In this document: positions 1 to 64,000 of the stretch, one piece after another
Numbering within the stretch: the first letter of the stretch is position 1
Layout: the number at the start of each line of letters is the position of its first letter
DNA from: Patescibacteria group bacterium
GTDB taxonomy: Bacteria > Patescibacteriota > Patescibacteriia > JAXHNJ01
Assembly (NCBI GenBank): GCA_034520665.1
Contig: JAXHNJ010000003.1
Span: 11,057 to 75,056, forward strand
Direction: 5' to 3'
Length of the DNA: 64,000 nucleotides
Position numbers and translations under genes: made by a program
The notes under the pieces: generated by a model
What the model saw: the letters and a program-made list of their open reading frames with translations, nothing else
What the model was told of the DNA's origin: nothing
Databases searched by the model: none

Positions 1-10
1 CTCTAGATCC

Positions 11-71
11 CTTAATCACTCAATCAACTCAATTAACTATAATTAACTTAAATTAACTCAACCCCTAAACT
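11..71 (+). repeat. stop-codon-rich octamer array, copy A (overlaps cysS stop)
   Basis: cttaatcactcaatcaactcaattaactataattaacttaaattaactcaacccctaaact; units of A(A/T)(T/C)(A/C)AACTA; same family as copies B to F. Confidence 0.7.
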
Positions 72-1494
72 GCCACACCTGTTCCCCTTCCTGGGTGTCC
101 CTCACTTCAATACCTTTTTCCGCCAACTGATCTCTGATTTTATCAGATTCTTCAAAATTTCTCTTTTTCCTAGCCTGATCCCTTTTTTCTAAAAGTTCTT
201 TTTCTTCACTTGATAATTTTCTTTTCTTGTCATGCCCCCAAAAAATAAAGCCCCAGATCTGATCAATTTCTTTAAGAAATTTAATAATTCTCTGACCCTC
301 ATTTTGGGAAATATTTTTATTATCAATTTCTTTATTTATTTTTTTTATAAAACGGAAAATAACTGCCATGGCTCTGGGCGTGTTCAAGTCATCGTCCATA
401 TACTTTTCAAAATCTTCTTTTATTTTATCCAGATATTTTCTTAAATCAAAATCTGATTTTGCCGCCGATAAATTATTTAAACGCTCGGTGAACTCATCAA
501 ATTTTTTCAAAGAATTTTTAGCTGATTTCATGGCTGTTTTGGTAAAAACTAAGGGCGTGCGGTAGTGGTTAGTTAAAACTAAATAACGGAAATCACGAGC
601 CGAAAAACCCTGCTTTATGATTTCCTCTAAATTCAAAACATTGCCCAGGCTTTTGGACATTTTTTCTTGGCCCATCCGCAAATAAGAACGGTGCACCCAG
701 TATTTAACAAACCTCTTACCAGTGGCCGCTTCGCTTTGGGCGATTTCATTAGAGTGATGAGGAAATTTCAAGTCAATAGCCCCGGTGTGAAGGTCAATCG
801 AAGGCCCCAGGAGCGAGGTCGACATAGCCGAGCACTCAATATGCCAGCCCGGACGGCCTTTCCCGAGTTCGGTTTCCCAGAAAACATCGCCGTCTTGGGG
901 TGACCAAGCCTTCCATAAGGCAAAATCAGCCACTTCTTTTTTATCATAATTATCATGCAAAACCCGGGCCCCGCTTTTTAGCTTTTGTTTTTTTAAATTT
1001 ACTAATTGGCCGTAATTTTTAAATTTTTTGACTTTATAATAGATCGAGCCGTCATCGCCCTGATAAGCATAGTTCTTATCCAGCAGAGTTTTAACCATAT
1101 CCACAATGGATCCGATAAATTCAGTGGCTTTGGGGTAATAGTCAGCCGGCTGCATATTCAAAGCTTTAATATCCTGAAAAAAAGCTTCAATAAAGGGTTG
1201 GGTATAGGTTTCTAAATTTACCCCCGCTTGCATCGAGCCTTTAATGGTTTTGTCATCAACATCGGTCAAATTCATAGCCTGGTTAACCTGATAACCAGAA
1301 TAAATTAAATATCTTTTCAGTAAATCAGCGGCTAAAAAAGCCGACAAATTACCAATATGGGGCTTAGCATAGACCGTCGGACCGCAGCTGTACATAGTCA
1401 CCTTTTTCTTTTTTAAGGGTTTAAAGTTTTCTTTTTTTCTGGATAATGAATTATAAAGTTTAAACATAAAATAGTATTTTAAATATCTAACCAT
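58..1494 (-). CDS. cysS: cysteinyl-tRNA synthetase
   Basis: 478 aa. Class I aaRS motifs: N-terminal CGPTVY..HIGN (HIGH-type) and KMSKSLGN (KMSKS); overall CysRS-like layout. Confidence 0.93.
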   Translation of the reverse strand: MVRYLKYYFMFKLYNSLSRKKENFKPLKKKKVTMYSCGPTVYAKPHIGNLSAFLAADLLKRYLIYSGYQVNQAMNLTDVDDKTIKGSMQAGVNLETYTQPFIEAFFQDIKALNMQPADYYPKATEFIGSIVDMVKTLLDKNYAYQGDDGSIYYKVKKFKNYGQLVNLKKQKLKSGARVLHDNYDKKEVADFALWKAWSPQDGDVFWETELGKGRPGWHIECSAMSTSLLGPSIDLHTGAIDLKFPHHSNEIAQSEAATGKRFVKYWVHRSYLRMGQEKMSKSLGNVLNLEEIIKQGFSARDFRYLVLTNHYRTPLVFTKTAMKSAKNSLKKFDEFTERLNNLSAAKSDFDLRKYLDKIKEDFEKYMDDDLNTPRAMAVIFRFIKKINKEIDNKNISQNEGQRIIKFLKEIDQIWGFIFWGHDKKRKLSSEEKELLEKRDQARKKRNFEESDKIRDQLAEKGIEVRDTQEGEQVWQFRG

Positions 1495-2195
1495 TGGCCC
1501 GACTTGGCCGTGATATTGGCCGGCAGAGTGCCTTCAAAGTAAGAATAGCCATCAAAATATTTTAAGTCTTTAATAGCCAAGTTAGGAATTTCAGCTAAGC
1601 GGTTATTAATAGTTTTTTCCAGCCATGCTTCAGCTTTTTCCAAATAACCTTCGGGCACTGGAATTAAGCCAATTTTCCCTTTTTTTATTTTTAACTCAAT
1701 TGTCTGATCATCCTTTCTTTCCACTAAAACCCGAGTCCAGACCGGCACCTTAAGAGGTTTATTTAAAAAAGCAGATAACTCAAGACCACCTTCAATCATT
1801 TTTACCTGTAAAGAACGGCCCGGGTGATCTTCTGGAAAAGAATACTGAAGCAGTGAAGTAATTTCCTCCTGAGTCGGCTGCAAACTCAAAGAAACCTGAT
1901 CCTTATATTCTTTCTGGCTAAAAGGATGACTATTAGCCTCGAGATTTATTTTTAGCCCGGTTTTTTGTAAAAAGTTTTGCCTTATTTCCTGGCTGGAATT
2001 TACTTTAAGATCCTTAGCCTGGGCGGTTGAAAAAATATGAGAAAGACCCGGTATTTTGTATAAACCGGTCAGACCGATTAAAACTAATGGTATTAAAATA
2101 ATGATCAGACCGAAAACCAGCCAAAGCCATTTTTTTGACTTTTGCTTTTTTTCCGGTTTAATTGGATTAATATCTGACTTATTCTCTAGTCTCAT
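1479..2195 (-). CDS. hypothetical membrane-anchored protein
   Basis: 238 aa. Lys-rich N-terminus followed by one TM helix (WLWLVFGLIIILIPLVLIGL); the rest is predicted soluble with no recognisable family. Confidence 0.45.
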   Translation of the reverse strand: MRLENKSDINPIKPEKKQKSKKWLWLVFGLIIILIPLVLIGLTGLYKIPGLSHIFSTAQAKDLKVNSSQEIRQNFLQKTGLKINLEANSHPFSQKEYKDQVSLSLQPTQEEITSLLQYSFPEDHPGRSLQVKMIEGGLELSAFLNKPLKVPVWTRVLVERKDDQTIELKIKKGKIGLIPVPEGYLEKAEAWLEKTINNRLAEIPNLAIKDLKYFDGYSYFEGTLPANITAKSGQWLDI

Positions 2196-2571
2196 TTTTT
2201 TTATTTATTTGTTTATCAATAGTGCCAATCAGCTCATGAGGACTGGTTTTAGCTTTGACAAAATACCCGGAAGCCCCCAAAGCCAAGGCTCTTTTTATAG
2301 ATTCTTTATCTTCAATATTAGTCAGCATAATAATAGGTATGTTTTTGGTTTTGTCTTCTTTTTTGACAAATTGCAAAAAATCAAAGCCGTTAATTTTCGG
2401 AATTCGAATATCCAACAAAACTAAATCAGGAAAATTTTGTTTAATTTTTTTTAAACCCTCTTCGCCGTCAGAAGCTGAGCTAGTTTTGAAGTTAGCTTCT
2501 TGTAATATTTTTTTTAAAGCAAAGACCTCGGTGGGTTCGTCTTCAATAATTAATATTTTTTTATCAGCCAT
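2179..2571 (-). CDS. response regulator, receiver domain only (CheY-like)
   Basis: 130 aa. KILIIEDEP...DLVLLDIRIPKINGFDFL... receiver pattern with phospho-acceptor Asp and the Lys near the C-terminus; no output domain. Confidence 0.8.
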   Translation of the reverse strand: MADKKILIIEDEPTEVFALKKILQEANFKTSSASDGEEGLKKIKQNFPDLVLLDIRIPKINGFDFLQFVKKEDKTKNIPIIMLTNIEDKESIKRALALGASGYFVKAKTSPHELIGTIDKQINKKNETRE

Positions 2572-2941
2572 TTTTTATAACCTTTTTTATTTTATTAATA
2601 AAATCATCCAAATTAAATTCAGTCTTTATTAGATAATCTTTAGCCCCCAGCTTAAGTCCTTTTTCAATATCACCTTTTTTGCTTAAATTAGACATAATCA
2701 CCACCGGAATATCTCTATATTTATCATTTTCCTTAATTTCCTTTAAAAAATCATAACCACTCATTTGGGGAAGAATAATATCCAAGACGATTAAATCAGG
2801 CTCATCTTTCTCCAGAGCCTCTAAAGCTTTTTCTCCGGAATCAACTGTGGTAATTGAATACCCATCAACGGTTAGACGAGCCTTAAGAGCGTAGAGTAAA
2901 GCCGCTTCATCCTCGATTATTAATATTTTTTTTGATTTCAT
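2564..2941 (-). CDS. response regulator, receiver domain only (CheY-like)
   Basis: 125 aa. KILIIEDEAALLYAL...DLIVLDIILPQMSGYDFL; second stand-alone receiver, overlapping the downstream receiver gene by 8 nt. Confidence 0.8.
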   Translation of the reverse strand: MKSKKILIIEDEAALLYALKARLTVDGYSITTVDSGEKALEALEKDEPDLIVLDIILPQMSGYDFLKEIKENDKYRDIPVVIMSNLSKKGDIEKGLKLGAKDYLIKTEFNLDDFINKIKKVIKNG

Positions 2942-2958
2942 AATTTTAGATTTAATAT

Positions 2959-4032
2959 TTATGATAATGGTAAATTAAAATAAAAGGTAGTACCGACTCC
3001 TTTTTTGGAAGCCACGCCAATATTGCCCCCATGGGCTTCAACAATGCCTTTGACAATAACCAAACCTAAACCAGATCCTTTTTCCTTTTTTTGGGAAACA
3101 TTTTTCATCTGCTCAAACTTATTAAAAAGTTTTGATAAATTCTTAAAAGAAATACCCTGGCCATTATCAGTTACAGAAATAACTAGTGACTGGTCGTAAT
3201 TATCAAGCTTATTGTCACCACCTTTAAGATACCACTCAATCTGATTTTTCTCCGCTTCCTGGTTTAGGTCATGCTTTTTTTTATGTAAAAAAGCGCCGAT
3301 TTCTATACGCCCCTCTTTTTTGGTAAATTTAATAGCATTGGACAATAGATTCTCAAAAACCTGGCGCATTTTTTTCTTATCAATTGGTATTTGAGGTAAA
3401 TTTTCTGACTTTTTAAACTTGATTGATATATTTTTATTTCCGGCCACGGGTTTAAAATACTTAATAACATCTTCGATCAAATAGGAAATATCAGATACCT
3501 CTTTTTCTGCTTTAAACATGCCAGACTCAATTTTTGAAACATCCAGTAAGTCATTAACAATATCAAGCATCCTCTGACTGCTTTGATTTACCAGCTTGAC
3601 TGGTTCTTCAAAGTGGCGAACCTTATCTTTTTTAATATCATCAATCATTAAATTAGAAACCATGCGTAAACCGTTTAAAGGTGACCGCAGGTCATGAACC
3701 ATCATATTTATGAATTCTGTCCTTTGTTTTTCGGCCTTTTTCAACTTCTCCAAAGTATTTTTTAGTTTAGTGTTTATATTTTGCAGATTTTTTTTAGAAT
3801 CAGCCACTTTAACCGTGCCCTGATGGACAAAATAAGAAATAATAAACATAACCATAGCTATAAAAACTGTCATCAAAAAAACAATTTCTTCTGAATAATA
3901 ATTACGGGCAATAAAAAAAGTGGTCAAAATAAGCAGTATGGTGATAAAGCCGGCAAAAATAAACAAAGAAGAAGGACATTCGAAAAAACCAAGTTTAAGG
4001 TCTTTGCATTCTTTAAATGATTTAATTTTCAT
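2959..4032 (-). CDS. sensor histidine kinase (HisKA plus HATPase_c)
   Basis: 357 aa. Two N-terminal TM helices, H-box MVHDLRSPLNGL, then N/G boxes (DNGQGISFKNLSKLFNKFEQ, GSGLGLVIVKGIVEAHGG). Confidence 0.85.
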   Translation of the reverse strand: MKIKSFKECKDLKLGFFECPSSLFIFAGFITILLILTTFFIARNYYSEEIVFLMTVFIAMVMFIISYFVHQGTVKVADSKKNLQNINTKLKNTLEKLKKAEKQRTEFINMMVHDLRSPLNGLRMVSNLMIDDIKKDKVRHFEEPVKLVNQSSQRMLDIVNDLLDVSKIESGMFKAEKEVSDISYLIEDVIKYFKPVAGNKNISIKFKKSENLPQIPIDKKKMRQVFENLLSNAIKFTKKEGRIEIGAFLHKKKHDLNQEAEKNQIEWYLKGGDNKLDNYDQSLVISVTDNGQGISFKNLSKLFNKFEQMKNVSQKKEKGSGLGLVIVKGIVEAHGGNIGVASKKGVGTTFYFNLPLS

Positions 4033-4035
4033 ATA

Positions 4036-4338
4036 TTAATCAGTTAACAAGCCCCAAATAAAGGCGTAGATTAAACTATAAAATAAGAGAGAGTAAAATA
4101 TTCTTTGAGCTTTTGTTTTTGTTTTTATTATAGCATAGCTCTCCTTTTTTTCCTCTTTCCCTCCGATTATTTTTATAATATAAATAAGGCCGTAAACAAA
4201 AGTAACACCAGAGGCTATTTTAAAACATAGATTATAAGGTAATTGTCCGGCCAGACCATAAAGGACTAAAGAAAGCAGAAAAGTTAAAACAAATATTAGA
4301 AGTAAACTTAAGATCAATTTTTTTAATCTTAAAACCAT
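4036..4338 (-). CDS. small integral membrane protein
   Basis: 100 aa, three predicted TM helices; no family recognised. Confidence 0.35.
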   Translation of the reverse strand: MVLRLKKLILSLLLIFVLTFLLSLVLYGLAGQLPYNLCFKIASGVTFVYGLIYIIKIIGGKEEKKESYAIIKTKTKAQRIFYSLLFYSLIYAFIWGLLTD

Positions 4339-4343
4339 AAAGT

Positions 4344-5996
4344 TTACATTTTAACCACTTGACCCGGATTAAGGCTGTGATAATTTTTATTTTGGGATCT
4401 GGTTGATTTTTTATTTTCTTTGCTTGAATAATTTTTATTATCTTGGTGTGAAGATTTTCTCTGCTTAGCTTTTCTCCGCTTGCTTTGTTTAAAGGAAGTG
4501 GGCTCTTTACCTAAAGCTTCTTTCAATGATATTGCCTTTTTATTATCAATACTAGCTTGGGGCACAATTTTTTCTTTGCGAAAATCTACTTTAGGTTTAT
4601 TATCTTTTTTGTTATATCTTCTGTTTTTATTATAATTTTTATTATAATTTCGGTTTGTCTGATTATTGCTTTGGCTTTTTTGGGCTTCTGATTTGGCTCC
4701 GGTCCAGCGAGAAATTTTATCTTCAATTATTTCCCTTTTTTCTGAATATCTTTCCCGGGAAGTACGAATTATTTTTTCGCGGTTACCTTCCTCTTCTGTT
4801 ACTGGTGGCAAAGTAGAGGCAGAAAAAGGATCAGAAGCCACACCGTCAATCATTAGTTTTAAATAAACCTCATACTTAGTTAAATTAACTAAATCAGTCT
4901 CCGAAAAAATAGGCTCAAATTCCTTGACTAAAAATTCCGCGTCAGCAGCCCCCACCCGGAAAGCCACAATAGTGCCGACATTACCAAAAACAGCCGCCTG
5001 AACCTTTTCATCCAGCTGTTCAATATACTGATGAGCAATGGTTAAATCCAGCCGGTATTTTCTGGCCTCAGATAAAATAGTAGCAAAACTCTCGGTAGCA
5101 AAGTTCTGAAATTCATCAACATAAAGGTAAAAATCTTTTCTTTCTTCCTCAGGAACATCAATCCGACTCATAGCGGCCAGCTGAATTTTCGTCACCATCA
5201 TAGCTCCCAGTAATGAAGAATTATCCTCGCCCACTCGTCCCTTGGAAAGATTCAAAAGTAAGATTTTACCCTCATCCATAATTTCACGCATATCAATGGT
5301 GCTTTTGGGCTGGCCTACAATATTCCTGATGACCGAGCTGGATAAAAACTGCCCGACCTTATTTTGAATAGGAGAAATAGCTTCGGTACGAAACTGATTA
5401 GAATAGGCTTGATATTCATTCTTCCAAAAGGCCTTGACCACTGGATCAGTGATTTTATCCACCACTTTTTTGCGATAATTTTTATCCACCAGCAAACGAG
5501 TAACACCAAGAAGAGTGCTGCCTGGATATTCAAGCAAAGATAAAATAGTATTACGCAATAAGTATTCCAAACGCGGTCCCCAGGAATCAATCCATATTTT
5601 CTTGAAAACAGCAATTAAGCCAGAAGTAACTAAATGATGATAGGTCGGATCAACAGATTCCAAAACATTAAAAGCAATGGGATAATCTAAATCAGCCGGA
5701 TTAAAATAAACCACGTCATTAATACGATGAGAAGGAATAAACTGAATAACTCTTTCTACTAAATCACCCAGCGGATCTATTAGAGCCACTCCTTTGCCTC
5801 TATGAATATCATCTACAATCATATTTTCAATAGTGGTAGATTTTCCCATGCCGGTTTTACCAATAATATACATATGACGACGACGATCATCACTTTTAAT
5901 ACCAAACTTCCGGTTTATATTCCGAAAATTGGTCATAGCAAAAGGAGTAATCTCATTCTCCTGATTATTATTATTTTGACTATTATTGGTTGCCAT
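4344..5996 (-). CDS. FtsK/HerA/VirD4-superfamily P-loop ATPase (type IV coupling protein-like), no membrane domain, N/K-rich C-terminal tail
   Basis: 550 aa. Walker A IIGKTGMGKSTT followed by ALIDPLGDL (DPKGD/DPHGEY-like). Walker B FYLYVDEFQNF, then RKYRLDLTIAHQ...FGNVGT, typical of the TrwB/VirD4/HerA clade. The last ~130 aa are low complexity (N, K, Q, S, R). Confidence 0.6.
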   Translation of the reverse strand: MATNNSQNNNNQENEITPFAMTNFRNINRKFGIKSDDRRRHMYIIGKTGMGKSTTIENMIVDDIHRGKGVALIDPLGDLVERVIQFIPSHRINDVVYFNPADLDYPIAFNVLESVDPTYHHLVTSGLIAVFKKIWIDSWGPRLEYLLRNTILSLLEYPGSTLLGVTRLLVDKNYRKKVVDKITDPVVKAFWKNEYQAYSNQFRTEAISPIQNKVGQFLSSSVIRNIVGQPKSTIDMREIMDEGKILLLNLSKGRVGEDNSSLLGAMMVTKIQLAAMSRIDVPEEERKDFYLYVDEFQNFATESFATILSEARKYRLDLTIAHQYIEQLDEKVQAAVFGNVGTIVAFRVGAADAEFLVKEFEPIFSETDLVNLTKYEVYLKLMIDGVASDPFSASTLPPVTEEEGNREKIIRTSRERYSEKREIIEDKISRWTGAKSEAQKSQSNNQTNRNYNKNYNKNRRYNKKDNKPKVDFRKEKIVPQASIDNKKAISLKEALGKEPTSFKQSKRRKAKQRKSSHQDNKNYSSKENKKSTRSQNKNYHSLNPGQVVKM

Positions 5997-6002
5997 AAAA
6001 AT

Positions 6003-7454
6003 CTATTTAGTAAAGGGTAAGTTATTGGGCGCCACCGGTGGTTGGCCGTCCTGAGGTTGGTTTTCTTTTGTCTTGTTACTAGGACCCACTGTTTGAGGAG
6101 ATTTTTTGGGTTCGGGAGAAAAGACCTGCTGAGGCAAAGACACCGGCGGTTCACCTTTTCGAGCCTCTGTCTTTTTAACCAGCGGCGCCTTGACTGTAGA
6201 AATTGGAAAGTGAAATAAACTGGCTAACTCTTCGATATTTAAAACAAACATATTGCGGCCTCGAACACCACTCCGGTATTTATAGCCCCAAAGCAGCCTC
6301 CTTTTACGGTTATTAATTCTCCACTGAGTAATAGCTTCAATAGGCGGATAAGTTACTTTGGTTTTGGTTTTTTTGTCCCGCTTAAGACCATTTAAATCTA
6401 AGGTGTTATACTGCTTCATAGCCCCGAGGACAGCCGGGATTATTCTTTTATGGCTAAAAACTTCTTTTTCAGCAAAATAAACTACCCGTATTTTAGTGCG
6501 GAAAGCAATTTTAGATATTTTAATGCCAATAGCCTCAACTACTGCTTTTTCTGAAGGAGTTAAGTGCTGCATCATAGTCGGCCATTTCAAGCCTTCGTTT
6601 TGACTAGCCCTTTCACCAAATTCAGAAGGAGGTATTATTGAAGCAGTCAGTGATTCACTAAACCCTTTAACAAAATCACGCGGCAACCAAAATAAATCAT
6701 TACTTTTAGAGGAACTTTTAGCTCCAATCAATTTCTTGATTAAATTAATACCATTATCACGCCATTTATTGCCTTCGGGAGGAGCAATAACAAACTGCAG
6801 CCAAAGCTGTTCTCCCTGCATTAAACGGCTTAAAATTTCCAATAAAGAACCCATCGGATCTTTAAAATATTCTTTGGCCGCCGGATCTTCAAAATCACGA
6901 TAAGTTTTAATCGGATAAACTTCTTTTTTGTCTAATTTCATTTCAGCTCCATAAATATCATATTGGTCATTGGGAAATTCAACTTTAATATCTTCTGTAT
7001 AGTCCTGAACTTCCGTAATTTCAGCGTCCGGATACTGAGCGTAAATGGCTGACTCTACCATATCACGAAATTGATTGGGAGTTCTGATCAAAAATTGGAT
7101 ATATCCGCCCATACTAATTATTTCCAAAGCAAAAGCCTGCTGGTTATAGCCATGCAGCCAGCGGTCTATTTTGCTGCCTTTTTTTTGTATGCCATGAAGA
7201 TGAGAAAAAATATTTTCCACGGCCTTGGGTGTCTGTTCATTTTCTTTGGGTATATCAATAGCTAAAAGAGTAAATTCTATTTTTGAATTGTAAATATTTT
7301 TACGCCACTGAATCCAGGTCCACCAAAGTCCAAACAAAATTGCCCCTAAAATAATTACCCAACCACCATGAATAATAATATACCAAAGCATAGCTAAAGG
7401 AGCAAAATAAGAGTTACTATTTATGGGAGTAGTTAAATCAATGCTAATTTCCAT
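6003..7454 (-). CDS. membrane protein partner of the upstream ATPase (two N-terminal TM helices plus ~400 aa soluble domain)
   Basis: 483 aa. TM helices at roughly aa 18-60, Pro/Gln-rich C-terminus. Separated by 7 nt from the ATPase gene, so probably co-operonic; may supply the missing membrane anchor. Confidence 0.45.
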   Translation of the reverse strand: MEISIDLTTPINSNSYFAPLAMLWYIIIHGGWVIILGAILFGLWWTWIQWRKNIYNSKIEFTLLAIDIPKENEQTPKAVENIFSHLHGIQKKGSKIDRWLHGYNQQAFALEIISMGGYIQFLIRTPNQFRDMVESAIYAQYPDAEITEVQDYTEDIKVEFPNDQYDIYGAEMKLDKKEVYPIKTYRDFEDPAAKEYFKDPMGSLLEILSRLMQGEQLWLQFVIAPPEGNKWRDNGINLIKKLIGAKSSSKSNDLFWLPRDFVKGFSESLTASIIPPSEFGERASQNEGLKWPTMMQHLTPSEKAVVEAIGIKISKIAFRTKIRVVYFAEKEVFSHKRIIPAVLGAMKQYNTLDLNGLKRDKKTKTKVTYPPIEAITQWRINNRKRRLLWGYKYRSGVRGRNMFVLNIEELASLFHFPISTVKAPLVKKTEARKGEPPVSLPQQVFSPEPKKSPQTVGPSNKTKENQPQDGQPPVAPNNLPFTK

Positions 7455-7460
7455 ATTTGG

Positions 7461-8600
7461 TTATTTTTGTTTCAAATCTTGATCTTTTTCAATTAAAGTA
7501 TAGGTTTTATCAGGATTTTTATTAAATTTTTTAGAGTCGGATAAAGCCAGTAAAATAGTATTCTTTTTAACCATTCTTCTTTTTAAAACCCTCGCCACAA
7601 TTTCATCCCGTTTTAATGGTTGGTCAGAATTTTTTAAAACATCTTCAATAACATCAGACACCACACCAGACTGATAACCCCATTCTTTTAAAGCATAAAT
7701 ACCGCGGCCAACCAAAACATATTCGTCATTTAAAATTAATTCATTATGAACTGTTGGCGGATAGGCTTTTTTTCGGTCAAATCCGGCCTTGTTTATCAGC
7801 TCAGCAATTTTAGTAAAATGTAAGGGCTTTTCCTGTTTTTTTAAAATAATATGAATTTTATCATTTATTCTTTTTGGATTTATACTGCCCCAACTAGATA
7901 ACCCAAAATCACCATAAGGATTCATATCAATTTTTTTACTAATCCTTAAATAAGAAATTATAGCTTCATCTGATAAAACCTCATTTTCTGATTCATAGAA
8001 TTCAGTTTTTTTAAACTTTTTTATCACTTTGTCCTGGGAAATAGGCTTACCTTCTACTTTAAGGATTTCTAAAAAATTTTCTATAGATTTATCAAGAAGC
8101 TTTCGGCTGGCTGATTCTAGCTGCCATGAATCTCTTAACTTTTTATCACTAAGTGTTTCATACTTATAATCAAAAATACTCTTCATAAGAAATTTTACAG
8201 CGTTATCATTGACTTTATTATCCCCAGCATGAGATAAAAGTTTTTCATTAAAAAAATTCTTTTCCATAATACTGCCATGTTCGTGGATGAGATGAGTAAT
8301 TATACCTTCTACTTCATTAATTAAATCTTTAAATTGTGAGGATTTCTTAATTTTTTTCACTGAAGAGTTTTCAATTTGTCGAATTCTTTCCCGAGTAACG
8401 TTAAAATGATTACCAATTTCTTCCAAAGTTTCTTCTTTGTCACCGCTTAAGCCATATCGGCGCCTTAAAATATCCTCTTCTTTACTGGAAACTAACTTCA
8501 GAAGTGAAGAAACTATTTCTAGCGGATTAAAATGACTGATATCTGAAGCTTGTTTCGAGCTGAGGATCTTGTCTAAAAGACTTGAATCTTGCTCATTCAT
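7461..8600 (-). CDS. sigma-70 region 4 (N-terminal) fused to C-terminal HARE-HTH domain protein
   Basis: 379 aa. aa 40-90 EEDILRRRYGLSGDKEETLEEIGNHFNVTRERIRQIE is a textbook sigma70_r4 HTH. aa 270-330 KPLHFTKIAELINKAG...YPPTVHNELILNDEYVLVGRGIYALKEWGY matches the HARE-HTH of RNAP delta subunit. No region 2 or 3. Confidence 0.6.
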   Translation of the reverse strand: MNEQDSSLLDKILSSKQASDISHFNPLEIVSSLLKLVSSKEEDILRRRYGLSGDKEETLEEIGNHFNVTRERIRQIENSSVKKIKKSSQFKDLINEVEGIITHLIHEHGSIMEKNFFNEKLLSHAGDNKVNDNAVKFLMKSIFDYKYETLSDKKLRDSWQLESASRKLLDKSIENFLEILKVEGKPISQDKVIKKFKKTEFYESENEVLSDEAIISYLRISKKIDMNPYGDFGLSSWGSINPKRINDKIHIILKKQEKPLHFTKIAELINKAGFDRKKAYPPTVHNELILNDEYVLVGRGIYALKEWGYQSGVVSDVIEDVLKNSDQPLKRDEIVARVLKRRMVKKNTILLALSDSKKFNKNPDKTYTLIEKDQDLKQK

Positions 8601-8777
8601 ATTTTTAAATTTAATATTTATAATTAGAGATTTTAGAGAGATAAACCTCTCTTTTAAAACATAAAAATTAATTTATATCTCATCTTTAGTATAGCATACT
8701 TTTTTAATGTTGTCAAGAATATGTTATAAAATAAAAATCGCCTTAAAAGCGAGTATTTTATTAAATTTAAATAATTT

Positions 8778-9671
8778 TTAGTTTTTCCGGTGATACCAGA
8801 CCGAAAGTAAAGGTGAAGCTATAAAAATAGAAGAATAGGTGCCAATAATAACCCCAATAATTAAGGCTAATATAAAAAAACGAATACTTTCACCACCAAA
8901 TAATAGTAGAGCCAATAAAACAAGTAAGGTAGTTATAGAAGTATTAAGAGAGCGAACTATGGTCTGATTGATGCTTTTGTTTAAAATTTCATCAAAGTCT
9001 TCACTCTCACCCTTAGTCAACCCTTCCCTAACCCGGTCAAAAACTACAATCGTGTCATGTACTGAAAAACCAAGTATAGTTAACAAAGCTGTAACAAAGA
9101 ATATATCCACTTCAATATTAAAGAAAAAGCCCAAAGCAGCAAAAACACCCAGAGTAATTAATATATCATGGATCAAGGCAATAATAGCATTAAAGCCAAA
9201 TACCGGGCTATTGATATGCGAAAATTTAATTTTTCTAAAAGCCCAAGAAATATAAATAATTATACCGACTAAGACCAAGGCAATAGCTACAAACGCTTTT
9301 TGTTTTAATTCCTGTCCAATTGTCGGGCCAATAGATTCAAAGCTTTCCTCAGTCACAGGTCCGAATTTTTCTTCTAACGAAGTTATAATATTATTTCTTT
9401 CTTGATTACTTAGTGTTTTTAGGCGTAAAAGTATACTTTCTTGGCCAGATTTTTGAACTTTTATTTCTCCCAGTTCTAATTGATTTAAATTTTCACGTAT
9501 CTCATTTGTTTCTGGAATTTCATTTTTAAAATTAATCTGCATCAAAGTGCCGCCAGTAAAATCAATACCCAGTTTAAGCCCTCCCGTAAAAATAAAAAAC
9601 AAACTAATTAAAATAAGCAAACCAGAAAATATAAACCAAATTTTTTTCTTTTCAATAATTTTATACATCAT
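8778..9671 (-). CDS. secF: protein translocase subunit SecF
   Basis: 297 aa. LKLGIDFTGGTLMQINF start, six TM helices, directly downstream of secD and overlapping it by 11 nt. Confidence 0.9.
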   Translation of the reverse strand: MMYKIIEKKKIWFIFSGLLILISLFFIFTGGLKLGIDFTGGTLMQINFKNEIPETNEIRENLNQLELGEIKVQKSGQESILLRLKTLSNQERNNIITSLEEKFGPVTEESFESIGPTIGQELKQKAFVAIALVLVGIIIYISWAFRKIKFSHINSPVFGFNAIIALIHDILITLGVFAALGFFFNIEVDIFFVTALLTILGFSVHDTIVVFDRVREGLTKGESEDFDEILNKSINQTIVRSLNTSITTLLVLLALLLFGGESIRFFILALIIGVIIGTYSSIFIASPLLSVWYHRKN

Positions 9672-11331
9672 CTTTTTTTACTCCTTTTACTCCTAAAAAT
9701 GAGGGGTGTTTTTCTAAAAAATTACCGGCTATTAATCTTAAAAAGGTACGCGTAACAATAATAGCCGAAAACATAGAAATTAATATACCCACACCCAAGG
9801 TTATAGCAAAACCTTTTATTAGACTGGTGCCAAACCAGGCTAAAATAACACAGGTAATAATTGATGAAAAGTTAGAATCACGAATAGAGAGCCAGGCTCT
9901 TTTAAAGCCTTCCTCAATAGCCATATTTAAAGGTTTATCGCTCTCTAACTCTTCTTTAATCCTTTCAAAAATCAAAACATTCGCATCAACCGCCATCCCA
10001 ATGGATAATATAAAACCAGCCACCCCGGCTAAAGTCAATGTGATTGACCAAAGTTTAAAAATCGCGACTACTAAAAGCGTATAAATAGCTAAAGCAAAAA
10101 CTGAAATCAAACCAGGCAGACGATAATAAATAATCATAAATAGAGCTAAAAAAGCTAAACCAAGCAAGGCGGCAAAGAAACTTTTCTGAACCGAAATTTT
10201 ACCCAAAGAAGCCCCTATATTCTGCTGGCTAATTAAAGTAATGGGCACTGGCAAAGCCCCCGAATTTAAACGTTGGGCTAATTCCTTAGCCTCGGTCACA
10301 CTAAATTCACCGGTAATAACAGCTTTACCATCAGGTATTTTTTCATTAACCCGAGGCATGGATATAGGAGAACCGTCGAGATAAATACCGACTATATTCC
10401 CGATATTTTCCTCTGTTATCTGAGCAAACAATTCTTTGCCTTCATCATTAAATTCTAAAGCTACCTGAGCTTCTCCGGTTTGGTTATTAAACTGCAAATA
10501 AGCTTTTTCTAATTGCTGGCCGGAAAGTCCGGTATTTATCAGGCCCTGATTGGTTTGATAATCAGCTTCTGATTTCTTTTTTATAAGTATATGAGAAGCC
10601 TTAACCTCTTTATTTTCACCTTCTCCTTTTTCTTCCGTCTTTAAAATGATATGGTAGCCAAAATCAGTCTCTACTAATTCCGGATAAACCTGGCCTATTT
10701 TGGCCTTTTCAAAAATAGCTTGTTCAAAAGCCGGTACCATTTCTCCTTTTTTGAAAAAGCCTAAATCCCCTCCCTGTTCCTGACTACCTGGATCTTCACT
10801 TTTTTCCTTGGCCAGAGTAGAAAAATTTTCAGGGGTGGCCTGGTCTAATATTTCTTGAGCTTTATTTTTGGCTTCCTCATTATACTCTTCAATTTTTTGC
10901 TTTTGTTCTGGAGTTAATTCAACCGGCGGCGGTTGTTTTTTAAATTCAAGCAAAGGTGTTTTACCGATCATTTCCACGGCTTGATTAACCTCTGTTACTC
11001 CAGGTAACTCCACAATAACCCGCCAGTCATCTCCGGATTTATTAGTTTGAACAACTGGCTCAGAAACCCCAAAAGTATTAACTCTTCTCTCAATAACATC
11101 ACGGACCCCTTCTAAGGCGCTAGCTTTTTCAGCTTCTTCTATTTTAGAGGTATCGGCCTGATAGACTAAATGAGTCCCTCCCTGTAGATCAAGACCTAAA
11201 TGAATTTTTAATTCCTTAAAATAAGAGCCAATTTTTATATCTGGCCCGGCCGGATAATCAACTATACCCGCTAAAACAGCTAGTATAATTATACCGATAA
11301 ATGTCAGCCAAATTTTCTTTCTAATATTCAT
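9661..11331 (-). CDS. secD: protein translocase subunit SecD with parvulin (PpiC-type PPIase) insertion in the periplasmic domain
   Basis: 556 aa. LGLDLQGGTHLVYQAD SecD signature and C-terminal six-TM bundle. Inserted between LLEFKK and the P1 head is GGDLGFFKKGEMVPAFEQAIFEKAKIGQVYPELVETDFGYHIILK (parvulin core) followed by VKASHILIKKK (normally the first strand of a parvulin). Confidence 0.88.
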   Translation of the reverse strand: MNIRKKIWLTFIGIIILAVLAGIVDYPAGPDIKIGSYFKELKIHLGLDLQGGTHLVYQADTSKIEEAEKASALEGVRDVIERRVNTFGVSEPVVQTNKSGDDWRVIVELPGVTEVNQAVEMIGKTPLLEFKKQPPPVELTPEQKQKIEEYNEEAKNKAQEILDQATPENFSTLAKEKSEDPGSQEQGGDLGFFKKGEMVPAFEQAIFEKAKIGQVYPELVETDFGYHIILKTEEKGEGENKEVKASHILIKKKSEADYQTNQGLINTGLSGQQLEKAYLQFNNQTGEAQVALEFNDEGKELFAQITEENIGNIVGIYLDGSPISMPRVNEKIPDGKAVITGEFSVTEAKELAQRLNSGALPVPITLISQQNIGASLGKISVQKSFFAALLGLAFLALFMIIYYRLPGLISVFALAIYTLLVVAIFKLWSITLTLAGVAGFILSIGMAVDANVLIFERIKEELESDKPLNMAIEEGFKRAWLSIRDSNFSSIITCVILAWFGTSLIKGFAITLGVGILISMFSAIIVTRTFLRLIAGNFLEKHPSFLGVKGVKKDDV

Positions 11332-11426
11332 AACTTGCTAGTTATTATACACTATTTTATAAACATTGCCAATAAGAAAAGAGGTTTTTAAAGTATAAAG
11401 ACCCCTTTTCTTTTTTAGTATTTAAA

Positions 11427-11549
11427 TCTATTTCTTCTTTCGGCATTTTCTAGTGGTTTTCCTTTTCCTAGTAGTTTTTTTTCGACCTGGTTTTCTTTTT
11501 GCTTTCTTTTTGGTACTTCTTTTTTTCTTGATTTTTCTTTTTCTTGGCA
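11427..11549 (-). CDS. possible 40-aa polybasic peptide (MPRKRKIKKKRSTKKKAKRKPGRKKTTRKRKTTRKCRKKK)
   Basis: ATG preceded by a strong SD (AGGGGGTGAgcttaATG), located between the Gmad2 gene and secD. Caveat: it lies in a polypurine tract that is stop-free by composition. Confidence 0.25.
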
Positions 11550-11642
11550 TTAAGCTCACCCCCTTTCTTTTTCTAATAAACTAATTATACCCGAAAAAAA
11601 CGGTAAAAAAAATGTTTTGTCCAGTCTTTGTTTGGCCAGTAT

Positions 11643-12131
11643 TTACTTAAATAAAACCGGTAGACAAAGTTCTTCAAGTTCTTTTTCCAGCCCCCGAGGG
11701 TTGGATTGAGTAATATAAATATAACCTTTTTCAATATTTTCGGCTTCAAATTCAATTTCTACCTTAAAATCAACAAAATTATCAGTCATCCAATTACCAT
11801 CAGCAAAAATACTTCCCTCTCTTAAAACAAGTCCCCCTTGACTGACTAGTCTAAAAGGCATTTCACCTTCAGAAAACCAAGTTCCCTTAGCCTGGCCTTC
11901 TATAGTTAAAGGACTGGTTATAACTTGATTGTCTTCTATGTTCTCTACTACTATTTCATTCGATAAACCTTCTCTGTTACCAGGTCTTGTTTTTTCAAGA
12001 TTTTCATTCTCATTGGCTGCCTGATTGGTCTGTTTATTAACCGAACCTTTTGTAAACCAATAAATACTGGATACTCCAATCACTATTAAAATAAGCACCA
12101 AAGCGGTTATAAATGTTTTTTTGTCAATCAT
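11643..12131 (-). CDS. Gmad2 immunoglobulin-like domain protein, membrane anchored
   Basis: 162 aa. N-terminal TM, then GQAKGTWFSEGEMPFRLVSQGGLVLREGSIFADGNWMTDNFVDF matching the Gmad2 pattern (ArG.WFFEa.FPv.L.d..G). Confidence 0.5.
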   Translation of the reverse strand: MIDKKTFITALVLILIVIGVSSIYWFTKGSVNKQTNQAANENENLEKTRPGNREGLSNEIVVENIEDNQVITSPLTIEGQAKGTWFSEGEMPFRLVSQGGLVLREGSIFADGNWMTDNFVDFKVEIEFEAENIEKGYIYITQSNPRGLEKELEELCLPVLFK

Positions 12132-12200
12132 AAGCTTATTTTAACATTTTTTAAAATATAAAAAAAGCTTAATTAAAAAGCTTTTATTTAAAAATTATTT

Positions 12201-13712
12201 TTAATTATGGATTAATATCGGAGTACCCACTTCCGTAAAATTATAAACATATTCAGCCGCTTCCCAGGATAATCTAACACACCCATGAGAGACACGAATA
12301 CCCAGATGATTTTCTCCTTCTTTTATCACCCCCCCACTACGCAGCTTCCAGTAGGGTAAGCCGTGCAAGCCGTGACCAATCCCGGTAAACTGCTGCCAAT
12401 AAGGCATATACAAAGCATAGCTTGATGAGTAAGCATTGGGTGATTTATTCATCACTTTATAGGTACCAACTGGGGTATCCATACTCGGCTTACCTGAAGA
12501 GATAATATAATTTTTTATGACCATACCATTCTCACGTAAAAATAAACGCTGGCTGGAAATATCTATTTCAACATATTTTAAGCTGTTCGAAAGTGTAGTT
12601 CCAGAAAGAAACCCAGGTCCGGTTATTAATTCAATATCATTATCACCATTAAGATCACCAGCCGCTAAATAAACCCCGCCTCTGAAATTTCTAGGATAAG
12701 GAAAAAAGTTTACGTTAGCCAGCGAGCCATCATAATTAAATCCCCGAACATGCGGACCGCCGCCTGAATTAGCCGCGGTAATAATTTCATCGTATCCATC
12801 TGAATCAATATCACCACAAGTTAAGTTAACCCCGCCTTGAAAACTACCATCATAGGCGTAGAAACCGGCCAGTTTATTTTTTTCTTGATCATAAACTTCC
12901 ACAATCGGCCGACCATTTTTGTAGACAGCGGTTACTATTTCTTCTTTTAGATCATTTGTTAAATTTCCGCTGGCCACGGAGACACCGCCTCGGTGATTAA
13001 AATCAAATGGCCAGAAATCTTTGCCTAAGTTAATTCCACTGGCCGAGAATATTCTGACATGAGCTCCGCCTCCCGGTCCCGGACCGGTTATTATTTCAGA
13101 AACACCATCACCGGTTAAATCACCGCAAGCTACATTAACGCCGCCCCTAAAACTGGGAGCGTAAGCCATAAAGCTTTCTAGTTGCCGTCCCCTGTTATCA
13201 AAAACTTTAACGTTTGGACCACCCCCGGCCCCCGGACCAGTGATAATTTCAGAAACTCCATCACCGGTTAAATCACAACTGGCTACTTTTATGCCTTTTC
13301 TAAAACGCACGTCATAAGCCATAAAACTTTTATACTTATCTCCTTCACCAGCAAATATCTGTACGTTGGGGCCCCCTCCCGGTCCAGCCCCAACAATAAT
13401 TTCATCAGACCCATCAGCGTCAACATCACCACTGGCCAGACGAACTCCACCTTTGAAGGATTTTAAAAAGCCAAAAAAACTAGAGGTTTGTAAATTATTT
13501 TCAAATATTTTAACTTCCGGTACAATACTGCCATAAGCCTTAACTTTTTTTGGACATAAAAAAATAACCCCTAGAACAAGGATTACCATTGTTAAAATAA
13601 TATAAAATTTTTGATACCTAAAAGGCATATTTTTTGTTTTTGTTTTTAACACAAAGGTGAAAGCCAGAGGCCTTAAGATGCTTGATGGTTTTTGTAACCA
13701 GGAGGCACACAA
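12201..13712 (-). CDS. FG-GAP repeat beta-propeller fused to L,D-transpeptidase (YkuD) catalytic domain
   Basis: 503 aa. Five or six repeats of GD(V/L)..DG..EII.G.G.GGGP.V.(I/V)F. The C-terminus has the SHGCVRLS catalytic Cys motif with preceding HGLHG, as in L,D-transpeptidases. Confidence 0.75.
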   Translation of the reverse strand: MCASWLQKPSSILRPLAFTFVLKTKTKNMPFRYQKFYIILTMVILVLGVIFLCPKKVKAYGSIVPEVKIFENNLQTSSFFGFLKSFKGGVRLASGDVDADGSDEIIVGAGPGGGPNVQIFAGEGDKYKSFMAYDVRFRKGIKVASCDLTGDGVSEIITGPGAGGGPNVKVFDNRGRQLESFMAYAPSFRGGVNVACGDLTGDGVSEIITGPGPGGGAHVRIFSASGINLGKDFWPFDFNHRGGVSVASGNLTNDLKEEIVTAVYKNGRPIVEVYDQEKNKLAGFYAYDGSFQGGVNLTCGDIDSDGYDEIITAANSGGGPHVRGFNYDGSLANVNFFPYPRNFRGGVYLAAGDLNGDNDIELITGPGFLSGTTLSNSLKYVEIDISSQRLFLRENGMVIKNYIISSGKPSMDTPVGTYKVMNKSPNAYSSSYALYMPYWQQFTGIGHGLHGLPYWKLRSGGVIKEGENHLGIRVSHGCVRLSWEAAEYVYNFTEVGTPILIHN

Positions 13713-14114
13713 CAGGCCTCCGGCTAATTTGTGTTTTTGTTTTTGTTTCCTTTTAAAGGACTATACCATCATAATAGCATACATTTGCCAAAAAGTCAAG
13801 CTTAAGATAAATCTATTATTTCTCTAGAGATAACATTAATTCCTCTTTTTACTGATAAATAAAAATAAAAAAACCTGACTCTTTTAAAATAAGTCAGAGA
13901 GGCTTTAATTATAATGAACCGTTGAAGTAAGAAATTTTCTAAACTATTAATGAGGCTATAAACATTAGAGTTAAAGTTCCGCCAAAAATAAGCCTGAAAA
14001 TATCATCCGGAAATTTCGGTTAACATAATTTTTAATAATAAAGAACCACTTATTCATTACTCTCCTCCTTTTTACTCTAAAATAAAATTATATAAAAATT
14101 TATTGATTAAATTG

Positions 14115-16790
14115 TTACCGTCCGCAACACTTTTTATACTTTTTACCGGAACCGCAGGGACAGGGATCATTCCGTCCAATTTTTTTGCCGTTTTTATTTT
14201 GCCGACGGCGATTTGATAAATTATCCGTCGGTTTTTCTCTTTTTTCTTTAGCGTGTTTAGATGGAGCCGATAAAACTTGTTTGCTCTTAGCCACCGGTGA
14301 AGCAGACATATTTTTAGCTAAAGGTATTTTATAAAGGCTGTAGATAATATGGGCATTTATGTTTGACAATAACCGGTTAAAAAGTTTGTATGACTCTTTT
14401 TTATATTCAACCAAGGGATCCTGTTGACCATAGCCCCTAAGACCAATACCGGTTCTAAGATGAGTCATCTGACTAAGGTGTTCAATCCATAAAGTGTCAA
14501 TAGTTCTAAGTACAATACCTTTAATAATTCTAAAAAGATCATGGGGGCTATCCAGTTGATCAGACATTTGATCAAAAGATTTGTTCGCCAGTTTCATGAG
14601 GTACTTAACAATTCTTGTTCTTACTTCGGCCTTTTCCTTTTCACCAGCGTTAGAACTTTTTATCTCTTCCAATTTAATTCTTGATTCAATAGGTATGGGA
14701 AAAATAGTATCAACCACTTCATAAACTTCTTCTATATCCCATTCTTTTTTAGCCTCAGGAGCTGTGTGGAAATAAACCACTCTTTCAATTTCATCTTCAA
14801 CTATCAACATCATTTTATCCTTTAATTTATCTCTTTTCATAGTAAGAAATTCTTTTCTTTTTTTATACAAAACTTGACGATGCTTATTCATCACGTCATC
14901 GTATTCTACTAAATGTTTTCGAATATCAAAATTACGCGACTCAACTTTTTTCTGCGCTTTTTCTATAGAGCGAGAAATCATTTTGTTTTCAATTGGCATA
15001 TCATCAGGGACTCCTAATCGATTCATAACATTTTTCATTCTGTCCGAGCCAAAAATACGCATTAATTCATCTTCCAAAGATATAAAAAATTGCGAAGAAC
15101 CAGGATCACCCTGACGGCCGGAACGACCCCGAAGTTGGTTATCAATGCGGCGCGATTCATGCCTCTCTGTACCAATTACCTTAAGCCCACCCAATTCTTT
15201 TATTTCTTGGGCCTTTTCTTTATTAAAAGGCTGGCCGCCTAAAACTATATCCACTCCCCGACCGGCCATGTTAGTAGCCACTGTCACGGCTTTTTTTCGG
15301 CCAGCTTGGCGGATAATCTGGGCTTCTTTTTCGTGATTTTTAGCGTTTAATAATTCATATTTAATGCCTTCTCTTTCCAAAAGCTCCCCTAATAACTCAT
15401 TTTTTTCAATAGAAATAGTGCCCACCAAGACTGGCTGGCCGACTTCATAATCACGTTTAATTTCCCTTAGTATAGCTTTAAATTTACCTTTCTCAGTTTT
15501 ATAAATACTGTCATTAAGGTCTTCCCTGACCATGGGTTCGTTGGTCGGGATAACCACCACGTCCAAATCATAAATTTTGTGAAATTCTTCGGCTTCAGTA
15601 GCGGCCGTACCAGTCATACCGGATAACTTATCGTATATGCGAAAATAATTTTGAAAAGAAATAGTAGCTAAAGTTTGGGATTCATTTTTAATTTCTACGT
15701 CTTCTTTAGCTTCTATAGCCTGGTGCAAGCCTTCCGAAAAACGTCGCCCCGGCATTAAACGACCGGTAAATTCATCAACAATCACAATTTCTCCTTCTTT
15801 AATTACATAGTCCTTATCTTTTTTAAATAAGGCGTGGGCTTTTAAAGCCTGTTCAATATGATGAACCATTTCAATACCGCCAGCCTGGTAAATATTATCC
15901 ATATTCAGCCAGTTTTCCATTTTACTAATCCCCTCTTCGGTTAAAGTAGCGGCTTTCATTTTTTCGTCAACATTATAATCCGGACCTTCCTCAAGTTGGG
16001 GAATTAATTTGGCAAATTTATAGTATTTGTCAGCTGATTCTTCAGCCGGAGCCGAAATAATTAAAGGAGTTCTAGCCTCATCAATCAAAATACTATCAAC
16101 CTCATCAATAATGGCATAATGAAGAGATCGTTGCACCATGTATTTAATATCCGGTACCATATTATCACGCAAATAATCAAAGCCAAACTCATTATTGGTG
16201 CCATAAGTTATATCAGCTTGATAAGCTTCTCGGCGACTAACTGGCTTTAAATGAGAGATACGCTCGTCCCCTAACTCTTTGTCCTCAAAATCGGGATCAT
16301 AAATAAAAGCCCCGTCATGAATAATACAGCCACAGGAAAGACCTAAATTTTGATATACCGGGCCCATCCAGCCACAGTCTCGTCGGGCCAAATAATCATT
16401 AACCGTAACCAAATGACAACCCTGGCCGGTTAAGGCGTTTAATGATAAAGCTAGGTTAGCGGCTAAGGTTTTACCCTCGCCGGTTTTCATTTCAGCTATT
16501 TTACCCTGGTGCATAACTATACCGCCAATTAGCTGCACATCAAAGTGTCTCATATTAACTTTTCGTCTGGAAACTTCGCGGACCATAGCAAAAACATCCG
16601 GCAAATAATCCTCCAACCGGCTTTTATCTTTTTTTATTTTATTTTTAATATCTTTGGCTTTTTTAGCAAAGTCCTCATTTTTATATTTCTTATACTGGCT
16701 TTCTAATTCATTAATTTTGTCCACTGTTGGCTGCAATTTTTCTATTACTTTTTTATTAGGATCACCAAAGATTTTGGATAATAATGACAT
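14115..16790 (-). CDS. secA: preprotein translocase ATPase SecA
   Basis: 891 aa. DEAD-like motor motifs (MKTGEGKT, DEVDSILIDEARTPLIIS) and the C-terminal zinc finger CPCGSGKKYKKCCG. Confidence 0.97.
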   Translation of the reverse strand: MSLLSKIFGDPNKKVIEKLQPTVDKINELESQYKKYKNEDFAKKAKDIKNKIKKDKSRLEDYLPDVFAMVREVSRRKVNMRHFDVQLIGGIVMHQGKIAEMKTGEGKTLAANLALSLNALTGQGCHLVTVNDYLARRDCGWMGPVYQNLGLSCGCIIHDGAFIYDPDFEDKELGDERISHLKPVSRREAYQADITYGTNNEFGFDYLRDNMVPDIKYMVQRSLHYAIIDEVDSILIDEARTPLIISAPAEESADKYYKFAKLIPQLEEGPDYNVDEKMKAATLTEEGISKMENWLNMDNIYQAGGIEMVHHIEQALKAHALFKKDKDYVIKEGEIVIVDEFTGRLMPGRRFSEGLHQAIEAKEDVEIKNESQTLATISFQNYFRIYDKLSGMTGTAATEAEEFHKIYDLDVVVIPTNEPMVREDLNDSIYKTEKGKFKAILREIKRDYEVGQPVLVGTISIEKNELLGELLEREGIKYELLNAKNHEKEAQIIRQAGRKKAVTVATNMAGRGVDIVLGGQPFNKEKAQEIKELGGLKVIGTERHESRRIDNQLRGRSGRQGDPGSSQFFISLEDELMRIFGSDRMKNVMNRLGVPDDMPIENKMISRSIEKAQKKVESRNFDIRKHLVEYDDVMNKHRQVLYKKRKEFLTMKRDKLKDKMMLIVEDEIERVVYFHTAPEAKKEWDIEEVYEVVDTIFPIPIESRIKLEEIKSSNAGEKEKAEVRTRIVKYLMKLANKSFDQMSDQLDSPHDLFRIIKGIVLRTIDTLWIEHLSQMTHLRTGIGLRGYGQQDPLVEYKKESYKLFNRLLSNINAHIIYSLYKIPLAKNMSASPVAKSKQVLSAPSKHAKEKREKPTDNLSNRRRQNKNGKKIGRNDPCPCGSGKKYKKCCGR

Positions 16791-16891
16791 ATTTAAAATT
16801 CCTTAAAACCTTTCCCTAAGTTTACCAAAAAAACCACCTAAATTCAAGCTTAAATTAAAAAGCCTTTAATAATTGTCTGGCTAAGAACTAT

Positions 16892-17416
16892 TTAATTTTG
16901 CCTAAAATTACTAATTAATCCAATCAGAAAAGGGATTAAAGCCAATTGCAGGAAAATTCCTACCATACCAAGATTTAAAGCACTGAATAAAAAAATAAAG
17001 GGATTTCCCGAGAGAAAGACCCAGGCTGTTAAAAATAAAACAACCCGCCCTAAAATCATAGCCAAAACAATTGAGGTAAAGCTATTTAATTCTTTTTCTC
17101 GAAAGTATCCGGCCCAAAAACCGTAAGCCGCTAACTCCAGTGTCATTACAGGAATTAGAGCCAAGCTGGGCCTACCTGATAATGCAAAAACAATAACCGG
17201 GCTTAAACCTCCGACTATAAAGCCGGTTTTTTTACCAAAAATTAACCCGCCAGCTAAAACAAAAAAATGCATCGGCAAAAAAATATTGCCGGCCAATTGG
17301 TATTGGTGGGCTATCATTGGCATGGCTATGGTTAAAGATATAAAAATAATAATAACTAGAGCTTGCTTTAAAGCACTAATTTTTATAATTGGTTTTTCTA
17401 AAATATTTTCTTTCAT
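16892..17416 (-). CDS. small polytopic membrane protein (possible ECF-transporter S-component-like)
   Basis: 174 aa, five or six TM helices with Gly-rich helices; weak resemblance to BioY/QueT-type S components. Confidence 0.3.
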   Translation of the reverse strand: MKENILEKPIIKISALKQALVIIIFISLTIAMPMIAHQYQLAGNIFLPMHFFVLAGGLIFGKKTGFIVGGLSPVIVFALSGRPSLALIPVMTLELAAYGFWAGYFREKELNSFTSIVLAMILGRVVLFLTAWVFLSGNPFIFLFSALNLGMVGIFLQLALIPFLIGLISNFRQN

Positions 17417-17796
17417 ATATTTTTTAAATTATTATTAATTAATGGTTTAATAAGACGGGCAAATTTTTTCATATCTTTTTTAAAATGAGCCTGAGCTATT
17501 TTTTTAAAGCCTTGGTTTAGGTTTATAACTATTTTTTTATTTGATAAATAAATAATAATTTTTAAATCACCAGCTTTTTTCAAGATGATACTGCTGCATC
17601 CGACTGTACAGCCGCTAGACAGCTGCAGTCCGTCAATCAAACAAGAGTAAGGTGTTTTTAATGGATTATAAATAACTATCTTTTCAATCTTACCGAAATG
17701 ACTTTTGACCAACTGGCCAATAATATAACCAGTCACAGCATAGGGACCAATATGACCGTGAAATTTTCTAATTTTTTCTAATTCGCTTTTTCTCAT
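17413..17796 (-). CDS. FmdE/FwdE-like domain protein
   Basis: 127 aa. The FHGHIGPYAVTGY motif resembles the FwdE-family HGH.CPG signature; a Cys cluster (SSGCTVGCSS) is present. Confidence 0.35.
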   Translation of the reverse strand: MRKSELEKIRKFHGHIGPYAVTGYIIGQLVKSHFGKIEKIVIYNPLKTPYSCLIDGLQLSSGCTVGCSSIILKKAGDLKIIIYLSNKKIVINLNQGFKKIAQAHFKKDMKKFARLIKPLINNNLKNI

Positions 17797-17835
17797 ATTA
17801 TATTTTTTTTGTTTAAATCAACCATTTAATCACTT

Positions 17836-17882
17836 CCGCCAGAGCCTGCCTGTGGCAGACAAGGCGGATCCCCCGTAGGGGG
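17836..17882. other. GC-rich double hairpin immediately 3' of murB
   Basis: ccgcc-agag-cctgcc-tgt-ggcagac-aa-ggcgg, then cccccGTAggggg; about 65% GC in an AT-rich intergenic region. Confidence 0.5.
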
Positions 17883-17885
17883 ACA

Positions 17886-17931
17886 ATTAACTTAATCAAC
17901 TCTCTTAAATTAACTCAACCTCTAAAACCCC
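17886..17931 (+). repeat. octamer array copy B (overlaps murB stop)
   Basis: caattaacttaatcaactctcttaaattaactcaacctctaaaacc. Confidence 0.7.
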
Positions 17932-18788
17932 ACCAGCTGAATTTCCTCCTGTAATTGTATATTTTTTTTATCCCTGACCTGCTGTTTAATATAACTGATA
18001 AGCATAACTACTTCTTCGGCCTTGGCACTGTTAGTATTAATAATATAATTAGCGTGTATTTCCGAGACTTTGGCCGCTCCCATACTTTTACCTTTGAGAC
18101 CACATTCTTCGATAATTTTTCCAGCCGACATTCCTGGTGGATTTTTGAAAGCACAGCCGGCTGAAGGCCTATTCAAAGGCTGGCTTTGTTTTTTATTATC
18201 TATATTTTCTTTAATTTTTTTTTGAATATTTTCTTTTGTATCTTTTATTAAATTAAAAAGTGCTGACAGAATAATATAATCTTTTTCTTTAAAAATACTT
18301 TTTCTATAGGCAAACTTAAGTTCTTGATGGCTTAATATTTTAATATCTAAATTCTCATCAATTACTTTGACCTGACTAATGAAATCACCAATGGCTTTTT
18401 TAGGGTTACCCGTATTACCAACAATAGCGCCGCCGACCGTGCTGGGAATGCCGGCCAGAAACTCAAGGCCTTTTAATTTATGGTCAAGACAAAACCCCAG
18501 TAATTCCCCTAGGGTCAAACCAGATCCGACTGTTATGGTTGTCTTAGACAAAATTTTTAATTCTTTTATTTCATTTTTAATCACCAGGCCGTCAAAACCC
18601 TGGTCAGAAACTAATATATTAGCTCCGTGCCCTAAAATAAAATATTTTATTTTATTTTTTTTGGCCCATTTCAAGGCCTCAATCAGCTGATTTTCATTCT
18701 TGACAATTATAAAATACTTAGCCGGACCGCCAATTTTAAAAGTAGTAAAGGGAGCTAATTTTACTTTTTCTTTCAAACCTTTCATCAA
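17922..18788 (-). CDS. murB: UDP-N-acetylenolpyruvoylglucosamine reductase
   Basis: 288 aa. FAD-binding N-terminus (FKIGGPAKYF...ILGHGANIL) and a C-terminal MurB domain; sits in the mur cluster. Confidence 0.9.
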   Translation of the reverse strand: MMKGLKEKVKLAPFTTFKIGGPAKYFIIVKNENQLIEALKWAKKNKIKYFILGHGANILVSDQGFDGLVIKNEIKELKILSKTTITVGSGLTLGELLGFCLDHKLKGLEFLAGIPSTVGGAIVGNTGNPKKAIGDFISQVKVIDENLDIKILSHQELKFAYRKSIFKEKDYIILSALFNLIKDTKENIQKKIKENIDNKKQSQPLNRPSAGCAFKNPPGMSAGKIIEECGLKGKSMGAAKVSEIHANYIINTNSAKAEEVVMLISYIKQQVRDKKNIQLQEEIQLVGF

Positions 18789-18873
18789 GTTTTATTATAA
18801 ATCAATTAGACTAATAAAAAAAGCCCCGGACTATTAAATCCCAGAGCTCAAATAATTTAGCTCATAAAATAAA

Positions 18874-19143
18874 TCATAACTTTTTGGTCAGAACCGGGAG
18901 TCGGGGCCCCTGACCAGGCCTGATACCGGCTACAATTTTATTAAAAACTTTCTTATAATTAGTATAGCCAGCCCGCAGTATAAACTCAGCTTCACCGGGT
19001 CTGTGAAAACTAGAGATTTCCTGTTCAACCCGTCCATGCTCTTTTAGCCAGCCTCGAGCCAGGTTCAACCGGCCAAAAAGATTAACCAAGCCAATATATC
19101 TAGCCTTGTTATAACCAGGTTCAAGAGCAGCTTTTACTGCCAT
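18874..19143 (-). CDS. GC-rich 89-aa ORF of unknown function (an ncRNA is the alternative reading)
   Basis: The 270-nt segment is about 45% GC against about 33% around it. The ORF fills the segment exactly and the product is Gly/Arg/Ala/Leu-rich with no family match. Preceded by the perfect palindrome GCGGATAAATTATCCGC. Confidence 0.3.
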   Translation of the reverse strand: MAVKAALEPGYNKARYIGLVNLFGRLNLARGWLKEHGRVEQEISSFHRPGEAEFILRAGYTNYKKVFNKIVAGIRPGQGPRLPVLTKKL

Positions 19144-19186
19144 AAATCCCGGCTCCTCACATCGTCACTTTTCAGGTCATCTTTAT

Positions 19187-19203
19187 GCGGATAAATTATC
19201 CGC
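19187..19203. promoter_or_regulatory. 17-bp perfect palindrome GCGGATAAATTATCCGC (candidate operator)
   Basis: Dyad-symmetric, 44 nt upstream of the GC-rich ORF89 on its strand. Confidence 0.45.
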
Positions 19204-19266
19204 AGATCTCCGGCCTCATTTAGAGACTAAAAACTTAATATCTTAATGTCCAATATCTCGATATCT

Positions 19267-19310
19267 TAATATCTAATAACTCAACAACTTAATTAACTAA
19301 TCAACCAACC
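19267..19310 (+). repeat. octamer array copy C (overlaps murC stop)
   Basis: taatatctaataactcaacaacttaattaactaatcaaccaacc. Confidence 0.7.
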
Positions 19311-20655
19311 TTTCCCCGACTTTATAAATATCCCCGGCTCCAACAATAAATATAACGTCGCCTTTTTTAATAATTTTCTTAATCAGTTTTTCAGTATATT
19401 TTAAATTCTTAGCGTAATAAACCTGATCTTTTTTAGCCATCACTTCACGGACAATATCCTGCGAAGAAACACCTTGGTCTTTTTTCTTTTCCCGTCCCTT
19501 AACTTCAAATATTTCGGGCACAATCAAGACATCAACTTTTTTTAAAACACGGACAAAATCATTGAACAAATTTTTGGTGCGGTTATGCTGATGGGGCTGA
19601 AAAACAAAAACTAGTCTTTTTTGGGGATACTTTTGGCGGGCCGCCTTAATTAAATTTTCCACTTCAGTTGGATGATGAGCATAGTCAGAAACAACCGGTC
19701 CACCGGCAAACTGACCAATGATTTCAAACCTTCGCCAAGTGCCCTTAAAACTTTCTAATGATTTTTTAATTATTTTTTTGTCAATACCCAACTCGCTAGC
19801 CAGACTAAAAGCGGCTAAGGCGTTAAAAACATTATAAGTACCGGGCAACTTTAAACTTATTTTAGTATTTTCAATTTTAAAACTAGTTGTTTTTGTACTG
19901 GTTTTAATATTTTTAGCCTGGTAATCTCCTTTTTTCAAACCAAAACTAATTATATTACCTTTAAAATTATGAGCCACTTTTTTAACATTCTTATCATCAG
20001 TATTTATGACTAAGGTTCCAGATAAGGTCAGATTTTCAATATATTTTTTAAAAGTCCTGATAATATCCTCCATATTTTTGTAAGTGTCCAGGTGATCTTT
20101 TTCCAGATTATTCAAAACAATATAATCCGGATAATAATTAAGCATAGCCCGGGCGTATTCATCGGCTTCAATGACTACAAAATTTGACTGACCCAGCCGA
20201 GCGTTGCCTTCTAGCTCGGGTAAATATGAACCGACAATAAAAGTCGGGTCAAAACCAGCCTTTTTTAAAACCCGGGCCATCATAGCCGTAGTGGTTGTTT
20301 TGCCGTGAGTGCCAGAGACGCAAATAAGCTTTTTATCAGCCGTAAACTGGCCTAAAGCCTGAGGATAGGATAACTCTTCTATATTATTTTTTTCAGCTTT
20401 ATTTCTCTCAATATTATCAACCGGTATAGCTTCGGAAAAGACTAATAAATCAGTATCTTTGGCTAAATTTCGGCCTTTATGAGCACCAATCTTTATCTTG
20501 GCTCCGGCCTTTTTAAGTCCTTTAGTTACTATTGATTCCGTCAGATCGGATCCGGAAACCTCTTTACCCATATCCAAACATATTCTAGCCAAACCAGAAA
20601 TACCAATACCAGAGATTCCAACAAAATGAATTTTTTTTGCCTTAGTTATATTCAT
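19297..20655 (-). CDS. murC: UDP-N-acetylmuramate--L-alanine ligase
   Basis: 452 aa. IHFVGISGIGISGLA N-terminus, Mur ligase GTHGKTTTT P-loop. Confidence 0.92.
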   Translation of the reverse strand: MNITKAKKIHFVGISGIGISGLARICLDMGKEVSGSDLTESIVTKGLKKAGAKIKIGAHKGRNLAKDTDLLVFSEAIPVDNIERNKAEKNNIEELSYPQALGQFTADKKLICVSGTHGKTTTTAMMARVLKKAGFDPTFIVGSYLPELEGNARLGQSNFVVIEADEYARAMLNYYPDYIVLNNLEKDHLDTYKNMEDIIRTFKKYIENLTLSGTLVINTDDKNVKKVAHNFKGNIISFGLKKGDYQAKNIKTSTKTTSFKIENTKISLKLPGTYNVFNALAAFSLASELGIDKKIIKKSLESFKGTWRRFEIIGQFAGGPVVSDYAHHPTEVENLIKAARQKYPQKRLVFVFQPHQHNRTKNLFNDFVRVLKKVDVLIVPEIFEVKGREKKKDQGVSSQDIVREVMAKKDQVYYAKNLKYTEKLIKKIIKKGDVIFIVGAGDIYKVGERLVD

Positions 20656-20659
20656 TATA

Positions 20660-21754
20660 TTAAAAATTATTATTAATCACTGCCAGTATAAGATCAGCTA
20701 CTTTAGAAGAAGCCTTGACTTGATAAAAACTTTTTATATTTTGGCTTAACTCGTTCAGTTTTCTTTTATGGGTTAAAAGCCCTTTAATACTACTTAAAAG
20801 AAGTTTTGGATTGAGCAAATTTTCACGGATCACAAAAACAGCATTTTCCTTCTCATAAAAGCGGGCGTTTTCTTCCTGGTGCGAATTAAATATAGGAATA
20901 ATAATGGCTGGTTTACCTAAAGCTGACAATTCGGACAAGGCACAAAGTCCAGCCCGCGAAACGACTAGATCGGCCGCCGCCAAAGCGTGATTCATATTAC
21001 TGGTTAAAAATTCAAATGATTTATAATTTTCATGATTGATACCAGCATCTTTTTTACCTTGGCCGGTTAGATGAATTATTTGAAAATTTTTCACCAGCTG
21101 GCCAGCAATCTTATTTATTACTTTATTTATCTTTAAAGCTCCGGTACCGCCACCTAAGACCAGAAGGATGGGTAAATCTTTTTTCAAACAGAAAATTTCA
21201 CAGGCCTTTTTTTTAGTGCCGCTCAAGATATCTTTTCTAATGGGATTGCCCGTTAAAACCGTTTTTGGCCGGGGAAATTCCAGCAGTGATTTTTTAAAAG
21301 TTACCGTGATTTTATCCGCTTTTTTTTCGGTTAATTTATTAGCCAGGCCTTTTCGAATGTCCTGCTGGTGAATTATAACTGGTATATTATACTTTTTAGC
21401 GGCCCAGATCACCGGCACCGCTACGTAGCCCCCGGCTGAAAAAACTATATCTGGCTGTGTTATTTTAAGAATATCCCGAGCCTGTTTATAGCCTTTTAAA
21501 ATATTAACCGGGTCAGTTAAATTTTTTATTGATAAATATCGACGTAATTTGCCGGCTGGAATATTTTTAAAAGAAATATTATAAAAAGAGGTAATCTTTT
21601 TTTCCGGTCCTTTTTTGGTACCAATAAAAAGAAAGTCTGTGTCAACTTTTCTTTGTTTTAACTCCTGGTAAACAGCCACCAAAGGCATAACTGAACCGGC
21701 CGTACCACCACCAGTTAGAATTATTTTAATTTCTTTTTTCTTTTCTTTTTTCAT
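20660..21754 (-). CDS. murG: undecaprenyldiphospho-muramoylpentapeptide beta-N-acetylglucosaminyltransferase
   Basis: 364 aa. ILTGGGTAGSVMPLVAV N-terminus and a GT28 C-terminal domain (LVLGGGTGA). Confidence 0.92.
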   Translation of the reverse strand: MKKEKKKEIKIILTGGGTAGSVMPLVAVYQELKQRKVDTDFLFIGTKKGPEKKITSFYNISFKNIPAGKLRRYLSIKNLTDPVNILKGYKQARDILKITQPDIVFSAGGYVAVPVIWAAKKYNIPVIIHQQDIRKGLANKLTEKKADKITVTFKKSLLEFPRPKTVLTGNPIRKDILSGTKKKACEIFCLKKDLPILLVLGGGTGALKINKVINKIAGQLVKNFQIIHLTGQGKKDAGINHENYKSFEFLTSNMNHALAAADLVVSRAGLCALSELSALGKPAIIIPIFNSHQEENARFYEKENAVFVIRENLLNPKLLLSSIKGLLTHKRKLNELSQNIKSFYQVKASSKVADLILAVINNNF

Positions 21755-21787
21755 TGTCTAAAAGTTTATAATTCTAAGTTTATAAAA

Positions 21788-22909
21788 TCATGTCCAAAAA
21801 CTCCTACTTTCTTGACTATACTTAGATATATTAACAAGTATACCAATAGCCGCCAAGCTAACTACCAGCGAAGAGCCACCCTGGCTGATAAAAGGCAAAG
21901 GGATGCCGGTTAAAGGCAGAATGCCAGTCATGGCTCCAATATTTATCATGGCTTGAAATGTAAACCAGGCCGTGATGCCAGCAGCTAAAATTTTAGCAAA
22001 ATTATTGGGCGCCCCTTTAGCAATTTTAAAACCACGAAACATAAAAATTAAAAATAAACCAATTAATATAACCACAAAAATAAAACCAAGCTCTTCGGCA
22101 ATAACCGCAAAAATAGAGTCCGAAGAAGCCTGAGGTAAATAATTAAACTTTTGCCTAGAGTGACCCAGACCCAAGCCTAAAAGACCGCCCGAACCAATAG
22201 CTAAAAGTGCTTGATTTATATGGTAACCAATACCCTGAGGATCTAATTCCGGATTTAAAAAAACAGTAAAGCGTTGCAAACGATACGGAGCCACTCTAAT
22301 CAGTAAGGCTAATAGGCCGCCGGCTCCCAAGCCAATTAAAGTTAAATGCAAAAAAGGAGCCCCGGCCACTACATAACAGCTTAAAGCTATAATACCGATA
22401 ACGGTCATGGTACCCAAATCAGGCTGAGACATAATTAAAGTAGTCATAATAGCCAGAATTATAATAAAAGGCCAAAAACCGGCTGAGAAATCCTTTATTT
22501 TGTCCCCTCTTTTGTCCAGCCAAGTAGCTAAATAGATTAAGAATGTTAGTTTAGCAATTTCCGAGGGCTGAAAAAATATAGGGCCAATCTTAATCCAACG
22601 ATTAGCTCCCAATAAACCAGCACCCATTCCGGGAATAAAAACACTAATTAATAAAACTAATGTGACAATAATTATTGGAAAGGCAAATTTTTGCCAGACT
22701 GAATAATGGGTACGAGACATTATGACAAAAAAGAAAATACCAATAACAAAAGCCACTAGTTGATTTTTGACAAAATGATTAGGGTCACCAAATTTTTGAA
22801 AACCCTCAACTGAACTGGCTGAAGAAAGCATAACCAAGCCAAAAATAACAATAATAGCTATAATAGCTATCAAAAAATAATCCTGTTCTTTCTCTAATCT
22901 TCGGCTCAT
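21788..22909 (-). CDS. ftsW: SEDS-family peptidoglycan glycosyltransferase (FtsW/RodA)
   Basis: 373 aa, ten TM helices; position between murD and murG as in dcw clusters. Confidence 0.88.
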   Translation of the reverse strand: MSRRLEKEQDYFLIAIIAIIVIFGLVMLSSASSVEGFQKFGDPNHFVKNQLVAFVIGIFFFVIMSRTHYSVWQKFAFPIIIVTLVLLISVFIPGMGAGLLGANRWIKIGPIFFQPSEIAKLTFLIYLATWLDKRGDKIKDFSAGFWPFIIILAIMTTLIMSQPDLGTMTVIGIIALSCYVVAGAPFLHLTLIGLGAGGLLALLIRVAPYRLQRFTVFLNPELDPQGIGYHINQALLAIGSGGLLGLGLGHSRQKFNYLPQASSDSIFAVIAEELGFIFVVILIGLFLIFMFRGFKIAKGAPNNFAKILAAGITAWFTFQAMINIGAMTGILPLTGIPLPFISQGGSSLVVSLAAIGILVNISKYSQESRSFWT

Positions 22910-22912
22910 AGA

Positions 22913-24301
22913 TTAAATATTTTTGTAGACTGTCTTAAATCGGTCTCCCCGGTCAAATTCATGTTTAAATAAACCAAAGCTAGCCGCACCTGGTGAAAGC
23001 AAGATTATATCTCCTTCCTCGGCCTCTTTTAAAGCCAGCAAAATGGCTTTTTTCATGTTTTTTATATTATCAAGACATCTAGTTTTTTTTATGGTCTTTT
23101 CTATTTTATCACTGGCTTTTCCTTTAAATAAAATACTGAGTTTACAGTATTTATCAATATATTTTCCCATTAAATAATAATCAAGGTTTTTATCAGCCCC
23201 GCCGGCCAGTAATATAATATTTTTATGATCAGTATTGCCTAATGTTTTTAAAGCTGAAATAGCGGCCTGAGGTACAGTAGCTGTGGTATCATTATAAAAT
23301 TTTATTTCTTTTTTTTGTCCTAAAAACTCCAAGCGGTCTGGCAGACCTTTAAATTTTTTAATCACTTTTTCTATTTTTTTATTGGGTATTTTTAAAATTT
23401 TACCTAAACAGCTAGCAGCTAAAAAATATTCCAGATTATGTTCAGGCTTAATTTCCATATTTTCAATAGAAAAAATTTTTTCTTTTTTTGAACGGTTTAT
23501 AAAATAAATATTCTCATCAATAATAGTGGTTCCGTGCTTAACAATTTTTTTTGAAGAAAAATAACATAATTGACTAGGGGTTTTTTTTGTCATCTGTCGT
23601 GTGTAGGTATTATCTGCATTGACTATGGCCCAGTCATTTTTGTTTTGAAATTTTAAGATCAAATTTTTAGCCTTAACATAATCATCCATGGAGTCATAAC
23701 GGTTTAAATGTTCTGGCATAATATTAGTAATCAGGGCCATATGAGGGGATTTTTTTAAATGAGACATACCCTCTAAATGCCAAGAAGAAAGTTCTAAAAC
23801 TACTTTTGTCGTTTTTTTTATTCCTGCCAAAACATCTAGCATTAAATAGTCCCGGATATTTCCGGCTATGACCGTATCCTGGTAATGACTTTTGACTAAT
23901 TTATAGATAAGATAAGAAAGAGTGCTTTTGCCTTTAGAGCCGGTAACCCCAATAATGGGAGCCGGGCAGAGTCGAAAAAAAAGACTGGCTTCGTTTTCAA
24001 GAGGAATATTATTTGTTTTAGCCAGTTTTATATATTTTGAATTACTAGGCACACTGGGATTTCGTATTATTAAATCTGCTTTTTTAAAATCTTTTTCCCG
24101 GTGTCCCCCTAAAACATATTCAATTTCTCCATTATTAATTTTATCTAGCGATACTTTAAGCTCTGCTTTGGTTTTTAAATCAGTCACTAAAACTTTAGCT
24201 TTTTGCTTTAAAAGCCAGTTAACTACTGAGACTCCCCCGCCGTGCAAGCCTAAACCCATAACCAGAACTTTTTTATTTTTCAGATTATTAAAATCAATCA
24301 T
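22913..24301 (-). CDS. murD: UDP-N-acetylmuramoylalanine--D-glutamate ligase
   Basis: 462 aa. VLVMGLGLHGGGVSVVNWL Rossmann N-terminus, GITGSKGKST P-loop, Mur ligase C-terminus. Confidence 0.9.
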   Translation of the reverse strand: MIDFNNLKNKKVLVMGLGLHGGGVSVVNWLLKQKAKVLVTDLKTKAELKVSLDKINNGEIEYVLGGHREKDFKKADLIIRNPSVPSNSKYIKLAKTNNIPLENEASLFFRLCPAPIIGVTGSKGKSTLSYLIYKLVKSHYQDTVIAGNIRDYLMLDVLAGIKKTTKVVLELSSWHLEGMSHLKKSPHMALITNIMPEHLNRYDSMDDYVKAKNLILKFQNKNDWAIVNADNTYTRQMTKKTPSQLCYFSSKKIVKHGTTIIDENIYFINRSKKEKIFSIENMEIKPEHNLEYFLAASCLGKILKIPNKKIEKVIKKFKGLPDRLEFLGQKKEIKFYNDTTATVPQAAISALKTLGNTDHKNIILLAGGADKNLDYYLMGKYIDKYCKLSILFKGKASDKIEKTIKKTRCLDNIKNMKKAILLALKEAEEGDIILLSPGAASFGLFKHEFDRGDRFKTVYKNI

Positions 24302-24420
24302 CTTAAGTACATTATAAATAAAATACCGTTTTTTTTCAACTTATATCATTTATTGAAGACAACAATAAGGTAAAGCAGACTAAGTGTTCTACCTTGCTTT
24401 TCTGTTATAAAAAATTATTT

Positions 24421-25176
24421 TTATTTTTCTTCTCTCCCTCTCGCCTTAAAATAAGCGCAATAATCACAATCTGGATCAGCGGCTGGAATATTATCACTAT
24501 TTAAACACTGATAAATATTTTTAATAGTTTTATCGACCCATTTGTCCGATCCCTGATAAGGTATCAAATTAACCCGAAACTCTAACTTTTTATCAAAAGC
24601 TTTTTTATCAGCTATACCATTACAGTAAACAAAATAACCGGTGTTAGAAACTTTATAACCGTTTTTTCGTAAAAGCCATTGGTAAACTTCCATTTGCCTT
24701 TTATAACTGTCATGCCAATCTTTATTTAATTCAGTGATTTCATCTTTTTTAGCGGTGGCTTTATAATCCACTACTATATATTCCTTTTGTGGATTTATCC
24801 AAAGATCATCAATGGCCCCAAATATAACCAAATTAGTTTCCTGGTCATGATACTGCACACCCGTAAAATTATGACGGTATTTATCTAATTTATCGTCTTC
24901 TACTGGTCTGGCTTTAATTCCGTATTCTTTTTGCAGAGGATGCTGAGTGCCTTTAACCCGATGAATATCAAATTCTTGTTTTAAAAGCCTATCCACAGCC
25001 GCGTTTAAAGCAAAAGGATAGCCTGGGGGTCGGCCTACCCCCAAAACTCGGTCCAGATAAAAACACTTCGGACATTCCATAAATAAATCAATTTTAGAGC
25101 GAGATAACTTAAAGGGTTTTTTCATATCCGGTTTATAAAGATTGCTTTTTCTCTTAGGATTGTAATATTTTGACAT
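24421..25176 (-). CDS. PD-(D/E)XK nuclease, Cas4/RecB-like with Cys clusters
   Basis: 251 aa. Motif II IDDLW, motif III VVDYKAT (D-x-K), QMEVYQWLL (Q..Y). N-terminal CPKCF and C-terminal CDYCAY Cys pairs as in Fe-S nucleases. No cas genes nearby. Confidence 0.6.
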   Translation of the reverse strand: MSKYYNPKRKSNLYKPDMKKPFKLSRSKIDLFMECPKCFYLDRVLGVGRPPGYPFALNAAVDRLLKQEFDIHRVKGTQHPLQKEYGIKARPVEDDKLDKYRHNFTGVQYHDQETNLVIFGAIDDLWINPQKEYIVVDYKATAKKDEITELNKDWHDSYKRQMEVYQWLLRKNGYKVSNTGYFVYCNGIADKKAFDKKLEFRVNLIPYQGSDKWVDKTIKNIYQCLNSDNIPAADPDCDYCAYFKARGREEK

Positions 25177-25511
25177 GGTTATATTATATATTATTTATAC
25201 TAAATAATAAAGTAATTTATTTATTTAATAAAATTTGATTAAAAAAAAGACCCCGTCAATGTGATCTTGTCTAGATTAGAAATTAATGTTATTCAACAAG
25301 GAATTTATCCCAAAACATCTTTGAAACGAGAAATTATTTTTGTATAAATAAAAATTGAATGGACAAATTTTCTGAAGGCTAGTTAGGGCACTCTATTTTA
25401 AAACATCTAGCCGAATTATGAATGGTCGAAAACCCGGAGGCAAGGATTCTATTTTTGATATTAGGCGGGATAAAGAATAAACCGCTAAACAAATTATTAA
25501 ACTTCTCAAAT

Positions 25512-25688
25512 CCGAGAAGCGCGGATCTCCTGATCCGCGTCACCTTATTCGGTTGGATCAGGAGATCCAACCTTCTCGAGCAAAAATAGATTATTAAATC
25601 TCTAATTCACCGAGAAGCTCTGGCCCCCAGGCCTTGAGCTTAGTAAATATATTGCCAGAACCGGTCTGGGGACCAGTTCTTTTCGCGA
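25512..25688 (+). pseudogene. about 177-nt repeat: two hairpins (cgcggatc/gatccgcg; ggttggatc/gatccaacc) followed by a roughly 100-nt sense fragment of the RAYT gene
   Basis: Identical to 42477-42653. The 3' 100 nt align with the reverse complement of 51604-51700 (the RAYT ORF region encoding KQIIKSLNHREALAPRPELSKYIARTGLGTGSS); homology decays by about 25735. Confidence 0.7.
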
Positions 25689-25738
25689 TAAAATAATAGA
25701 GTCTTTTAAAAAAGTTTTAAAAAAAACCGAAGATGAAT

Positions 25739-25763
25739 CTGGAGATAAATCTCCAGCTACGCG
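25739..25763 (+). repeat. REP-like palindrome, family 1 (CTGGAGATAAATCTCCAG + CTACGCG)
   Basis: Perfect 8-bp arms ctggagat/atctccag followed by ctacgcg (GTAG on the other strand). Identical copies at 41561-41585 and 41654-41678. Confidence 0.8.
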
Positions 25764-25833
25764 GAATGAGGATGGATTGAAAACCAAAGATAAATCAACA
25801 GCGGTTCAAAAAGAAGAAAAACCTTCTACTCAA

Positions 25834-25899
25834 CGCGTAGGCAAAAGATTTATCTCCGCCTTTAAATAAAATCGCCTAGGCGGGAATCCCTATTCCCGC
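25834..25899 (-). repeat. composite repeat, family 3 (degenerate REP cgcgtaggcaaaagatttatctccgcc plus cgcctaggcg and gggaat/attccc hairpins)
   Basis: Near-identical 66-nt unit at 42282-42347. Confidence 0.7.
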
Positions 25900-26046
25900 A
25901 ATACATTAACAATAATCATAACCTTAAAAAGAATATATTTAGCCAATCAATATTATTTTATAATCAAATTTTTACGACAAAAGCCTAGATGTTATTCGCT
26001 TCCTCAAAGATAAACCCACCTCTCAAAAAGAAGCGATCACTAAACA

Positions 26047-26078
26047 CCTTAATCACTCAGTAACTCAATCAACTCCCC
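26047..26078 (+). repeat. octamer array copy D (overlaps mraY stop)
   Basis: ccttaatcactcagtaactcaatcaactcccc; the first 20 nt are nearly identical to copy A. Confidence 0.65.
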
Positions 26079-27118
26079 TTATCCATCAAAAATAAAATTA
26101 CTCCGATAACGGCCATAACCGCGGCGACAATCCAAAAGCGCATCACTATTTTAGCTTCTGGCCAGCCAATCGCTTCAAGATGGTGATGAAGTGGAGCCGA
26201 TAAAAAAACTTTTCGCTTTCTTATTTTTTTGGAACAAACCTGGATAATGACCGAGCCAGACTCAATAACCAGAGGAAAGAGTATAATCGGCAAAAGTAAG
26301 GAGTAGTTAGTAAGCATGGCCACAATACCCAAGGTTATGCCCAGAGACATAGCTCCGGTATCACCCATAAAAAATCTGGCCGGTGGAATATTAAACCATA
26401 AAAAGGCAAATAATGAACCGGCAATAACCCCGCAAAAAGCCGCCAGGTCTGGTCTTCCCTGGACCAAAGCAATAGAGCCATAAGCCACAAAACCCACCAA
26501 TAAAATACCCCCGGCTAATCCATCCAAACCATCGGCTTCATTAGTAGAAAAAGCGGTAGCTACAATTATAAAAATAAAAATAGGCACATACCAAAGCCCA
26601 ATATCAAAATTGCCGATAAAAGGAACATGTATTGTAGTCCAGTCCAGTTTAAAGTAAAACCACATAGCCCCGACTAAAGCGATTAAAGTGTAAATTATCA
26701 AGCGCTGCCAAACCTTTAACCCACCACCGCCATTAGTACTTTTTACATCATAAATATCATCAACAAAGCCGACCACGGCGGCCGCTACCAGGACTCCCAA
26801 AGGTAACAGGGTTTCGGCCCTGGACAAAAAATTTAATTTATCTAAAAACTCGATATCAGTGATTTGAGAAATAAAATAAATAGCATAAATAAGAAAAAGC
26901 AAAGTTACCCAGATTAAAAGCCCGCCCATGGTCGGAGTGCCGCTTTTTTTCTGGTGCAAAGAAGAATAAACCGGGGTTTCTTTTTCGTTTCTAATTCTTT
27001 TGCCTAACTTATACTTGTATAAAAAATGAGTTAAAAGCGGGGTCCAGATAATAGTTATAATAAAAGAAATAGTGGTCAGAATAAATATTTTTATGGTTTC
27101 AAAATTGGTTTCAAACAT
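26069..27118 (-). CDS. mraY: phospho-N-acetylmuramoyl-pentapeptide transferase
   Basis: 349 aa. PTMGGLLIW and DD..D motifs, ten TM helices. Confidence 0.93.
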   Translation of the reverse strand: MFETNFETIKIFILTTISFIITIIWTPLLTHFLYKYKLGKRIRNEKETPVYSSLHQKKSGTPTMGGLLIWVTLLFLIYAIYFISQITDIEFLDKLNFLSRAETLLPLGVLVAAAVVGFVDDIYDVKSTNGGGGLKVWQRLIIYTLIALVGAMWFYFKLDWTTIHVPFIGNFDIGLWYVPIFIFIIVATAFSTNEADGLDGLAGGILLVGFVAYGSIALVQGRPDLAAFCGVIAGSLFAFLWFNIPPARFFMGDTGAMSLGITLGIVAMLTNYSLLLPIILFPLVIESGSVIIQVCSKKIRKRKVFLSAPLHHHLEAIGWPEAKIVMRFWIVAAVMAVIGVILFLMDKGS

Positions 27119-27132
27119 TATTTAATTTAATA

Positions 27133-27555
27133 TTATAGATTTTGAAATATAATAAATAAACTAGCTAGCCCTAAAAAAATTTGGATAACACTAGAAGAAA
27201 ATATTAAAATATAACTTAATATTTTTTCCTTGTGATAAATTATAATAGAAAAGAAAAAATTTATAAAGAAAATAATAAAACCAAATAATGGTAAAGCAAA
27301 AATTTTATACCAATCTCCAATTAGGTCGATGCCAAAATAAATGTTATAATGAAGAATAACCGGCTCTTGAGTGGGTTGAAACTGCATATAAAGTAAGAGC
27401 CAAACTACTAAATTTAAAATTAGTGAAATTATAAAATTAATAAGAAATATTTTGTTGGCAAACAAAACTCCTAATTCGGCCTCACCCCAAAAATCTCGGT
27501 TGAATACTTTCTTAAAAAAATATGAAAAGCTCTTGGTAATTTTATTCTTGAGCAT
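27133..27555 (-). CDS. small membrane protein
   Basis: 140 aa, four TM helices. Its 5' end overlaps the divergent GT-C gene by 104 nt, so the true start may be the internal Met. Confidence 0.3.
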   Translation of the reverse strand: MLKNKITKSFSYFFKKVFNRDFWGEAELGVLFANKIFLINFIISLILNLVVWLLLYMQFQPTQEPVILHYNIYFGIDLIGDWYKIFALPLFGFIIFFINFFFSIIIYHKEKILSYILIFSSSVIQIFLGLASLFIIFQNL

Positions 27556-29275
27556 ATTTTTAATTTTGAATTTATATCTGACCCTAGAGGATTCTCAAAC
27601 CATTGATGAAGGTCCTCATATTTCAGGCGGCTTAAGTTATTTAAAAACCGGTGATTTTCGTATTAACCCGGAACATCCTCCACTGGTCAAAGAGCTCTCA
27701 ACTTTACCCTTGTTAGGCCTTAATATCTCTATACCTACCGATCATGAAAGTTGGCATAATTATAACCAATGGGATTTTGGCCGTCAACTTATATACCACT
27801 CCTCTGCTTGGCCCGACACTATAGTTTTTTTAGCTCGACTCTTCCCTATTATTTTAGGCTTAATCCTCGGCTTTTATATTTACCGATGGGCTAAAGAAAT
27901 TTTTGGCTTTCAGTCCGGACTTTTGGCTTTATTTTTATATTGCCTCTCGCCTAACTTTATAGCCCACAGTCATCTAGTAACCACCGACACGGCCTTGGCT
28001 CTTTTCTTTGTTCTTATTATATACTATTTTGGTAAATATTTAAAAAATCCCAGTAAAAAAATACTTTTCGTAGCCGCTATTGTATTCGCCTTAGGTTTTA
28101 ACACTAAATATTCAGCTGTTTTATTTATTCCGGTTTTAATTTTTATCTACTTCTGGCATTGGCTAGTTAAAAAAGAAAAAACTAAACTGCGTTTAAAAAA
28201 ATTTTTATTAGTTTTTTTAGTATTTTTTGTTATAACGGCTGCTACTACTTTTATGCTTTATGGATTTGAAATGAAAAAACCACTTGAAGAGCCCCGAGTA
28301 CAAAAATTATACCAGGAAAGACAAGAACTAATTGACAAGAATTTAGTAAAAACCCAGCCGCTTTTTATCCAGCCTTTAGTTTCTTTAGCCAATCCGGAAA
28401 CCAAAACTGGTTCTTTTATTTATAATTTTGCTAAAAACATTTCAGTTCCGGCCTACACTTATTGGCGTGGCTTTTTTTCCGTTCTCAGTCATAATCATTG
28501 GGGTCATGGGGCCTACCTTATGGGTATGACTGGTACTCAAGGCTGGTGGTATTATTTTATAATAGCTTATTTAATAAAAACTCCTTTAACGACAGTTTTA
28601 CTCAGTCTATTTGTTTTTATTCTCTTTGTCTGGAAAAAAATTATAAAAAATATAGAAATACCTTTCTGGCAGAAAATTAAGAATATTGATTTTAAATATT
28701 GGCTGATTATCTGGCCGCCTTTAATATATTTTCTTTGGTCTTTAACTAGTCATATAAATTTGGGAGTAAGACATATTCTGCCGGTTTATCCTTTTATATT
28801 CATTGGTCTCTCTTCATTAGTCAGTATAAAAATAAGAAAAAGAAAAAGAAAAATTATTTATAATACCGGTTTAACTTTAATGATAATTTATTACCTGGCC
28901 ACTAATATAATGATTTTTCCCTTCTACCTTTCTTATTTTAACGAAGCTATTGGCGGGCCAGAAAACGGCCATCAATATCTGCTTGATTCTAATATAGACT
29001 GGGGACAGGATGTTAAAAGGCTCGAAAAATGGCTGGATAAAAATAATATTAAAAACTATCACACTTTGTTATTTGGCAGTCTTGATTCATCTTACTATTT
29101 GGATAACCAGCTATCTTTCCCTAAAAATGAAGAAGTGAGGCAAAACGGCATTTCTCCGGGTTATTATATAATTAGTGCTGGTCCTCTTTTTGATCCTAAT
29201 GGTGACTGGCATTGGCCTCATAAATATAAACCGATAAATAAAATTGGTTATTCTATCTATATTTACCAATTTTAA
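27452..29275 (+). CDS. GT-C fold glycosyltransferase (GT39/GT83, PMT/ArnT-like)
   Basis: 607 aa. DEGPHISGGLSYLKTGDFRINPEHPPLVKELSTLPLL is the characteristic first-loop motif of ArnT/PMT-like polyprenyl-phosphate-sugar dependent glycosyltransferases; more than ten TM helices. Confidence 0.75.
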   Translation: MLANKTPNSASPQKSRLNTFLKKYEKLLVILFLSIFLILNLYLTLEDSQTIDEGPHISGGLSYLKTGDFRINPEHPPLVKELSTLPLLGLNISIPTDHESWHNYNQWDFGRQLIYHSSAWPDTIVFLARLFPIILGLILGFYIYRWAKEIFGFQSGLLALFLYCLSPNFIAHSHLVTTDTALALFFVLIIYYFGKYLKNPSKKILFVAAIVFALGFNTKYSAVLFIPVLIFIYFWHWLVKKEKTKLRLKKFLLVFLVFFVITAATTFMLYGFEMKKPLEEPRVQKLYQERQELIDKNLVKTQPLFIQPLVSLANPETKTGSFIYNFAKNISVPAYTYWRGFFSVLSHNHWGHGAYLMGMTGTQGWWYYFIIAYLIKTPLTTVLLSLFVFILFVWKKIIKNIEIPFWQKIKNIDFKYWLIIWPPLIYFLWSLTSHINLGVRHILPVYPFIFIGLSSLVSIKIRKRKRKIIYNTGLTLMIIYYLATNIMIFPFYLSYFNEAIGGPENGHQYLLDSNIDWGQDVKRLEKWLDKNNIKNYHTLLFGSLDSSYYLDNQLSFPKNEEVRQNGISPGYYIISAGPLFDPNGDWHWPHKYKPINKIGYSIYIYQF

Positions 29276-29281
29276 AGGCGA

Positions 29282-29310
29282 TTGACTAAAAAGAAATATT
29301 ATGATATAAT
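29282..29310 (+). promoter_or_regulatory. sigma-70-type promoter for the pilB operon
   Basis: TTGACT, 17-nt spacer, TATAAT; 40 nt upstream of the pilB ATG. Confidence 0.55.
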
Positions 29311-29351
29311 ATAGTTAATCTAGAGACAAAAATAAAAATTATTTATATATA

Positions 29352-31085
29352 ATGTTAAATAACAAAAAACTCAAAGAAATTTTACTGAAAAGAAAAGCAA
29401 TCAACAAAGAAGATCTGGAAAAAGCCCTAAAAAAAGCCAAAAATAAAAACAAGCCCTTAGCCAATTATTTACTGGATAATAATTTAGTTTCTGAGGAAGT
29501 CATCTATGAATCAATGGCTAAGGAATTTAATATTCCTTTTGTTGATCTTAAAGATCGGGTTATTCGAAAAGATATTCTCAATCTAATACCAGAGCCGATC
29601 GTACAGGTTCATAAAATTGTCGCTTTTGAAAAAACAGATAAAGGCTTAAAAATTGCTTGTCTGGATCCGGAAGATATCCAGACTTTTGAATTTATCGAGA
29701 AAAAAACTGATCTTAAGCCGATTATCCATATTACCACCCCGGAAAGTATAAAGTCAGTTTTAAAACAATACCATAAGGGTTTAAAAGCTGAATTCAAAGA
29801 TATTAAAGGAAAAAAAGACAAAGCAAGCGGCCCGGTTCAGGAAAAGGATTTAAAAAAATTAGCAGAAGACCTGCCAGTAGTTAGAATAATTGATACTATT
29901 TTAGAATATGCTATTTATGAAAATGCTTCTGATATACATATTGAACCAACTGAAAAAGAAACTATAATCCGCTATCGCATAGATGGAATATTGCGAGATG
30001 TTATGACTTTGCCCAAGAATGTTCAGTCAGGAGTAGTGGCCAGAATTAAAATATTATCAAATTTAAAAATAGACGAGCACCGCTTACCTCAAGACGGACG
30101 TTTTAAAATTAATACTGAAAATCAGAAAGTTTCTTTTCGAGTTTCCATTATTCCAGTTTTTGACGGAGAAAAAATTGTTTTAAGACTTTTGCGTGAATCT
30201 GCTCAAGTATTAACCTTGGAACAACTTGGCTTTTTAAAAAAACCGCTCGAAATTGTTAAAAATAATATCAAAAAGCCCCATGGTGTTATTCTAGTTACCG
30301 GACCTACTGGCAGCGGTAAAACCACTACTCTTTACTCTATTTTGAATATCTTAAATAAACCCAAGGTCAATATCTCAACCATCGAAGATCCGGTTGAGTA
30401 CCGCATGCCCCGACTTAATCAGAGCCAGGTTAATCCAAAAATAGGATTTACTTTTGCTGCTGGTCTTCGTTCGCTCCTTCGCCAAGACCCTAATATTATA
30501 ATGGTGGGTGAAATTCGGGATAAAGAAACCGCTGAAATCGCCGTCCACTCAGCTATGACCGGTCATCTGGTTCTCTCTACTCTTCACACCAATGACGCGG
30601 CCACTACTCTGCCCCGATTAACTAAGATGGGAGTGCCTTCTTTTTTAATTGCTTCAACTACTAATGTCATAATTGCCCAAAGATTAGTTAGAAAAATATG
30701 TCTGGGTTGTATTGAAAGTTATACTTTGACTAAAAAAAATATAAAAGAACTGGAAAAACAGGTTAACTTTAAAAAGGTTTTAGAGGCTCTGGAAAAAGAA
30801 GGAGCCATAGTCTCAGCTGATCAGGACTTAGATTCTTTACTTTTTTACAGAGGTAAAGGTTGTAAGAAATGCAATGGTGAGGGCTATAAAGGCCGTATTG
30901 GTATCTATGAGGTTTTGCCTAATACTGAAGCTATTCAAAAAATTATTTTAGAAGGCGGATCAGCCGAGGATATACATAGAAAAGCTGTGGAAGAAGGTAT
31001 GATCACTGTTACTAATGACGGGTTTTATAAAGCCAAAACTGGTATTACCACCATTGAAGAGGTATTAAGAGTAACCCAGGAATAA
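29352..31085 (+). CDS. pilB: type IV pilus assembly ATPase PilB (GspE family)
   Basis: 577 aa. N-terminal GspII_E_N-like region, Walker A VTGPTGSGKTTT, Asp/His boxes, tetracysteine motif (CLGC...CKKC). Confidence 0.9.
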   Translation: MLNNKKLKEILLKRKAINKEDLEKALKKAKNKNKPLANYLLDNNLVSEEVIYESMAKEFNIPFVDLKDRVIRKDILNLIPEPIVQVHKIVAFEKTDKGLKIACLDPEDIQTFEFIEKKTDLKPIIHITTPESIKSVLKQYHKGLKAEFKDIKGKKDKASGPVQEKDLKKLAEDLPVVRIIDTILEYAIYENASDIHIEPTEKETIIRYRIDGILRDVMTLPKNVQSGVVARIKILSNLKIDEHRLPQDGRFKINTENQKVSFRVSIIPVFDGEKIVLRLLRESAQVLTLEQLGFLKKPLEIVKNNIKKPHGVILVTGPTGSGKTTTLYSILNILNKPKVNISTIEDPVEYRMPRLNQSQVNPKIGFTFAAGLRSLLRQDPNIIMVGEIRDKETAEIAVHSAMTGHLVLSTLHTNDAATTLPRLTKMGVPSFLIASTTNVIIAQRLVRKICLGCIESYTLTKKNIKELEKQVNFKKVLEALEKEGAIVSADQDLDSLLFYRGKGCKKCNGEGYKGRIGIYEVLPNTEAIQKIILEGGSAEDIHRKAVEEGMITVTNDGFYKAKTGITTIEEVLRVTQE

Positions 31086-31092
31086 AAATAAT

Positions 31093-32307
31093 ATGACACT
31101 TTTTAAATACTCTGCCAGTACCAAAACTGGTAAAAAAGTAAAAGGCCAAAAAAAGGTCGAAAATAAAACAGAACTAGTTGATTATCTTAAGTCCCAGAAT
31201 TTAACTTTGACTTCTTCAGAAAAAAAAGAAAAAAAATCACAAGACTTGAATTCCTTTTTAAGTAAATTTGAACGAATTAAACTAACTGAAAAAATATTTT
31301 TTGTTAATAACCTGGAAGTCATGATGCGCTCAGGCTTTTCTATTGGTAAAGCTTTAGATGTTATTGCCGAGCAAACAAAATCAAAAAAATTAACTAATAT
31401 TCTTCATCAATTAAAAGAAAACGTAGAAAGTGGTCAGTCTTTTGCTGAAGCTCTAAAAGAACATAAAAAAGTTTTTGGCGAATTATTTATCAATATGATC
31501 GCCGCTGGTGAGGCTTCCGGGCAATTAGATGAAGTTCTCAAAAAACTTAAAATACAGATGAAAAAAGACCATACTTTAGTTTCAAAGGTTAAGGGGGCCT
31601 TAACTTATCCGATTATTGTAGTCTTAGCTATGATTGGCGTCGGTATTGCTATGATGGTTTTTGTCATACCCCAACTAACTACCGTTTTTGAAGAATCAGG
31701 GGCTGAATTACCTTTAATCACCCGCCTGCTTATAGGTCTAAGTTATTTTATTGTTGCCAATGGTTTGTGGTTAGTCATTGGTTTAGTTCTAATTGTAATC
31801 TTGCTTTTTCGTTTTAAAAAAACAAAAAAAGGCCAAAAAATATTTCATAAAATAAATTTGAAAATACCCATATTTTCCCCGATTGTAAAAAAAGTTAACT
31901 TAGCCCGTTTTTCCCGGTCACTGCATTCTCTTTTAAAAACCGACATTCCGATTGTTAAATCATTTGAAATTATAGCCAGAGTTTTAGGAAATATATATTA
32001 TCGAAATGCTGTTAATGAAGCGGCTGAAAAATTAAAAAAGGGTGTCTCCGTAAAAAAATCTCTGGAAAAATATCCGGACCTTTTCACGCCAGTGATTCTA
32101 CAAATGATATCGGTCGGTGAAGAAAGCGGTAATTTAGACACTATCACTGAGGAAATTTCTAATTTTTATGAAGAAGAAATAGACCAAACTATGGATAATT
32201 TATCTACTATTATAGAACCGGTTCTAATGCTGCTTTTAGGCGCCGGCGTAGCCGGCATGGCCGCGGCCATAATTTTACCAATTTATTCACTCTCGGAAGC
32301 TATTTAA
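31093..32307 (+). CDS. pilC: type IV pilus platform protein PilC (GspF family)
   Basis: 404 aa. Two T2SSF repeats, three TM helices. Confidence 0.88.
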   Translation: MTLFKYSASTKTGKKVKGQKKVENKTELVDYLKSQNLTLTSSEKKEKKSQDLNSFLSKFERIKLTEKIFFVNNLEVMMRSGFSIGKALDVIAEQTKSKKLTNILHQLKENVESGQSFAEALKEHKKVFGELFINMIAAGEASGQLDEVLKKLKIQMKKDHTLVSKVKGALTYPIIVVLAMIGVGIAMMVFVIPQLTTVFEESGAELPLITRLLIGLSYFIVANGLWLVIGLVLIVILLFRFKKTKKGQKIFHKINLKIPIFSPIVKKVNLARFSRSLHSLLKTDIPIVKSFEIIARVLGNIYYRNAVNEAAEKLKKGVSVKKSLEKYPDLFTPVILQMISVGEESGNLDTITEEISNFYEEEIDQTMDNLSTIIEPVLMLLLGAGVAGMAAAIILPIYSLSEAI

Positions 32308-33261
32308 ATGAAAGATCAAAGTAAAAAAAAGGGTTTTACCCTGATAGAATCCTTAGTGGCTATTTTTGTTATGTCTTTACTTATTTTTATCTATGCTAAT
32401 ACAACCTATTATATCCGCCTGGCCACTGAACTTAAACAAACTATCCAAGCTTATAACATTGCTCAGGAAGAAATCGAAGCCTTAAGATTTTTACCTTTCT
32501 CTTCTCTGACCAATCAAACAGAAGGAAATTTTTTAAATGTGCTCTATAATCAAGGTCAATGGCAAGTCAATCAAAATGGTTCTAACAATTATTATGAAAC
32601 CTTTTCACAGGATATTTCTGATCTAACCAGCCAAGCATTATTACCTCTTTCAGGCTTAAGTGATTTTGATCTGGAAACCGATATATACATAGATTCTGAT
32701 TCACCAGCCAATTGGTCGACTGGTTTTTTCATTCGAGCCCAGGACAAAAATAACAATTATAAAATTATTTTTAACTCTGATAATTTTTATTTTTATAAAA
32801 CCGTATCCGGAGTAGAAACAGAAATTTTTTCTACTTCTCTGCCTACCACCACTGACAGCTGGAATACTTATAAAATCTCAGCTAACAGTAATAACTTTGA
32901 ATTTTTCCGCAACTCAACTTCTATCGGTACAGCCAATGACCCGGATACTATTTTTGATAGTGGTAAAATTTCTTTAATTGGCATAAATGGTATAAAAGCC
33001 CGATTTGATAATGTTAAAATAAATTCAAGCCTTGTTGATAACGGAGATTTTTCTTCCGGTCCTCTTGGCGAGGTAGCACAAAATTGGCAATGGTTAAGTC
33101 TTTATTCTTTACCCCAGGCCAAAGCTCAGTTAACAATTTCTGATTACTCTTCAAATCCTAATATCAAACAAGTTATTGCTGAAATTGAATGGCAGTCCCC
33201 ACAGAAAACAAAAAATATAAGCCTAGAAACATTAATAAGTAAATATGGTATACATGAATAA
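32308..33261 (+). CDS. prepilin-type N-terminal cleavage/methylation domain protein (pilin/pseudopilin with large C-terminal domain)
   Basis: 317 aa. Class III signal KKGFTLIESLVAIFVMSLL (G/FTLIE). Confidence 0.7.
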   Translation: MKDQSKKKGFTLIESLVAIFVMSLLIFIYANTTYYIRLATELKQTIQAYNIAQEEIEALRFLPFSSLTNQTEGNFLNVLYNQGQWQVNQNGSNNYYETFSQDISDLTSQALLPLSGLSDFDLETDIYIDSDSPANWSTGFFIRAQDKNNNYKIIFNSDNFYFYKTVSGVETEIFSTSLPTTTDSWNTYKISANSNNFEFFRNSTSIGTANDPDTIFDSGKISLIGINGIKARFDNVKINSSLVDNGDFSSGPLGEVAQNWQWLSLYSLPQAKAQLTISDYSSNPNIKQVIAEIEWQSPQKTKNISLETLISKYGIHE

Positions 33262-33805
33262 AAAAAAGGGCATGACTCTTGCTGAAATGCTAATTTCTAT
33301 TTCTATTATCTCAATTGTAGCCCTTGTTTTATCATTATTAATAATTTCTTCTTATTCAATTGTTCGCATCCAGCGCTCTTACCTTAATTTACAACAGGAG
33401 AGCACTAGTGCTTTAAAAAATATTTCAAATTCTTTAAATCTTTCCAGTGAAATAGTTAATTATCCTCAATCAACTCCTACCTATTATTCTAATAAAAATA
33501 CTCTGGCCTTAAAAATAAATGCCATAGACGAGGCCAATACTCCCCTAGAAAGCACTTATGATTATTTTATATATTATCTGGAAGATAACCAGTTAAAATT
33601 AAAAATTGACGCTGATCCTCTTAGTACTGGACGAGAAGATAAGGTAAAAGTTATCAGTACTTTTGTCGATAATGTAATTTTTCGATATAATGAAGTTGAT
33701 CCGGTTAACGCCAATTATGTTTCAATTACCTTAATAGCCTCTGACACGATTGGTAATCAGAAAAAAGAAACCATTTTTCAAACAAGTTCTTATTTAAGAA
33801 ATTAA
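33245..33805 (+). CDS. prepilin-type pseudopilin
   Basis: 186 aa. KKGMTLAEMLISISII prepilin peptidase motif. Confidence 0.7.
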   Translation: MVYMNKKKGMTLAEMLISISIISIVALVLSLLIISSYSIVRIQRSYLNLQQESTSALKNISNSLNLSSEIVNYPQSTPTYYSNKNTLALKINAIDEANTPLESTYDYFIYYLEDNQLKLKIDADPLSTGREDKVKVISTFVDNVIFRYNEVDPVNANYVSITLIASDTIGNQKKETIFQTSSYLRN

Positions 33806-33808
33806 GCT

Positions 33809-35614
33809 ATGAATAATAAAGGACAAATTTTAGCCATAGTCGTTACTTTTTTAGGAGTTTCTGTTTTATTAACAGCCGTCCTAATAAGTTTTATTATTGG
33901 TAACAACTATATTGTCCAGAAAAGATACCAGCAAAAAATAGCCTTTAATTTAGCTGAGGCCGGTATTGACAAAGCTATTGAAGAAATCAATCAAGATAGC
34001 AGTTTCAGCGGTGAAAATGTTGATCTTGACTTGGGTTCTTTTTCCAACAATGTTACCAGCTTATCCGGTAATACTATGCAAATTGAATCCACTGGTTATT
34101 ATCCTTCGGCGGCCCAGGCAAAGACTTCTAAAACCGTGCGAGCACAAATAGAATTAAACACTGATGACGTGGCCTTTCACTATGGCGTTCAGGTTGGTGC
34201 CGGCGGAATTGCCATGGCTAATAATTCTGAAATTTTCGGTAATGTTTATTCCAATGGAAACATCACTGGTTCAGGGATAATAAACGGTACTGCTCAAGTG
34301 GCCACTGGCTCTCAGTTCAGCTATTCGCATGAAGTCCAAAGCTTAGGTGTTGATGGCCAGCAGGTTTTTGGCCAGGCCTCGCCGGTCCTTGATTTAGCCC
34401 AAAGTTTTAAGGTGGATCAGGAAGCGCCGATCGCCCAGGTGGCCCTAAAATTAAAAAAAAGATGTAATAATCCAGCCCAGTGTCCGCCAAATTTAACCTT
34501 AAGAATTTTAGGCGATGACAACGGCTCGCCAGATAAAAACAATGTTCTTGCTTCAGGAATTTTATATGCCAGCCAAGTTTCAAGAAACGATTTCGGCTGG
34601 ATTAATATTACCTTAACCTCTAACCCAATTTTGAGTGCTGACACTACTTACTGGCTGATGCTGGATACTTCGGCTAATGCCAATCGTTACTGGTGGTGGG
34701 CTAAAGACAAAAATCAGGGCTATGGCAATGGCCTGGCTAAGTATTCACCAAACTGGGATGACACCAATCCTTTATGGACGGAAATAATCGGAGATTTAAA
34801 TTTTCAAATTTATTTGGGCACTAACTCTACTTATCTGGACGGTCCGGCCGTAAATGATGATGTTTTTGCCTACGAAATAAAAAATTCAAATATAAGCGGC
34901 GAGGCTTATTATACTTTCATTGATTCAGCCAGTCGAGTGCAGGGTTCTCCCTGTCCGAATGAATACTGCCATCCGGACACACCGGCCCCACCTTTGTCTA
35001 ATCTCCCTATTTCCGAGGTCAATATTCTTGATTGGAAAAAAGAGGCCGAAGCCGGTGAAACTATTGAAGGTGATTATAGTCTTTCCGGCACCACCGCTCT
35101 GGGACCAGCCGTTATAAATGGAAATCTAACCATTGAAATAAACGCTGTATTAGAGCTGACCGGCACGGTTTATGTCAAGGGCGATATCAGCATTATCAAT
35201 AACGCGCAAATATACCTAGCCTCTGAATATGGCTCTTTAAGCGGCTTAATTATCGCTGATGGCAAAATTGATGTCCAAAACAATGTCTTTTTCTGCGGTT
35301 CTGGCTATTCGACCGGTCCAACTTGCGACACCAGCAACAATAGTTTTATTATGCTTCTCTCCACCAGTGATAAGGCTACTGACAGCGATCCAGCTATTGA
35401 TGTCATGAACAACGCCAAAGCGGTAATTTTTTACGCCGGTCAAGGCGCTATCAAAATGCATAATAACGCCGGTGTTTATGAAGCAACGGCTTATAAACTG
35501 ATACTTGAGCAAAACGCCACGGTTGAATACGATCACGGCTTGGCCAATGCCAGCTTCTCTTCCGGGCCCGGTGCTAGCTGGGCTTTGAAAAAAGGCACCT
35601 GGCAGGTATACTAA
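33809..35614 (+). CDS. large type IV pilus-associated protein (PilX/minor-pilin-like N-terminus)
   Basis: 601 aa. A single N-terminal TM/pilin-like helix with no G-1 cleavage motif, followed by a long Ser/Thr/Asn/Gly-rich beta-rich region. Placed between the pseudopilins and pilM. Confidence 0.4.
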   Translation: MNNKGQILAIVVTFLGVSVLLTAVLISFIIGNNYIVQKRYQQKIAFNLAEAGIDKAIEEINQDSSFSGENVDLDLGSFSNNVTSLSGNTMQIESTGYYPSAAQAKTSKTVRAQIELNTDDVAFHYGVQVGAGGIAMANNSEIFGNVYSNGNITGSGIINGTAQVATGSQFSYSHEVQSLGVDGQQVFGQASPVLDLAQSFKVDQEAPIAQVALKLKKRCNNPAQCPPNLTLRILGDDNGSPDKNNVLASGILYASQVSRNDFGWINITLTSNPILSADTTYWLMLDTSANANRYWWWAKDKNQGYGNGLAKYSPNWDDTNPLWTEIIGDLNFQIYLGTNSTYLDGPAVNDDVFAYEIKNSNISGEAYYTFIDSASRVQGSPCPNEYCHPDTPAPPLSNLPISEVNILDWKKEAEAGETIEGDYSLSGTTALGPAVINGNLTIEINAVLELTGTVYVKGDISIINNAQIYLASEYGSLSGLIIADGKIDVQNNVFFCGSGYSTGPTCDTSNNSFIMLLSTSDKATDSDPAIDVMNNAKAVIFYAGQGAIKMHNNAGVYEATAYKLILEQNATVEYDHGLANASFSSGPGASWALKKGTWQVY

Positions 35615-35618
35615 TAAT

Positions 35619-36662
35619 ATGTTTAAATTAAATCCATTTAAAAACTCGTTTGGCCTTGATTTATCGGAAGATGCTATCCGGTTGGTTAAAATTGATAAAA
35701 AGAAAAAAAAATTAATTAGTCTTAATGAAGAAAATATAGAGCCTGGAATTATTGAAGATGGTGAAATTAAAGAAGAAAAAAAATTAAAAAAATATATAAG
35801 TAAATTAATAGAAAAACCACATGGTCATAAATTAAGAACCAAATTTGTTCACTGCGGTATACCGGAAAGAAAAACTTTTATCAAATTAATAGAAGTAAAT
35901 AATCGCCACAAGTCTAGTCTTTCCGAAGCTATTAAATGGGAAGCTTCACAACATATTCCTTTTAGTCCGGATAAAATTTATCTTGATTGGAATATTATTA
36001 AAACAAAAAATGCTAACAATAACGCCAGCGTACTTGTCGGAGCCGCTCCCAAAATAATTATTGATTCATATTCTAAAATCATAAATTCAGTAAATTTAAC
36101 CCCATTATCTTTTGAAATGGAATCCGTAGCCACTATCCGTGCGATAATTGCTCAAAATAATAAAATTTCCCAAACAACTTTAGTTATAGATTTAGGCGGT
36201 AATCACACAAACTTAATAATTTTTGACAGAAATTCAATCCAATTTTCATCCTCACTTACATTTTCCGGTGAAAAAATAACAAAAAAAATTATGGAGAAGC
36301 TTAAAATAAACAGAGAAGATGCTGAAAAACTTAAAATACTTTACGGGCTTGAGAAAAAAAAGGGCAAGGGTAAAATAAGAAAGGTCATAGAACCTGAATT
36401 TAATAAATTAACAGATAAAATAAACGAAATTGAAAGCTTCTATATAAATCATTTTCCTCATAGTAATAAAATTAAAGATATTATTCTTTGCGGCGGTGGC
36501 TCTCAGCTAAAATATCTTCCTCAACTTATCAGTCATAAAACTAAAAAATCCACCATCCTAGCTAATCCACTAAACTATCTCAATTCTGATAAAAAAATTA
36601 AAAATATTATTAAGAAAAACTCACCTTCATTTACCACCGCTATTGGTCTGGCTCTAAAATAA
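35619..36662 (+). CDS. pilM: type IV pilus assembly protein PilM
   Basis: 347 aa. Actin-like ATPase fold markers (FGLDLSEDAIRLVKI at the N-terminus, ILCGGGSQL). Confidence 0.75.
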   Translation: MFKLNPFKNSFGLDLSEDAIRLVKIDKKKKKLISLNEENIEPGIIEDGEIKEEKKLKKYISKLIEKPHGHKLRTKFVHCGIPERKTFIKLIEVNNRHKSSLSEAIKWEASQHIPFSPDKIYLDWNIIKTKNANNNASVLVGAAPKIIIDSYSKIINSVNLTPLSFEMESVATIRAIIAQNNKISQTTLVIDLGGNHTNLIIFDRNSIQFSSSLTFSGEKITKKIMEKLKINREDAEKLKILYGLEKKKGKGKIRKVIEPEFNKLTDKINEIESFYINHFPHSNKIKDIILCGGGSQLKYLPQLISHKTKKSTILANPLNYLNSDKKIKNIIKKNSPSFTTAIGLALK

Positions 36663-36670
36663 ATATATTT

Positions 36671-37240
36671 ATGATTAAATTAAATCTACTTTCAAATCAA
36701 AAGAAGAAAGAACTTAAAGAGTACAAAATTCTTAACACCTTTAGAATAGCTTCTTATTTGGTTATAGTTTTTTTAGTTTTGATCATTATGTCTTTGTATG
36801 GCGTTAGTTATTATCTTAGTAACCAGGTAAAAGAAATTAGTGATAAAAATGAAGCTAGTCAAAATAGACAGTCACAAGAAGGTAATATTAGTTATTCAAA
36901 AACAATATCTGAAATAAATAGTGATATTCAAGATATAAAAAAAATACAATCTGATTATATAATTTTTTCCGATTATCTTAAAGATTATACCAAGATAATC
37001 CCCTCTGATCTGAAGCTTACAAATCTGAGTGTAAATAACGAAACTAATCTTATACAAATAAAAGGTCTGGCTCCTACCCGCGAGGTTTTTTTGCAATTTA
37101 AAACAAATTTGGAAAACTCTAATCTCATTAAAGAAATAGATTCTCCCATTTCAAATTTAATAAAAAAAGTTAATGTGGATTTTACTATTAGTGGAAAAAT
37201 GATATTAGACAGTTATAATATCAACAATTATGAAATTTAA
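36671..37240 (+). CDS. pilN: type IV pilus assembly protein PilN
   Basis: 189 aa. IKLNLL N-terminal motif, single TM, coiled coil; follows pilM. Confidence 0.6.
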   Translation: MIKLNLLSNQKKKELKEYKILNTFRIASYLVIVFLVLIIMSLYGVSYYLSNQVKEISDKNEASQNRQSQEGNISYSKTISEINSDIQDIKKIQSDYIIFSDYLKDYTKIIPSDLKLTNLSVNNETNLIQIKGLAPTREVFLQFKTNLENSNLIKEIDSPISNLIKKVNVDFTISGKMILDSYNINNYEI

Positions 37241-37760
37241 AGAAATAAAATTAATTTATACGGCTGTTTTATTAGGAGCTATTATAGCTGTCTATATTTT
37301 TTTAGTAATGCCTTTAAGATCATCAATAAGTCAAACCAGACAAAATCTGCAAAATCAAAAAATAACCCAAGAAATACTTAAAAACCGTTCAGAGAATATT
37401 AGCACTTATAAAAAAGATATTGAGGAAATTAAGACTAAAAAAAACCGTTTAGAAGATATGTTTATAAGCTCCGAAAAACAAATTGATTTTTTCCGGCAAT
37501 TAGAGAATGTTGCCAAAGATTTAAACTTAAACTTAAATTATACCCTTGAGCAAACTTCTAATAATAAAGATAATATAAAAACCGTTAATCTAAAGATTAA
37601 ACTTGACGGAGCCTATACTGATAATCTTAAATACCTAGCTTCATTAGAGGCTTTACCTTATTATATTAAAACTAGTAATATTAGCTTTACCAATAGTAAT
37701 AATTCTAATATCACCGTCAATATTCAAGCAATAACTTATTGGCAAAACAATGAAAATTAA
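37230..37760 (+). CDS. pilO: PilO-like bitopic pilus assembly protein
   Basis: 176 aa. N-terminal TM plus coiled coil, position after pilN. Confidence 0.45.
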   Translation: MKFKEIKLIYTAVLLGAIIAVYIFLVMPLRSSISQTRQNLQNQKITQEILKNRSENISTYKKDIEEIKTKKNRLEDMFISSEKQIDFFRQLENVAKDLNLNLNYTLEQTSNNKDNIKTVNLKIKLDGAYTDNLKYLASLEALPYYIKTSNISFTNSNNSNITVNIQAITYWQNNEN

Positions 37761-38016
37761 TTTTGATAAAGAAAAAATTTATAAATTATTCAAGAAAAAT
37801 ATAGTAATTTTAATAATAATTATATTTTCTATAGTTTTTTTAGAAAACCTCTATTTCATTTATAAAAATATAAGAGAACCAAGCATTAATGAAGCTCAGC
37901 TTTCAAGTCAAGAAGAAAAAATTAATAATAAATTATATAATCAAATAATTGAAAAAGATAATAAAAAAACCAATCCAAGAATTGATCGGATGGATAATTT
38001 GAATAACCCTTTTTAA
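37750..38016 (+). CDS. small bitopic membrane protein (end of pilus operon; PilP-like position)
   Basis: 88 aa, one TM. Confidence 0.3.
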   Translation: MKINFDKEKIYKLFKKNIVILIIIIFSIVFLENLYFIYKNIREPSINEAQLSSQEEKINNKLYNQIIEKDNKKTNPRIDRMDNLNNPF

Positions 38017-38041
38017 TAAGTTTTAATTAAAAAAGTGTTTA

Positions 38042-39217
38042 TTACTTTTGGGGTGAACGCGCCCTGATTTTTTTTATCAAGTTAGGCAAAACCCTTAAAA
38101 ACTTTTCCACTTCTTCTTTGGTATTATGACGGCCTAAACTAATCCTAATAGCCCCATGACATCTACTTTCTGACAAACCCATGGCTTTCAAAACATGAGA
38201 GGATTTTAAAGAAGCTGAGGCACAAGCCGAGCCAGTGGAAACAGCCAATCCCTCTTTATCCAGCATTAAAAGTAAAGACTCCCCTTCAATATTATCAAAA
38301 GTAAAATTAATATGTCCGGGAGATCTTTTTAATAAGTCTCCGTTAAATATAGCCCCTTTAATATTTATCTTAACTTCTTTTATTATTTTCTGAGAAAAAT
38401 TAAATAACTTTTTATAATCCTTTTTCCTTTTTTTCCTCACCATTTCCAAGGCCTCCCCCAGACCAACAATTAAAGGCGTGTTAAGAGTACCGGGTCGAAC
38501 ACCATTTTCATGATGGCCACCGAAAATTATTGGCTTTAGATTAAGATTTTTTTTAAGATATAAAAGCCCCACGCCTTTTGGTCCATAAATTTTATGAGCC
38601 GATAAAGAGAGCGTGTCCACCCCTAATTTATCTACTGCCAAAGGAAAAAGAGCGGCCGCTTGAACAGCGTCAGTGTGAAATATAATTTTATTTTTTCTGG
38701 ATTTATTATTAGACTTAATTATAGCTCCGATTTTTTCAATTGGCTGTCTGGCTCCGGTTTCATTATTAATATACATTAAAGAGACTAAAAAAGTTTCTTT
38801 TCTAATAGCTTTTTTAAAGACCTTTTCATTAATTAAGCCCTTATTATTGACTGGCAAATAAGTAACTTTAAAGCCTTTTGATTCCAGGGCTTTGACTGTT
38901 TCTAATACCGCCGGATGTTCAATAGCCGTAGTAATTATATGTCCAAAATTATTCTTCCTTTTTAAAGCCACTCCTTGCAAAGCTAAATTTATGCTTTCAG
39001 TGGCTCCGGAAGTAAAATATATTTCTGCTTCCGAGCAATTTAAAAAATTAGCGGCTTGTCTTCTGGCCTTTTCAAGGCCTTGATTGGCTTTTTGTCCCGG
39101 TGAATGTAAAGAGTTAGGATTAGCAAAAATAGTCTTAAAATAAGGTCGCATAGCTTTAAAAACCAAGGGTTCTAAAGGCGTGGTAGCCGCGTGATCAAAG
39201 TATATATATTTATTCAT
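38042..39217 (-). CDS. cysteine desulfurase (class V aminotransferase, IscS/NifS-like)
   Basis: 391 aa. FDHAATTP N-terminus, PLP-Lys motif SLSAHKIYGPKGVG, active-site loop SSGSAC-like (STGSACAS). Confidence 0.9.
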   Translation of the reverse strand: MNKYIYFDHAATTPLEPLVFKAMRPYFKTIFANPNSLHSPGQKANQGLEKARRQAANFLNCSEAEIYFTSGATESINLALQGVALKRKNNFGHIITTAIEHPAVLETVKALESKGFKVTYLPVNNKGLINEKVFKKAIRKETFLVSLMYINNETGARQPIEKIGAIIKSNNKSRKNKIIFHTDAVQAAALFPLAVDKLGVDTLSLSAHKIYGPKGVGLLYLKKNLNLKPIIFGGHHENGVRPGTLNTPLIVGLGEALEMVRKKRKKDYKKLFNFSQKIIKEVKINIKGAIFNGDLLKRSPGHINFTFDNIEGESLLLMLDKEGLAVSTGSACASASLKSSHVLKAMGLSESRCHGAIRISLGRHNTKEEVEKFLRVLPNLIKKIRARSPQK

Positions 39218-39269
39218 AAAAAAATATATTAATTAATAAGTATTTCAATTATAACTAATAAAAGCCGGG

Positions 39270-39298
39270 TTGACAAATAAGAAGATCTATTATAGAAT
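39270..39298 (+). promoter_or_regulatory. sigma-70-type promoter for rpmA
   Basis: TTGACA, 17-nt spacer, TAGAAT (extended TATAGAAT). Transcription would start just before octamer array E. Confidence 0.55.
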
Positions 39299-39300
39299 AT

Positions 39301-39425
39301 TAATAATTAAAACCTAACTAATCAACTCAACCAATTAACTAAATTAACTAATCAACTAAACAACTAATTAACCATTCAACTAAACAACTAATTAACTAAA
39401 TTAACTAATCAACTAATTAACTATT
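39301..39425 (+). repeat. octamer array copy E (longest, about 15 units; 5' leader of rpmA)
   Basis: aacctaactaatcaactcaaccaattaactaaattaactaatcaactaaacaactaattaaccattcaactaaacaactaattaactaaattaactaatcaactaattaactatttc, ending 4 nt before the rpmA ATG. Confidence 0.8.
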
Positions 39426-39428
39426 TCT

Positions 39429-39710
39429 ATGGCCCATAAAAAAGCCGGCGGTTCCACTTCATTAGGCCGCGATTCAACCAGTAAAAGATTGGGGGTTAAG
39501 ATCCATCATGGCGCCTTGGCCCAGGCGGGCTCTATTATTATCCGTCAGAGAGGAACTAAATTCAGACCTGGTAAAAATGTCAAAAAAGGAGCTGATGACA
39601 CCCTTTATACCACCACCACTGGTTATGTTGAATTTATTAAACGCAAACTAAAAAGATTTGACGGTAAAATAAAACCGGCCCGTATAGTTAACATCATCCC
39701 CAAAAAATAA
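39429..39710 (+). CDS. rpmA: 50S ribosomal protein L27
   Basis: 93 aa. [16 protein letters not shown]...[30 protein letters not shown] is nearly canonical bL27. No rplU upstream. Confidence 0.95.
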
Positions 39711-39777
39711 AAATCACCTGCCAATTTATTTTATATTAACAGGTGGTTTTTTAATTAATAAATATTATCACAAAAAT

Positions 39778-40575
39778 TTACTCTTTGGTTATTTTAAAAA
39801 CTTGATCCTTAACTTTAGATGGATAATTTTTTGCCTGCTGCCAAACTATATCAAACTGTCCTTTCATCATTTTAGATAGTTCCTCGCTTTCTATCAAAAA
39901 ACCGTAATTTTCTTTACTTGAAGAGAGAAAGCGCACTGTACTTCCGTAAATCACATACCCGAGGGAAAAATTTACACTTTTGGGAGCAATTTTTACTTTT
40001 CTTTTGTTCTCCTTGTCTATTCCTAAAAAAGGATATTTTTTAATAGAAGGAATTTGCGAAGCTGGCCAAATAGTTTTAAGGCTGATATTTCTGGCTATCC
40101 TTTCCTGATGAAATTTAATTAAAAAGCTCTTTCCCAATATTTTTATCATTTTCATAATGGGCCAGTAAGCTCTGACTTTAATATCACGGTATAAAAGCAT
40201 ATCTTTCATCATTTGCTGCAAAGCCGATTGTCCATGATAAATTTGCAAACTCGGTTCTTTAATCGAATCATTTTTATATAACTTTTCCAAAGACTTAAAG
40301 GATTTTCTGGCTTTTTCAAATTCTTTTTCCTTTTCTGATAAAAGTATATTTAACTTTTCAGGATTCTTAACCGCATATTGGTTAACTCCAGCCTTGGGAG
40401 ACTCGAAAATTAAACCTTTATCTATCATTTTTTCTAAAAGATCATAAACAGAAGTCCGGCTGATATTAACTTTCTTGGCTAAAGTGGAAGCGGTCATTTC
40501 TCCTTCGAAGAAAAGCTTTTCAAAAAGTTCTATTTCTATTCTTCTTAAATTAAATTGTCTTAAAAATTCTTTCAT
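39778..40575 (-). CDS. TrmB-family transcriptional regulator
   Basis: 265 aa. N-terminal wHTH (ASTLAKKVNISRTSVYDLLEKMIDKGLI) plus a TrmB C-terminal-like domain. Confidence 0.7.
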   Translation of the reverse strand: MKEFLRQFNLRRIEIELFEKLFFEGEMTASTLAKKVNISRTSVYDLLEKMIDKGLIFESPKAGVNQYAVKNPEKLNILLSEKEKEFEKARKSFKSLEKLYKNDSIKEPSLQIYHGQSALQQMMKDMLLYRDIKVRAYWPIMKMIKILGKSFLIKFHQERIARNISLKTIWPASQIPSIKKYPFLGIDKENKRKVKIAPKSVNFSLGYVIYGSTVRFLSSSKENYGFLIESEELSKMMKGQFDIVWQQAKNYPSKVKDQVFKITKE

Positions 40576-40653
40576 ATTGTTTACTGTTGTGGATATGTCA
40601 CGACACTGTTTACACTACTCCCCTATTACTGTAATGTCAAGGCAAAGTCTGTT

Positions 40654-41040
40654 ATGTTCTTTAAAAATGAAAGGAAAGAGATGGAAAGTAGGCCAAAGAC
40701 ACGCTCTTGGGGAAAACATAATTTTTCACGCTTTCAACATATGTGTGAATTATTCAGATGTCCGAGTTGCGATTATAATTTCGGACATCAACTCACTAAC
40801 TGTTTTCCTTATACAGTTGGTTATAGTAATAAACCAGACTACAAAAAAAACCATCGTGAACAAGGTATACTACTTTTAGAGTGCCCTCAATGTTTTGAGA
40901 TTATCTGGTTTCATTATCCAGGAGATATCTTTATCAGCTCTGTAATAAGAGAATTAAAGAAAAATCCAAAATACTTTAAAGTCGCTGGTACTAAAGAGGC
41001 TTTTCTAGTCAGTATAAAAAGGAGGAAGAAAGATGTCTGA
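40654..41040 (+). CDS. zinc-ribbon containing hypothetical protein
   Basis: 128 aa. CPSCDYNF...CPQCFEI Cys pairs; located at the edge of the repeat island. Confidence 0.4.
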   Translation: MFFKNERKEMESRPKTRSWGKHNFSRFQHMCELFRCPSCDYNFGHQLTNCFPYTVGYSNKPDYKKNHREQGILLLECPQCFEIIWFHYPGDIFISSVIRELKKNPKYFKVAGTKEAFLVSIKRRKKDV

Positions 41041-41215
41041 ACATAAAAAAATAGCCAAGAGATGTGAGTTTTTGGCTAAGACTAATCTAGATTTGCAACA
41101 GCAAATTATTGCACTCAATGACCGTTTCATAGAGGTCTGTAAAGATAAAATTGAACTCATTGACGAAAAAAAAGAACTGGAAGATTTGCTTAGAGAAAAA
41201 AGAGGAGGAAATTAA
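41033..41215 (+). CDS. small coiled-coil protein
   Basis: 60 aa, heptad-like, overlaps the upstream ORF by 8 nt. Its 3' end plus terminator is duplicated at 42876-42950. Confidence 0.3.
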   Translation: MSEHKKIAKRCEFLAKTNLDLQQQIIALNDRFIEVCKDKIELIDEKKELEDLLREKRGGN

Positions 41216-41254
41216 AAAAGAGCTCGGTTTTTAAGCTCAAACTAATTTTACCAG

Positions 41255-41285
41255 GCTGCGCTTTTTAAGCGCAGCTTTTTTTTTA
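41255..41285 (+). terminator. rho-independent terminator
   Basis: gctgcgc-tttttaa-gcgcagc followed by a T9 run, downstream of the 40654-41215 ORF pair. A related hairpin plus T-run copy is at 42927-42954. Confidence 0.65.
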
Positions 41286-41560
41286 TTTAATGAATCCTGA
41301 ATAGAAATCTGATGCTTAGACAGGTATTGAGTCTCCCGGATAATATCTGCTAAACACGCCATTTTTTGCGTAAGCGGAGATTTATTCCCGCTATTTTTAA
41401 TAAGAAATGAGTGTTTGGTAAATTGAAAAATAAAATTTATATACAAAGAATAATTTATGCCAAATTATTATTAATACCCTAAATTATACCAAAAAGAAGT
41501 TTAATTATCTTCTTAATGCTTATGTAATTATGATAAAACAGGCTCATTTAATTTTGACAT

Positions 41561-41585
41561 CTGGAGATAAATCTCCAGCTACGCG
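41561..41585 (+). repeat. REP-like palindrome, family 1
   Basis: ctggagataaatctccagctacgcg. Confidence 0.8.
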
Positions 41586-41594
41586 GTTGGAGAG

Positions 41595-41652
41595 GTGGAG
41601 ATGGGGATCTGAACCAGAGTCGCGCTAAGCGCGACTTACTAAATAAGATATA
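41595..41652 (+). repeat. 58-nt repeat with agtcgcgc-taa-gcgcgact palindrome
   Basis: gtggagatggggatctgaaccagagtcgcgctaagcgcgacttactaaataagatata; second copy at 42808-42865. Confidence 0.7.
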
Positions 41653-41653
41653 T

Positions 41654-41678
41654 CTGGAGATAAATCTCCAGCTACGCG
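41654..41678 (+). repeat. REP-like palindrome, family 1
   Basis: ctggagataaatctccagctacgcg. Confidence 0.8.
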
Positions 41679-41725
41679 ATTGGAGAGGTTTGTTTACGAG
41701 TAGGTAAAAGATTTATCTCCGCTAA

Positions 41726-41835
41726 TTTACCAAGAAGTCTGAACTTAGTAAATATATTGCCAGAACCGGTCTGGGGACCAGTTCTTCTCGCGAAAAAATC
41801 TTTTTTAAAATATCGCCATATGAATGTTGCGCCAA
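41726..41835 (+). pseudogene. third, internally deleted RAYT-fragment copy plus shared 3' extension (cttttttaaaatatcgccatatgaatgttgcgcc)
   Basis: Matches 42570-42701 except for a deletion of about 20 nt; the 3' extension motif occurs again at 42150-42192. Confidence 0.6.
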
Positions 41836-41883
41836 ATTATATTTTATATTATTTAATAGCCTGGCGCCGGATTTATCCGGCGA

Positions 41884-42150
41884 TTTATGTTTTGCTAATT
41901 GGTTATGGTTATAGCAGCTAGTAAGGTTTTGGTTGTGGGTTTGGAATAAAAAACCATTGACTCAGCCTAATAACCAAACTAGCGGCTCGGCCCAAAACCC
42001 TCTTTTTTGCTAATTGGTTATGGTTATAGCAGCTAGTAAGGTTTTGGTGGTGGGTTTGGAATAAAAAAACCATTGACTCAGCCTAATAACCAAACTAGCG
42101 GCTCGGCCCAAAGCACTTTGTTTTAAGGCTAATTGGTTTATACTTGTGGA
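41884..42150 (+). repeat. tandem direct repeat, about 124-nt unit, 2.2 copies
   Basis: Unit tgctaattggttatggttatagcagctagtaaggttttggt.gtgggtttggaataaaaaaccattgactcagcctaataaccaaactagcggctcggcccaaa...; copies about 95% identical. Confidence 0.75.
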
Positions 42151-42281
42151 GTAATCTTTTTAAAATGTCGCCATATAAATGTTGCGCCAGGAAATAATAT
42201 TATTCTAATCTCTCTGGCGCCGGCTTCTAAGCCAGTGCTATAAGTTTGTATATTAAAAAATAGAATCTAATTACTTTCTAT

Positions 42282-42347
42282 CGCCTAGGCAAAAGATTTA
42301 TCTCCGCGTTTAAATAAAATCGCCTAGGCAGAAATCTCTATTCCCGC
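42282..42347 (-). repeat. composite repeat, family 3, second copy
   Basis: cgcctaggcaaaagatttatctccgcgtttaaataaaatcgcctaggcagaaatctctattcccgc. Confidence 0.7.
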
Positions 42348-42476
42348 TATATATTAAATATTCAAATAGTATGCTTTTGTTTAAATTTATTTTAATATCG
42401 ATAAATCAGGCGTAGAGGCGGGTCATGGCCCGCACCGCCTTATAAAACAAACTGCCAAGGAAACCCTTAAAATTAC

Positions 42477-42653
42477 CCGAGAAGCGCGGATCTCCTGATC
42501 CGCGTCACCTTATTCGGTTGGATCAGGAGATCCAACCTTCTCGAGCAAAAATAGATTATTAAATCTCTAATTCACCGAGAAGCTCTGGCCCCCAGGCCTT
42601 GAGCTTAGTAAATATATTGCCAGAACCGGTCTGGGGACCAGTTCTTTTCGCGA
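42477..42653 (+). pseudogene. second copy of the 177-nt hairpin plus RAYT-fragment repeat
   Basis: Nearly identical to 25512-25688. Confidence 0.7.
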
Positions 42654-42950
42654 AAAAACCTTTTTTAAAATATCGCCATATGAATGTTGCGCCGGGTTGT
42701 ATTTTAAATTATTAAACCTTCTGTGAACGAATTTATTCGGCGCTATGTTCTTAAAAAAAATGATACATTCTCACGCTTTCGCGTGGACACCACTTACTAT
42801 TGTTAAAGTGGAGATGGGGATCTGAACCACAGTCGCGCTAAGCGCGACTTACTAAATAAGATATAGAAAAGATCAGGGAGGAAATTAAAAAAGAGCTTGG
42901 TTTTTAAGCTCAAATTTTTTTCCCAAGGCTGTGGTAAACACAGCCTTTTT

Positions 42951-44582
42951 TTATTTCTTACAAACTTGTAAAAACTCGACAAACAAAGGATGGGGATTTA
43001 AAAATTGGGATTTATACTCCGGATGAAACTGCACGCCAATAAAAAACGGATGGTCTGAAATTTCCACGGCTTCCACTAATTTACCATCCGGCGAAGTACC
43101 GGCTATGGTCAAACCTTTTTTTTCCATTTTAGCCCGGTAAGCCGTATTAAACTCATAACGGTGGCGATGACGCTCCTGAATTTTTCTTTTATTTTTATAA
43201 GCTTTAGCTAACCGAGTACCTTTGATTATTTTACAGGGCCAGTTGCCGAGACGAATGGTACCACCGTATTGCTTTTTGGCTAGATATTTTTCTTGATCAG
43301 GCATAACATGAATAATTGGATGAGGGGTTTTGGGGTCAATTTCACTGGAATTGGCCTTTTTTAGCTTTAATACATTTCTAGCAAATTCAATAACCGCCAT
43401 TTGCATACCATAACAAAGACCTAAATATGGGATAAAATTCTCGCGCACATACTTGATAGTTTTAATTTTGCCCTCTGAACCCCTTGAACCCCAGCCCTGC
43501 GGCACCACTATGCCGTCATAATTTTTTAATTTTTTCACGTTTTGCGGTTTTCTTTCAAATTCTTCGGCGTTTATCCATGTCAGTTCTAATTTAGCTGTAT
43601 TAGCCCAAGCCGCGTGCTTTAAAGACTCAATTACAGAAATATAAGAATCCGCTAAAATAAAATCTCCTACGCCAAAATATTTACCAACAATACCGATTTT
43701 TACCTTTTTTCTGGCTCGTTTTGATTTATTTATTATTTTTTGCCATTCTTTTAAATCTCCTTTTCTTGGCCTTAGACCAAAATTTTTCAGTATTTTACGG
43801 GCTACTTTTTGCTTGGAGAAATTTAAAGGAATTTCATAAATATTATCTACGTCAACCGCTGAAATAATATTTTCCGGATCAACATTACAATTAGTGGATA
43901 ATTTCTCCCGGCGAGGTTTATCAAGCGGTTTTTCGGCCCGACAAAAGAGAAAGTCTGGCTGAATACCGGCTGAATTCAAAGTGCGTACAGCGTATTGAGT
44001 CGGTTTGGTTTTCATTTCACCAATTTTACTGGGAATAGGCAGATAACTGACTAAAATATATTGGACTTGTCCCGGGTTTTTTAAATTCATCATTCTGGCT
44101 GCTTCTAAAAATAATAGATTTTGATATTCGCCAACTGTACCACCGATTTCAATAATAATAAAATCAGCTTTTGATTTACGGGCTAGTTTTTTAATGCGTC
44201 TTATTACTTCGTTGGGAATATGAGGCACTACTTCGACACATTTGCCGTTAAATTCCAGGTTTCTTTCTTTTTGGATAACCGACCTATAAACAGACCCGGT
44301 GGTCATGTAATTGTCTTTGTTTAATTCCTGGCTTAAAAATCTCTCATAATTACCGATATCCTGATCAGTTTCCAAACCATCCTGAGTAACAAAAACTTCT
44401 CCGTGCTCGGTCGGGTTCATGGTACCGGCGTCAACATTTACATAAGGATCAATTTTCATAGCTGAGACCCGATAACTTTTGCTTTTTAAGAGACGAGACA
44501 AAGAAGAAACCGCAATGCCTTTACCTAAACCGGACAAAACCCCGCCCATGACAAATATAAATTTTGTTTTAGTTTTTTTCAT
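42951..44582 (-). CDS. pyrG: CTP synthase
   Basis: 543 aa. N-terminal synthetase (FIFVMGGVLSGLGKG) and C-terminal GATase (GLCYGMQ). Confidence 0.95.
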   Translation of the reverse strand: MKKTKTKFIFVMGGVLSGLGKGIAVSSLSRLLKSKSYRVSAMKIDPYVNVDAGTMNPTEHGEVFVTQDGLETDQDIGNYERFLSQELNKDNYMTTGSVYRSVIQKERNLEFNGKCVEVVPHIPNEVIRRIKKLARKSKADFIIIEIGGTVGEYQNLLFLEAARMMNLKNPGQVQYILVSYLPIPSKIGEMKTKPTQYAVRTLNSAGIQPDFLFCRAEKPLDKPRREKLSTNCNVDPENIISAVDVDNIYEIPLNFSKQKVARKILKNFGLRPRKGDLKEWQKIINKSKRARKKVKIGIVGKYFGVGDFILADSYISVIESLKHAAWANTAKLELTWINAEEFERKPQNVKKLKNYDGIVVPQGWGSRGSEGKIKTIKYVRENFIPYLGLCYGMQMAVIEFARNVLKLKKANSSEIDPKTPHPIIHVMPDQEKYLAKKQYGGTIRLGNWPCKIIKGTRLAKAYKNKRKIQERHRHRYEFNTAYRAKMEKKGLTIAGTSPDGKLVEAVEISDHPFFIGVQFHPEYKSQFLNPHPLFVEFLQVCKK

Positions 44583-45019
44583 TATTTTATAGTCAGTTTT
44601 AACTTAGCTTCTTGATCAGCTAATTTAATTTTGATATTAGACTGACCGGTTTGTTTAATCGGTTTATCTAAAATAATATTTTTTTCTTTTAAATCAAGAT
44701 TGAAATTTTTCTTAATTTTTTTTAATATATCACTTTTATGTACCGCTGCAAAAAGATGACCTTCCTCATTAGACTTCATTTTTAAAGTTATTTCTTTGCT
44801 TTTGAAAGTTTCTAATATTTTTTCATTCTCTTTTTCTTGTCTTAATTTTCTTTTTTCTCTTTTTTTTGCTTTTTTCTTAGCCGTTTTAATTTTATTAGGA
44901 GTGGCTTTTTCGGCTAAATTTTTGGCGATTAAAAAATTTCGGGCGTAACCTGGAGAGACTGCCTTAACTTCACCTTTTTGGCCCAGTTTTTTTATGTCTT
45001 CTTTTAAAATAATTTTCAT
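44582..45019 (-). CDS. rplI: 50S ribosomal protein L9
   Basis: 145 aa. MKIILKEDIKKLGQKGEVKAVSPGYARNFLI matches the L9 N-domain consensus. Confidence 0.85.
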   Translation of the reverse strand: MKIILKEDIKKLGQKGEVKAVSPGYARNFLIAKNLAEKATPNKIKTAKKKAKKREKRKLRQEKENEKILETFKSKEITLKMKSNEEGHLFAAVHKSDILKKIKKNFNLDLKEKNIILDKPIKQTGQSNIKIKLADQEAKLKLTIK

Positions 45020-45022
45020 AAA

Positions 45023-45298
45023 TTAATATTTTATTTTGAAATTTTGGTAATTTTTTTTATTTTCTAGATATTTTTTATCAATATTTTGTATTTGTCCTGG
45101 TGTCCGGCCACTTTTTAGCCAAGAAAAAAAATCTTCTAGTTTATTTTCAGAGCCAACCACTATTATTTCCACCCGGCCGTCATTAGTATTTCTGACATAG
45201 CCTTTTAAATCTAAATCTCTGGCTACTTGTTTTATATTATAACGCATATTCACCCCTTGAACAAGGCCTTCAAGCATAATTTTAACTCTTTTAATCAT
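45023..45298 (-). CDS. acyP: acylphosphatase
   Basis: 91 aa. V.GLVQGVNMR...GYVRNTNDGRVEI acylphosphatase signature. Confidence 0.85.
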   Translation of the reverse strand: MIKRVKIMLEGLVQGVNMRYNIKQVARDLDLKGYVRNTNDGRVEIIVVGSENKLEDFFSWLKSGRTPGQIQNIDKKYLENKKNYQNFKIKY

Positions 45299-45301
45299 TT
45301 A

Positions 45302-46540
45302 TTACCTCTGGTTTATTTCTTCTTTTATCAATTCTAAAGCTTTATCAAACTGGGGGTCTTTGTCATTATCAAAATCTTCCTGGGTTAGCTCTACTTCAAC
45401 ATCCGGAGTAATCCCTTTTTCATTAATATTATGTCCTTTAGGGGTAAGCCATTTAGCGGTGGTTAATTTAAGAGAAGAGCCGTCAGAAAATTGTTCATAC
45501 TCCTGGACTGAACCCTTACCAAAAGAGGTTTCACCGACAAGGGTGGCCTGATTATAATCTTTTAAAGCACCGGCTACAATTTCAGAGGCAGAAGCACTTC
45601 CTTCATTAATAATTACCGTCATCGGATAGCCTTGTAATTTAGCTTCCCCCTTAGCTTGGTACTCGGTAATATTCTCCTCAGAAAATTTTTCTTTAACAAT
45701 AACTCCCTCTTCTATAAAAAGCGAAGCTACTTTTATAGAGGTTTCTAAATAGCCTCCTGAATTGTTCCGCAAATCTAAAATGATACCTTGAACATCTTTA
45801 AGTAAAAAATCATTAGTGGCTTGGTCAAGTAAATTCATAGTGTCATCAGTAAAACTTGATATTTCTAAATAACCAATTTTTTTATCTTGGCTGGTAATAA
45901 TACTCCAATCAACACTTTTTATGTTAATTTTATCTCTGGTTATTTTTATATCTTTAAGCTCTTCCAATCCCTCCCTGGCCACAGTCAAAGTAACGGCCGT
46001 ATCCTTTTCCCCTCTGATTAAAGAAACCGCGTAATCCAAACTCATATTAGTCGTTTCTTGCCCGTCTATTTTAATAATTTTATCTTTGGCCTGTAAACCA
46101 GCTTTCTTAGCCGGTGAACCCTCTAGAGGAGCGATAACCTGCAGCTGATTATTTTTGATACCAATTTCAGCGCCAATACCCTCAAAACTGCCCTCAATTT
46201 CATTCAAAAAGACTTTTGATAGCTCAGGATTAAGAAAAGTGGAATAAGGGTCTTCCAGGCTGTTTACTAGGCCAGAAATAGCCCCATAAAGCATTTTTTG
46301 TTTATCAAGAGAACCATTAACATAATTTTCTTCAATGGCATGCCAAACCTTATTAAAAAGTATATAATTAACTGAGGAATTATTATCTGACAACAGACTT
46401 AAAGCCTCTTTTAAGGAAACATTTTTTTGCCAGGAAGAATTAGAGGAAAAACCCAATAAAAAACCGCCAATAAAAGCAGCCAGGATAAAAAAAACAACTA
46501 GAGTAATTAAATATTTTCTTTTACCAGTTTTATTATTCAT
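45302..46540 (-). CDS. ctpA: S41 C-terminal processing peptidase with PDZ domain
   Basis: 412 aa. N-terminal TM, PDZ domain, catalytic region (DLRNNSGGYL, SASASEI). Confidence 0.88.
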   Translation of the reverse strand: MNNKTGKRKYLITLVVFFILAAFIGGFLLGFSSNSSWQKNVSLKEALSLLSDNNSSVNYILFNKVWHAIEENYVNGSLDKQKMLYGAISGLVNSLEDPYSTFLNPELSKVFLNEIEGSFEGIGAEIGIKNNQLQVIAPLEGSPAKKAGLQAKDKIIKIDGQETTNMSLDYAVSLIRGEKDTAVTLTVAREGLEELKDIKITRDKINIKSVDWSIITSQDKKIGYLEISSFTDDTMNLLDQATNDFLLKDVQGIILDLRNNSGGYLETSIKVASLFIEEGVIVKEKFSEENITEYQAKGEAKLQGYPMTVIINEGSASASEIVAGALKDYNQATLVGETSFGKGSVQEYEQFSDGSSLKLTTAKWLTPKGHNINEKGITPDVEVELTQEDFDNDKDPQFDKALELIKEEINQR

Positions 46541-47792
46541 TGTTTATTCTCTTTATATCCGCCCCTAAATCTTTTAATCGCCGGTCAATATCTTCATAGC
46601 CTCGGTCAATTATTTCGGCTTGGTCAATTTCAGTGGTGCCTTCGGCAATGAGCCCGGCAATAATAAGAGTAGCGCCGGCTCTAAGGTCAGGGCTTTTGAT
46701 AAATTGGCCAAAAAGCGGTGTCGGACCGGTAATTAAAACGCGGTGCGGATCGCAAATAGTAGCGTTAGCCCCCATTTTCATTAATTCTTTAATATGGCTC
46801 ATACGGTTTTCAAAAAGAGGGTCATGAATTAAGCTGGTGCCCGGGCATTGGGTGGCCAAAACGGAAAAAGGAGCCTGTAAATCTGTGGGAAACCCCGGAT
46901 AGGGCATGGTTTGCACTTTAAAAGATTTCAAGCTTCTGGATTTTTTTATTTTAATATAATTTTTTTTCTCTTCTAATTTTACACCGGCCGCTTTTAATTT
47001 TAATACTACGCTTTCCAGATGTTCCGACACCACTTGTTTGATAGTTAATTTCGAACGGGTAGCCGCAGCCATAACTGCAAAAGTGCCGGCTTCTATCTGA
47101 TCCGGTATAATTTTATAAGAACCGCCTTTTAATCTTTCAACTCCTCTTATTTTCAGAGTATGAGTGCCAATGCCTTTTATTCTAGCTCCGAATTTATTAA
47201 GAAAATTACACAAATCCTGCACATGTGGCTCAGCGGCCGCCATTTTAATAGTGGTCAGGCCTTGAGCTAAAACAGCAGCCATAATCGCGTTTTCTGTTGC
47301 AGTAACTGAAAATTCTGGTAAAATAATAGTAGAACCTTTGAGATTCTTAGCTTTTAAAATATACTCTTCGTTTTTTTGCTCTATTTTAGCCCCTAGTTTT
47401 TTAAAAACATACAAGTGAGTATCAATCGGTCGGCTACCAATAATACAGCCGCCGGGTTGGGGAATTCTTACCTCTTTGAAACGAGTCAAAAGAGGAGCTA
47501 ATAAAAGTATGGAAGAGCGCATGGCTTCAACTTTTTCTTTGTTCAACTGGTTAAAACTAATATCCCCGGCCGAAACTTTTACTACATTATTTTTAAAATT
47601 GACCGCCACTCCTAAACTCAACATAATTTCTATTAAAGTTCTGACATCGGCAATATTAGGCACATTTTTTATAACAAAATTTTTATCAGATAAAAGAGTA
47701 GCCGCTAGAATCGGAGTCGCCGCGTTTTTCATACCGGATATATTTATTTCTCCTTTAAGGGATTTACCACCCTCAATAACAAATTTAGACAT
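46533..47792 (-). CDS. murA: UDP-N-acetylglucosamine 1-carboxyvinyltransferase
   Basis: 419 aa. EPSP-synthase-like fold, MSKFVIEGGKSLKGEINISGMKNAATPILAATLL, catalytic Cys region (GGCIIGSRPID). Confidence 0.93.
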   Translation of the reverse strand: MSKFVIEGGKSLKGEINISGMKNAATPILAATLLSDKNFVIKNVPNIADVRTLIEIMLSLGVAVNFKNNVVKVSAGDISFNQLNKEKVEAMRSSILLLAPLLTRFKEVRIPQPGGCIIGSRPIDTHLYVFKKLGAKIEQKNEEYILKAKNLKGSTIILPEFSVTATENAIMAAVLAQGLTTIKMAAAEPHVQDLCNFLNKFGARIKGIGTHTLKIRGVERLKGGSYKIIPDQIEAGTFAVMAAATRSKLTIKQVVSEHLESVVLKLKAAGVKLEEKKNYIKIKKSRSLKSFKVQTMPYPGFPTDLQAPFSVLATQCPGTSLIHDPLFENRMSHIKELMKMGANATICDPHRVLITGPTPLFGQFIKSPDLRAGATLIIAGLIAEGTTEIDQAEIIDRGYEDIDRRLKDLGADIKRINNE

Positions 47793-47847
47793 ATTTTATA
47801 CAAATCAATTGTTTATATTTTAACTTTAATATTAAAATTAGTCAAAG

Positions 47848-49161
47848 ATGACGATTAAAAAAAGAAGAATATTTTACCTGGCGCTTTTTTTGGTATTTAT
47901 TATTTTGGCCCCGATAATAGTTTTATACGCTACCGGCTATAATTTTAATATTGGGCAGAAAAAATTCACTAAAACCGGTTTTCTGGCGCTTGATTCCTAC
48001 CCTCAAAACGCTGATATCTATATTGATAACACAATCACTAAAGAAAAAACCCCGGAAAAATTCCGCTACCTCAGCCCCAGGCTTTATAATATTAAGATTA
48101 AAAAAAGCGGCTATACTGACTGGTCAAAAAATTTAAAGATACTGCCAAACCTATCTACTTTTGCCGAAAAGATAGTTTTATTTTTAAAAAAGCCCTTAGC
48201 TGAAAATTTATTAGAAGAAAATATTACTCAATATAAAGTTTCCCCAAATGGTGAAAAAATAGCTCTTGTTATAAAAAAAAATGATTATCAAGTTTTAGTT
48301 ATTGACTTAAAAAATAAAAATAAAAAAGTGATTAAAAAGTCTATTAAGTCACCGATTACCCAAATCGAATGGATTGATAATTTTTTGTTTTTAGCCGGGA
48401 AAAATGAGGAAAAAAACGAGTACCAGATTATCAGTACCATTTATTCAGAAGAAATAAATCTTTCCGAAATTTCTGATAAAGAGTTTACAAAAATAGAGCC
48501 TTATAAAGATAACTTTTATACTTTATCGGAAAATATTCTTTACAAAATTGATTTATCAAATAAAAAATTAACTAGAGTTTCTGAAAAACAAGTAAGTGAT
48601 TTTACAGTCAAAAATAATATTTATTATATTGGAAAAAATAATCAAGAAAAGAATCTTTATCGTCTTGAAAACGATGAAGATAAAATAATAGACAATTTAA
48701 ACTATAAACTTAATTATCGTTTTATTAGTTTAAAAAATAATAATTTCATACTGGCTTCAGAAAATAATTTTTTTCTTTATAAAGATGAAAATATAAGAAT
48801 AAATTTTAATCAAAAAATTACAAAGGCTGAGATTTCTCCAGACAGTAAAAAATTAATGTATTATAATTCTCATGAAATTTGGCTTTATGACTGGGAAAAA
48901 GAAGAAAATCATTTAATTACTCGCATCAGTGAAGAAATAAAAAATTCTTTTTGGTATCCGCGCCACCATTACATAGTTTATGAAGCAGCTAATACTATTA
49001 AAGCCACCGAGGTAGATTTAAGAGATAAACGCAATCAAATCACTCTGTATGCGGCTTCTGAAAATATTGATTTTATTTCTTTGGTTTCAGAAAAATATTT
49101 ATCTTTGATAACCAAAAAAGAACCATTGTCGGTTCTTAAATTGCTAAAAATACAAAAATAA
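47848..49161 (+). CDS. membrane-anchored PEGA-domain protein with C-terminal beta-rich domain
   Basis: 437 aa. N-terminal TM, then a PEGA-like segment (ADIYIDN...TPEKF.YLSPRLYNIKIKKSGYTDW), remainder repeat-like beta structure. Confidence 0.45.
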   Translation: MTIKKRRIFYLALFLVFIILAPIIVLYATGYNFNIGQKKFTKTGFLALDSYPQNADIYIDNTITKEKTPEKFRYLSPRLYNIKIKKSGYTDWSKNLKILPNLSTFAEKIVLFLKKPLAENLLEENITQYKVSPNGEKIALVIKKNDYQVLVIDLKNKNKKVIKKSIKSPITQIEWIDNFLFLAGKNEEKNEYQIISTIYSEEINLSEISDKEFTKIEPYKDNFYTLSENILYKIDLSNKKLTRVSEKQVSDFTVKNNIYYIGKNNQEKNLYRLENDEDKIIDNLNYKLNYRFISLKNNNFILASENNFFLYKDENIRINFNQKITKAEISPDSKKLMYYNSHEIWLYDWEKEENHLITRISEEIKNSFWYPRHHYIVYEAANTIKATEVDLRDKRNQITLYAASENIDFISLVSEKYLSLITKKEPLSVLKLLKIQK

Positions 49162-49162
49162 T

Positions 49163-49882
49163 TTAGCTTTCGTTTTTTTCAGCCATAATTTTATTAGCCC
49201 GAAAGAGTGATTTAAAAGTGCCGGCATCAGTCCAGTTATTCTTAACCATAGCAAATTTCATCTTCTTATCTTTGATGTAATGATTATTAACGTCAGTAAT
49301 TTCTAGCTCTCCCCGATCAGAAGGTTTGAGGGTTTTGATAATTTCAAAAACATGATTATCATAGAGATAAAGCCCGGTCACGGCCAGGTTAGTGGCCGGA
49401 TTTTTCGGTTTTTCTTCAATCTTGGTAATTTTATCTCCCTCAACACTGGCTACGCCAAATCTTTCCGGATCGGCAACTTCTTTAATAAAAATCATTGATC
49501 CGTCTTGGTGTCGGGCAAAATCCTGCATTGGCGCGGCAAAATTATCAACAAAAATATTATCTCCCAAGATCACGGCTATTTTCTCTTCATCAGCAAAGTC
49601 ACGAGCCAAACCCAAGGCCTGGGCAATACCGCCGGCTTCTTCCTGGATTTCATAGGTTAGATTAACCCCAAATTCGCGGCCTGAACCGAGTAAATTAAGA
49701 AAATGACCGGCGTGTCCTGGTCCGGAAATAATTAGAATATCTTTAATACCGGCTCTAATCAGAGTTTCCAAAGGATAATAAATCATCGGCTTGTCATAAA
49801 CCGGTAATAAGTGTTTATTGGTTACTTTAGTGAGCGGCTCCAGGCGTGAACCGGTACCGCCAGCTAAGACTATTCCTTTCAT
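49163..49882 (-). CDS. rmlA: glucose-1-phosphate thymidylyltransferase-like sugar nucleotidyltransferase (short form)
   Basis: 239 aa. MKGIVLAGGTGSRLEPLT..K.LLPV nucleotidyltransferase signature; placed with rmlD and rmlB. Confidence 0.75.
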   Translation of the reverse strand: MKGIVLAGGTGSRLEPLTKVTNKHLLPVYDKPMIYYPLETLIRAGIKDILIISGPGHAGHFLNLLGSGREFGVNLTYEIQEEAGGIAQALGLARDFADEEKIAVILGDNIFVDNFAAPMQDFARHQDGSMIFIKEVADPERFGVASVEGDKITKIEEKPKNPATNLAVTGLYLYDNHVFEIIKTLKPSDRGELEITDVNNHYIKDKKMKFAMVKNNWTDAGTFKSLFRANKIMAEKNES

Positions 49883-49900
49883 AGTTTATATTCTATTATT

Positions 49901-50725
49901 TTATAAAATTTTTGTCAAAAACTCCCTTAAAGCCTCGGGCCACTTTCTCATCGGCTTTAGCTTATTATTATTTAAAATGGAATATTGGGGCCGCAAAGCT
50001 GGCCGGGGGAATTGATCAGAGGTAACCGGCAATAATTTTATTTCTTTTTGAGCTATTTTAAAAATGGCCCGGGCTAATTCATACCAGGTACATGAGCCAG
50101 CATTGGTGGTGTGATAAATGCCAAAATCCTGATTTTTTTCTATTATTTCTTTGGTTTTTTGAGCTAAATCTAAGGCGTGAGTCGGTGAGCCGTGCTGATC
50201 ATTAACTACTTTTATTTCCTTTTTTTTATCGGCCAAATCCAGCATAGTTTTAACAAAGTTAGGACCGTTTGGCCCGTAAAGCCAGGCCGTTCTTAAAATA
50301 TAAAAATTATCGGTTTGTTCCTGAATTAATTTTTCTCCTAATAATTTTGATTTACCATAAACACTAACCGGATCAGGAGTGTCGTTCTCATCATAGCCGG
50401 CTTTTTTTTGGCCGTTAAAGACATAATCGGTGCTGTAGTGAATTAGCTTAGAGCCGAACTGGCGGCAGTATTTAGCTAAAAAGCCGACTCCCCGTCCATT
50501 AACTTCATAAGCTAGCTCTTGATTATCTTGACAGGCATCAACATCAGTATAAGCAGCCGCGTTAATCACTAATTCCGGCGCTTCTTTTCTAAAAAAAGCT
50601 TCAATCATTTTTGGCTTAGTAATATCTAATTCATCTTTATCCAAGCCCAAAGGATAATAACCAGAAAACTCTGACATTAATTCAGAACCGAGCATACCTT
50701 GCGAGCCAATAATTAAAGTTTTCAT
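49901..50725 (-). CDS. rmlD: dTDP-4-dehydrorhamnose reductase
   Basis: 274 aa. Short-chain NAD(P) Rossmann fold (IIGSQGMLG) and YxxxK (YGKSK). Confidence 0.85.
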   Translation of the reverse strand: MKTLIIGSQGMLGSELMSEFSGYYPLGLDKDELDITKPKMIEAFFRKEAPELVINAAAYTDVDACQDNQELAYEVNGRGVGFLAKYCRQFGSKLIHYSTDYVFNGQKKAGYDENDTPDPVSVYGKSKLLGEKLIQEQTDNFYILRTAWLYGPNGPNFVKTMLDLADKKKEIKVVNDQHGSPTHALDLAQKTKEIIEKNQDFGIYHTTNAGSCTWYELARAIFKIAQKEIKLLPVTSDQFPRPALRPQYSILNNNKLKPMRKWPEALREFLTKIL

Positions 50726-51354
50726 GTGATCTGGTGATTAGTTATTTTTTTTATAAATTGATGATTCTTATTTATTTTCGGACCCAGACGCGGATATTTT
50801 TTAAATCTCTGATAAGCTTTTTTAAAGCTGGAAATGACCGGTTTTTTCTTTTTTTGATCAAAGGAGGTGCGCATATCAGCGTAGGCAATAATTTTTTCTT
50901 CAATAGTCTCGGCTAAAGTATTTCTATTTTTAAATATACCATATTTTTGGTTTGTTTTCTTATCTAGTCCAGCCCCACCCAGGTGAACCAGGCAAATTCG
51001 GGCCAAACTTTCCGGGTAGCCCTCTTTTTTTAAAATATTATAACCCCTCAGCCCGTGGTAAATAGCCGGCTCTATCTCTTTAGAGCCAGGGCTGCCGGTT
51101 TTCATCCGGCCGATATCATGGACAAAAGAGGCCGGTTTTAAATAATCTAAATTGACTAGAAATCCATTTTCAATAGCTAGGTGCGCGATTTTTTTGGCAA
51201 AATTATAAACCACCTGGCTGTGTTTCCAGGTATTATTAACTTCTTGGGGAATGGCATTCTGAGCGGCAATTTTCTGCATCAAAGACTTAATCACCGGTAG
51301 TGAATACTTTTTGGCTTGGTAATTAATTTTCTTATTTAGCTTTTTAGCCACCAT
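50722..51354 (-). CDS. HD-domain phosphohydrolase
   Basis: 210 aa. H..HS...FAKKIAHL...VHDIGR metal-binding H and HD motifs. Confidence 0.7.
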   Translation of the reverse strand: MVAKKLNKKINYQAKKYSLPVIKSLMQKIAAQNAIPQEVNNTWKHSQVVYNFAKKIAHLAIENGFLVNLDYLKPASFVHDIGRMKTGSPGSKEIEPAIYHGLRGYNILKKEGYPESLARICLVHLGGAGLDKKTNQKYGIFKNRNTLAETIEEKIIAYADMRTSFDQKKKKPVISSFKKAYQRFKKYPRLGPKINKNHQFIKKITNHQIT

Positions 51355-51360
51355 TTAAAT

Positions 51361-51816
51361 TTATTCAATCTTTAAAATACTCTCATCCTCCATATAATAA
51401 TTCCGAAAACTTGAATATTTATAATCGGCTGCGTTTTTAACCAATTTGGCCCGGACAGGGTTAAAGTGGATGTAATCTAATTTTTGTTTTAAAAATTTCA
51501 TAGAAAAAATATTTTCTATCCAGTTGCGGCTTTGCCAGAGTTTGTAATTTTGATTATTAATATTTTGAGCGCCTTTTTTAAAACACTTTATTATTTTACT
51601 AGGAGAAGAACCGGTCCCCAGACCGGTTCTGGCTATATATTTACTAAGCTCAGGCCTGGGGGCCAGAGCTTCTCGGTGATTTAGAGATTTAATAATCTGT
51701 TTAGCGGTAAATTCTTTAAAATCGCGCATAATGTCCGATATAGAATTTTTACCCTGTGGCCAAATAATTGTGTGTAAATGATTAGCAGAGATAAATCTTT
51801 TGTCTACGCGGTTTTA
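51361..51816 (-). pseudogene. REP-associated tyrosine transposase (RAYT) / IS200-like HUH Y1 transposase, 5'-truncated
   Basis: The ORF-track protein (51361-51729) carries the RAYT C-terminal signature LWQSRNW...DYIHFNPVRAKLVKNAADYKYSS with the catalytic Tyr. Reading upstream in frame gives ...SANHLHTIIWPQGKNSISDIM with the HUH motif (HLHTII), but no start codon before a stop at 51817-51819. The 5' end runs into REP-like palindromes. Confidence 0.65.
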
Positions 51817-51848
51817 TTTAAGAGCGGAGATAAATCTCCGCCTACGCG
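51784..51848 (+). repeat. two REP-like palindromes (variant cagagataaatcttttgtctacgcg, then gcggagataaatctccgcctacgcg) at the truncated 5' end of the RAYT pseudogene
   Basis: Same half-site GAGATAAATCT and a trailing CTACGCG. Confidence 0.75.
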
Positions 51849-51959
51849 TGAGAAAAAATTTTTATTTTTCGATATCCGTGAAACCGGTAATCTTTTGCTT
51901 ACGCGTAAACAAACATCCCTATCCGTATAGGTGGAGATCTCTATCTCTAACTCTTCAAA

Positions 51960-52041
51960 CGCGTAGCTGGAGATTTATCTCCAGATTTATATCCAGATTT
52001 CAATTCATCCTCATTACGCGTAGCTGGAGATTTATCTTCAA
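51960..52041 (-). repeat. two inverted-orientation REP copies (cgcgtagctggagatttatctccag, then cgcgtagctggagatttatcttca)
   Basis: Reverse complement of family 1, with GTAG leading the palindrome. Together with 51784-51848 this forms an inverted REP pair (REPIN-like) about 110 nt apart. Confidence 0.75.
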
Positions 52042-52343
52042 AGTTTAGAATAATTAATTTTCAAATATCTTATTAGCTGAACAAGTTCAGCACACCGCCG
52101 GCCTTTTTATCAAATTTCAGCTGGATAAGTTCAGCACACCGCCGGCTGTTTAATTAAATAACTCCTTAAGGTTAGCGGCTTCACAAAACTTGTTTTGGGC
52201 AAAAGGTAACTTGATAATTTTCAAACATCTTATTAGCTGAACAAGTTCAGCACACCGCCGGCCTTTTTATTAAATAGTTTGCTTTATACTAGGTAGATGC
52301 GGGTCATGGCCCTCATCTACGCCTGGTTTATTGTTTAATAATT

Positions 52344-53363
52344 TTATTTTTTATAGTGCTTTTCTTCCCATTGCTTAAAATGTTCACCGGATAATATTTT
52401 CTGCCACCAGTCCTGATTATTTTGATACCAGTTTATGGTTTTTTCTAAATTTTCTTTCAAAGAATATTTAGGTTCATAACCCAGTTGGTTTTTAGCTTTA
52501 GACCAGTCCACCGCGTAACGCCGGTCATGACCAGGCCGATCTTTAATATATTCTAAAGAATCTTTTTCTTTTTTATTCATAACTTTTAAAATCTGCCTGA
52601 TTAAATCTAAGTTAGAAATATCTTCGGTCATGCCACCAATGCAGTAAGTCTCCCCGATCTTGCCTTTTGCTAAAACTAAATCAATAGCCCGGCAATGATC
52701 AATGACATAAAGCCAGTCGCGAACATACAATCCATCACCATAGATGGGCACTTTTTTGCCTTTTAATAGATTAGTAATAGCTACCGGTAATAATTTTTCC
52801 GGATATTGATAAGGACCATAATTATTAGAAGTATTGGTAATAGTCACTGGTAAATTAAAAGACTTCCAGTAAGCTCTGACAAGGTGGTCAGAAGCGGCCT
52901 TGGAAGCTGAGTAGGGGCTGTTTGGTTTGAATTGGGTTTGTTCGTTAAATTTTTCTTGAGTATCTAAAGGCAAAGCGCCGTAAACCTCATCCGTAGAAAT
53001 ATGATGAAATCTCTGGCCGCCGTGTTTGACCGCCGCTTCTAGCAATACTTGGGTGCCAATAATATTAGTCTGGGTAAATTCGTGAGCGTAGCCCTGGATT
53101 GACCGGTCAACATGCGACTCAGCGGCAAAATGAATAATAGTATCAATATCTTTGACTAATTCATCGACTAACTTTTTATCACAGATATCCCCTTTGACAA
53201 ATTTATAATTTTTATTTTTTTCAATATCTTTGAGATTAGCCAAATTACCGCAATAAGTTAACTTATCCAGATTAATTATTTCGTCATCTGGATATTTTTT
53301 TAGCCAATAGTGGATAAAGTTAGAGCCGATGAATCCGGCTCCGCCGGTGATTAGTATTTTCAT
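52344..53363 (-). CDS. rmlB: dTDP-glucose 4,6-dehydratase
   Basis: 339 aa. MKILITGGAGFIGSNF, YxxxK (YSASKAASD), extended SDR. Confidence 0.92.
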   Translation of the reverse strand: MKILITGGAGFIGSNFIHYWLKKYPDDEIINLDKLTYCGNLANLKDIEKNKNYKFVKGDICDKKLVDELVKDIDTIIHFAAESHVDRSIQGYAHEFTQTNIIGTQVLLEAAVKHGGQRFHHISTDEVYGALPLDTQEKFNEQTQFKPNSPYSASKAASDHLVRAYWKSFNLPVTITNTSNNYGPYQYPEKLLPVAITNLLKGKKVPIYGDGLYVRDWLYVIDHCRAIDLVLAKGKIGETYCIGGMTEDISNLDLIRQILKVMNKKEKDSLEYIKDRPGHDRRYAVDWSKAKNQLGYEPKYSLKENLEKTINWYQNNQDWWQKILSGEHFKQWEEKHYKK

Positions 53364-53460
53364 GTTGTATTAATAAATTAATTTTTATTATATCTCAATC
53401 TCTTACACCATCTCAAGCGTAGTCGCGTTGGCATAACCTTATTTTCTATTTCATGATTAC

Positions 53461-53516
53461 GCCACTCCCGCCTGCCTTCGCCTAACGGCGAAGCCGTTGT
53501 CGGGCAGGAAAGTGGC
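53461..53516. repeat. nested GC-rich hairpin (gccact/agtggc, cctgcc/ggcagg, ttcgcc/ggcgaa)
   Basis: gccactcccgcctgccttcgcctaacggcgaagccgttgtcgggcaggaaagtggc; three coaxial stems. Confidence 0.6.
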
Positions 53517-53640
53517 TAGGAAAAAAGAAAATATTATTTTCATACGGACTTTAGTCCGGTCTATTTTCTTTACGCCACTATTATAGAGGAAAGATCCATG
53601 TGAATGTTTTAAAGGGATTTCTCTATGTTGTCGACCACCC

Positions 53641-53668
53641 GTAGATGTCAGTCGCGACTGACATCTAC
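53641..53668. repeat. 28-bp perfect palindrome GTAGATGTCAGTCG|CGACTGACATCTAC
   Basis: Exact reverse-complement symmetry over 28 nt; lies in a 486-nt non-coding insert between ahcY and rmlB. Confidence 0.85.
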
Positions 53669-53849
53669 TCTTTAATGATCGGAGGAAATGGGTAAAGGGG
53701 GTAAAAGCGGTCTAAATGGAGTAAAACTGTTATAGGCCTTGCTTGCCGGTGATTAGTAGTTTCATAATATGATAATAAATAAATCTTTTTAGTAGTGTGC
53801 GTAATCGAGACTGCCACGCTCATTTTATTCGCTGGCAGTGACTTTCAGT

Positions 53850-55106
53850 TTATGTGCCGACTGACCACGAAGCTAAATATTTTTTTTGCTCCGGGGTAAG
53901 TTTATCAATTTTCACACCCATAGCTTTTAATTTCATGCTGGCTACTTTTTCATCAATTTTTTGAGGCACGCCATAGACTTTATTAGTCAAATTCTGAGGC
54001 TCCCCGGCCACCCACTGGCAGCAAAGAGCCTGGTTAGCAAAACTCATGTCCATAACTGAAGCCGGATGACCTTCAGCGGCCGCTAAATTAATTAAACGTC
54101 CGCCCGCTAAAACATTAATTTTCTTATTGTTTTTTAAAGTATATTCTTTAACAAAATTTCTGGTGTCACGGCTGGATTTTGCCATCTTCTTTAGAGTTTT
54201 TAAATCTATTTCCACGTCAAAATGACCGGAATTACAGACCACGGCCTCGTTTTTCATCATCTCAAAATGTTTTTTTCTAATAACATTAATATCACCGGTC
54301 AAAGTGATAAAAATATCCCCAATTTTAGCGGCCTCGGCCATGGGCATGACTTGAAAGCCGTCCATAACCGCTTCAATGGCTTTAAGGGGATCAATTTCCG
54401 TGACAATAACATGAGCGCCCAGTCCTTTAGCTCGCATAGCCGCTCCCCGGCCACACCAGCCATAGCCGGCAATAACCACCTTCCGCCCGGCTAATAAAAT
54501 ATTGGTGGCCCGGATGATACCATCCATCGTGCTCTGGCCGGTGCCATAGCGGTTATCAAAAAAGTGTTTGGTGTTAGCGTCATTAACGGCCACTACCGGC
54601 AGTTTTAAGACTTTATTTTTGGCCATGCTTTTTAAGCGAATGACACCGGTAGTAGTTTCCTCCATAGAAGCGTAAATTTGCTTTATTTGGTCTTTTCTTT
54701 GGCGGTGAAGGGTAGACACCAAATCAGCCCCATCATCCAAGGTAATGACTGGTTTTTGGTCTAGAACGGCGTTTAAATGCTGATAATAAGTCTTTTTATT
54801 CTCGTTGTTAATAGCAAAGACCGGAATCTGGGAATTTTTAACCAGAGCGGCCGCTACCTCGTCCTGAGTGGATAATGGATTGGAAGCGCATAAATAAACC
54901 TTAGCCCCGCCAGCCTTTAAAGTGCGCATGAGATTGGCCGTTTCAGAAGTAACATGCAGACAAGCCCCGATTTTCAGGCCCTTTAAGGGTTTACTTTTTT
55001 TAAAATCATTTTTTATCTGGCGCAAAACATCCATTTGTTTTTCGGCCCACTCAATTCTAATTTCGCCTTGTTTGGCTAATTTAATCGATTTAATGTCGTA
55101 GTTCAT
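53850..55106 (-). CDS. ahcY: adenosylhomocysteinase
   Basis: 418 aa. NAD-binding GYGWCGRG and a conserved AdoHcyase C-terminus. Confidence 0.93.
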   Translation of the reverse strand: MNYDIKSIKLAKQGEIRIEWAEKQMDVLRQIKNDFKKSKPLKGLKIGACLHVTSETANLMRTLKAGGAKVYLCASNPLSTQDEVAAALVKNSQIPVFAINNENKKTYYQHLNAVLDQKPVITLDDGADLVSTLHRQRKDQIKQIYASMEETTTGVIRLKSMAKNKVLKLPVVAVNDANTKHFFDNRYGTGQSTMDGIIRATNILLAGRKVVIAGYGWCGRGAAMRAKGLGAHVIVTEIDPLKAIEAVMDGFQVMPMAEAAKIGDIFITLTGDINVIRKKHFEMMKNEAVVCNSGHFDVEIDLKTLKKMAKSSRDTRNFVKEYTLKNNKKINVLAGGRLINLAAAEGHPASVMDMSFANQALCCQWVAGEPQNLTNKVYGVPQKIDEKVASMKLKAMGVKIDKLTPEQKKYLASWSVGT

Positions 55107-56071
55107 AAATTTTGTTTAAAATTATTTTTATATCTTTTGGCTAAAGTTTTTTTACTAAATTTATGGGTCTGGGTGCCGTATTTTTCCACGGTGTAAACAC
55201 TGACCAAGCCAGCCAAGCGACCGACTTTTTCTAAGGGATAACCCTCTAATAATCCCTTGATTAGTCCGGCTCGGAAAGCATCACCAGCCCCGGTGGGATC
55301 AGAAGTATTTTTGGGCCGAGCAATCGGTATTTTTATCTTTTCTTTTTTAGTTTCAAATAATGACCCTTTTGGCCCAAGAGTAGTCACCAATAAATTTATT
55401 TTATCAAGAATTTTCTTTTTTGTCAGGCCGGTTTTTTTGAGCATTAATGACATTTCATAATCATTGGCAATAATTACCTGACTGCCTAAAATCCCCGGTT
55501 TTAATTCTTTTTTACTTAAATTAGTAATCTGCTGGCCAAAGTCAAAAACATAAGGCAAATTTATTGACTGAGCCATTTGGCAAGCCTTAATCATATCCTC
55601 TTTATTACCCGGAGCGACAATTAAATACCGGCATTTTTTTAAAACTGATTTTTTGATTGAACAAGCATTTTTCATGGCTCCCGGATAAAAGGCAGTAATT
55701 TGGTTATCATCTTGATCAGTAATAATATAAGCCGAGGCCGTTACCTCATTTTTATATATTTTAATATTGGCCAGACTAATTTTATTTTTTTGATACCATT
55801 TTTTATATTTATTAAAATCAGAACCGGCCTGGGAGAAAATAACCGGCTCCAACCCCAGTAATTTTAAGTTATAAGCAATATTGCCGCTACAGCCGCCAAA
55901 GCCTTCTTGAAAAGTATCAGCACAAAAACTGACATTGAGCATATGAATCTTATCCGGCATAATATGGTCTTTAAACCGCCCCGGAAAATTCATAATGCGG
56001 TCGTAGGCTATTGAACCAGTGACGGCTATTTTTGTATTTTTGGTCATAGTATTAATAAATTCAAAGCACAA
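55103..56071 (-). CDS. PfkB-family carbohydrate/nucleoside kinase (likely adenosine kinase, partner of ahcY)
   Basis: 322 aa. GG..N N-terminus, DPTGAGDAFRAG anion-hole motif; overlaps ahcY by 4 nt. Confidence 0.8.
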   Translation of the reverse strand: MCFEFINTMTKNTKIAVTGSIAYDRIMNFPGRFKDHIMPDKIHMLNVSFCADTFQEGFGGCSGNIAYNLKLLGLEPVIFSQAGSDFNKYKKWYQKNKISLANIKIYKNEVTASAYIITDQDDNQITAFYPGAMKNACSIKKSVLKKCRYLIVAPGNKEDMIKACQMAQSINLPYVFDFGQQITNLSKKELKPGILGSQVIIANDYEMSLMLKKTGLTKKKILDKINLLVTTLGPKGSLFETKKEKIKIPIARPKNTSDPTGAGDAFRAGLIKGLLEGYPLEKVGRLAGLVSVYTVEKYGTQTHKFSKKTLAKRYKNNFKQNL

Positions 56072-56202
56072 AGCTCAAAATTCAAAACAAATCCTAAATT
56101 ATAATATCTAAATTCAAAACTTTTGTAATATATAGGGTTTTGAATTTTAATTTTTAATTATTTGGTATTATTTTGTACTTTGAATTTTGAAATTTGAATT
56201 TA

Positions 56203-56246
56203 ACAAAACTAATTAACCAATCAACAAATTAACTATTCCTCTAACT
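56203..56246 (+). repeat. octamer array copy F (overlaps rmlC-like stop)
   Basis: aacaaaactaattaaccaatcaacaaattaactattcctctaact. Confidence 0.65.
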
Positions 56247-56703
56247 CATCCCCTTCGCTGCATCCCCAATCATAACCAATCTCAGGGTCATTAAACGGCG
56301 CTCGGTGTTCGTCCGGATTTTCATGGTTGTAGGTCCTGGTTATAGTATTAATTAAAACAGCCGGCTGATCACCTAAAGCAGTAAAGCCATGGTAAACCCC
56401 TTGAGGGATAAAAACTAGCCTCGGATTATCTTCACCAATTTCAAAGTCATTGATTTCGCCTTTGGTTGGCGAGCCTTCCCGGCCGTCATAAAGAGCTACC
56501 TTGGCCATCCCTTTAACCACACAAAAGTGGTCATTTTGCTTATCATGATAATGCCAGGCCTTGGCATAGCCGGGTTTGCAAGTGGTTAGATAAACCTGGC
56601 CGAACTTTTCAAAAAAAGGGTCATCGTTTCGCAAAATTTCCATGAGATAACCCCGGTCGTCTTTAATCTTTTTTAGTTTTTTGGTTTGTACGCCTTGAAT
56701 CAT
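56233..56703 (-). CDS. rmlC: dTDP-4-dehydrorhamnose 3,5-epimerase-like cupin
   Basis: 156 aa. DDRGYLMEI...KAWHYHDKQNDHFCVVKG...IPQGVYHGF RmlC-family motifs. Confidence 0.8.
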   Translation of the reverse strand: MIQGVQTKKLKKIKDDRGYLMEILRNDDPFFEKFGQVYLTTCKPGYAKAWHYHDKQNDHFCVVKGMAKVALYDGREGSPTKGEINDFEIGEDNPRLVFIPQGVYHGFTALGDQPAVLINTITRTYNHENPDEHRAPFNDPEIGYDWGCSEGDELEE

Positions 56704-56834
56704 ATATTTATAATTAATTACTATTAAAATAATATTTTATTTATTTATTTATTATAACACCAAATTTATTAATTTACAAAAGTGTCATTTTCTGTTATAG
56801 TTTCAGATGAAATCATAAAAAAATTACCGCTCAA

Positions 56835-57791
56835 ATGTCAAAAATATTAATGACTGGCGGAGCTGGATTCATCGGCTCTAATGTCAGTAAAAAACTTTTA
56901 AAAAGAGGTAATCAAATTGTCTGTGTTGATGATTTTAATGATTATTATAACCCAAAATTAAAAGAAGACCGAATAAAAATATTTCTTAAAGATTATAAAT
57001 TTCCGGTATACCGAGTGGATATCAGAAATTATACCAGTTTAAAAGAAATTTTTGAAAAAGAAAATATTGACAAAATTTGCCATTTGGCGGCCCGGGCCGG
57101 GGTCCGAGCTTCTATTGAAGATCCTTTTATCTATCAAGAAACTAATATTAAAGGTACTTTAAATCTTTTAGAATTAGCTAAAGAATATAAAATAAAAGAT
57201 TTTATTTACGCTTCTTCTTCTTCAGTTTACGGCGGTAATACTAAAATTCCTTTTGCTGAAAAAGACTCAGTTGACGCCCCTATTTCCCTTTACGCCGCCA
57301 GTAAAAAAGCTGATGAGTTGATGGCTCATGTCTATCATAATCTCTATAATTTAAATTGCACTGGTCTCCGCTTTTTCACGGTTTATGGGCCTTGGGGTCG
57401 GCCGGATATGGCCCCGATAAAATTTGCGAAATTAATTTCTAATGATAAACCAATCGATGTTTACAATTATGGCAAGCACGAAAGAGATTTTACCTATATT
57501 GACGATATAGTTCAGGGAACTGTCGCGGCCCTTGACCACCCTTTCCCTTACGAAGTTATAAATCTTGGTAACTCAAATACTGTTAAGCTTGAATATTTTA
57601 TTTCCTTACTCGAAAAAGAGCTCGGCAAAAAAGCCCAAAAAAATATGCTTTCAAAGCAACCCGGCGATATGGAAATAACTAACGCCGATATCACAAAAGC
57701 AAAATCACTTTTAGAATTCGAGCCAAAAACAAATATTGAAGAAGGTATAAAAAAATTCATAAATTGGTTCAAGGAATACTATGGAAAATAA
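56835..57791 (+). CDS. NAD-dependent sugar nucleotide epimerase/dehydratase (extended SDR, UDP-GlcA epimerase-like)
   Basis: 318 aa. TGGAGFIGSN, YAASKKADE (YxxxK). Confidence 0.85.
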   Translation: MSKILMTGGAGFIGSNVSKKLLKRGNQIVCVDDFNDYYNPKLKEDRIKIFLKDYKFPVYRVDIRNYTSLKEIFEKENIDKICHLAARAGVRASIEDPFIYQETNIKGTLNLLELAKEYKIKDFIYASSSSVYGGNTKIPFAEKDSVDAPISLYAASKKADELMAHVYHNLYNLNCTGLRFFTVYGPWGRPDMAPIKFAKLISNDKPIDVYNYGKHERDFTYIDDIVQGTVAALDHPFPYEVINLGNSNTVKLEYFISLLEKELGKKAQKNMLSKQPGDMEITNADITKAKSLLEFEPKTNIEEGIKKFINWFKEYYGK

Positions 57792-58716
57792 TATAAAATA
57801 TTCAGTAGTGGTGCCTGTTTACAACGAAGAGGATAATGTTCAGCCTCTTTTTCAGGAAATCAAAGAGGTTATGCTTAAATTGAATGAGCCTTTTGAAATT
57901 ATTTTTGTTAATGACGGCTCTTCTGACTCTACTCATCAAAAATTAAAAACCCTTTCCCCTATAAAAATTATTGCTTTCCGGAGAAACTTTGGGCAAACCT
58001 CTGCTTTAGACGCCGGTATTAAACACAGCCAGGGAGATTTTATTATTACTTTGGATGGCGACGGACAAAACCCGCCGGCCGAAATTCCTAAACTGATTGA
58101 AAAAATAAAACAAGGTTATGATGTAGTTTCTGGCTGGCGTTATAATCGTAAAGATAATCTTTCCAAAAGAATTATTTCAAGAGGAGCTGATTTTTTAAGA
58201 AAGCTATTTGTTAAAGATAAAATACACGATTCCGGCTGTACTCTAAAAATTTATAAAAAGAAATGCTTTAAAGATATACAACTAATGGGCGAAACTCATC
58301 GTTTTATTCCGGCTATGCTCCGCTGGCAGGGTTTTAAATTAGGGGAAATTAAGGTAGAGCACCTTCCTAGAAAAAGAGGTTATACTAAATATACCTGGAA
58401 AAGAGTTTTAAAAGGTTTTATTGATATGCTTTCTGTCTGGTTTTACCGCAAATACACAGGCCGGCCGCTTCATCTTTTTGGCGGACTAGGAATTATTATC
58501 GGCGGAGGGGGTTTTATGATGGGTCTCTATCTAGCTATCGCCCGCTACTTTTTTGGCTATTCTTTGCAAAACCGCATCTGGCCCTTAGTTTCAATTTTTA
58601 TGGTTTTGGTTGGTATTCAGCTTTTTATTTCCGGTCTTTTAGCTGATATTTCGGTTAAAAATCATTATCAAGGTAAAAAAAATATTTATAACATCAAAGA
58701 AATTATTGAAAATTAA
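57781..58716 (+). CDS. GT2 polyprenyl-phosphate glycosyltransferase (GtrB/ArnC/DPM1-like)
   Basis: 311 aa. SVVVPVYNEEDNV, DGSSD, DGDGQ motifs, then two C-terminal TM helices. Confidence 0.85.
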   Translation: MENNIKYSVVVPVYNEEDNVQPLFQEIKEVMLKLNEPFEIIFVNDGSSDSTHQKLKTLSPIKIIAFRRNFGQTSALDAGIKHSQGDFIITLDGDGQNPPAEIPKLIEKIKQGYDVVSGWRYNRKDNLSKRIISRGADFLRKLFVKDKIHDSGCTLKIYKKKCFKDIQLMGETHRFIPAMLRWQGFKLGEIKVEHLPRKRGYTKYTWKRVLKGFIDMLSVWFYRKYTGRPLHLFGGLGIIIGGGGFMMGLYLAIARYFFGYSLQNRIWPLVSIFMVLVGIQLFISGLLADISVKNHYQGKKNIYNIKEIIEN

Positions 58717-58721
58717 TATTT

Positions 58722-58937
58722 ATGTCTGACAAATCTTATCGTAGCATAATGAAAGCCACTAGTTGGCGGATTATCGCTAGCCTAACTACAGTTTCTTTAG
58801 TCTATTTTTTTACTGGTAAATTAACTTTATCCTTGGAAATCGGTGGTCTAGAAATAATTTTCAAAATACTTTTTTATTACTTTCATGAAAGAATATGGAA
58901 TAAATCAAAGTGGGGTACCAAAAATAATAATAAATAA
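58722..58937 (+). CDS. small two-TM membrane protein (DUF2061-like)
   Basis: 71 aa. SWRIIASLTT...YFFTGK...YYFHERIWNK pattern; position is typical of a GT2 companion. Confidence 0.35.
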   Translation: MSDKSYRSIMKATSWRIIASLTTVSLVYFFTGKLTLSLEIGGLEIIFKILFYYFHERIWNKSKWGTKNNNK

Positions 58938-58942
58938 AATTT

Positions 58943-59848
58943 ATGGAAAAATACGAAATTAATTATCTTAGACAATTAGAAAGCGAGGCAATACATATTA
59001 TTCGAGAAGTAGTGGCAAATTTTAAAAATCCGGTTATGCTTTACTCTATCGGCAAAGATTCCTCTTGCCTGTTAAGATTAGCTCAAAAAGCTTTTTACCC
59101 CGGAAAAATTCCTTTTCCTCTGATGCAAATTGATACTGGTTATATATTTAAAGAAATGTATGAATTCAGAGAAAAAATTAATAAAAATAACAATTTAAAA
59201 ATAATAGTTTATAAAAATGAGGATCCAGTAGCTTTATCCATGAAGGCTAATCAAGCTCACAGTGAAGAATACATCTATCATAAAAAAACCAAGCCATTAC
59301 TGGAATCTATTAAAAAATATGAGTTTGACGCGGCTATTGGCGGATCCAGAAGAGAAGAAGAAAAATCCCGAGCTAAAGAAAGAATTTTTTCTCCACGAAC
59401 CAAAGAAGGTGTTTGGAATCCCAAAGATCAAAGACCTGAGTTATGGCATCTTTATAATACCCGAATAAAAGAAAAGGAATCCATGAGAATTTTCCCTCTT
59501 TCGGATTGGACCGAAATAGATATTTGGCGTTATATTAAGCTGGAAAAAATTGAAGTAGTGCCGCTTTATTTTGCTAAAAAAAGAAAGGTAATTAAAAGAA
59601 AAAATATTTATTTGCGTCTTGATGAATATGTTTCTCCCAAAAAAAACGAGGAAGTACTTGAAATAAATTGTCGTTATCGAACACTTGGTTGTTCGCCTTC
59701 TACTGGAGCTGTTCCTTCCACGGCCACTACAGTTGATGAAATTATTGAAGAGCTCATAGAAGCCAAGGATTCTGAAAGACAAAATAGAGCCATTGACCAA
59801 AATTCAGACAGTGCTATGGAAGATAAAAAAAAGGAGGGTTATTTTTAA
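58943..59848 (+). CDS. cysD: sulfate adenylyltransferase subunit 2
   Basis: 301 aa. PAPS-reductase-like fold, YSIGKDSSCLL PP-loop. Confidence 0.92.
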   Translation: MEKYEINYLRQLESEAIHIIREVVANFKNPVMLYSIGKDSSCLLRLAQKAFYPGKIPFPLMQIDTGYIFKEMYEFREKINKNNNLKIIVYKNEDPVALSMKANQAHSEEYIYHKKTKPLLESIKKYEFDAAIGGSRREEEKSRAKERIFSPRTKEGVWNPKDQRPELWHLYNTRIKEKESMRIFPLSDWTEIDIWRYIKLEKIEVVPLYFAKKRKVIKRKNIYLRLDEYVSPKKNEEVLEINCRYRTLGCSPSTGAVPSTATTVDEIIEELIEAKDSERQNRAIDQNSDSAMEDKKKEGYF

Positions 59849-61660
59849 ATGAAAAATATAAATAATAACGAAAATATTGAATTAGTTAATTTAGTGGCTG
59901 CTGGCAGTGTTGACGACGGCAAATCCACTCTTATCGGCCGGCTGATGTATGATTCCAAAGTAATCTCTGCTGACCAACTTAGAACCGTTAAAATAACCAG
60001 TAAAAAAAGAGGTTTTGAGGGTATTGATTTTTCTCTTTTCACTGACGGGCTTTCGGCTGAACGCGAGCAAGGTATTACTATAGATGTAGCTTACCGCTAT
60101 TTTGGCACCAAAAAAAGAAGATTTGTTATTGCTGATGTGCCCGGACACGAACAGTATACCCGTAATATGGTTACCGGGGCTTCAAAAGCTAACCTGGCCC
60201 TTTTAATTGCCGACGCCAGAAAGGGTCTTTTAATCCAGTCAAAAAGACATTTATTTATAGCTTCTCTCTTGGGCATTCCTCATATTGCTATTATAGTCAA
60301 TAAAATGGATTTGATGAATTATCAGGAAAAAACTTATGATAAAATAAAAGACGATTTTACTAATTTTGCCGCTAAAATGAATATTTCTGATTTACAATTT
60401 ATTCCCGTTTCCTCACTCAAAGGAGATATGGTCGTTAATCGCAGAGATAATATGCCCTGGTATAACGGGCCAACCGTTTTATCCTATCTTGAGAATTTAG
60501 AAATTTCCTCTGATCGAAATATGATTGATTTCCGCTTTCCTATTCAATATGTTATTCGTCCTCACCAAAATTTCCGAGGCTTGGCCGGAAAAATAGAAGG
60601 CGGTACTATTAAGCCTGGTCAGAAGGTAAAAGTTTTGCCTTCTGGAAAAGAAACCAAAATAGATAAATTAATTTGTCATCAAAAAAGTCAAAAACTTTGT
60701 TATAACCCCCAGTCAATAGTCATTAAATTGAAGGATGAAGTAGACGCCAGCCGCGGTGATATGATTGTAAAGTCAAAAAATATTCCTGAAATTTCAAAAA
60801 GTTTTAACGCCATGGTTTGCTGGTTTTCTGATACTCCTCTTGATCAAGACAAAACCTATCTTTTAAAGCACCTTGCTAAAACTACTCGCTGTTCCTTAAA
60901 AAAACTGCAGTATATTATAAACATAGATAATCTTCACCGAAAAAAAGCTAATAAATTAAAAATAAATGAAATTGGCAAAATAAATATTACCACTAATGAG
61001 CCGATTTTGTTTGATCCATACCCTAAAAATAGAAACACCGGTTGTTTTATTATTATTGACCAGTTAACTAACAATACCATTGCCGCCGGAGTAATTATTG
61101 ACCGAGCTAAGGAAAAAAAGAAAGCCAGTAAGTCTCTTAAAAAAGGAGCTGTGCTTTGGTTTACCGGCCTGTCCGGCTCGGGTAAAAGTACAGTAGCCAA
61201 TAAGGTCTATGAAATTCTTAGTAAAAAAGGGATTGATTGCCAGAGACTGGACGGCGATATTATGCGCCAGTCTTTATCCAAAGACCTTGGTTTCAGCAAA
61301 AAAGACCGAGAAACTAATATTGAAAGAGCTGGCTTTGTAGCTGAAATATTGGCTAAACACGAGGTAATGGTTTTAACTGCCTTTATTTCGCCCTATAAAA
61401 AACAAAGAGCTGAATTAAGAAAAAAAATTGATAATTTTGTGGAAATTTTTGTTGAGGCTCCCCTCTCTCTTTGTGAAAAAAGAGATGTTAAAGGCCTTTA
61501 TAAAAAGGCTAAAAAAGGAGAAATTAAGCACTTCACTGGCATCAGCCACCCTTATGAAAAACCCCAAAATCCACAAGTAACTCTTCATACAAAAAAAGAA
61601 TCTCTGAATACTTCGGCTAATAAAGTTATTACTTATTTAAGAAAAAATAATTATATATAA
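59849..61660 (+). CDS. cysNC: bifunctional sulfate adenylyltransferase subunit 1 / adenylylsulfate kinase (CysN-CysC fusion)
   Basis: 603 aa. N-terminal GTPase (GSVDDGKSTLIGRL, DVPGHEQY, NKMD). C-terminal APS kinase (LWFTGLSGSGKSTVA). Confidence 0.92.
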   Translation: MKNINNNENIELVNLVAAGSVDDGKSTLIGRLMYDSKVISADQLRTVKITSKKRGFEGIDFSLFTDGLSAEREQGITIDVAYRYFGTKKRRFVIADVPGHEQYTRNMVTGASKANLALLIADARKGLLIQSKRHLFIASLLGIPHIAIIVNKMDLMNYQEKTYDKIKDDFTNFAAKMNISDLQFIPVSSLKGDMVVNRRDNMPWYNGPTVLSYLENLEISSDRNMIDFRFPIQYVIRPHQNFRGLAGKIEGGTIKPGQKVKVLPSGKETKIDKLICHQKSQKLCYNPQSIVIKLKDEVDASRGDMIVKSKNIPEISKSFNAMVCWFSDTPLDQDKTYLLKHLAKTTRCSLKKLQYIINIDNLHRKKANKLKINEIGKINITTNEPILFDPYPKNRNTGCFIIIDQLTNNTIAAGVIIDRAKEKKKASKSLKKGAVLWFTGLSGSGKSTVANKVYEILSKKGIDCQRLDGDIMRQSLSKDLGFSKKDRETNIERAGFVAEILAKHEVMVLTAFISPYKKQRAELRKKIDNFVEIFVEAPLSLCEKRDVKGLYKKAKKGEIKHFTGISHPYEKPQNPQVTLHTKKESLNTSANKVITYLRKNNYI

Positions 61661-61661
61661 C

Positions 61662-62453
61662 TTGGAAGAAATAAATTTATTAAAAAAGGCGGTCAAAAAA
61701 GCCGGTCGGGTAGCCTTAAATTATTACCACAGCAAAAATATTATCCATGAGGACGGCTACACTCCCCTAACCAAGGCTGATTTTGCCTCAGAAAAAGTTT
61801 TAATCAGCGAATTAAAAAAAACGCCTTATAAAATACTTTCCGAACACCAGGATAATAAAGAAAGATTAAAAGAAAATAAAATCTGGATTATTGATCCTTT
61901 AGACGGCACCAAAGACTTTATTCAGAAAACCGGTGAGTTTTCTATTATGGCCGCTTTAACCCAAAATAACAAGCCGATCATAGGCGCTATCTACCAGCCA
62001 GTGACAAAAAAATTATATTACGCCCAAAAAGATAAAGGCGCCTTTCTAAAGCAAGGTAGAAATAAACCGATTAAATTATCAGTTTCAAATAATACTGACT
62101 TTACCGATATGTCTCTACTAGTCAGTCGTAATCATTTATTGCCCGGTGAAATAAAGCTTTGTGAAAATTTAAAAATCGGTAAAAAAATACCCTACGGCAG
62201 TGCCGGCCTAAAAGCGGCTCTTATCTGCGAGCAAAAAGCTGACATTTATCTTAATAGCAGTGACCAAACCGGCGAATGGGATATCGGCGCCGCTGAAATT
62301 ATTTTTAAAGAAGCCGGCGGTAAGATTACCGATATGTTGGGGCATGACTTAAAATACAATAAAAAGAAACCAATTAATAAACAGGGATTTGTTCTATCTC
62401 ATAAATTAGTTCATAAAAAAATAATCTCTGAACTTAAAAAAATTAATGAGTAA
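61662..62453 (+). CDS. cysQ: 3'(2'),5'-bisphosphate nucleotidase (CysQ / inositol monophosphatase family)
   Basis: 263 aa. WIIDPLDGTKDF metal-binding motif, second motif in the SAGLKAALICE region. Confidence 0.8.
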   Translation: MEEINLLKKAVKKAGRVALNYYHSKNIIHEDGYTPLTKADFASEKVLISELKKTPYKILSEHQDNKERLKENKIWIIDPLDGTKDFIQKTGEFSIMAALTQNNKPIIGAIYQPVTKKLYYAQKDKGAFLKQGRNKPIKLSVSNNTDFTDMSLLVSRNHLLPGEIKLCENLKIGKKIPYGSAGLKAALICEQKADIYLNSSDQTGEWDIGAAEIIFKEAGGKITDMLGHDLKYNKKKPINKQGFVLSHKLVHKKIISELKKINE

Positions 62454-63537
62454 GCCGTCAAAAAAAATATTAATACTTAATTATGAATTTCCTCCTTTGG
62501 GCGGTGGGGCTTCTCCGGTTTCGTATGAGATAGCCAAAGGTTATGTTCAGAGAGAGCATAAAGTGGATGTTGTGACTATGAGTTATAAAGACCTGCCTTC
62601 TTATGAAAATAAAGATGGAATTAATATCTATAGAGTTCCTTGTTTAAGAAGTAAAAAGGAAATTTGTCATCCTTGGGAACAATTAATATATATTATTTCA
62701 GCAAAAAGATTTCTAAGAAAACATCTTAAGAATAACTCTTATGATATTAATCACACTCATTTTATTATTCCTACAGGAATTATTGCAAAATGGTTGAAGA
62801 AGAAATTTGGAATACCTTATATTATTACAAGTCATGGGAGTGATGTTTTGGGTTACAACAATAAAAGAAGTTTCAAGTATATTTATCCCTTAGTTAAAAA
62901 ACAATGGAAAGAAATTGTTAAGGAAGCCAAAGCTGTTGTTTGTCCATCTAATTTCTTGAAAAATAAAATTCTGAACATTACAACACAAGGAAACTTAAAA
63001 GTCATTCCTAATGGAATTGATAAGAACAAATTTAAACCAATGAAAAAAGAAAAAAGAATTTTAATTGTTACAAGACTTTTTGAAAATAAAGGAGTTCAGG
63101 ATGTTTTGGATGCATTAAAAGGATTAAATTTGAAAGGTTGGAAAGTAGATATTGTAGGTGAAGGACCATATAGAAATTTCTTAGAAAAAAAAGCAAAAGA
63201 AAACAACTTAAAAGATATAGTAAAATTTCATGGTTGGGTAGAAAATAATTCTAAAGAAATGAAAAATCTTTATGGACATGCAAGTATTTTTATAAGTGCT
63301 AGTTGGTTTGAAAGTTTTGGATTAACTGTTTTAGAAGCAATTCAAGCTGGATGCTATCCTCTAGTTTCAGATATTGGAGGTCACAGAGAAATATTAAAAA
63401 ATAAAAAATATTTTCTTAATAAAGATTTAAAGATAAAAATTGAAAAATTAATAAACCAAAAAATTAATCCTCCAAAGTTTAACCAAAATTATAATTGGAA
63501 GAATGTAATTAAAAAATATGAGGAGATTTTGAGATGA
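62446..63537 (+). CDS. GT4 (GT-B) glycosyltransferase
   Basis: 363 aa. EFPPLGGGASPVSYEIAKG N-terminus; C-terminal E..FGLTVLEA...G.P.V motif. Confidence 0.85.
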   Translation: MSKPSKKILILNYEFPPLGGGASPVSYEIAKGYVQREHKVDVVTMSYKDLPSYENKDGINIYRVPCLRSKKEICHPWEQLIYIISAKRFLRKHLKNNSYDINHTHFIIPTGIIAKWLKKKFGIPYIITSHGSDVLGYNNKRSFKYIYPLVKKQWKEIVKEAKAVVCPSNFLKNKILNITTQGNLKVIPNGIDKNKFKPMKKEKRILIVTRLFENKGVQDVLDALKGLNLKGWKVDIVGEGPYRNFLEKKAKENNLKDIVKFHGWVENNSKEMKNLYGHASIFISASWFESFGLTVLEAIQAGCYPLVSDIGGHREILKNKKYFLNKDLKIKIEKLINQKINPPKFNQNYNWKNVIKKYEEILR

Positions 63538-64000
63538 AAGATAAAATCAAGGTTATTTATATTTCCGGAATTGGTCGAAGCGGTTCTACTCTCTTAGATT
63601 TATTAATTTCCACAAATGATAGTGTATTTAGTGTTGGAGAAATTTATAAATATAATGAATTAAAGAAGAGAAATATAGAATGTAGTTGTGGAAATAAGTT
63701 TAACAAATGTATTTTTTGGAAAAATTTTGTTAATAATAAAACAAAAATTATAAATCGCATGAATCTTAAAGATTATCTAAAGATGATAAATTTTTTGTTG
63801 AATCCTCTTTCAAAAAAAATAAACTTCAAGGATAAATCTCAAGATTATGATCTATTTACAAAAATAAAAAAAGAAAATCCAAATGTCGAGTACATCCTCG
63901 ACTCATCCAAGGATATTGCAAGATTAATTGAACTTGACTCTGACCCGCGAATTGAGATATATAATATTTCTATAATTAGAGATGGAAGAGCAGTTGCAAA
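63536..64000 (+). CDS. sulfotransferase-family protein (partial, runs off the window)
   Basis: Starts at the ATGA overlap with the GT4 stop. YISGIGRSGSTLLDLLIS is a PAPS-binding 5'-PSB-like loop as in Stf0/Sulfotransfer_3 families; context is cysD-cysNC-cysQ. Confidence 0.5.

Follow-up and report, generated by a model that had tools for sequence, protein, structure and literature searches.

A cluster of tagged REP hairpins on RAYT gene debris beside pyrG in a Patescibacteria genome

The largest intergenic gap in a 64,000-nucleotide stretch of a Patescibacteria MAG (hereafter the window) is occupied by clustered REP hairpins with GTAG tags, most of them paired as dimers, upon pieces of a decayed gene for a REP-associated tyrosine transposase (RAYT). 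Lying beside pyrG at positions 41216-42950, this island measures 1735 nt, against a median gap of 6 nt in a genome of ~35% G+C. We read it, with a probability of roughly 0.8, as a non-coding, lineage-specific REP cluster that grew over a wrecked REPtron (a RAYT gene with flanking REPs). The island is real but largely ordinary, its kind being well known in other bacteria; in Patescibacteria, REPtrons and REP clusters are apparently undescribed, and a full-text literature search for RAYT or REPIN together with Patescibacteria returned no paper.

The first-pass annotation had described the stretch as an ORF-free island tiled by at least six interleaved repeat families, and every repeat on its list was found again, offset by no more than a few bases from the position it had assigned. 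The description as ORF-free holds, as the longest ORF has 69 aa, overlaps the terminators and found no match in PHROG. UGA is recoded in some Patescibacteria, which would favor a hidden protein gene read by another genetic code or by frameshifting, and a gene of this kind was sought; however, no frame exceeds 95-96 codons when TGA or TAG is read as sense, the neighboring genes translate cleanly in table 11 (TGA ends 5 of the 31 long ORFs checked), and the sole protein similarity in the island is to RAYT, in pieces with stops and frame breaks, leaving a hidden gene with a negligible chance. Searches of the neighboring small ORFs against Pfam, PHROG and NCBIfam gave nothing except a TrmB-like HTH for 39778-40575, and a tRNA/tmRNA search of the island and window found no match.

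Repeats recurring within the window cover 53% of the island, 85% of it can be assigned to a named element, and BLAST E-values for the repeat pairs (1e-13 to 1e-99) lie beyond chance. The features of the island, 5' to 3', and three related features elsewhere in the window are:

41191-41285, plus strand: module T1, the last codons of a 60-aa ORF (ORF60, 41033-41215) and two terminator-like hairpins from the terminator scan (41220-41238 and 41253-41277)
41368-41391, plus strand: degenerate tagged REP, GCGTAAGC-GGAGATTTATTCCC-GC, aligning with the REP family, immediately upstream of the RAYT N-terminal remnant
41437-41556, plus strand: old RAYT pseudogene fragment, residues ~25-64 (tblastn)
41559-41596, minus strand: REP1 copy a, with its GTAG tag at 41579-41582 (reverse strand) and hairpin CTGGAGATttATCTCCAG at 41561-41578
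41595-41652, plus strand: 58-nt repeat, copy 1, whose degenerate REP-like arm precedes a GTAA-tagged hairpin, GTCGCGCttaGCGCGAC (41618-41636)
41652-41689, minus strand: REP1 copy b, forming with 41697-41722 a tail-to-tail dimer whose tags face inward
41697-41722, plus strand: REP variant CGAGTAG-GTAAAAGATTTATCTCCGC
41730-41800, plus strand: RAYT fragment, residues ~97-121, containing hairpin AGAACCGGTCtgggGACCAGTTCT (tblastn, E=4e-5)
41802-41882, plus strand: B unit, copy 1, in which an AT-rich spacer separates a decayed CGCAACATgaATGTTGCG-type hairpin from hairpin CGCCGGATttATCCGGCG
41890-42145, no strand assigned: tandem array, unit 115 nt, 2.2 copies (TRF, 90% matches)
42157-42240, plus strand: B unit, copy 2 (repeat family and alignment)
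42282-42357, plus strand: head-to-tail tagged REP pair, CGCCTAGGC-AAAAGATTTATCTCCGC, spacer, CGCCTAGGC-AGAAATCTCTATTCCCGC
42409-42439, plus strand: second REP family, GCGTAG-AG-GCGGGTCATGGCCCGC, with an inverted relative at 52290-52325
42440-42658, plus strand: RAYT fragment, residues ~80-121, with two head-to-head REP dimers inside (tblastn)
42662-42745, plus strand: B unit, copy 3 (alignment, BLAST)
42755-42807, plus strand: 'CACGCtttcGCGTG-GACA...TTAAA' element, one copy in the window
42808-42865, plus strand: 58-nt repeat, copy 2
42864-42954, plus strand: module T2, in which the ORF60 3' end is repeated along with terminator hairpins at 42893-42911 and 42925-42947
25433-25909, plus strand: in a third island, RAYT residues 66-136 with stops, then REP1 and a composite REP pair
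51364-51792, minus strand: the RAYT copy that is best preserved, with residues 55-197 at 86% identity to the intact RAYT P0001
51787-52040, no strand assigned: REP cluster directly upstream of that RAYT remnant, homologous to 41559-41722

GTAG-tagged REPs have stems of 6-9 bp, loops of 2-3 nt, and head-to-head (HH) or tail-to-tail (TT) dimers (Di Nocera et al. 2013, PMC3733652). The island hairpins share this anatomy: a short palindrome with an 8-bp stem, inside the 5-13 bp range for REP units of 20-40 nt, and a 2-nt loop (CTGGAGATttATCTCCAG / GCGGAGATttATCTCCGC), an unpaired GTAG or near variant (GTAA, GAAG) at the hairpin end, and organization into HH and TT dimers and clusters. The heptamer CGCGTAG abuts the stem in six window copies, and likewise in the metagenomic loci L082, L083 and L084. 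In a set of 13 copies from the window and these three loci (L082 and L084 share one metagenome), the stem is 98% paired, three of its eight pairs change on both sides, and its covariation score was reached by none of 500 shuffles, showing compensatory conservation.

The REP1 pattern matches six times in the window (0.00 expected): the two annotated island copies, 97% identical to each other, are joined by others at 25737 and, reverse-complemented, at 51951-51986 and 52017-52037, and the CGAGTAG-GTAAAAGATTTATCTCCGC variant recurs at 25834, 42282 and, reverse-complemented, 51787. We take the enrichment of tagged hairpins from a strict scan for a tag with a perfect stem of 7 bp or more directly after it, which counted 17 sites in the window (1.6 expected; maximum of 6 in 100 shuffles); a looser scan for tagged stems of at least 6 bp with one mismatch allowed gave counts no different from shuffles. 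The tagged hairpins, thus roughly tenfold enriched, gather in the four largest intergenic gaps of the window. Three REP/RAYT islands (25.2-26.1, 41.2-43.0 and 51.4-52.3 kb) hold 12 of the 17 strict sites, as well as 20 of the 28 G+C-rich perfect hairpins of the window.

Tail-to-tail dimers lie at 41654-41722 and at 2070-2153 of L082, and head-to-head dimers at 42479-42542 and 25514-25577. As single-stranded DNA the dimers fold as single long hairpins (42479-42542, -21.8 kcal/mol, z = -6.5; 41654-41722, z = -2.6), so that two REPIN traits, inverted dimer architecture and the long hairpin, are seen within the 64-kb window. The GCGTAG-AG-GCGGGTCATGGCCCGC hairpin, annotated near 42407 with an inverted copy and found at 42409-42439 and 52290-52325, folds with z = -2.8. 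REP1-type copies (six plus variants in 64 kb of a ~1-Mb genome) are all extragenic or pseudogene-borne, and since every one of them adjoins RAYT-derived sequence, what recurs within the window could be the decayed REPtron as a whole and not free REPs; clusters of REPs without detectable RAYT-coding similarity exist in L083 and L084. REP1 is missing from 81 loci (80 pyrG loci plus the metagenomic contig L001), which confines the family to the closest relatives of the window, and neither REP1, the 58-nt hairpin nor the 115-nt unit matched viral contigs, so nothing ties them to phage.

Both copies of the palindrome-containing 58-nt repeat are present and 98% identical (41595-41652 vs 42808-42865, BLAST); the first folds with z = -3.3 and -4.2, and its hairpin also appears in the strict scan. 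The composite repeat at 42282 (family 3 of the annotation) recurs at 25834-25909 with 91-92% identity. A duplicated module of gene 3' end plus terminator was likewise recovered as a direct repeat, 41191-41258 being 81% identical to 42864-42931 with a 97% core (41204-41241). The B unit, of ~80 nt and missing from the first-pass list, occurs three times (41802, 42157, 42662), and a perfect form of its first, CGCAACATgaATGTTGCG-type hairpin is present in L084, which also has two copies of the 'CACGCtttcGCGTG-GACA...TTAAA' element (BLAST against the window, 77%). A tandem duplication had been reported with a 124-nt unit; the array stands, with a period of 115 nt. Each 115-nt unit forms one long, imperfect palindrome (fold z near -2 on either strand), the first two are 98% identical by BLAST, and no further copy was found by BLAST within the window or in the viral-contig scan. 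The six families are thus recurrent, as claimed, while as independent mobile elements they do not stand, most of them falling into a single system of GTAG-, GAAG- or GTAA-tagged hairpins and RAYT debris; no RAYT link is demonstrated for the 115-nt unit, the B unit and about 15% of the island. Irregular spacings (93, 115, 355, 505, 860, 1213 and 1673 nt) and units that differ each time exclude a CRISPR array.

RAYT pieces number three in the island, where two had been recognized, one in island 25 (25.2-26.1 kb), and a 143-residue remnant at 51.4-51.8 kb. The overlooked N-terminal piece (41437-41556) carries a decayed HUH motif, 'AYVIMIKQAHLIL', and is matched in tblastn by the intact RAYTs P0001 (E=5e-5) and P0003 (3e-6). 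The two other pieces are tied to the remnant ORF at nucleotide level: 41739-41789 and 42553-42646 match the reverse complement of 51603-51698 at 94-96% identity, and 41730-41800 shows 94% identity to that of 51603-51653. The remnant itself encodes both 'NHLH' and 'YIHFNPV' (51792-51364), although its first ~54 residues are gone, with REPs in their place, and its sole ATG-started ORF, annotated as a 122-aa hypothetical protein, begins past the HUH motif. On the NCBIfam model for REP-associated tyrosine transposases (REP_Tyr_transpos, cut-off 80) it scores 65 bits, truncated to model positions 57-146, compared with 105 bits for the intact, 200-aa P0001, which also matches Pfam Y1_Tnp. All other window copies carry stop codons, and no copy encodes an intact protein having both the HUH motif and the catalytic tyrosine; judged by their sequences, the RAYT copies of the window are pseudogenes rather than functional RAYTs. 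With REPs at 51787-52040 abutting the 5' end of the remnant, the arrangement is that of a REPtron, a RAYT flanked by REPs of its own genome. In L088, the intact RAYT has an extragenic REP dimer 1.3 kb upstream, on the far side of uppS.

Near-identical tracts connect the islands. Within the third RAYT fragment, copy 41b is 99.5% identical to island 25 over 42477-42658 (25512-25693) and, over the overlapping stretch 42604-42693, 98% identical to copy 41a (41744-41833); it is a recombinant mosaic. Together with the RAYT pseudogene pieces and the variability of the locus, this mosaic bears out the earlier reading of the island as a graveyard or recombination hotspot.

Comparison with sister genomes, proposed with that reading, shows how far the locus varies. 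The gap between pyrG and rpmA spans 53-70 nt in the two closest GTDB genomes (L002 and L019), 595 nt in the nearer metagenomic relative L082, and 3.24 kb in the window. L082 carries the same old RAYT N-terminal remnant, REP1 junction and REP dimer at this position (87% identity over 41437-41556 and the junction). Module T2, which abuts the pyrG stop codon in the window, is missing from L082. The TrmB-ORF128-ORF60 cassette, which the window has and L082 lacks, may be an insertion in the former or a loss in the latter; the junctions of this cassette and of the T1/T2 duplication are AT-rich with no significant flanking repeat.

Part of the internal order of the island might instead be an assembly artifact, with repeats collapsed or mis-joined in the MAG. 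The Logan contigs, assembled independently from the same sequencing run (SRR26473340), agree with the window at 100% and stop at 41584, inside REP1 copy a, and at 42836, inside the second 58-nt copy, where contig L001 ends; the order of pieces in the inner 1.25 kb (41585-42835) comes from the MAG assembly alone, and a search by way of two island ORFs found no independent contig spanning it. However, both edges (with the RAYT N-terminal remnant, T1, REP1 and T2) are borne out at 100%, in L082 the locus independently has REPs together with that RAYT remnant, and the other two islands show the same families in contiguous sequence, so that we regard an artifact as improbable. REP/RAYT islands break short-read assemblies and lead to spurious gene calls, the 122-aa RAYT stump annotated as a 'hypothetical protein' being one.

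The suggestion that the island encodes structured RNAs found no support: Rfam 15 gave no match in the whole window at the gathering threshold, the best sub-threshold hit in a permissive search (E = 0.05) falls on the terminator module, and the hairpins score similarly on both strands, as DNA palindromes would. A mainly RNA-level function, as 3'-UTR stabilizers, terminators or small RNAs serving pyrG and the small ORFs, would account for the excess of terminator-like sites (10 against 1.8 expected in the terminator scan), for the position of T1 and T2 exactly at gene ends, and for a REP variant (GCAAAAGAT...ATCTCCGC) that pairs only via G-T/G-U on one strand; many REPs have also been argued to act as RNA (Di Nocera et al., PMC3733652). 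Set against the symmetric folds and the silence of Rfam, and against relatives in which L082 conserves nothing past the REP dimer and RAYT remnant while L002 and L019 make do with one 40-nt bidirectional terminator at the same position, we think such a function unlikely to be the main one. For ORF60 and pyrG, some influence on transcript termination or stability may be supposed.

The anatomy, RAYT homology and variability among relatives described above suggest a history for the REPtron wreck. A HUH/Y1 RAYT gene with neighboring GTAG-tagged hairpins would have arrived between the convergent pyrG and rpmA in an ancestor common to L082 and the window lineage. The gene would then have decayed, leaving REPs directly after the HUH-coding region, and the locus may have grown by further tagged hairpins, mostly as inverted, REPIN-like dimers, by local duplication (115-nt tandem, three B units, two 58-nt units, two terminator modules), and by homologous exchange with the two similar islands, which lie at distances of 17 kb and 9 kb. 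By analogy with characterized systems, the hairpins presumably spread through a RAYT recognizing hairpin and 5' GTAG tag on single-stranded DNA; later growth would need only recombination or replication slippage.

The REPs might still be active, an intact RAYT elsewhere in the genome mobilizing them in trans and the island being a live insertion hotspot, an option that we hold possible but doubtful. Accession and locus-tag numbering make it probable that P0001 (MDZ7798159.1) belongs to the same MAG, within its contig of 455,760 nt: the P0001 accession is 979 away from that of the window protein MDZ7799138.1, and the locus tag of the window protein (U5L76_06090) corresponds to roughly the 1218th gene. 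Several repeat pairs are 98-99.5% identical, and the near-identical 182-nt tract starts and stops at REP tags. On the other hand, the same-genome placement leans on those numbers, P0001 is only 86% identical to the remnant, and gene conversion between old homologous copies explains the near-identical tracts equally well, since the tract flanks are distantly homologous.

The REP cluster resembles known systems in most respects. With GTAG-tagged REPs, REPtrons and the E. coli REP/BIME elements it shares the unpaired GTAG, the 8-bp stem and the 2-nt loop. In the GTAG-tagged families, large clusters repeat flanking DNA, REPtrons occur, and sites between convergent ORFs are preferred (Di Nocera et al. 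2013, PMC3733652); shared as well are sub-families that differ by complementary stem changes, HH/TT dimers 20-100 nt apart, clusters reiterating dimers with flanking DNA, siting between convergent or co-directional ORFs, and RAYT genes with REPs directly beside them. It differs in its patescibacterial host, the known families being mostly proteobacterial; in adding GAAG and GTAA to the GTAG tag; and in having, within the window, none but broken RAYT copies. Its stem is CTGGAGAT/GCGGAGAT with loop TT, and its comparison with the 24 published families is one of anatomy. REPIN-RAYT systems of Pseudomonas and enterobacteria (Bertels & Rainey 2011, PMC3116915; Bertels et al. 2017, PMC5581495) likewise form one long hairpin from an inverted REP pair plus spacer and are associated with a Y1/HUH RAYT, and intact RAYTs of the present clade have conserved neighborhoods of a housekeeping type (uppS-RAYT in L088, L089 and L091, with a MgsA-like AAA gene after the RAYT in L088 and L089; a RAYT tightly packed between genes in L085). 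However, RAYT groups average 1.3-1.8 copies per replicon, compared with four RAYT-derived copies in 64 kb here, and the 64-kb window gives no evidence of a large REPIN population. IS200/IS605 elements share the Y1 HUH transposase and subterminal hairpins recognized on single-stranded DNA, and the window holds several gene-plus-hairpin copies, but no intact element with defined left and right ends; P0001 scores 24 bits on the IS200 model (cut-off 55), against its 105 on the RAYT model. Patescibacteria genomes are small and dense, and finding 1.7 kb of repeat debris and three smaller stretches in the same 64 kb means that selfish or domesticated DNA of the REP/RAYT type persists and turns over quickly even in such compact genomes.

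A separate observation, which may be new, concerns the RAYT genes of this clade: they carry in-frame REP dimers, always at one fixed site. There, between '...AKQIIxxL' and 'xLLxxF', the proteins are extended by anywhere from 0 to about 90 residues, which derive from hairpin pairs in head-to-head order inside a GAGAAG...CTTCTC bracket, and the same bracket encloses the two dimers of the island fragment 42440-42658 (42479-42542 and 42577-42649). Like Rickettsia palindromic elements and other intragenic REPs, these are in-frame inserts (adding 20-30 residues) that leave the gene intact, whereas here the host gene is the RAYT itself, with one insert site and a constant bracket; a search of Di Nocera et al. 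2013 (PMC3733652) for intragenic REPs turned up no insert of this kind within a RAYT. Clade RAYT genes may, rather speculatively, be a preferred landing site for REP dimers, in which case the RAYT fragments of the island would be REP-tag-bounded composites (such as the 182 nt of 42477-42658) moved or converted by cleavage at in-gene tags, and the transposase would cut, and perhaps regulate, its own gene. If general, in-frame REP dimers in intact RAYTs would offer a natural test for RAYT action on its own gene; in L088, the in-gene REP pair nearly duplicates an extragenic REP dimer close by.

The island (41216-42950) is a repeat-rich gap of 1735 nt in a low-G+C (~35%) Patescibacteria metagenome-assembled genome (MAG), bounded by a 60-aa ORF (41033-41215, +) on one side and the pyrG stop codon (42951-44582, -) on the other. 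No other intergenic gap in the window is as long, the median being 6 nt; the next three in size (892, 614 and 486 nt) likewise contain hairpin repeats. As the first-pass annotation proposed, it is free of credible ORFs, the longest (69 aa) crossing terminator hairpins. A coding gene under an alternative code is very unlikely: reading TGA or TAG as sense yields at most 95-96 codons, and TGA is the stop of 5 of the 31 long window ORFs checked. A tRNA/tmRNA search of the island found none, and the suggestion of structured RNAs is unsupported, with no Rfam match at gathering score (best sub-threshold E = 0.05, on a terminator).

Self-comparison recovered every repeat pair that had been listed, all of them recurrent; a tandem duplication described as 124 nt has an actual period of 115. 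Repeats with a partner inside the window account for 53% of the island, and ~85% of it is assignable to a named element.

Repeats of the island (pairs from self-comparison)
41559-41596 = 41652-41689, REP1 pair
41595-41652 = 42808-42865, 58-nt unit, 98% identity
41744-41833 = 42604-42693, repeat pair, 98%
42282-42357 = 25834-25909, composite REP, 91%
42477-42658 = 25512-25693, repeat pair, 99.5%
41191-41258 = 42864-42931, gene-end and terminator module, 81% (core 97%)
41890-42145, tandem array, period 115, 2.2 copies
41802, 42157 and 42662, ~80-nt unit in three copies, absent from the first-pass list

REP1 is a GTAG-tagged hairpin family, its core unit consisting of CGCGTAG joined directly to an 8-bp stem with a 2-nt loop, in two stem variants (CTGGAGATttATCTCCAG and GCGGAGATttATCTCCGC). 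The core pattern occurs 6 times in the window (0.00 expected). A strict scan for the tag G[TA]A[GA] set directly against a mismatch-free stem of 7 bp or more found 17 sites, where 1.6 were expected and none of 100 shuffles gave more than 6; 12 of the 17 fall in three islands (25.2-26.1, 41.2-43.0 and 51.4-52.3 kb). In an alignment of 13 copies, drawn from the window and three metagenomic loci, stem pairing reaches 98%, versus at most 63% for slid-partner controls, and three of its eight pairs differ on both sides (CT..AG vs GC..GC), giving a covariation score reached by 0 of 500 shuffles. REPs also form inverted dimers, of which that at 42479-42542 folds into one hairpin (-21.8 kcal/mol, z = -6.5).

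Inverted REP dimers
41654-41722, tail-to-tail (tags inward)
2070-2153 of metagenomic locus L082, tail-to-tail
42479-42542, head-to-head (tags outward)
25514-25577, head-to-head

Every REP1 copy in the window adjoins debris of a REP-associated tyrosine transposase (RAYT). The 122-aa ORF 51361-51729 (MDZ7799138.1, locus tag U5L76_06090), with the sequence immediately upstream, encodes residues 55-197 of a Y1/HUH protein ('...SANHLHTIIWPQGK...YIHFNPVRAKLV...YKYSS'), and is 86% identical to an intact 200-aa relative, P0001 (MDZ7798159.1). P0001 scores 105 bits on the NCBIfam equivalog 'REP-associated tyrosine transposase' (cut-off 80) and also passes Pfam Y1_Tnp; the truncated window copy, its first ~54 residues replaced by REPs reaching the HUH codons, scores 65. 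Upstream of this remnant lies a REP cluster homologous to that at 41559-41722 (inverted repeats I5, I9 and I10). Further pieces were located by tblastn with intact RAYTs as queries.

RAYT pieces
25433-25740, residues 66-136, with stop codons
41437-41556, residues 25-64, decayed HUH motif 'AYVIMIKQAHLIL', missed in the first pass
41735-41800, residues 100-121
42538-42657, residues 82-120, weaker similarity back to ~42440

No RAYT copy is intact in the window; since the accession numbers of P0001 and the window protein are only 979 apart, an intact one probably resides elsewhere in this MAG, on a different contig. A promoter-like site (41317-41344, +; TAGACA, 16 nt, GATAAT; 10 of 12 matches) lies directly upstream of a degenerate REP and the N-terminal remnant, and may be the former RAYT promoter.

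GTAG-tagged REPs are commonly found between convergent ORFs (PMC3733652). In the two closest GTDB genomes, L002 and L019 (pyrG 79% and 74% identical), rpmA (L27) is convergent to pyrG and lies 53-70 nt past its stop, separated by one bidirectional terminator, with gene order kept on both sides. The distance in the window is 3.24 kb, the L27-side terminator being kept at 39712-39752. A metagenome scan with the REP pattern located a nearer relative, L082 (pyrG ~84% nucleotide identity), whose 595-nt spacer contains the same RAYT N-terminal remnant (87% identity), joined to REP1 at an identical junction, as well as a REP dimer belonging to this family; the remainder is unrelated to the island. 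The locus is variable among these relatives. The shared remnant and junction suggest that RAYT landing and disruption are older than the split of the two lineages, and that all else would have turned over since. REP clusters are also present in L084, which comes from the L082 metagenome, and in the more distantly related L083, with no detectable RAYT-coding similarity in either; these hairpins thus also exist away from the RAYT gene.

Between the L27-side terminator and the island lies a lineage-specific cassette (39753-41215), missing at this locus in L002, L019 and L082, which comprises a TrmB-like HTH gene (39778-40575, -), a 128-aa Cys-rich ORF (40654-41040) and the overlapping 60-aa ORF; its only family match is the TrmB domain.

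Two Logan contigs of run SRR26473340 match 34778-41584 and 42836-49969 at 100%, independently confirming the island edges; they end inside REP1a (the copy at 41559-41596) and the second 58-nt copy. Piece order within 41585-42835 is that of the MAG assembly alone, and such REP/58-nt islands fragment short-read assemblies of the host.

The RAYT-derived piece 41b is a recombinant mosaic: 42477-42658 is 99.5% identical to the 25.2-26.1 kb island, falling to ~60% beyond this 182-nt tract, and the overlapping 42604-42693 shares 98% identity with piece 41a. The N-terminal remnant retains 30% protein identity to P0001, versus 94-96% nucleotide identity between the mid-gene pieces and the 51.7-kb copy, which suggests debris of at least two ages, or homogenisation by gene conversion. 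The earlier description as a graveyard or recombination hotspot was largely right, given the mosaic, the RAYT debris and the variable locus; a more apt description is a cluster of REPs built on a wrecked REPtron (a RAYT gene with flanking REPs), an already-known kind of element. Beyond the anatomy, family assignment, stem covariation, locus variability and mosaic established here, the RAYT would, from established knowledge, recognise hairpin and tag on single-stranded DNA and cleave there, as cited for E. coli RAYTs in PMC5581495; REP dimers are viewed as non-autonomous elements dependent on RAYT (PMC3337134).

The most promising lead is the RAYT gene itself. An alignment of 20 homologues has a single hypervariable site, with 0 to ~90 extra residues. 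In the DNA, these residues are invariably encoded by two hairpins placed head-to-head, in frame and bracketed by GAGAAG...CTTCTC.

In-frame hairpin dimers in RAYT genes of this clade
51600-51672 (-), window
3286-3358, L085
3275-3385, L088
2319-2382, L089
3275-3382, L091

The L088 pair is near-identical to a REP dimer that lies outside genes 1.3 kb upstream (1636-1716), and P0010 and P0013, both intact RAYTs, carry the window's second insert type ('SEKRGSPDPRHLIRLDQEIQPS', 42479-42542) in frame. Intragenic REPs in other genes are already known (PMC3733652), where we found no report of the RAYT gene as host. A full-text literature search found no paper joining RAYT or REPIN with Patescibacteria; the island adds a case from this phylum.

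Intact RAYTs of related Patescibacteria occupy a conserved position, uppS-RAYT in L088, L089 and L091 (RAYT at ~3001 or 2037), followed in L088 and L089 by an MgsA-like AAA gene; the L085 RAYT (3001-3618) lies 0-38 nt from its neighbours. This context looks housekeeping-like, not IS-like.

The three next-largest gaps are hairpin-repeat islands (25177-26068, 51730-52343 and 53364-53849). The second holds a 61-nt family in three copies (52055-52275; hairpin GCTGAACaaGTTCAGC), and the third a perfect 13-bp palindrome (53641-53668) with arms starting with GTAG and a 'TACGCCACT...AGTGGCTA' motif found again in the L082 spacer. A C/A-rich 'AACTAATTAACTAA' reiterated tract of ~110 nt (39320-39426) occupies the rpmA 5' leader, where a good promoter-like site (ttgaca...tagaat, ~39270-39298) precedes it, with similar tracts at two more gene boundaries (19275-19308 and 56211-56249). 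A 112-nt unit in three copies (12601-13330; 63-75% identity) lies within a 503-aa ORF (12201-13712), whose product looks internally repetitive; this repeat has no connection with the REP system.

Follow-up and report, generated by a model that had tools for sequence, protein, structure and literature searches.

Does a 122-amino-acid 'hypothetical protein' beside a cluster of CGCGTAG palindromes mark a dead REP system in a Patescibacteria genome? The protein (GenBank MDZ7799138.1, U5L76_06090) is encoded on an 85,398-bp contig of a Patescibacteria metagenome-assembled genome (MAG), from which we analysed a 64-kb stretch of 34.6% GC, hereafter the window. A sequence-only reading had proposed a decayed REP system here, with a pseudogene of a REP-associated tyrosine transposase (RAYT) set among its palindromes, in a low-GC, CPR-like genome of a kind for which such systems were not well described. 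RAYTs typically occur as one or few copies per genome and are vertically inherited. To our knowledge, nearly all work on REP/RAYT systems has dealt with Proteobacteria. Our literature search returned no paper linking them to Patescibacteria or CPR, only routine annotation labels. As set out below, we read the locus as the decayed remnant of a 'REPtron' (a RAYT gene together with GTAG-tagged palindromes), at a probability of roughly 0.85. This kind of system is known and its pseudogenes are ordinary, but the lineage lacks an earlier description in the literature found.

The ORF ends in ...LDYIHFNPVRAKLVKNAADYKYSSFRNYY..., and the reading frame remains open for 28 further codons upstream, until a TAA at 51814–51816, giving an extended translation, NRVDKRFISANHLHTIIWPQGKNSISDI-MRDF..., that includes N-H-L-H-T-I-I-W. 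We compared this translation with the RAYT family as defined by NCBIfam REP_Tyr_transpos (NF047646), COG1943 and K07491. It matched NF047646 at E = 5.6e-18 over profile positions 56–146 of 146, and its score of 65.2 bits lies under the curated cutoff of 80 bits only because the N-terminus is missing; full-length relatives score 105–122 bits (P0001, 105.2; P0003, 106.8; L030 RAYT, 121.6). The Pfam Y1_Tnp cutoff was just reached, while the IS200 model NF033573 gave 20–30 bits against a cutoff of 55 (24–30 for full-length relatives). The profile search thus bears out the C-terminal RAYT signature that had been noticed by eye, and by its sequence the remnant is a REP-associated tyrosine (Y1/HUH) transposase, not an IS200-type one. 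The family itself is genuinely REP-associated, because its distant relatives carry repeated palindromes at both gene ends: many relatives at 30–42% identity, from Chloroflexota, Ignavibacteria, Acidobacteria and others, are flanked in this way. The nearest species representatives in our contig scan are 33–42% identical.

The closest database protein to the remnant is P0001 (MDZ7798159.1), a 200-residue 'transposase' from a Patescibacteria MAG, with 86% identity to it across the 143 residues common to both. Five more full-length relatives (61–69% identical to P0001) align with it from residue 1, whereas the window copy aligns from residue 58. His59, His61 and Tyr161 are invariant columns of the clade alignment, with the tyrosine lying within LDYIHFNPV. 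A family profile search found Escherichia coli TnpA-REP (4ER8) as the best solved structure (E = 1e-17), and an AlphaFold model of P0001 (pLDDT 82.7, pTM 0.84) retrieved the same structure first in Foldseek (E = 2e-9), with the transposases of ISDra2 and IS608 ranking below it. The model places β1, α1 and β2 within residues 12–55, the HUH motif on β3 (59–66) and Tyr161 on helix 152–168. TnpA-REP (RayT/YafM) has in common with this clade the Y1/HUH fold, a β-strand that bears the HUH motif and the catalytic tyrosine in a (D)YI(H/Y)xNPV helix, and its REP/BIME substrates are likewise short GTAG-tagged hairpins. It differs in sequence (~18% identity), and in lacking the clade's insertion of 25–45 residues (between 4ER8 residues 83 and 92), which is encoded by a double hairpin discussed below; the window copy is, moreover, 5′-truncated and inactive, and its host is a low-GC patescibacterium rather than a gammaproteobacterium.

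What remains of the gene is the C-terminal ~143 codons of a 200-residue RAYT, residues 1–56 being gone (Table 1). As had been claimed, the HUH motif lies only in the upstream extension: its H-L-H codons (51772–51780) are outside any startable ORF, with no ATG, GTG or TTG between the TAA and the ATG of the ORF. The extension opens with ten codons (NRVDKRFISA) that are a read-through of the palindromic repeat at 51785–51810 and not gene sequence. A tblastn search (word size 2, E up to 10) found no trace of codons 1–56 between 51811 and 52343. Because no start codon precedes the HUH strand and translation can begin only at Met76, beyond HUH, the predicted 122-residue product is catalytically dead; and because three core elements are missing as well, the window copy amounts to a pseudogene, or at most to a fragment without catalytic activity. 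The earlier suspicion that it is inactivated is upheld.

Alternatively, the product might be a functional protein that has been kept despite its lack of HUH, such as a regulator or a REP-binding factor. This would account for the 143 in-frame codons free of stops and frameshifts, for their 86% identity to an intact paralogue, and for an ORF that has an ATG and is annotated as a gene. Recent truncation explains the intact frame equally, however, and such a protein would have to do without three core secondary-structure elements and the HUH strand. No family of 120–125-residue homologues exists around it, P0012 (125 residues) and P0028 (102 residues) being isolated fragments, and we give this idea almost no weight.

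Table 1. RAYT remnants and REPs in the window (positions count from the first nucleotide of the window)
Feature	Position	Strand	Remarks
Locus C: annotated ORF MDZ7799138.1	51361..51729	-	residues 76-197 of P0001-type RAYT; catalytic-Tyr helix LDYIHFNPV present; without HUH motif; 86% identical to 200-aa P0001
Locus C: in-frame 'F2' double hairpin (doublet)	51601..51680	-	encodes REALAPRPEL..ARTGLGTGSS; bounded by GAGAAG and CTTCTC
Locus C: in-frame extension without start codon	51730..51783	-	residues 58-75; homology to full-length relatives from Asn58 (51781-51783) onwards
Locus C: REP of GCAAAAGAT subfamily, CGCGTAG+ACAAAAGATTTATCTCTGC	51785..51810	-	adjoins truncation point; no stable hairpin alone
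Locus C: F1 REP CGCGTAG+GCGGAGATTTATCTCCGC	51824..51848	-	unit search, ssDNA fold
Locus C: degenerate REP relics in spacer, aatcttttgCTTACGCG and GGTGGAGATCTCTATCTC	51889..51949	.	GGTGGAGATCTCTATCTC resembles L030 palindrome
Locus C: F1 REP CGCGTAG+CTGGAGATTTATCTCCAG	51960..51984	+	inverted relative to REPs at 51785-51848
Locus C: F1 REP CGCGTAG+CTGGAGATTTATCTTCAA, two mismatches	52017..52041	+	unit search
Island A: P0001-type RAYT remnant	25433..25740	+	~residues 66-136, stops, partial duplication; ends at F1 REP
Island A: two tandem F2 doublets	25513-25580 and ~25600-25692	+	inside RAYT remnant
Island A: REP CTGGAGATAAATCTCCAG-CTACGCG	25739-25763	-	inward-headed doublet with REP 25834-25859
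Island A: REP CGCGTAG+GCAAAAGATTTATCTCCGC	25834-25859	+	second half of inward-headed doublet
Island A: REP CGCCTAG+GCGGGAATCCCTATTCCCGC	25873-25899	+	repeat search
Island B: degenerate F1 REP	41367-41391	+	5′ side of N-terminal remnant
Island B: L030-type RAYT N-terminal remnant	41393-41558	+	residues 19-74; stop, frameshift, degenerate HUH 'QAHLIL'
Island B: F1 REPs	41561-41585 and 41654-41678	-	unit search
Island B: GTAAAAGAT-type REP	~41694-41722	+	repeat search
Island B: P0001-type RAYT fragments with F2 hairpins	41735-41833 and 42477-42693	+	tblastn, self-comparison
Island B: further REPs	42280-42307 and 42318-42347		repeat search

The extension runs, as the sequence-only reading had it, directly into a REP-like palindrome; on the forward strand this unit reads GCAGAGATAAATCTTTTGTCTACGCG, and its gene-strand sequence is CGCGTAG plus a degenerate palindrome. 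The REP unit of the window consists of CGCGTAG and a stem of 7–8 bp with a 4-nt loop (CTGGAGAT-TTAT-CTCCAG or GCGGAGAT-TTAT-CTCCGC). Four clear copies lie 5′ of the remnant as two inverted pairs, with inverted arms of 29 nt that are 86% complementary and 99 nt apart. Read along the gene strand, two palindrome-CTACGCG units (52041–52017 and 51984–51960) are followed by a 111-nt spacer with degenerate relics, then by two CGCGTAG-palindrome units (51848–51824 and 51810–51785) and codon 58, so that the GTAG heads point inward. The inverted pairs that had been described upstream are therefore real. Of the 'classic' REPIN/RAYT arrangement claimed with them, the inverted GTAG doublets stand, but flanking on both sides does not: the 3′ end of the remnant is 6 bp from the next gene, and REPs occur on the 5′ side only (51785–52041).

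Both the number and the folding of these units exceed expectation. With up to 2 mismatches allowed, the 14-nt core GGAGATAAATCTCC matches the window 16 times where 0.56 matches are expected, and 0 of 100 shuffles reach this count of 16; the 25-nt unit, with up to 6 mismatches allowed, matches 6 times where shuffles give 0.05, and four exact and two near-exact copies are present. Intact units form 7-bp hairpins as single-stranded DNA (−5.9 and −7.6 kcal/mol; z = −4.4 and −3.5). Units of the four-copy subfamily GTAG+GCAAAAGATTTATCTCCGC form no hairpin by themselves but pair with a partner unit as a long doublet hairpin, and the island A doublet (25736–25862) folds at −19.3 kcal/mol (z = −4.3). 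A third type, C(G/C)TAG+GCGGGAATCCCTATTCCCGC, begins at 25873 and 42318. Rfam contained no known RNA family matching anywhere in the window, which rules out a described riboswitch or sRNA as the origin of the hairpins.

GTAG-tagged REPs have been characterized as repeated palindromes with a terminal GTAG and a 6–9-bp stem, often arranged as inverted dimers, which together with their RAYT gene form 'REPtrons' (Di Nocera et al. 2013, PMC3733652), and 16-mers flanking RAYT genes are highly over-represented genome-wide (Bertels et al. 2017, PMC5581495). The window units show the terminal GTAG, the stem palindrome, the repetition and the inverted dimers, and REP 16-mers, with 5 copies, are the commonest in the window. 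REPtrons and the Pseudomonas REPINs of Bertels and Rainey (PMC5581495) thus resemble the system described here in their GTAG palindromes, inverted doublets, position beside a RAYT and locally most abundant 16-mers. They differ in that the GTAG heads face inward here, across spacers of 25 to 111 nt, and that the units are few (~12 in 64 kb, in three islands, a count for the window only), with every cluster beside RAYT remnants. The 5′-only placement and this constant company of RAYT remnants, unlike classic REPIN populations, speak against the REPtron reading.

At the corresponding place in the chromosome, L030 (Patescibacteria MAG JBDRMK010000011.1) has a system of this kind that is still intact. 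This contig is collinear with window positions 44376–56705 (~12 kb; 60–80% amino-acid identity by tblastx) and carries an intact 168-residue RAYT between the rfbB and HD-domain genes, the same genes that flank the window remnant. Two CGCGTAG doublets lie upstream of the L030 RAYT and one downstream, so that the flanking on both sides that is missing from the window is present there. The doublet consists of GGTGGAGATGGGGATCTCCACC-TACGCG, a 25-nt spacer and CGCGTAG-GCGGGAATCCCTATTCCCGCC, and 10 nt separate the promoter-proximal REP from the ATG. The window fragment and the L030 RAYT are only putative orthologues, and replacement at a hotspot may instead explain their shared position, because they are only 42–48% identical although the neighbouring genes are 66–80% identical.

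The exact REP was also found in a metagenome scan, on three JGI contigs, again as inward-headed doublets; no RAYT was found on these three short stretches. The intact clade members P0003 and P0005 lie tightly between housekeeping genes (spacers of 0–40 bp) and have no flanking REPs, so the cognate repeat family of the clade is uncertain: the CGCGTAG repeats may serve as substrate for the P0001-type enzyme, for the L030-type enzyme or for both.

All self-similar DNA of the window is confined to three islands: locus C and two others, islands A and B. The claim that the window holds a single RAYT copy fails here, since tblastn located further decayed RAYT fragments at 25433–25740, 41393–41595, 41735–41800 and 42538–42657, making at least five gene remnants of two lineages (P0001-type and L030-type) within 64 kb. 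REPs are present at three loci (25.7–25.9, 41.4–42.3 and 51.8–52.0 kb), in agreement with the earlier count of at least three, but they are never far from RAYT debris; the idea that the REPs spread while the transposase died overstates independent dispersal, because the island of each REP cluster also holds RAYT remnants. Positions 42477–42658 of island B are 99.5% identical to 25512–25693 of island A over 182 bp. L093, a JGI contig with 83% nucleotide identity over 6.3 kb, lacks both RAYT remnants and these REPs in the interval from MraY to the PD-(D/E)XK nuclease gene, and island A content is thus not ancestral at its site. We rejected the possibility that islands A and B contain the in-gene doublet as free copies instead of gene remnants: DNA identity runs 20–30 nt into coding sequence on both sides, and upstream coding remnants (GKDSIFDIRRDKE-stop-TAKQIIK) also counter it. 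The N-terminal remnant of island B and the C-terminal fragment of locus C are not one split gene either, as both hold HUH codons and their lineages differ.

This accumulation could also stem from dead copies of a multi-copy IS200/IS605-type element, in which a Y1 gene and subterminal hairpins move as a unit, and not from a domesticated RAYT accompanied by a population of REPINs. At least five remnants in 64 kb, each in an island with palindromes, the secondary arrival of island A content, the 182 bp shared almost unchanged by islands A and B and the differing gene neighbourhoods of clade members all favour such an element, and IS608 and ISDra2 TnpA do share with the present system the Y1 HUH superfamily, the recognition of single-stranded hairpins and an IS-like presence of several copies or remnants per genome. 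Yet the IS200 profile scores far under its cutoff where the RAYT equivalog passes, and there is neither a tnpB nor any tnpB-sized ORF in or beside the islands. Instead of one defined left and one defined right end, the palindromes are GTAG-tagged and form inverted doublets of variable number, intact clade members are without any flanking ends, and the position is conserved with L030. We therefore consider an insertion sequence improbable. The position common to the window and L030 supports vertical inheritance of a RAYT, but the two-lineage remnants, together with a probable paralogue, point the other way.

That paralogue is P0001 itself, which is probably an intact, 86%-identical copy in the same genome, on the 455.8-kb contig of the MAG. 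We infer this because its accession is 979 below that of the ORF, numbering is sequential along contigs (the genes beside MDZ7799138.1 have consecutive accessions) and 1217 loci precede U5L76_06090.

How might the gene have broken? On the REPtron reading, the ancestral state would have been that of L030, an intact RAYT between rfbB and the HD-domain gene with inverted REP doublets (palindrome-CTACGCG ... CGCGTAG-palindrome) on both sides. The enzyme would bind REP hairpins in single-stranded form and cleave or rejoin the DNA beside the GTAG tag, as established for E. coli TnpA-REP and presumed here. The first ~56 codons (β1, α1 and β2) and promoter-proximal DNA would then have been lost, leaving a REP next to codon 58, either when an inward-headed REP doublet inserted into the gene or when a deletion ran from the proximal upstream REP into it; the geometry of the break is equally compatible with both. 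Islands A and B contain older RAYT remnants of the two lineages, likewise cut at REP ends, and an intact paralogue elsewhere in the genome could still mobilise the repeats.

Three remnants have a clear break at a REP, and in each the gene fragment meets the palindrome end while the GTAG end faces away; islands A and B provide the left junction (gene to palindrome-CTACGCG) and locus C the right junction (CGCGTAG-palindrome to gene). In island B the F1 REP follows directly after the degenerate HUH motif (QAHLILT/SGDKSPATR, the first slash marking the junction). REP insertion into RAYT genes may thus be a recurrent self-killing route of these systems. A break exactly at a repeat copy, in a repeat-dense region of a MAG contig, could also be produced by assembly, the true genome having a full-length gene here. 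The repeat unit of ~25 nt is below usual assembly k-mers, however, and both flanking genes stand in the order expected from L030. One of the three JGI contigs, L092, moreover has the same junction as island B (HLILT/SGD(E/K)SPATR) and other repeat families of the window too; since it is independent, the gene/REP junctions are inherited or propagated and not assembly noise. An artefact is accordingly very unlikely.

The remnant also carries a double hairpin inside its coding sequence, the F2 doublet. Its gene-strand sequence is CGAGAAG-CTCTGGCC-CCCA-GGCCTGAG ... AGAACCGGTC-TGGG-GACCGGTTCT-TCTC, with the two hairpins in inverted orientation, and it folds as single-stranded DNA at −22.3 kcal/mol (z = −6.75). 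The doublet corresponds to the clade-specific insertion (P0001 residues 94–117), a surface loop for which the P0001 model is less confident (10-residue block means of 63–75 over residues 91–120; pLDDT below 50 at 111–114). Covariation was assessed on nine copies: those of the window gene, L081, L084, L087, L088 (two in tandem) and L089, and two from island A (one a variant). Among them, 92.8% of cells pair in the stems, compared with 35–50% when partners are slid, and 13 of the 22 pairs change on both sides; none of 500 shuffles reached the observed values. The second hairpin encodes a peptide of freely varying sequence. Selection on the in-gene doublet ([C/A]GAGAA[G/A]-hairpin ... hairpin-TTCTC) appears to act on DNA or RNA structure rather than on protein sequence.

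Throughout the available DNA, F2 occurs only within RAYT genes or their remnants, plus one copy directly after the L030 gene. Other RAYT genes also host palindromes at this loop. L023 and L071, from other Patescibacteria, are intact and read through palindromes there, and relatives in several other phyla have palindromes at the same loop. In three cases these share sequence with gene-flanking REPs; in one of them, L037, the 78-nt in-gene doublet (a 26-residue insertion) is 99% identical to the doublet upstream of the gene. Perfect hairpins of at least 8 bp centred at gene nucleotides 240–370 were found in 7 of 80 relatives, against 0.95 in shuffles (maximum 5 in 200). In-frame REP dimers that add 20–30 residues are known in other genes, as are the Rickettsia palindromic elements (reviewed in PMC3733652); the L037 insertion and the doublet of the window clade resemble these. 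What differs is that the host gene is the RAYT itself, that the same loop has been hit in several lineages, and that the doublet of the window clade is fixed in position with covarying stems. We found no mention in the literature of the RAYT gene as a recurrent host of in-frame REPs. Tentatively, and with considerable doubt, we suggest that the RAYT gene could harbour its own putative substrate, either as a protected REPIN master copy or as a site acting in cis, by which the system would recognise or regulate itself.

The 122-residue 'hypothetical protein' MDZ7799138.1 should accordingly be annotated as a RAYT pseudogene. The value of the locus lies in its lineage, in a clean syntenic pair of intact and decayed loci, in islands with two dead RAYT lineages and in the covarying doublet within the gene. 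RAYTs and REP doublets of the GTAG type can persist at one conserved place in the chromosome of streamlined ~1-Mb Patescibacteria, and the islands with remnants of two RAYT lineages indicate that REP/RAYT systems turn over in this group. Side by side, the window and L030 offer a small natural case in which a REP system can be studied before and after its death, and the covarying doublet raises the testable question of whether a RAYT recognizes a site within its own gene.

RAYT (REP-associated tyrosine transposase) genes of the clade represented in the window carry an in-frame double hairpin with GAGAAG and CTTCTC edges, and this element lies within the 5′-truncated remnant MDZ7799138.1. The stems covaried strongly (13 of 22 pairs) and the encoded peptide was variable. 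Across the available DNA, the double hairpin was found only within RAYT genes or their remnants, or directly after a RAYT gene, as in the syntenic Patescibacteria contig L030.

Palindromes at the same loop were read through by intact RAYT genes of several phyla, and perfect hairpins of at least 8 bp centred at gene nt 240–370 exceeded shuffle expectation among 80 relatives (7 versus 0.95). In contig L037, a 78-nt in-gene doublet (10247–10324) was 99% identical to the flanking REPIN (9835–9912), while in L022 and L070 the in-gene palindrome and the flanks of the gene had 12-mers in common.

Double hairpins, loop palindromes and small repeats in the window and in relatives
Feature	Sequence	Position	Strand	Context
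In-gene double hairpin	Window	51601–51680	−	Inside RAYT remnant
Further double-hairpin copies	Window	25513–25580, 25600–25692, 41744–41799, 42478–42545, 42563–42657		
Double-hairpin copies	L081	6833–6908		Relative
	L084	3460–3535		Relative
	L087			Relative
	L088 (two, tandem)			Relative
	L089			Relative
Palindromes in RAYT loop	L022, L023, L048, L059, L063, L070, L071	Gene nt about 250–360		
Island B/L092 small repeats	Window	42770–42790, 41802–41834, 42157–42189, 42662–42693		
	L092	383–400, 683–700, 610–635		

GenBank accession numbers run sequentially along the contig in the source MAG, and the accession of P0001 (MDZ7798159.1), an intact 200-aa RAYT, lies 979 from that of the remnant, with 1217 loci before U5L76_06090. 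This arithmetic suggests that P0001 is an intact paralogue in the same MAG, on the 455.8-kb contig. P0003 and P0005, intact RAYTs of the same clade, have the motif AGACGGGGTT about 30 nt ahead of their start codons (L081 6515–6527 and L084 3147–3158); it could be a promoter or end motif. Island A carries the similar GACGGGGTCTT on its minus strand (25248–25258, reverse complement).

The spacer that separates mraY from the PD-(D/E)XK nuclease gene was variable (window 25177–26068 versus L093 11051–13028), containing RAYT debris and REPs in the window but an unrelated 192-aa ORF, without a Pfam match, in the JGI contig L093, an 83%-identical relative.

Between the REP cluster and rfbB, a 61-nt repeat is present three times (52055–52275). 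Identity to the reference copy is 97% and 67% for the other two; in all three the palindrome GCTGAACAAGTTCAGC precedes ACACCGCCGGCC, and no further match was found in the rest of the window. GC-rich hairpins directly downstream of rfbB (GTAGATGCGGGTCA/TGGCCCTCATCTAC, 52293–52320) and in island B (GGCGTAGAGGCGGGTCATGGCCCGCACCGCC, 42409–42438) may be terminators or another GTAG-like palindrome family.

Island B, a repeat island with RAYT remnants and REPs, also contains a 108-nt tandem duplication (98% identical, 41890–42112). A 75%-identical copy lies beside mraY in L093 (11130–11296), making the duplication another repeat family common to relatives. The CACGCTTTCGCGTGGACA hairpin and ATCGCCATATGAATGTTGCGCC are more small repeat families, present both in island B and in the metagenome contig L092. 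Related genomes appear to retain the same collection of short repeats.

Follow-up and report, generated by a model that had tools for sequence, protein, structure and literature searches.

REP and BIME elements, the REP-associated tyrosine transposases (RAYTs) and REPINs have reportedly all been described in bacteria. IS608, of the IS200/IS605 group, inserts 3′ of TTAC without duplication, and certain integrative elements, such as those specific for dusA, rebuild the 5′ end of the gene at which they insert. A 285-nt segment lying between ahcY and rmlB in the window analyzed here (the whole stretch of 64,000 nucleotides from an uncultured Patescibacteria group bacterium) looks like small mobile DNA of such kinds rather than a new system. 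It resembles REP/BIME elements in its short GTAG-headed intergenic palindromes, its mosaic build with small modules, its setting beside gene 3′ ends with RAYT genes nearby, and its lack of target duplication. It differs from them in the very low copy number seen within the 64 kb, in the decay of the RAYTs and in being a 285-nt composite that includes a gene-start copy, something REP/BIME elements are not known to carry. Derivatives of IS200/IS605 (PATEs and MITEs) are similar in having no ORF, no target duplication, a putative junction 3′ of TTAC, probable insertion at a hairpin and internal hairpins, whereas the segment has no evident subterminal hairpins at both ends, is known from one copy and has no known cognate TnpA. 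With the 5′-end-restoring integrative elements it shares a partial second gene 5′ end adjoining inserted DNA, but the segment lacks an integrase, is not bracketed by the repeats and leaves the native start as the working one. We give about an even chance to the segment being a non-autonomous REP/MITE-like element that captured a gene start.

The window carries on its minus strand an intact rmlB, a cell-wall sugar gene (52344–53363) encoding a dTDP-glucose 4,6-dehydratase of 339 residues (PF16363, 8.8e-84; PF01370, 1.6e-65), and its match from a Patescibacteria MAG has the same enzyme name at source. Its upstream neighbor on the same strand is ahcY (53850–55106), for S-adenosylhomocysteine hydrolase. 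The two genes are 486 nt apart, as compared with 3, 103, and 196 nt in the related loci L085, L086, and L002, respectively; a short or empty spacer is the norm in relatives. The closest syntenic relatives carry none of the extra spacer DNA of the window, and alignment of the insert to the spacers of L002, L086, and L088 stayed at chance level. A candidate σ70-like promoter (TTGAGA-18-TATAAT, 53387–53416, minus strand, 11/12 consensus positions) precedes the rmlB ATG by 24 nt and lies outside the putative insertion. The working rmlB start and this promoter-like site are read as native.

The spacer contains no sizeable ORF, the longest being 52 aa and not on record in public assemblies, and its six frames gave no Pfam matches. 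Rfam gave no family either for the region with the insert, scanned at a permissive threshold, or for the whole window (a sole chance match had E = 4.3), and no tRNA or tmRNA was detected. The spacer had no BLAST match among 85 rmlB loci, plasmid and phage collections produced no match, the exact palindrome described below was absent from viral contigs, and no residual second rmlB coding sequence was found in the window.

The initial annotation had noted that the start of rmlB recurs some 400 nt upstream of the gene, and this duplication is borne out. The two copies, S (53343–53386) and S′ (53745–53788), match at 36 of 44 positions, and the resulting 82% identity lies above the level of about 75% below which that annotation would have been refuted. 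Fainter similarity extends to ∼53398 and ∼53800; the native leader and first 21 coding bases of rmlB, the reference copy, occupy 53343–53398 and the diverged copy of leader and seven codons occupies 53731–53800, both on the minus strand. The coding part of the repeat is limited to 21 nt, with the core ATGAAA[A/C]TACTAATCACCGGC (MK[I/L]LITG) matching at 20 of 21 positions, and the remaining 23 nt are leader. A self-BLAST of the whole window recovered the pair at E = 1.6e-4. As an empirical null, the −23 to +21 regions of 55 gene starts in the window were compared in 1485 pairs, among which the best reached 30/44 and none 36/44; leader identity of at least 16/23 occurred in 0.5% of these pairs. 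The copy S′ opens an 11-codon ORF, MKLLITGKQGL* (53766–53731), in which the rmlB stub ends after ITG. The mismatches between the copies are spread unevenly, with 1 in the 21 coding bases and 7 in the 23 leader bases, a pattern expected if S′ diverged as a working start elsewhere and not by decay in situ. S′ itself would now be a dead copy, carried along by a small insertion.

The hairpins reported in the same annotation were all recovered. The longest perfect hairpin of the whole window is the 28-bp perfect palindrome at 53641–53668 (DNA fold −11.1 kcal/mol, z = −7.1). The GC-rich three-way or three-tier hairpin, H, at 53461–53516 has a predicted DNA energy of −18.7 kcal/mol (z about −4) and appears native, and the short CGGACT/AGTCCG hairpin, D, at 53545–53558 has a stem of 5–6 bp and lies inside the putative insertion. 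The 486-nt spacer as a whole folds more stably than its shuffles (z = −4.25). The GTAG heading of the palindrome is indeed repeated, in a second 28-nt GTAGATG-N14-CATCTAC hairpin at 52293–52320, which is 24 nt after the rmlB stop; the pattern has these two matches in the window where none is expected. GTAG-headed CTGGAGAT..ATCTCCAG repeats and CGCGTAGCTGGAGAT..ATCTCCAG repeats accompany the GTAGATG palindromes in the window.

The limits of the segment are suggested by independent contigs and by stem complementarity. Logan contig L001 (SRR26473339) is 100% identical to 52241–53515, includes H and stops at 53515, and a Logan contig from a second run, SRR26473340, takes in ahcY and ends at 53801; none was found that spans 53516–53800. 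The opposite end of L001 sits exactly 30 nt (k−1) inside a 44-nt exact repeat, from which it follows that these contigs end at assembly-graph branch points. At 53515, however, there is no 30-nt run into the segment, which argues against a multi-copy repeat at a fixed site. The sequence GTAATCGAGA (53801–53810) is complementary to 53451–53460, where 9 of 10 positions pair, one of them as G·T, and with 53515 and 53801 brought together TCATGATTAC pairs with GTAATCGAGA in a longer outer stem of H. Without the segment, the predicted energy of H is −36.8 kcal/mol as RNA and −21.0 kcal/mol as DNA, versus −30.8 and −18.7 kcal/mol with it, and the z value of the DNA fold is −5.15 versus −4.24. From the contig stops and the restored stem we infer that the 285-nt segment, 53516–53800, was inserted into a native hairpin at its foot. 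On the gene strand its junctions read ..CTCGATTAC/GCACAC..CCTAG/CCACTTT.., and the empty-site join would read AAAGTGG/GTAATCGAG. Some cells of the source population seem to be without the segment, the contig ends and the complementarity pointing to such an empty-site haplotype. There is no target duplication at the putative junctions, and TTAC lies directly 5′ of the insert on the gene strand, a single instance that could be chance.

These limits alter the earlier picture of an element that integrated into the 5′ end of rmlB and regenerated the gene start. Relative to the related loci there is extra DNA, and some of it does behave like an insertion, but this insertion is probably 53516–53800, ∼150 nt before the rmlB ATG and in the foot of a hairpin. 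With S native, rmlB was therefore probably uninterrupted and its start not regenerated. Nor are the start copies placed at the two edges of the insert, where att sites or a target duplication would be expected, S′ lying inside the insertion and S some 120–130 nt beyond its far end. A small integrative element with att-like repeats, also proposed, is not borne out, there being no integrase, no ORF above 52 aa and no flanking direct repeats.

Internally, the segment is single-copy within the 64 kb and is built of several short modules. The left flank and first 6 nt of H (TCTATTTcatgaTTACGCCACT, 53446–53466), termed F, have a diverged copy, F′, inside the insertion at 53560–53579, the two sharing the exact 10-nt TTACGCCACT. 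Tandem-duplication and circular-permutation models of the order of S and F versus S′ and F′ agree with the spacing, but what lies between the copies is unrelated in sequence. Module B (53640–53693), likewise single-copy within the 64 kb, consists of the 28-bp palindrome GTAGATGTCAGTCGCGACTGACATCTAC (53641–53668) and a 25-nt flank, and is also found in an unrelated JGI metagenome contig, L087, over 55 nt at 89% identity (E 1e-12) with the palindrome matching at 28/28 positions. There it is located 43 nt past the stop of a GalE-like SDR epimerase. Module A (53588–53623) has a weak match of 78% over 36 nt to positions 1377–1412 of L087, and its predicted hairpin is no more stable than shuffles (z −0.36). 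In public data, L087 is the one further instance found of any module of the segment. Clear terminal hairpins are not present at both ends, D being 29 nt from one end and none lying within ∼130 nt of the other. The segment is not a classical MITE in that its near-end inverted repeat is weak (about 71–74%) and AT-rich, and target duplication is absent.

A candidate source of mobility is suggested by the genes nearby. A truncated RAYT gene lies at 51361–51800 on the minus strand (NCBIfam NF047646, 64.6 bits, model positions 57–146), retaining the HUH motif (HLHTII) and missing the N-terminal ∼56 residues. An intact orthologue at the equivalent position was found only in L002 (NF047646, 121.6 bits). 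The window has three zones of RAYT remnants, all decayed and with flanking hairpins, and a working transposase would consequently need to be encoded elsewhere. The initial interpretation, which allowed for a REP-type insertion followed by duplication, is upheld in part: the palindromes are REP-like and RAYT remnants are close by, but the start copies do not flank the insert. In the literature on RAYTs in Patescibacteria no description of these arrangements was found.

Under the REP/MITE-like reading, the spacer would have two layers. The native layer, of ∼200 nt, would consist of a short hairpin after ahcY, H with an outer stem originally ∼9 bp longer, the promoter-like site, the leader and the rmlB start. 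The second would be the gene-free 285-nt segment, a mosaic of B, A, D, and F′ with S′ at the ahcY-proximal end, which may have entered the 3′ foot of H directly 3′ of TTAC on the gene strand. It may have been mobilized in trans by a single-strand HUH transposase, for example of the RAYT type that has remnants in the window, and S′ and F′ could have been captured as host leader sequences during an earlier residence beside an rmlB-type gene. For the host, rmlB would retain its own start and promoter-like site and the pseudo-start would be dead, while strong hairpins would be added between ahcY and rmlB and H weakened. It counts against this reading that an element carrying the start of the very gene now downstream has no demonstrated mechanism.

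The roles of the two starts could also be reversed, with S′ the original rmlB start and foreign DNA, bringing a replacement promoter, leader and start, having entered at codon 7/8, either by one-ended homologous recombination or as a GIY-YIG homing cassette that has since decayed to a scar. We consider this unlikely. It draws on relatives in which such cassettes occupy the same niche directly upstream of nucleotide-sugar SDR genes: an intact one in L088 at the same ahcY-rmlB junction, and a pseudogenized one in L083 directly upstream of rmlB, each with a stub of the rmlB N terminus. In L083, two extra genes (MBOAT and DltD-like) lie between the cassette and ahcY. The order of stub, cassette and full SDR gene holds in all six loci examined (L083, L088, L090, L092, L094, and L095), the duplicated start is at the upstream end as it is here, and the start-to-start spacing of 354–386 nt in L083 and L088 is near the 402 nt of the window. 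The mismatch pattern of S and S′ would also fit two once-functional starts. The spacer itself, however, has neither a GIY-YIG ORF nor the GC-rich inverted repeats (ACCCGCCCGCC.. / ..GGCGGGCGGGT) of the cassettes. Run against six frames of the spacer and the whole window, a GIY-YIG HMM built from 120 homologues scored no better than E = 0.27, and that on the wrong strand, and tblastn with the L083 protein found no match in the window. An nhmmer DNA profile of four cassettes matched SDR starts only and nothing inside the spacer; the cassette inverted repeats scored at chance level against the window (Smith-Waterman versus shuffles), and global alignment of the insert to that of L083 was at shuffle level. 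The GC hairpin had been tried as a collapsed pair of cassette inverted repeats and was dropped on the Smith-Waterman result; GGCRGGCGGG is unique in the window. Furthermore, the stub of S′ ends at ITG and not at the canonical cassette junction after the GGAGF codons (GGAGF/IG), the duplication here takes in the leader, and the contig ends and stem complementarity place S′ within the 285-nt indel and leave the downstream start native. Displaced starts were sought in 85 rmlB loci and seen in L083 and L084 only. That the segment is a non-autonomous member of an undescribed Patescibacteria class of selfish DNA, sitting upstream of nucleotide-sugar SDR genes and carrying the target start at its upstream end, with the GIY-YIG cassettes as autonomous members, is a doubtful proposition at present.

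Other explanations leave the downstream start in place. A second rmlB-like SDR gene between ahcY and rmlB could have been lost by internal deletion, leaving S′ and the palindrome of B as its 3′ UTR hairpin, and three observations are in keeping with this: the identical palindrome follows an SDR epimerase stop in L087, the present rmlB is also trailed by a GTAGATG..CATCTAC hairpin, and L083 has extra genes between ahcY and rmlB. Nevertheless, no leftover SDR coding similarity is seen between the stub and B or anywhere in the spacer, and a deletion predicts neither the restoration of the H stem upon exact removal of 53516–53800 nor two independent contigs stopping at those two bases, which makes this quite unlikely. 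It is very unlikely that the spacer is a functional regulatory leader, with the palindrome as operator or RNA hairpin and the 11-codon ORF and hairpins tuning or insulating rmlB expression. Conservation of the palindrome at 28/28 positions in two otherwise divergent loci, both beside nucleotide-sugar genes, would suit such a role, as would the strong structure of the spacer, but it belongs to no Rfam family, is absent from the closest syntenic relatives and appears dispensable in part of the population. Moreover, no U-run marking an intrinsic terminator follows its hairpins on the gene strand, T-runs occurring on the plus strand only, opposite the genes. An assembly artifact, in which the segment belongs to another strain or locus and was built into the MAG contig by mistake, merits similarly little credence; the lack of an independent contig across 53516–53800 would be explained, but no long k-mers common to segment and flanks could force a false join, the segment is not copied from elsewhere in the window, and a genuine indel polymorphism yields just such branch points at its two junctions.

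For annotation, rmlB is to be read as intact with its own start kept, the second start being a dead copy on an apparently population-variable insertion. The locus gives further evidence of REP/RAYT-type palindromic DNA, mobile now or in the recent past, in the reduced genomes of Patescibacteria. In the literature on GIY-YIG proteins in Patescibacteria, cassettes fused to SDR N termini were not found described. The GIY-YIG cassette, translated from a duplicated SDR gene start in polysaccharide loci, is widespread. If it is a homing element that spares its target through the full gene copy alongside, it would represent a new selfish-nuclease strategy and could also drive variation in cell-surface sugar loci. 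An event of the kind that the initial annotation had imagined for the window is seen in these cassettes of relatives, which lie in front of SDR genes with a duplicated gene start.

The ahcY-rmlB junction lies in a minus-strand gene order of an rmlC-like gene, a pfkB kinase, ahcY (53850-55106), a spacer, rmlB (52344-53363), a 600-nt repeat-rich spacer, a truncated REP-associated tyrosine transposase (RAYT), an HD-domain gene and rmlD, in a window of 34.6% G+C from a Patescibacteria MAG. The ahcY-rmlB spacer (53364-53849, 486 nt) contains no ORF longer than 52 aa, and it gave no hit in a tRNA scan, in Rfam, in Pfam searches of every frame, or against phage collections, plasmid collections and viral contigs; the Rfam scan likewise found no family in the insert itself. 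As a whole it folds more stably than shuffled sequence (z = -4.25). The structures described in the initial annotation are all present, namely a perfect 28-bp palindrome (53641-53668), a GC-rich three-way hairpin of three tiers (H, 53461-53516) and a short CGGACT hairpin, and each is more stable than shuffles.

The duplication of the rmlB start reported there is confirmed. The native leader and first 21 coding bases (53343-53386) recur nearer ahcY (53745-53788) with 36 of 44 positions identical, 20 of 21 in the coding bases, and the pair is recovered in a self-BLAST of the whole window at E = 1.6e-4. Starts of SDR genes, the family that includes rmlB and epimerases, resemble one another even when the genes are paralogues (90% over 41 nt between 53320-53360 of rmlB and 56841-56881 of an epimerase), and an empirical null was therefore built from 55 window gene starts (1485 pairs). 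Because the best pair in this null reaches only 30/44, and leader identity of at least 16/23 occurs in 0.5% of pairs, the second copy is judged from its sequence to be truly related to the rmlB leader and start, and far nearer to rmlB than to any other start in the window. It opens an ORF of merely 11 codons (MKLLITGKQGL, then stop). The mismatches, one in 21 coding positions and seven in 23 leader positions, suggest that this pseudo-start diverged as a working start elsewhere, rather than decaying in its present location. The rmlB and divergent epimerase starts also share identical codon choices through GGAGFIG, though the proteins are only ~31% identical.

Two independent Logan contigs, drawn from sibling runs, are 100% identical to the window, L001 over 52241-53515 and L082 from inside the rmlC-like gene via ahcY to 53801; the stretch 53516-53800 is crossed by neither. 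At its far end, L001 reaches exactly 30 nt (k-1, k = 31) into a 44-nt exact repeat (52227-52270), indicating that these contigs terminate at assembly-graph branch points. The ends at 53515 and 53801 are instead flush with the 285-nt segment, as expected from two alternative continuations at that base and not from entry into a multi-copy repeat. When the segment is removed, 53451-53460 (TCATGATTAC) faces 53801-53810 (GTAATCGAGA), where 9 of 10 positions pair and continue the existing outer stem in register, and the fold becomes more stable, going as RNA from -30.8 to -36.8 kcal/mol and as DNA from -18.7 to -21.0 kcal/mol (z from -4.24 to -5.15), compared with H as it stands. The hexamer GTAATC, with an estimated ~0.1 occurrences expected in the available 333 nt, is found once, exactly at the L082 end. 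From the contig ends, the restored stem and the position of GTAATC, we infer that the population contains an empty-site allele and that the 285 nt of 53516-53800 were inserted into the foot of a native hairpin.

Read along the gene strand, the junctions are CTCGATTAC, then GCACAC...CCTAG, then CCACTTT, placing the insert directly 3' of TTAC. The pseudo-start (53745-53800) falls within the insertion, at a distance of 0-12 nt from the end nearer ahcY, and the working rmlB start, together with a near-consensus promoter match (TTGAGA-18-TATAAT, 53416-53387), would be native and outside it. Consequently, the insert is not bracketed by the repeats and has no target duplication, and rmlB probably remained uninterrupted throughout. 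The initial annotation was thus right about a small REP-like insertion upstream of rmlB and wrong about its geometry: integration into the 5' end of the gene, a regenerated start and att-like flanking repeats all fail on this arrangement. At 53560-53579 the insertion also holds a diverged copy of the left flank together with the opening six bases of H, so that it carries two pieces resembling the native leader region. Close to the end of the segment nearer rmlB, a third, short stretch (53527-53544, minus strand; ATGAAAATAATA versus ATGAAAATACTA, 11/12) resembles the rmlB start, perhaps only by chance in such AT-rich DNA.

The closest rmlB protein in the collections searched is 77% identical, with no nearer genome, and the spacer DNA therefore cannot be aligned with that of relatives, although architecture can still be compared. 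In the 77% relative, 3 nt separate the ahcY stop from the rmlB ATG, the spacer is 103 nt with two hairpins in one at 73% (L086), and it is 196 nt, with no duplication, in a fully syntenic relative at 71% that has an intact RAYT after rmlB; the 486-nt spacer is thus enlarged. The L086 hairpins are in tandem (1067-1169; GGCGGGATTTGTAATCCCGCC and GGTCGGATTTATAATCCGCCC). The junction differs between relatives, that of L083 (2259-4649) containing an MBOAT gene and a DltD-like gene.

In L083, whose rmlB is 74% identical, the first part of the spacer preceding rmlB is a displaced rmlB start that continues in frame into a GIY-YIG pseudogene (PF01541, E = 1.2e-15 after mending two stops and a frameshift). 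Homologues of this pseudogene at E <= 1e-5 number 1275; among the best 120, an SDR N-terminus (..[IL][LV][VI]TGGAGF) followed by TRP[PH]RQRA is found in 27 and a C-terminal ..GSRGG in 48. These small Patescibacteria genes, with the layout M..VTGGAGF, TRPPRQRA..GIY-YIG..LAGSRGGRVG, stop, take as their start the duplicated N-terminus of the adjoining downstream SDR sugar-nucleotide gene. The architecture is identical in all six loci examined (L083:4646-5000, L088:2501-2854, L090:2501-2861, L092:2501-2886, L094:2001-2358 and L095:2001-2359): host leader and ATG up to the GF codons, a GC-rich repeat (ACCCGCCCGCCTCGCCAGCGAGCC), the GIY-YIG ORF, an inverted GC-rich repeat (GGCTCGCGTGGCGGGCGGGT), a stop codon, 5-37 nt, and a complete SDR gene with an N-terminus of its own that repeats the stub. 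Gene-specific extensions, such as MEKELSESTILV and MEKEISNLTVLV in L095, are duplicated as well, and within the Rossmann motif the insertion point lies between the GF and IG codons. In L088 an intact cassette occupies the same ahcY-rmlB junction as that studied in the window, which itself lacks one. No description of this arrangement was found in the literature searched. The cassettes show that selfish DNA lands recurrently at the 5' ends of these SDR genes, and they may merit more attention than the 285-nt insertion itself.

A single metagenome scan with the palindrome matched one JGI contig, L087, over 55 nt of 53640-53693 at 89% (palindrome 28/28), with a weaker match of 53588-53623 to a different part of it. 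There the module lies 43 nt past the stop of a GalE-like epimerase, ahead of a UDP-glucose-dehydrogenase-like gene. The leader and start of the latter (ATGACTAGT..) form a 32-nt direct repeat (44-75 and 1190-1221, 84%), the upstream copy immediately preceding the epimerase ATG, and the repeats bracket the epimerase, the palindrome and a 100-nt inverted repeat (71-170); the echo of the window arrangement is of modest significance. Within the window, GTAG-headed hairpins (CTGGAGAT..ATCTCCAG) are repeated, and a second GTAGATG..CATCTAC hairpin (28 nt) lies downstream of rmlB. Three zones of RAYT fragments (25446-25909, 41393-42742 and 51361-52040) have repeated sequence in common, as much as 99% over 182 nt, and also bear such hairpins (CGCGTAGCTGGAGATTTATCTCCAG); all RAYT copies in the window look decayed. 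Such hairpins and RAYT fragments are the setting in which REP/BIME mosaics are expected.

The reading we favour, at about even odds, is that the 285-nt segment is a non-autonomous REP/MITE-like element bearing captured leader pieces, which would have been mobilised by an HUH transposase; no benefit to the host is demonstrated. The model of the initial annotation, in which the native start was displaced and a new one supplied, gains plausibility from the GIY-YIG cassettes of relatives, but all sequence tests tying the window to them failed, and it is unlikely, hinging on the empty-site inference being wrong. A relic of a deleted neighbour gene is slightly less probable still, and both a regulatory leader and an assembly artefact are weaker again, each improbable.

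The window holds further repeated hairpins. One, at 41618-41636 and 42831-42849 (AGTCGCGCTAAGCGCGACT), has the AGTCGCG core of the 28-bp palindrome; the other is an inverted repeat of 66-76 nt (CGAGAAGCGCGGATCTCCTGATCC..GGATCAGGAGATCCAACCTTCTCG) present at both 25513-25578 and 42473-42548. Between rmlB and the RAYT remnant (52055-52275), a terminator-like unit (AGCTGAACAAGTTCAGC hairpin, then ACACCGCCGGCCTTTTTAT) occurs three times, two of the three copies having a 44-nt exact block in common.
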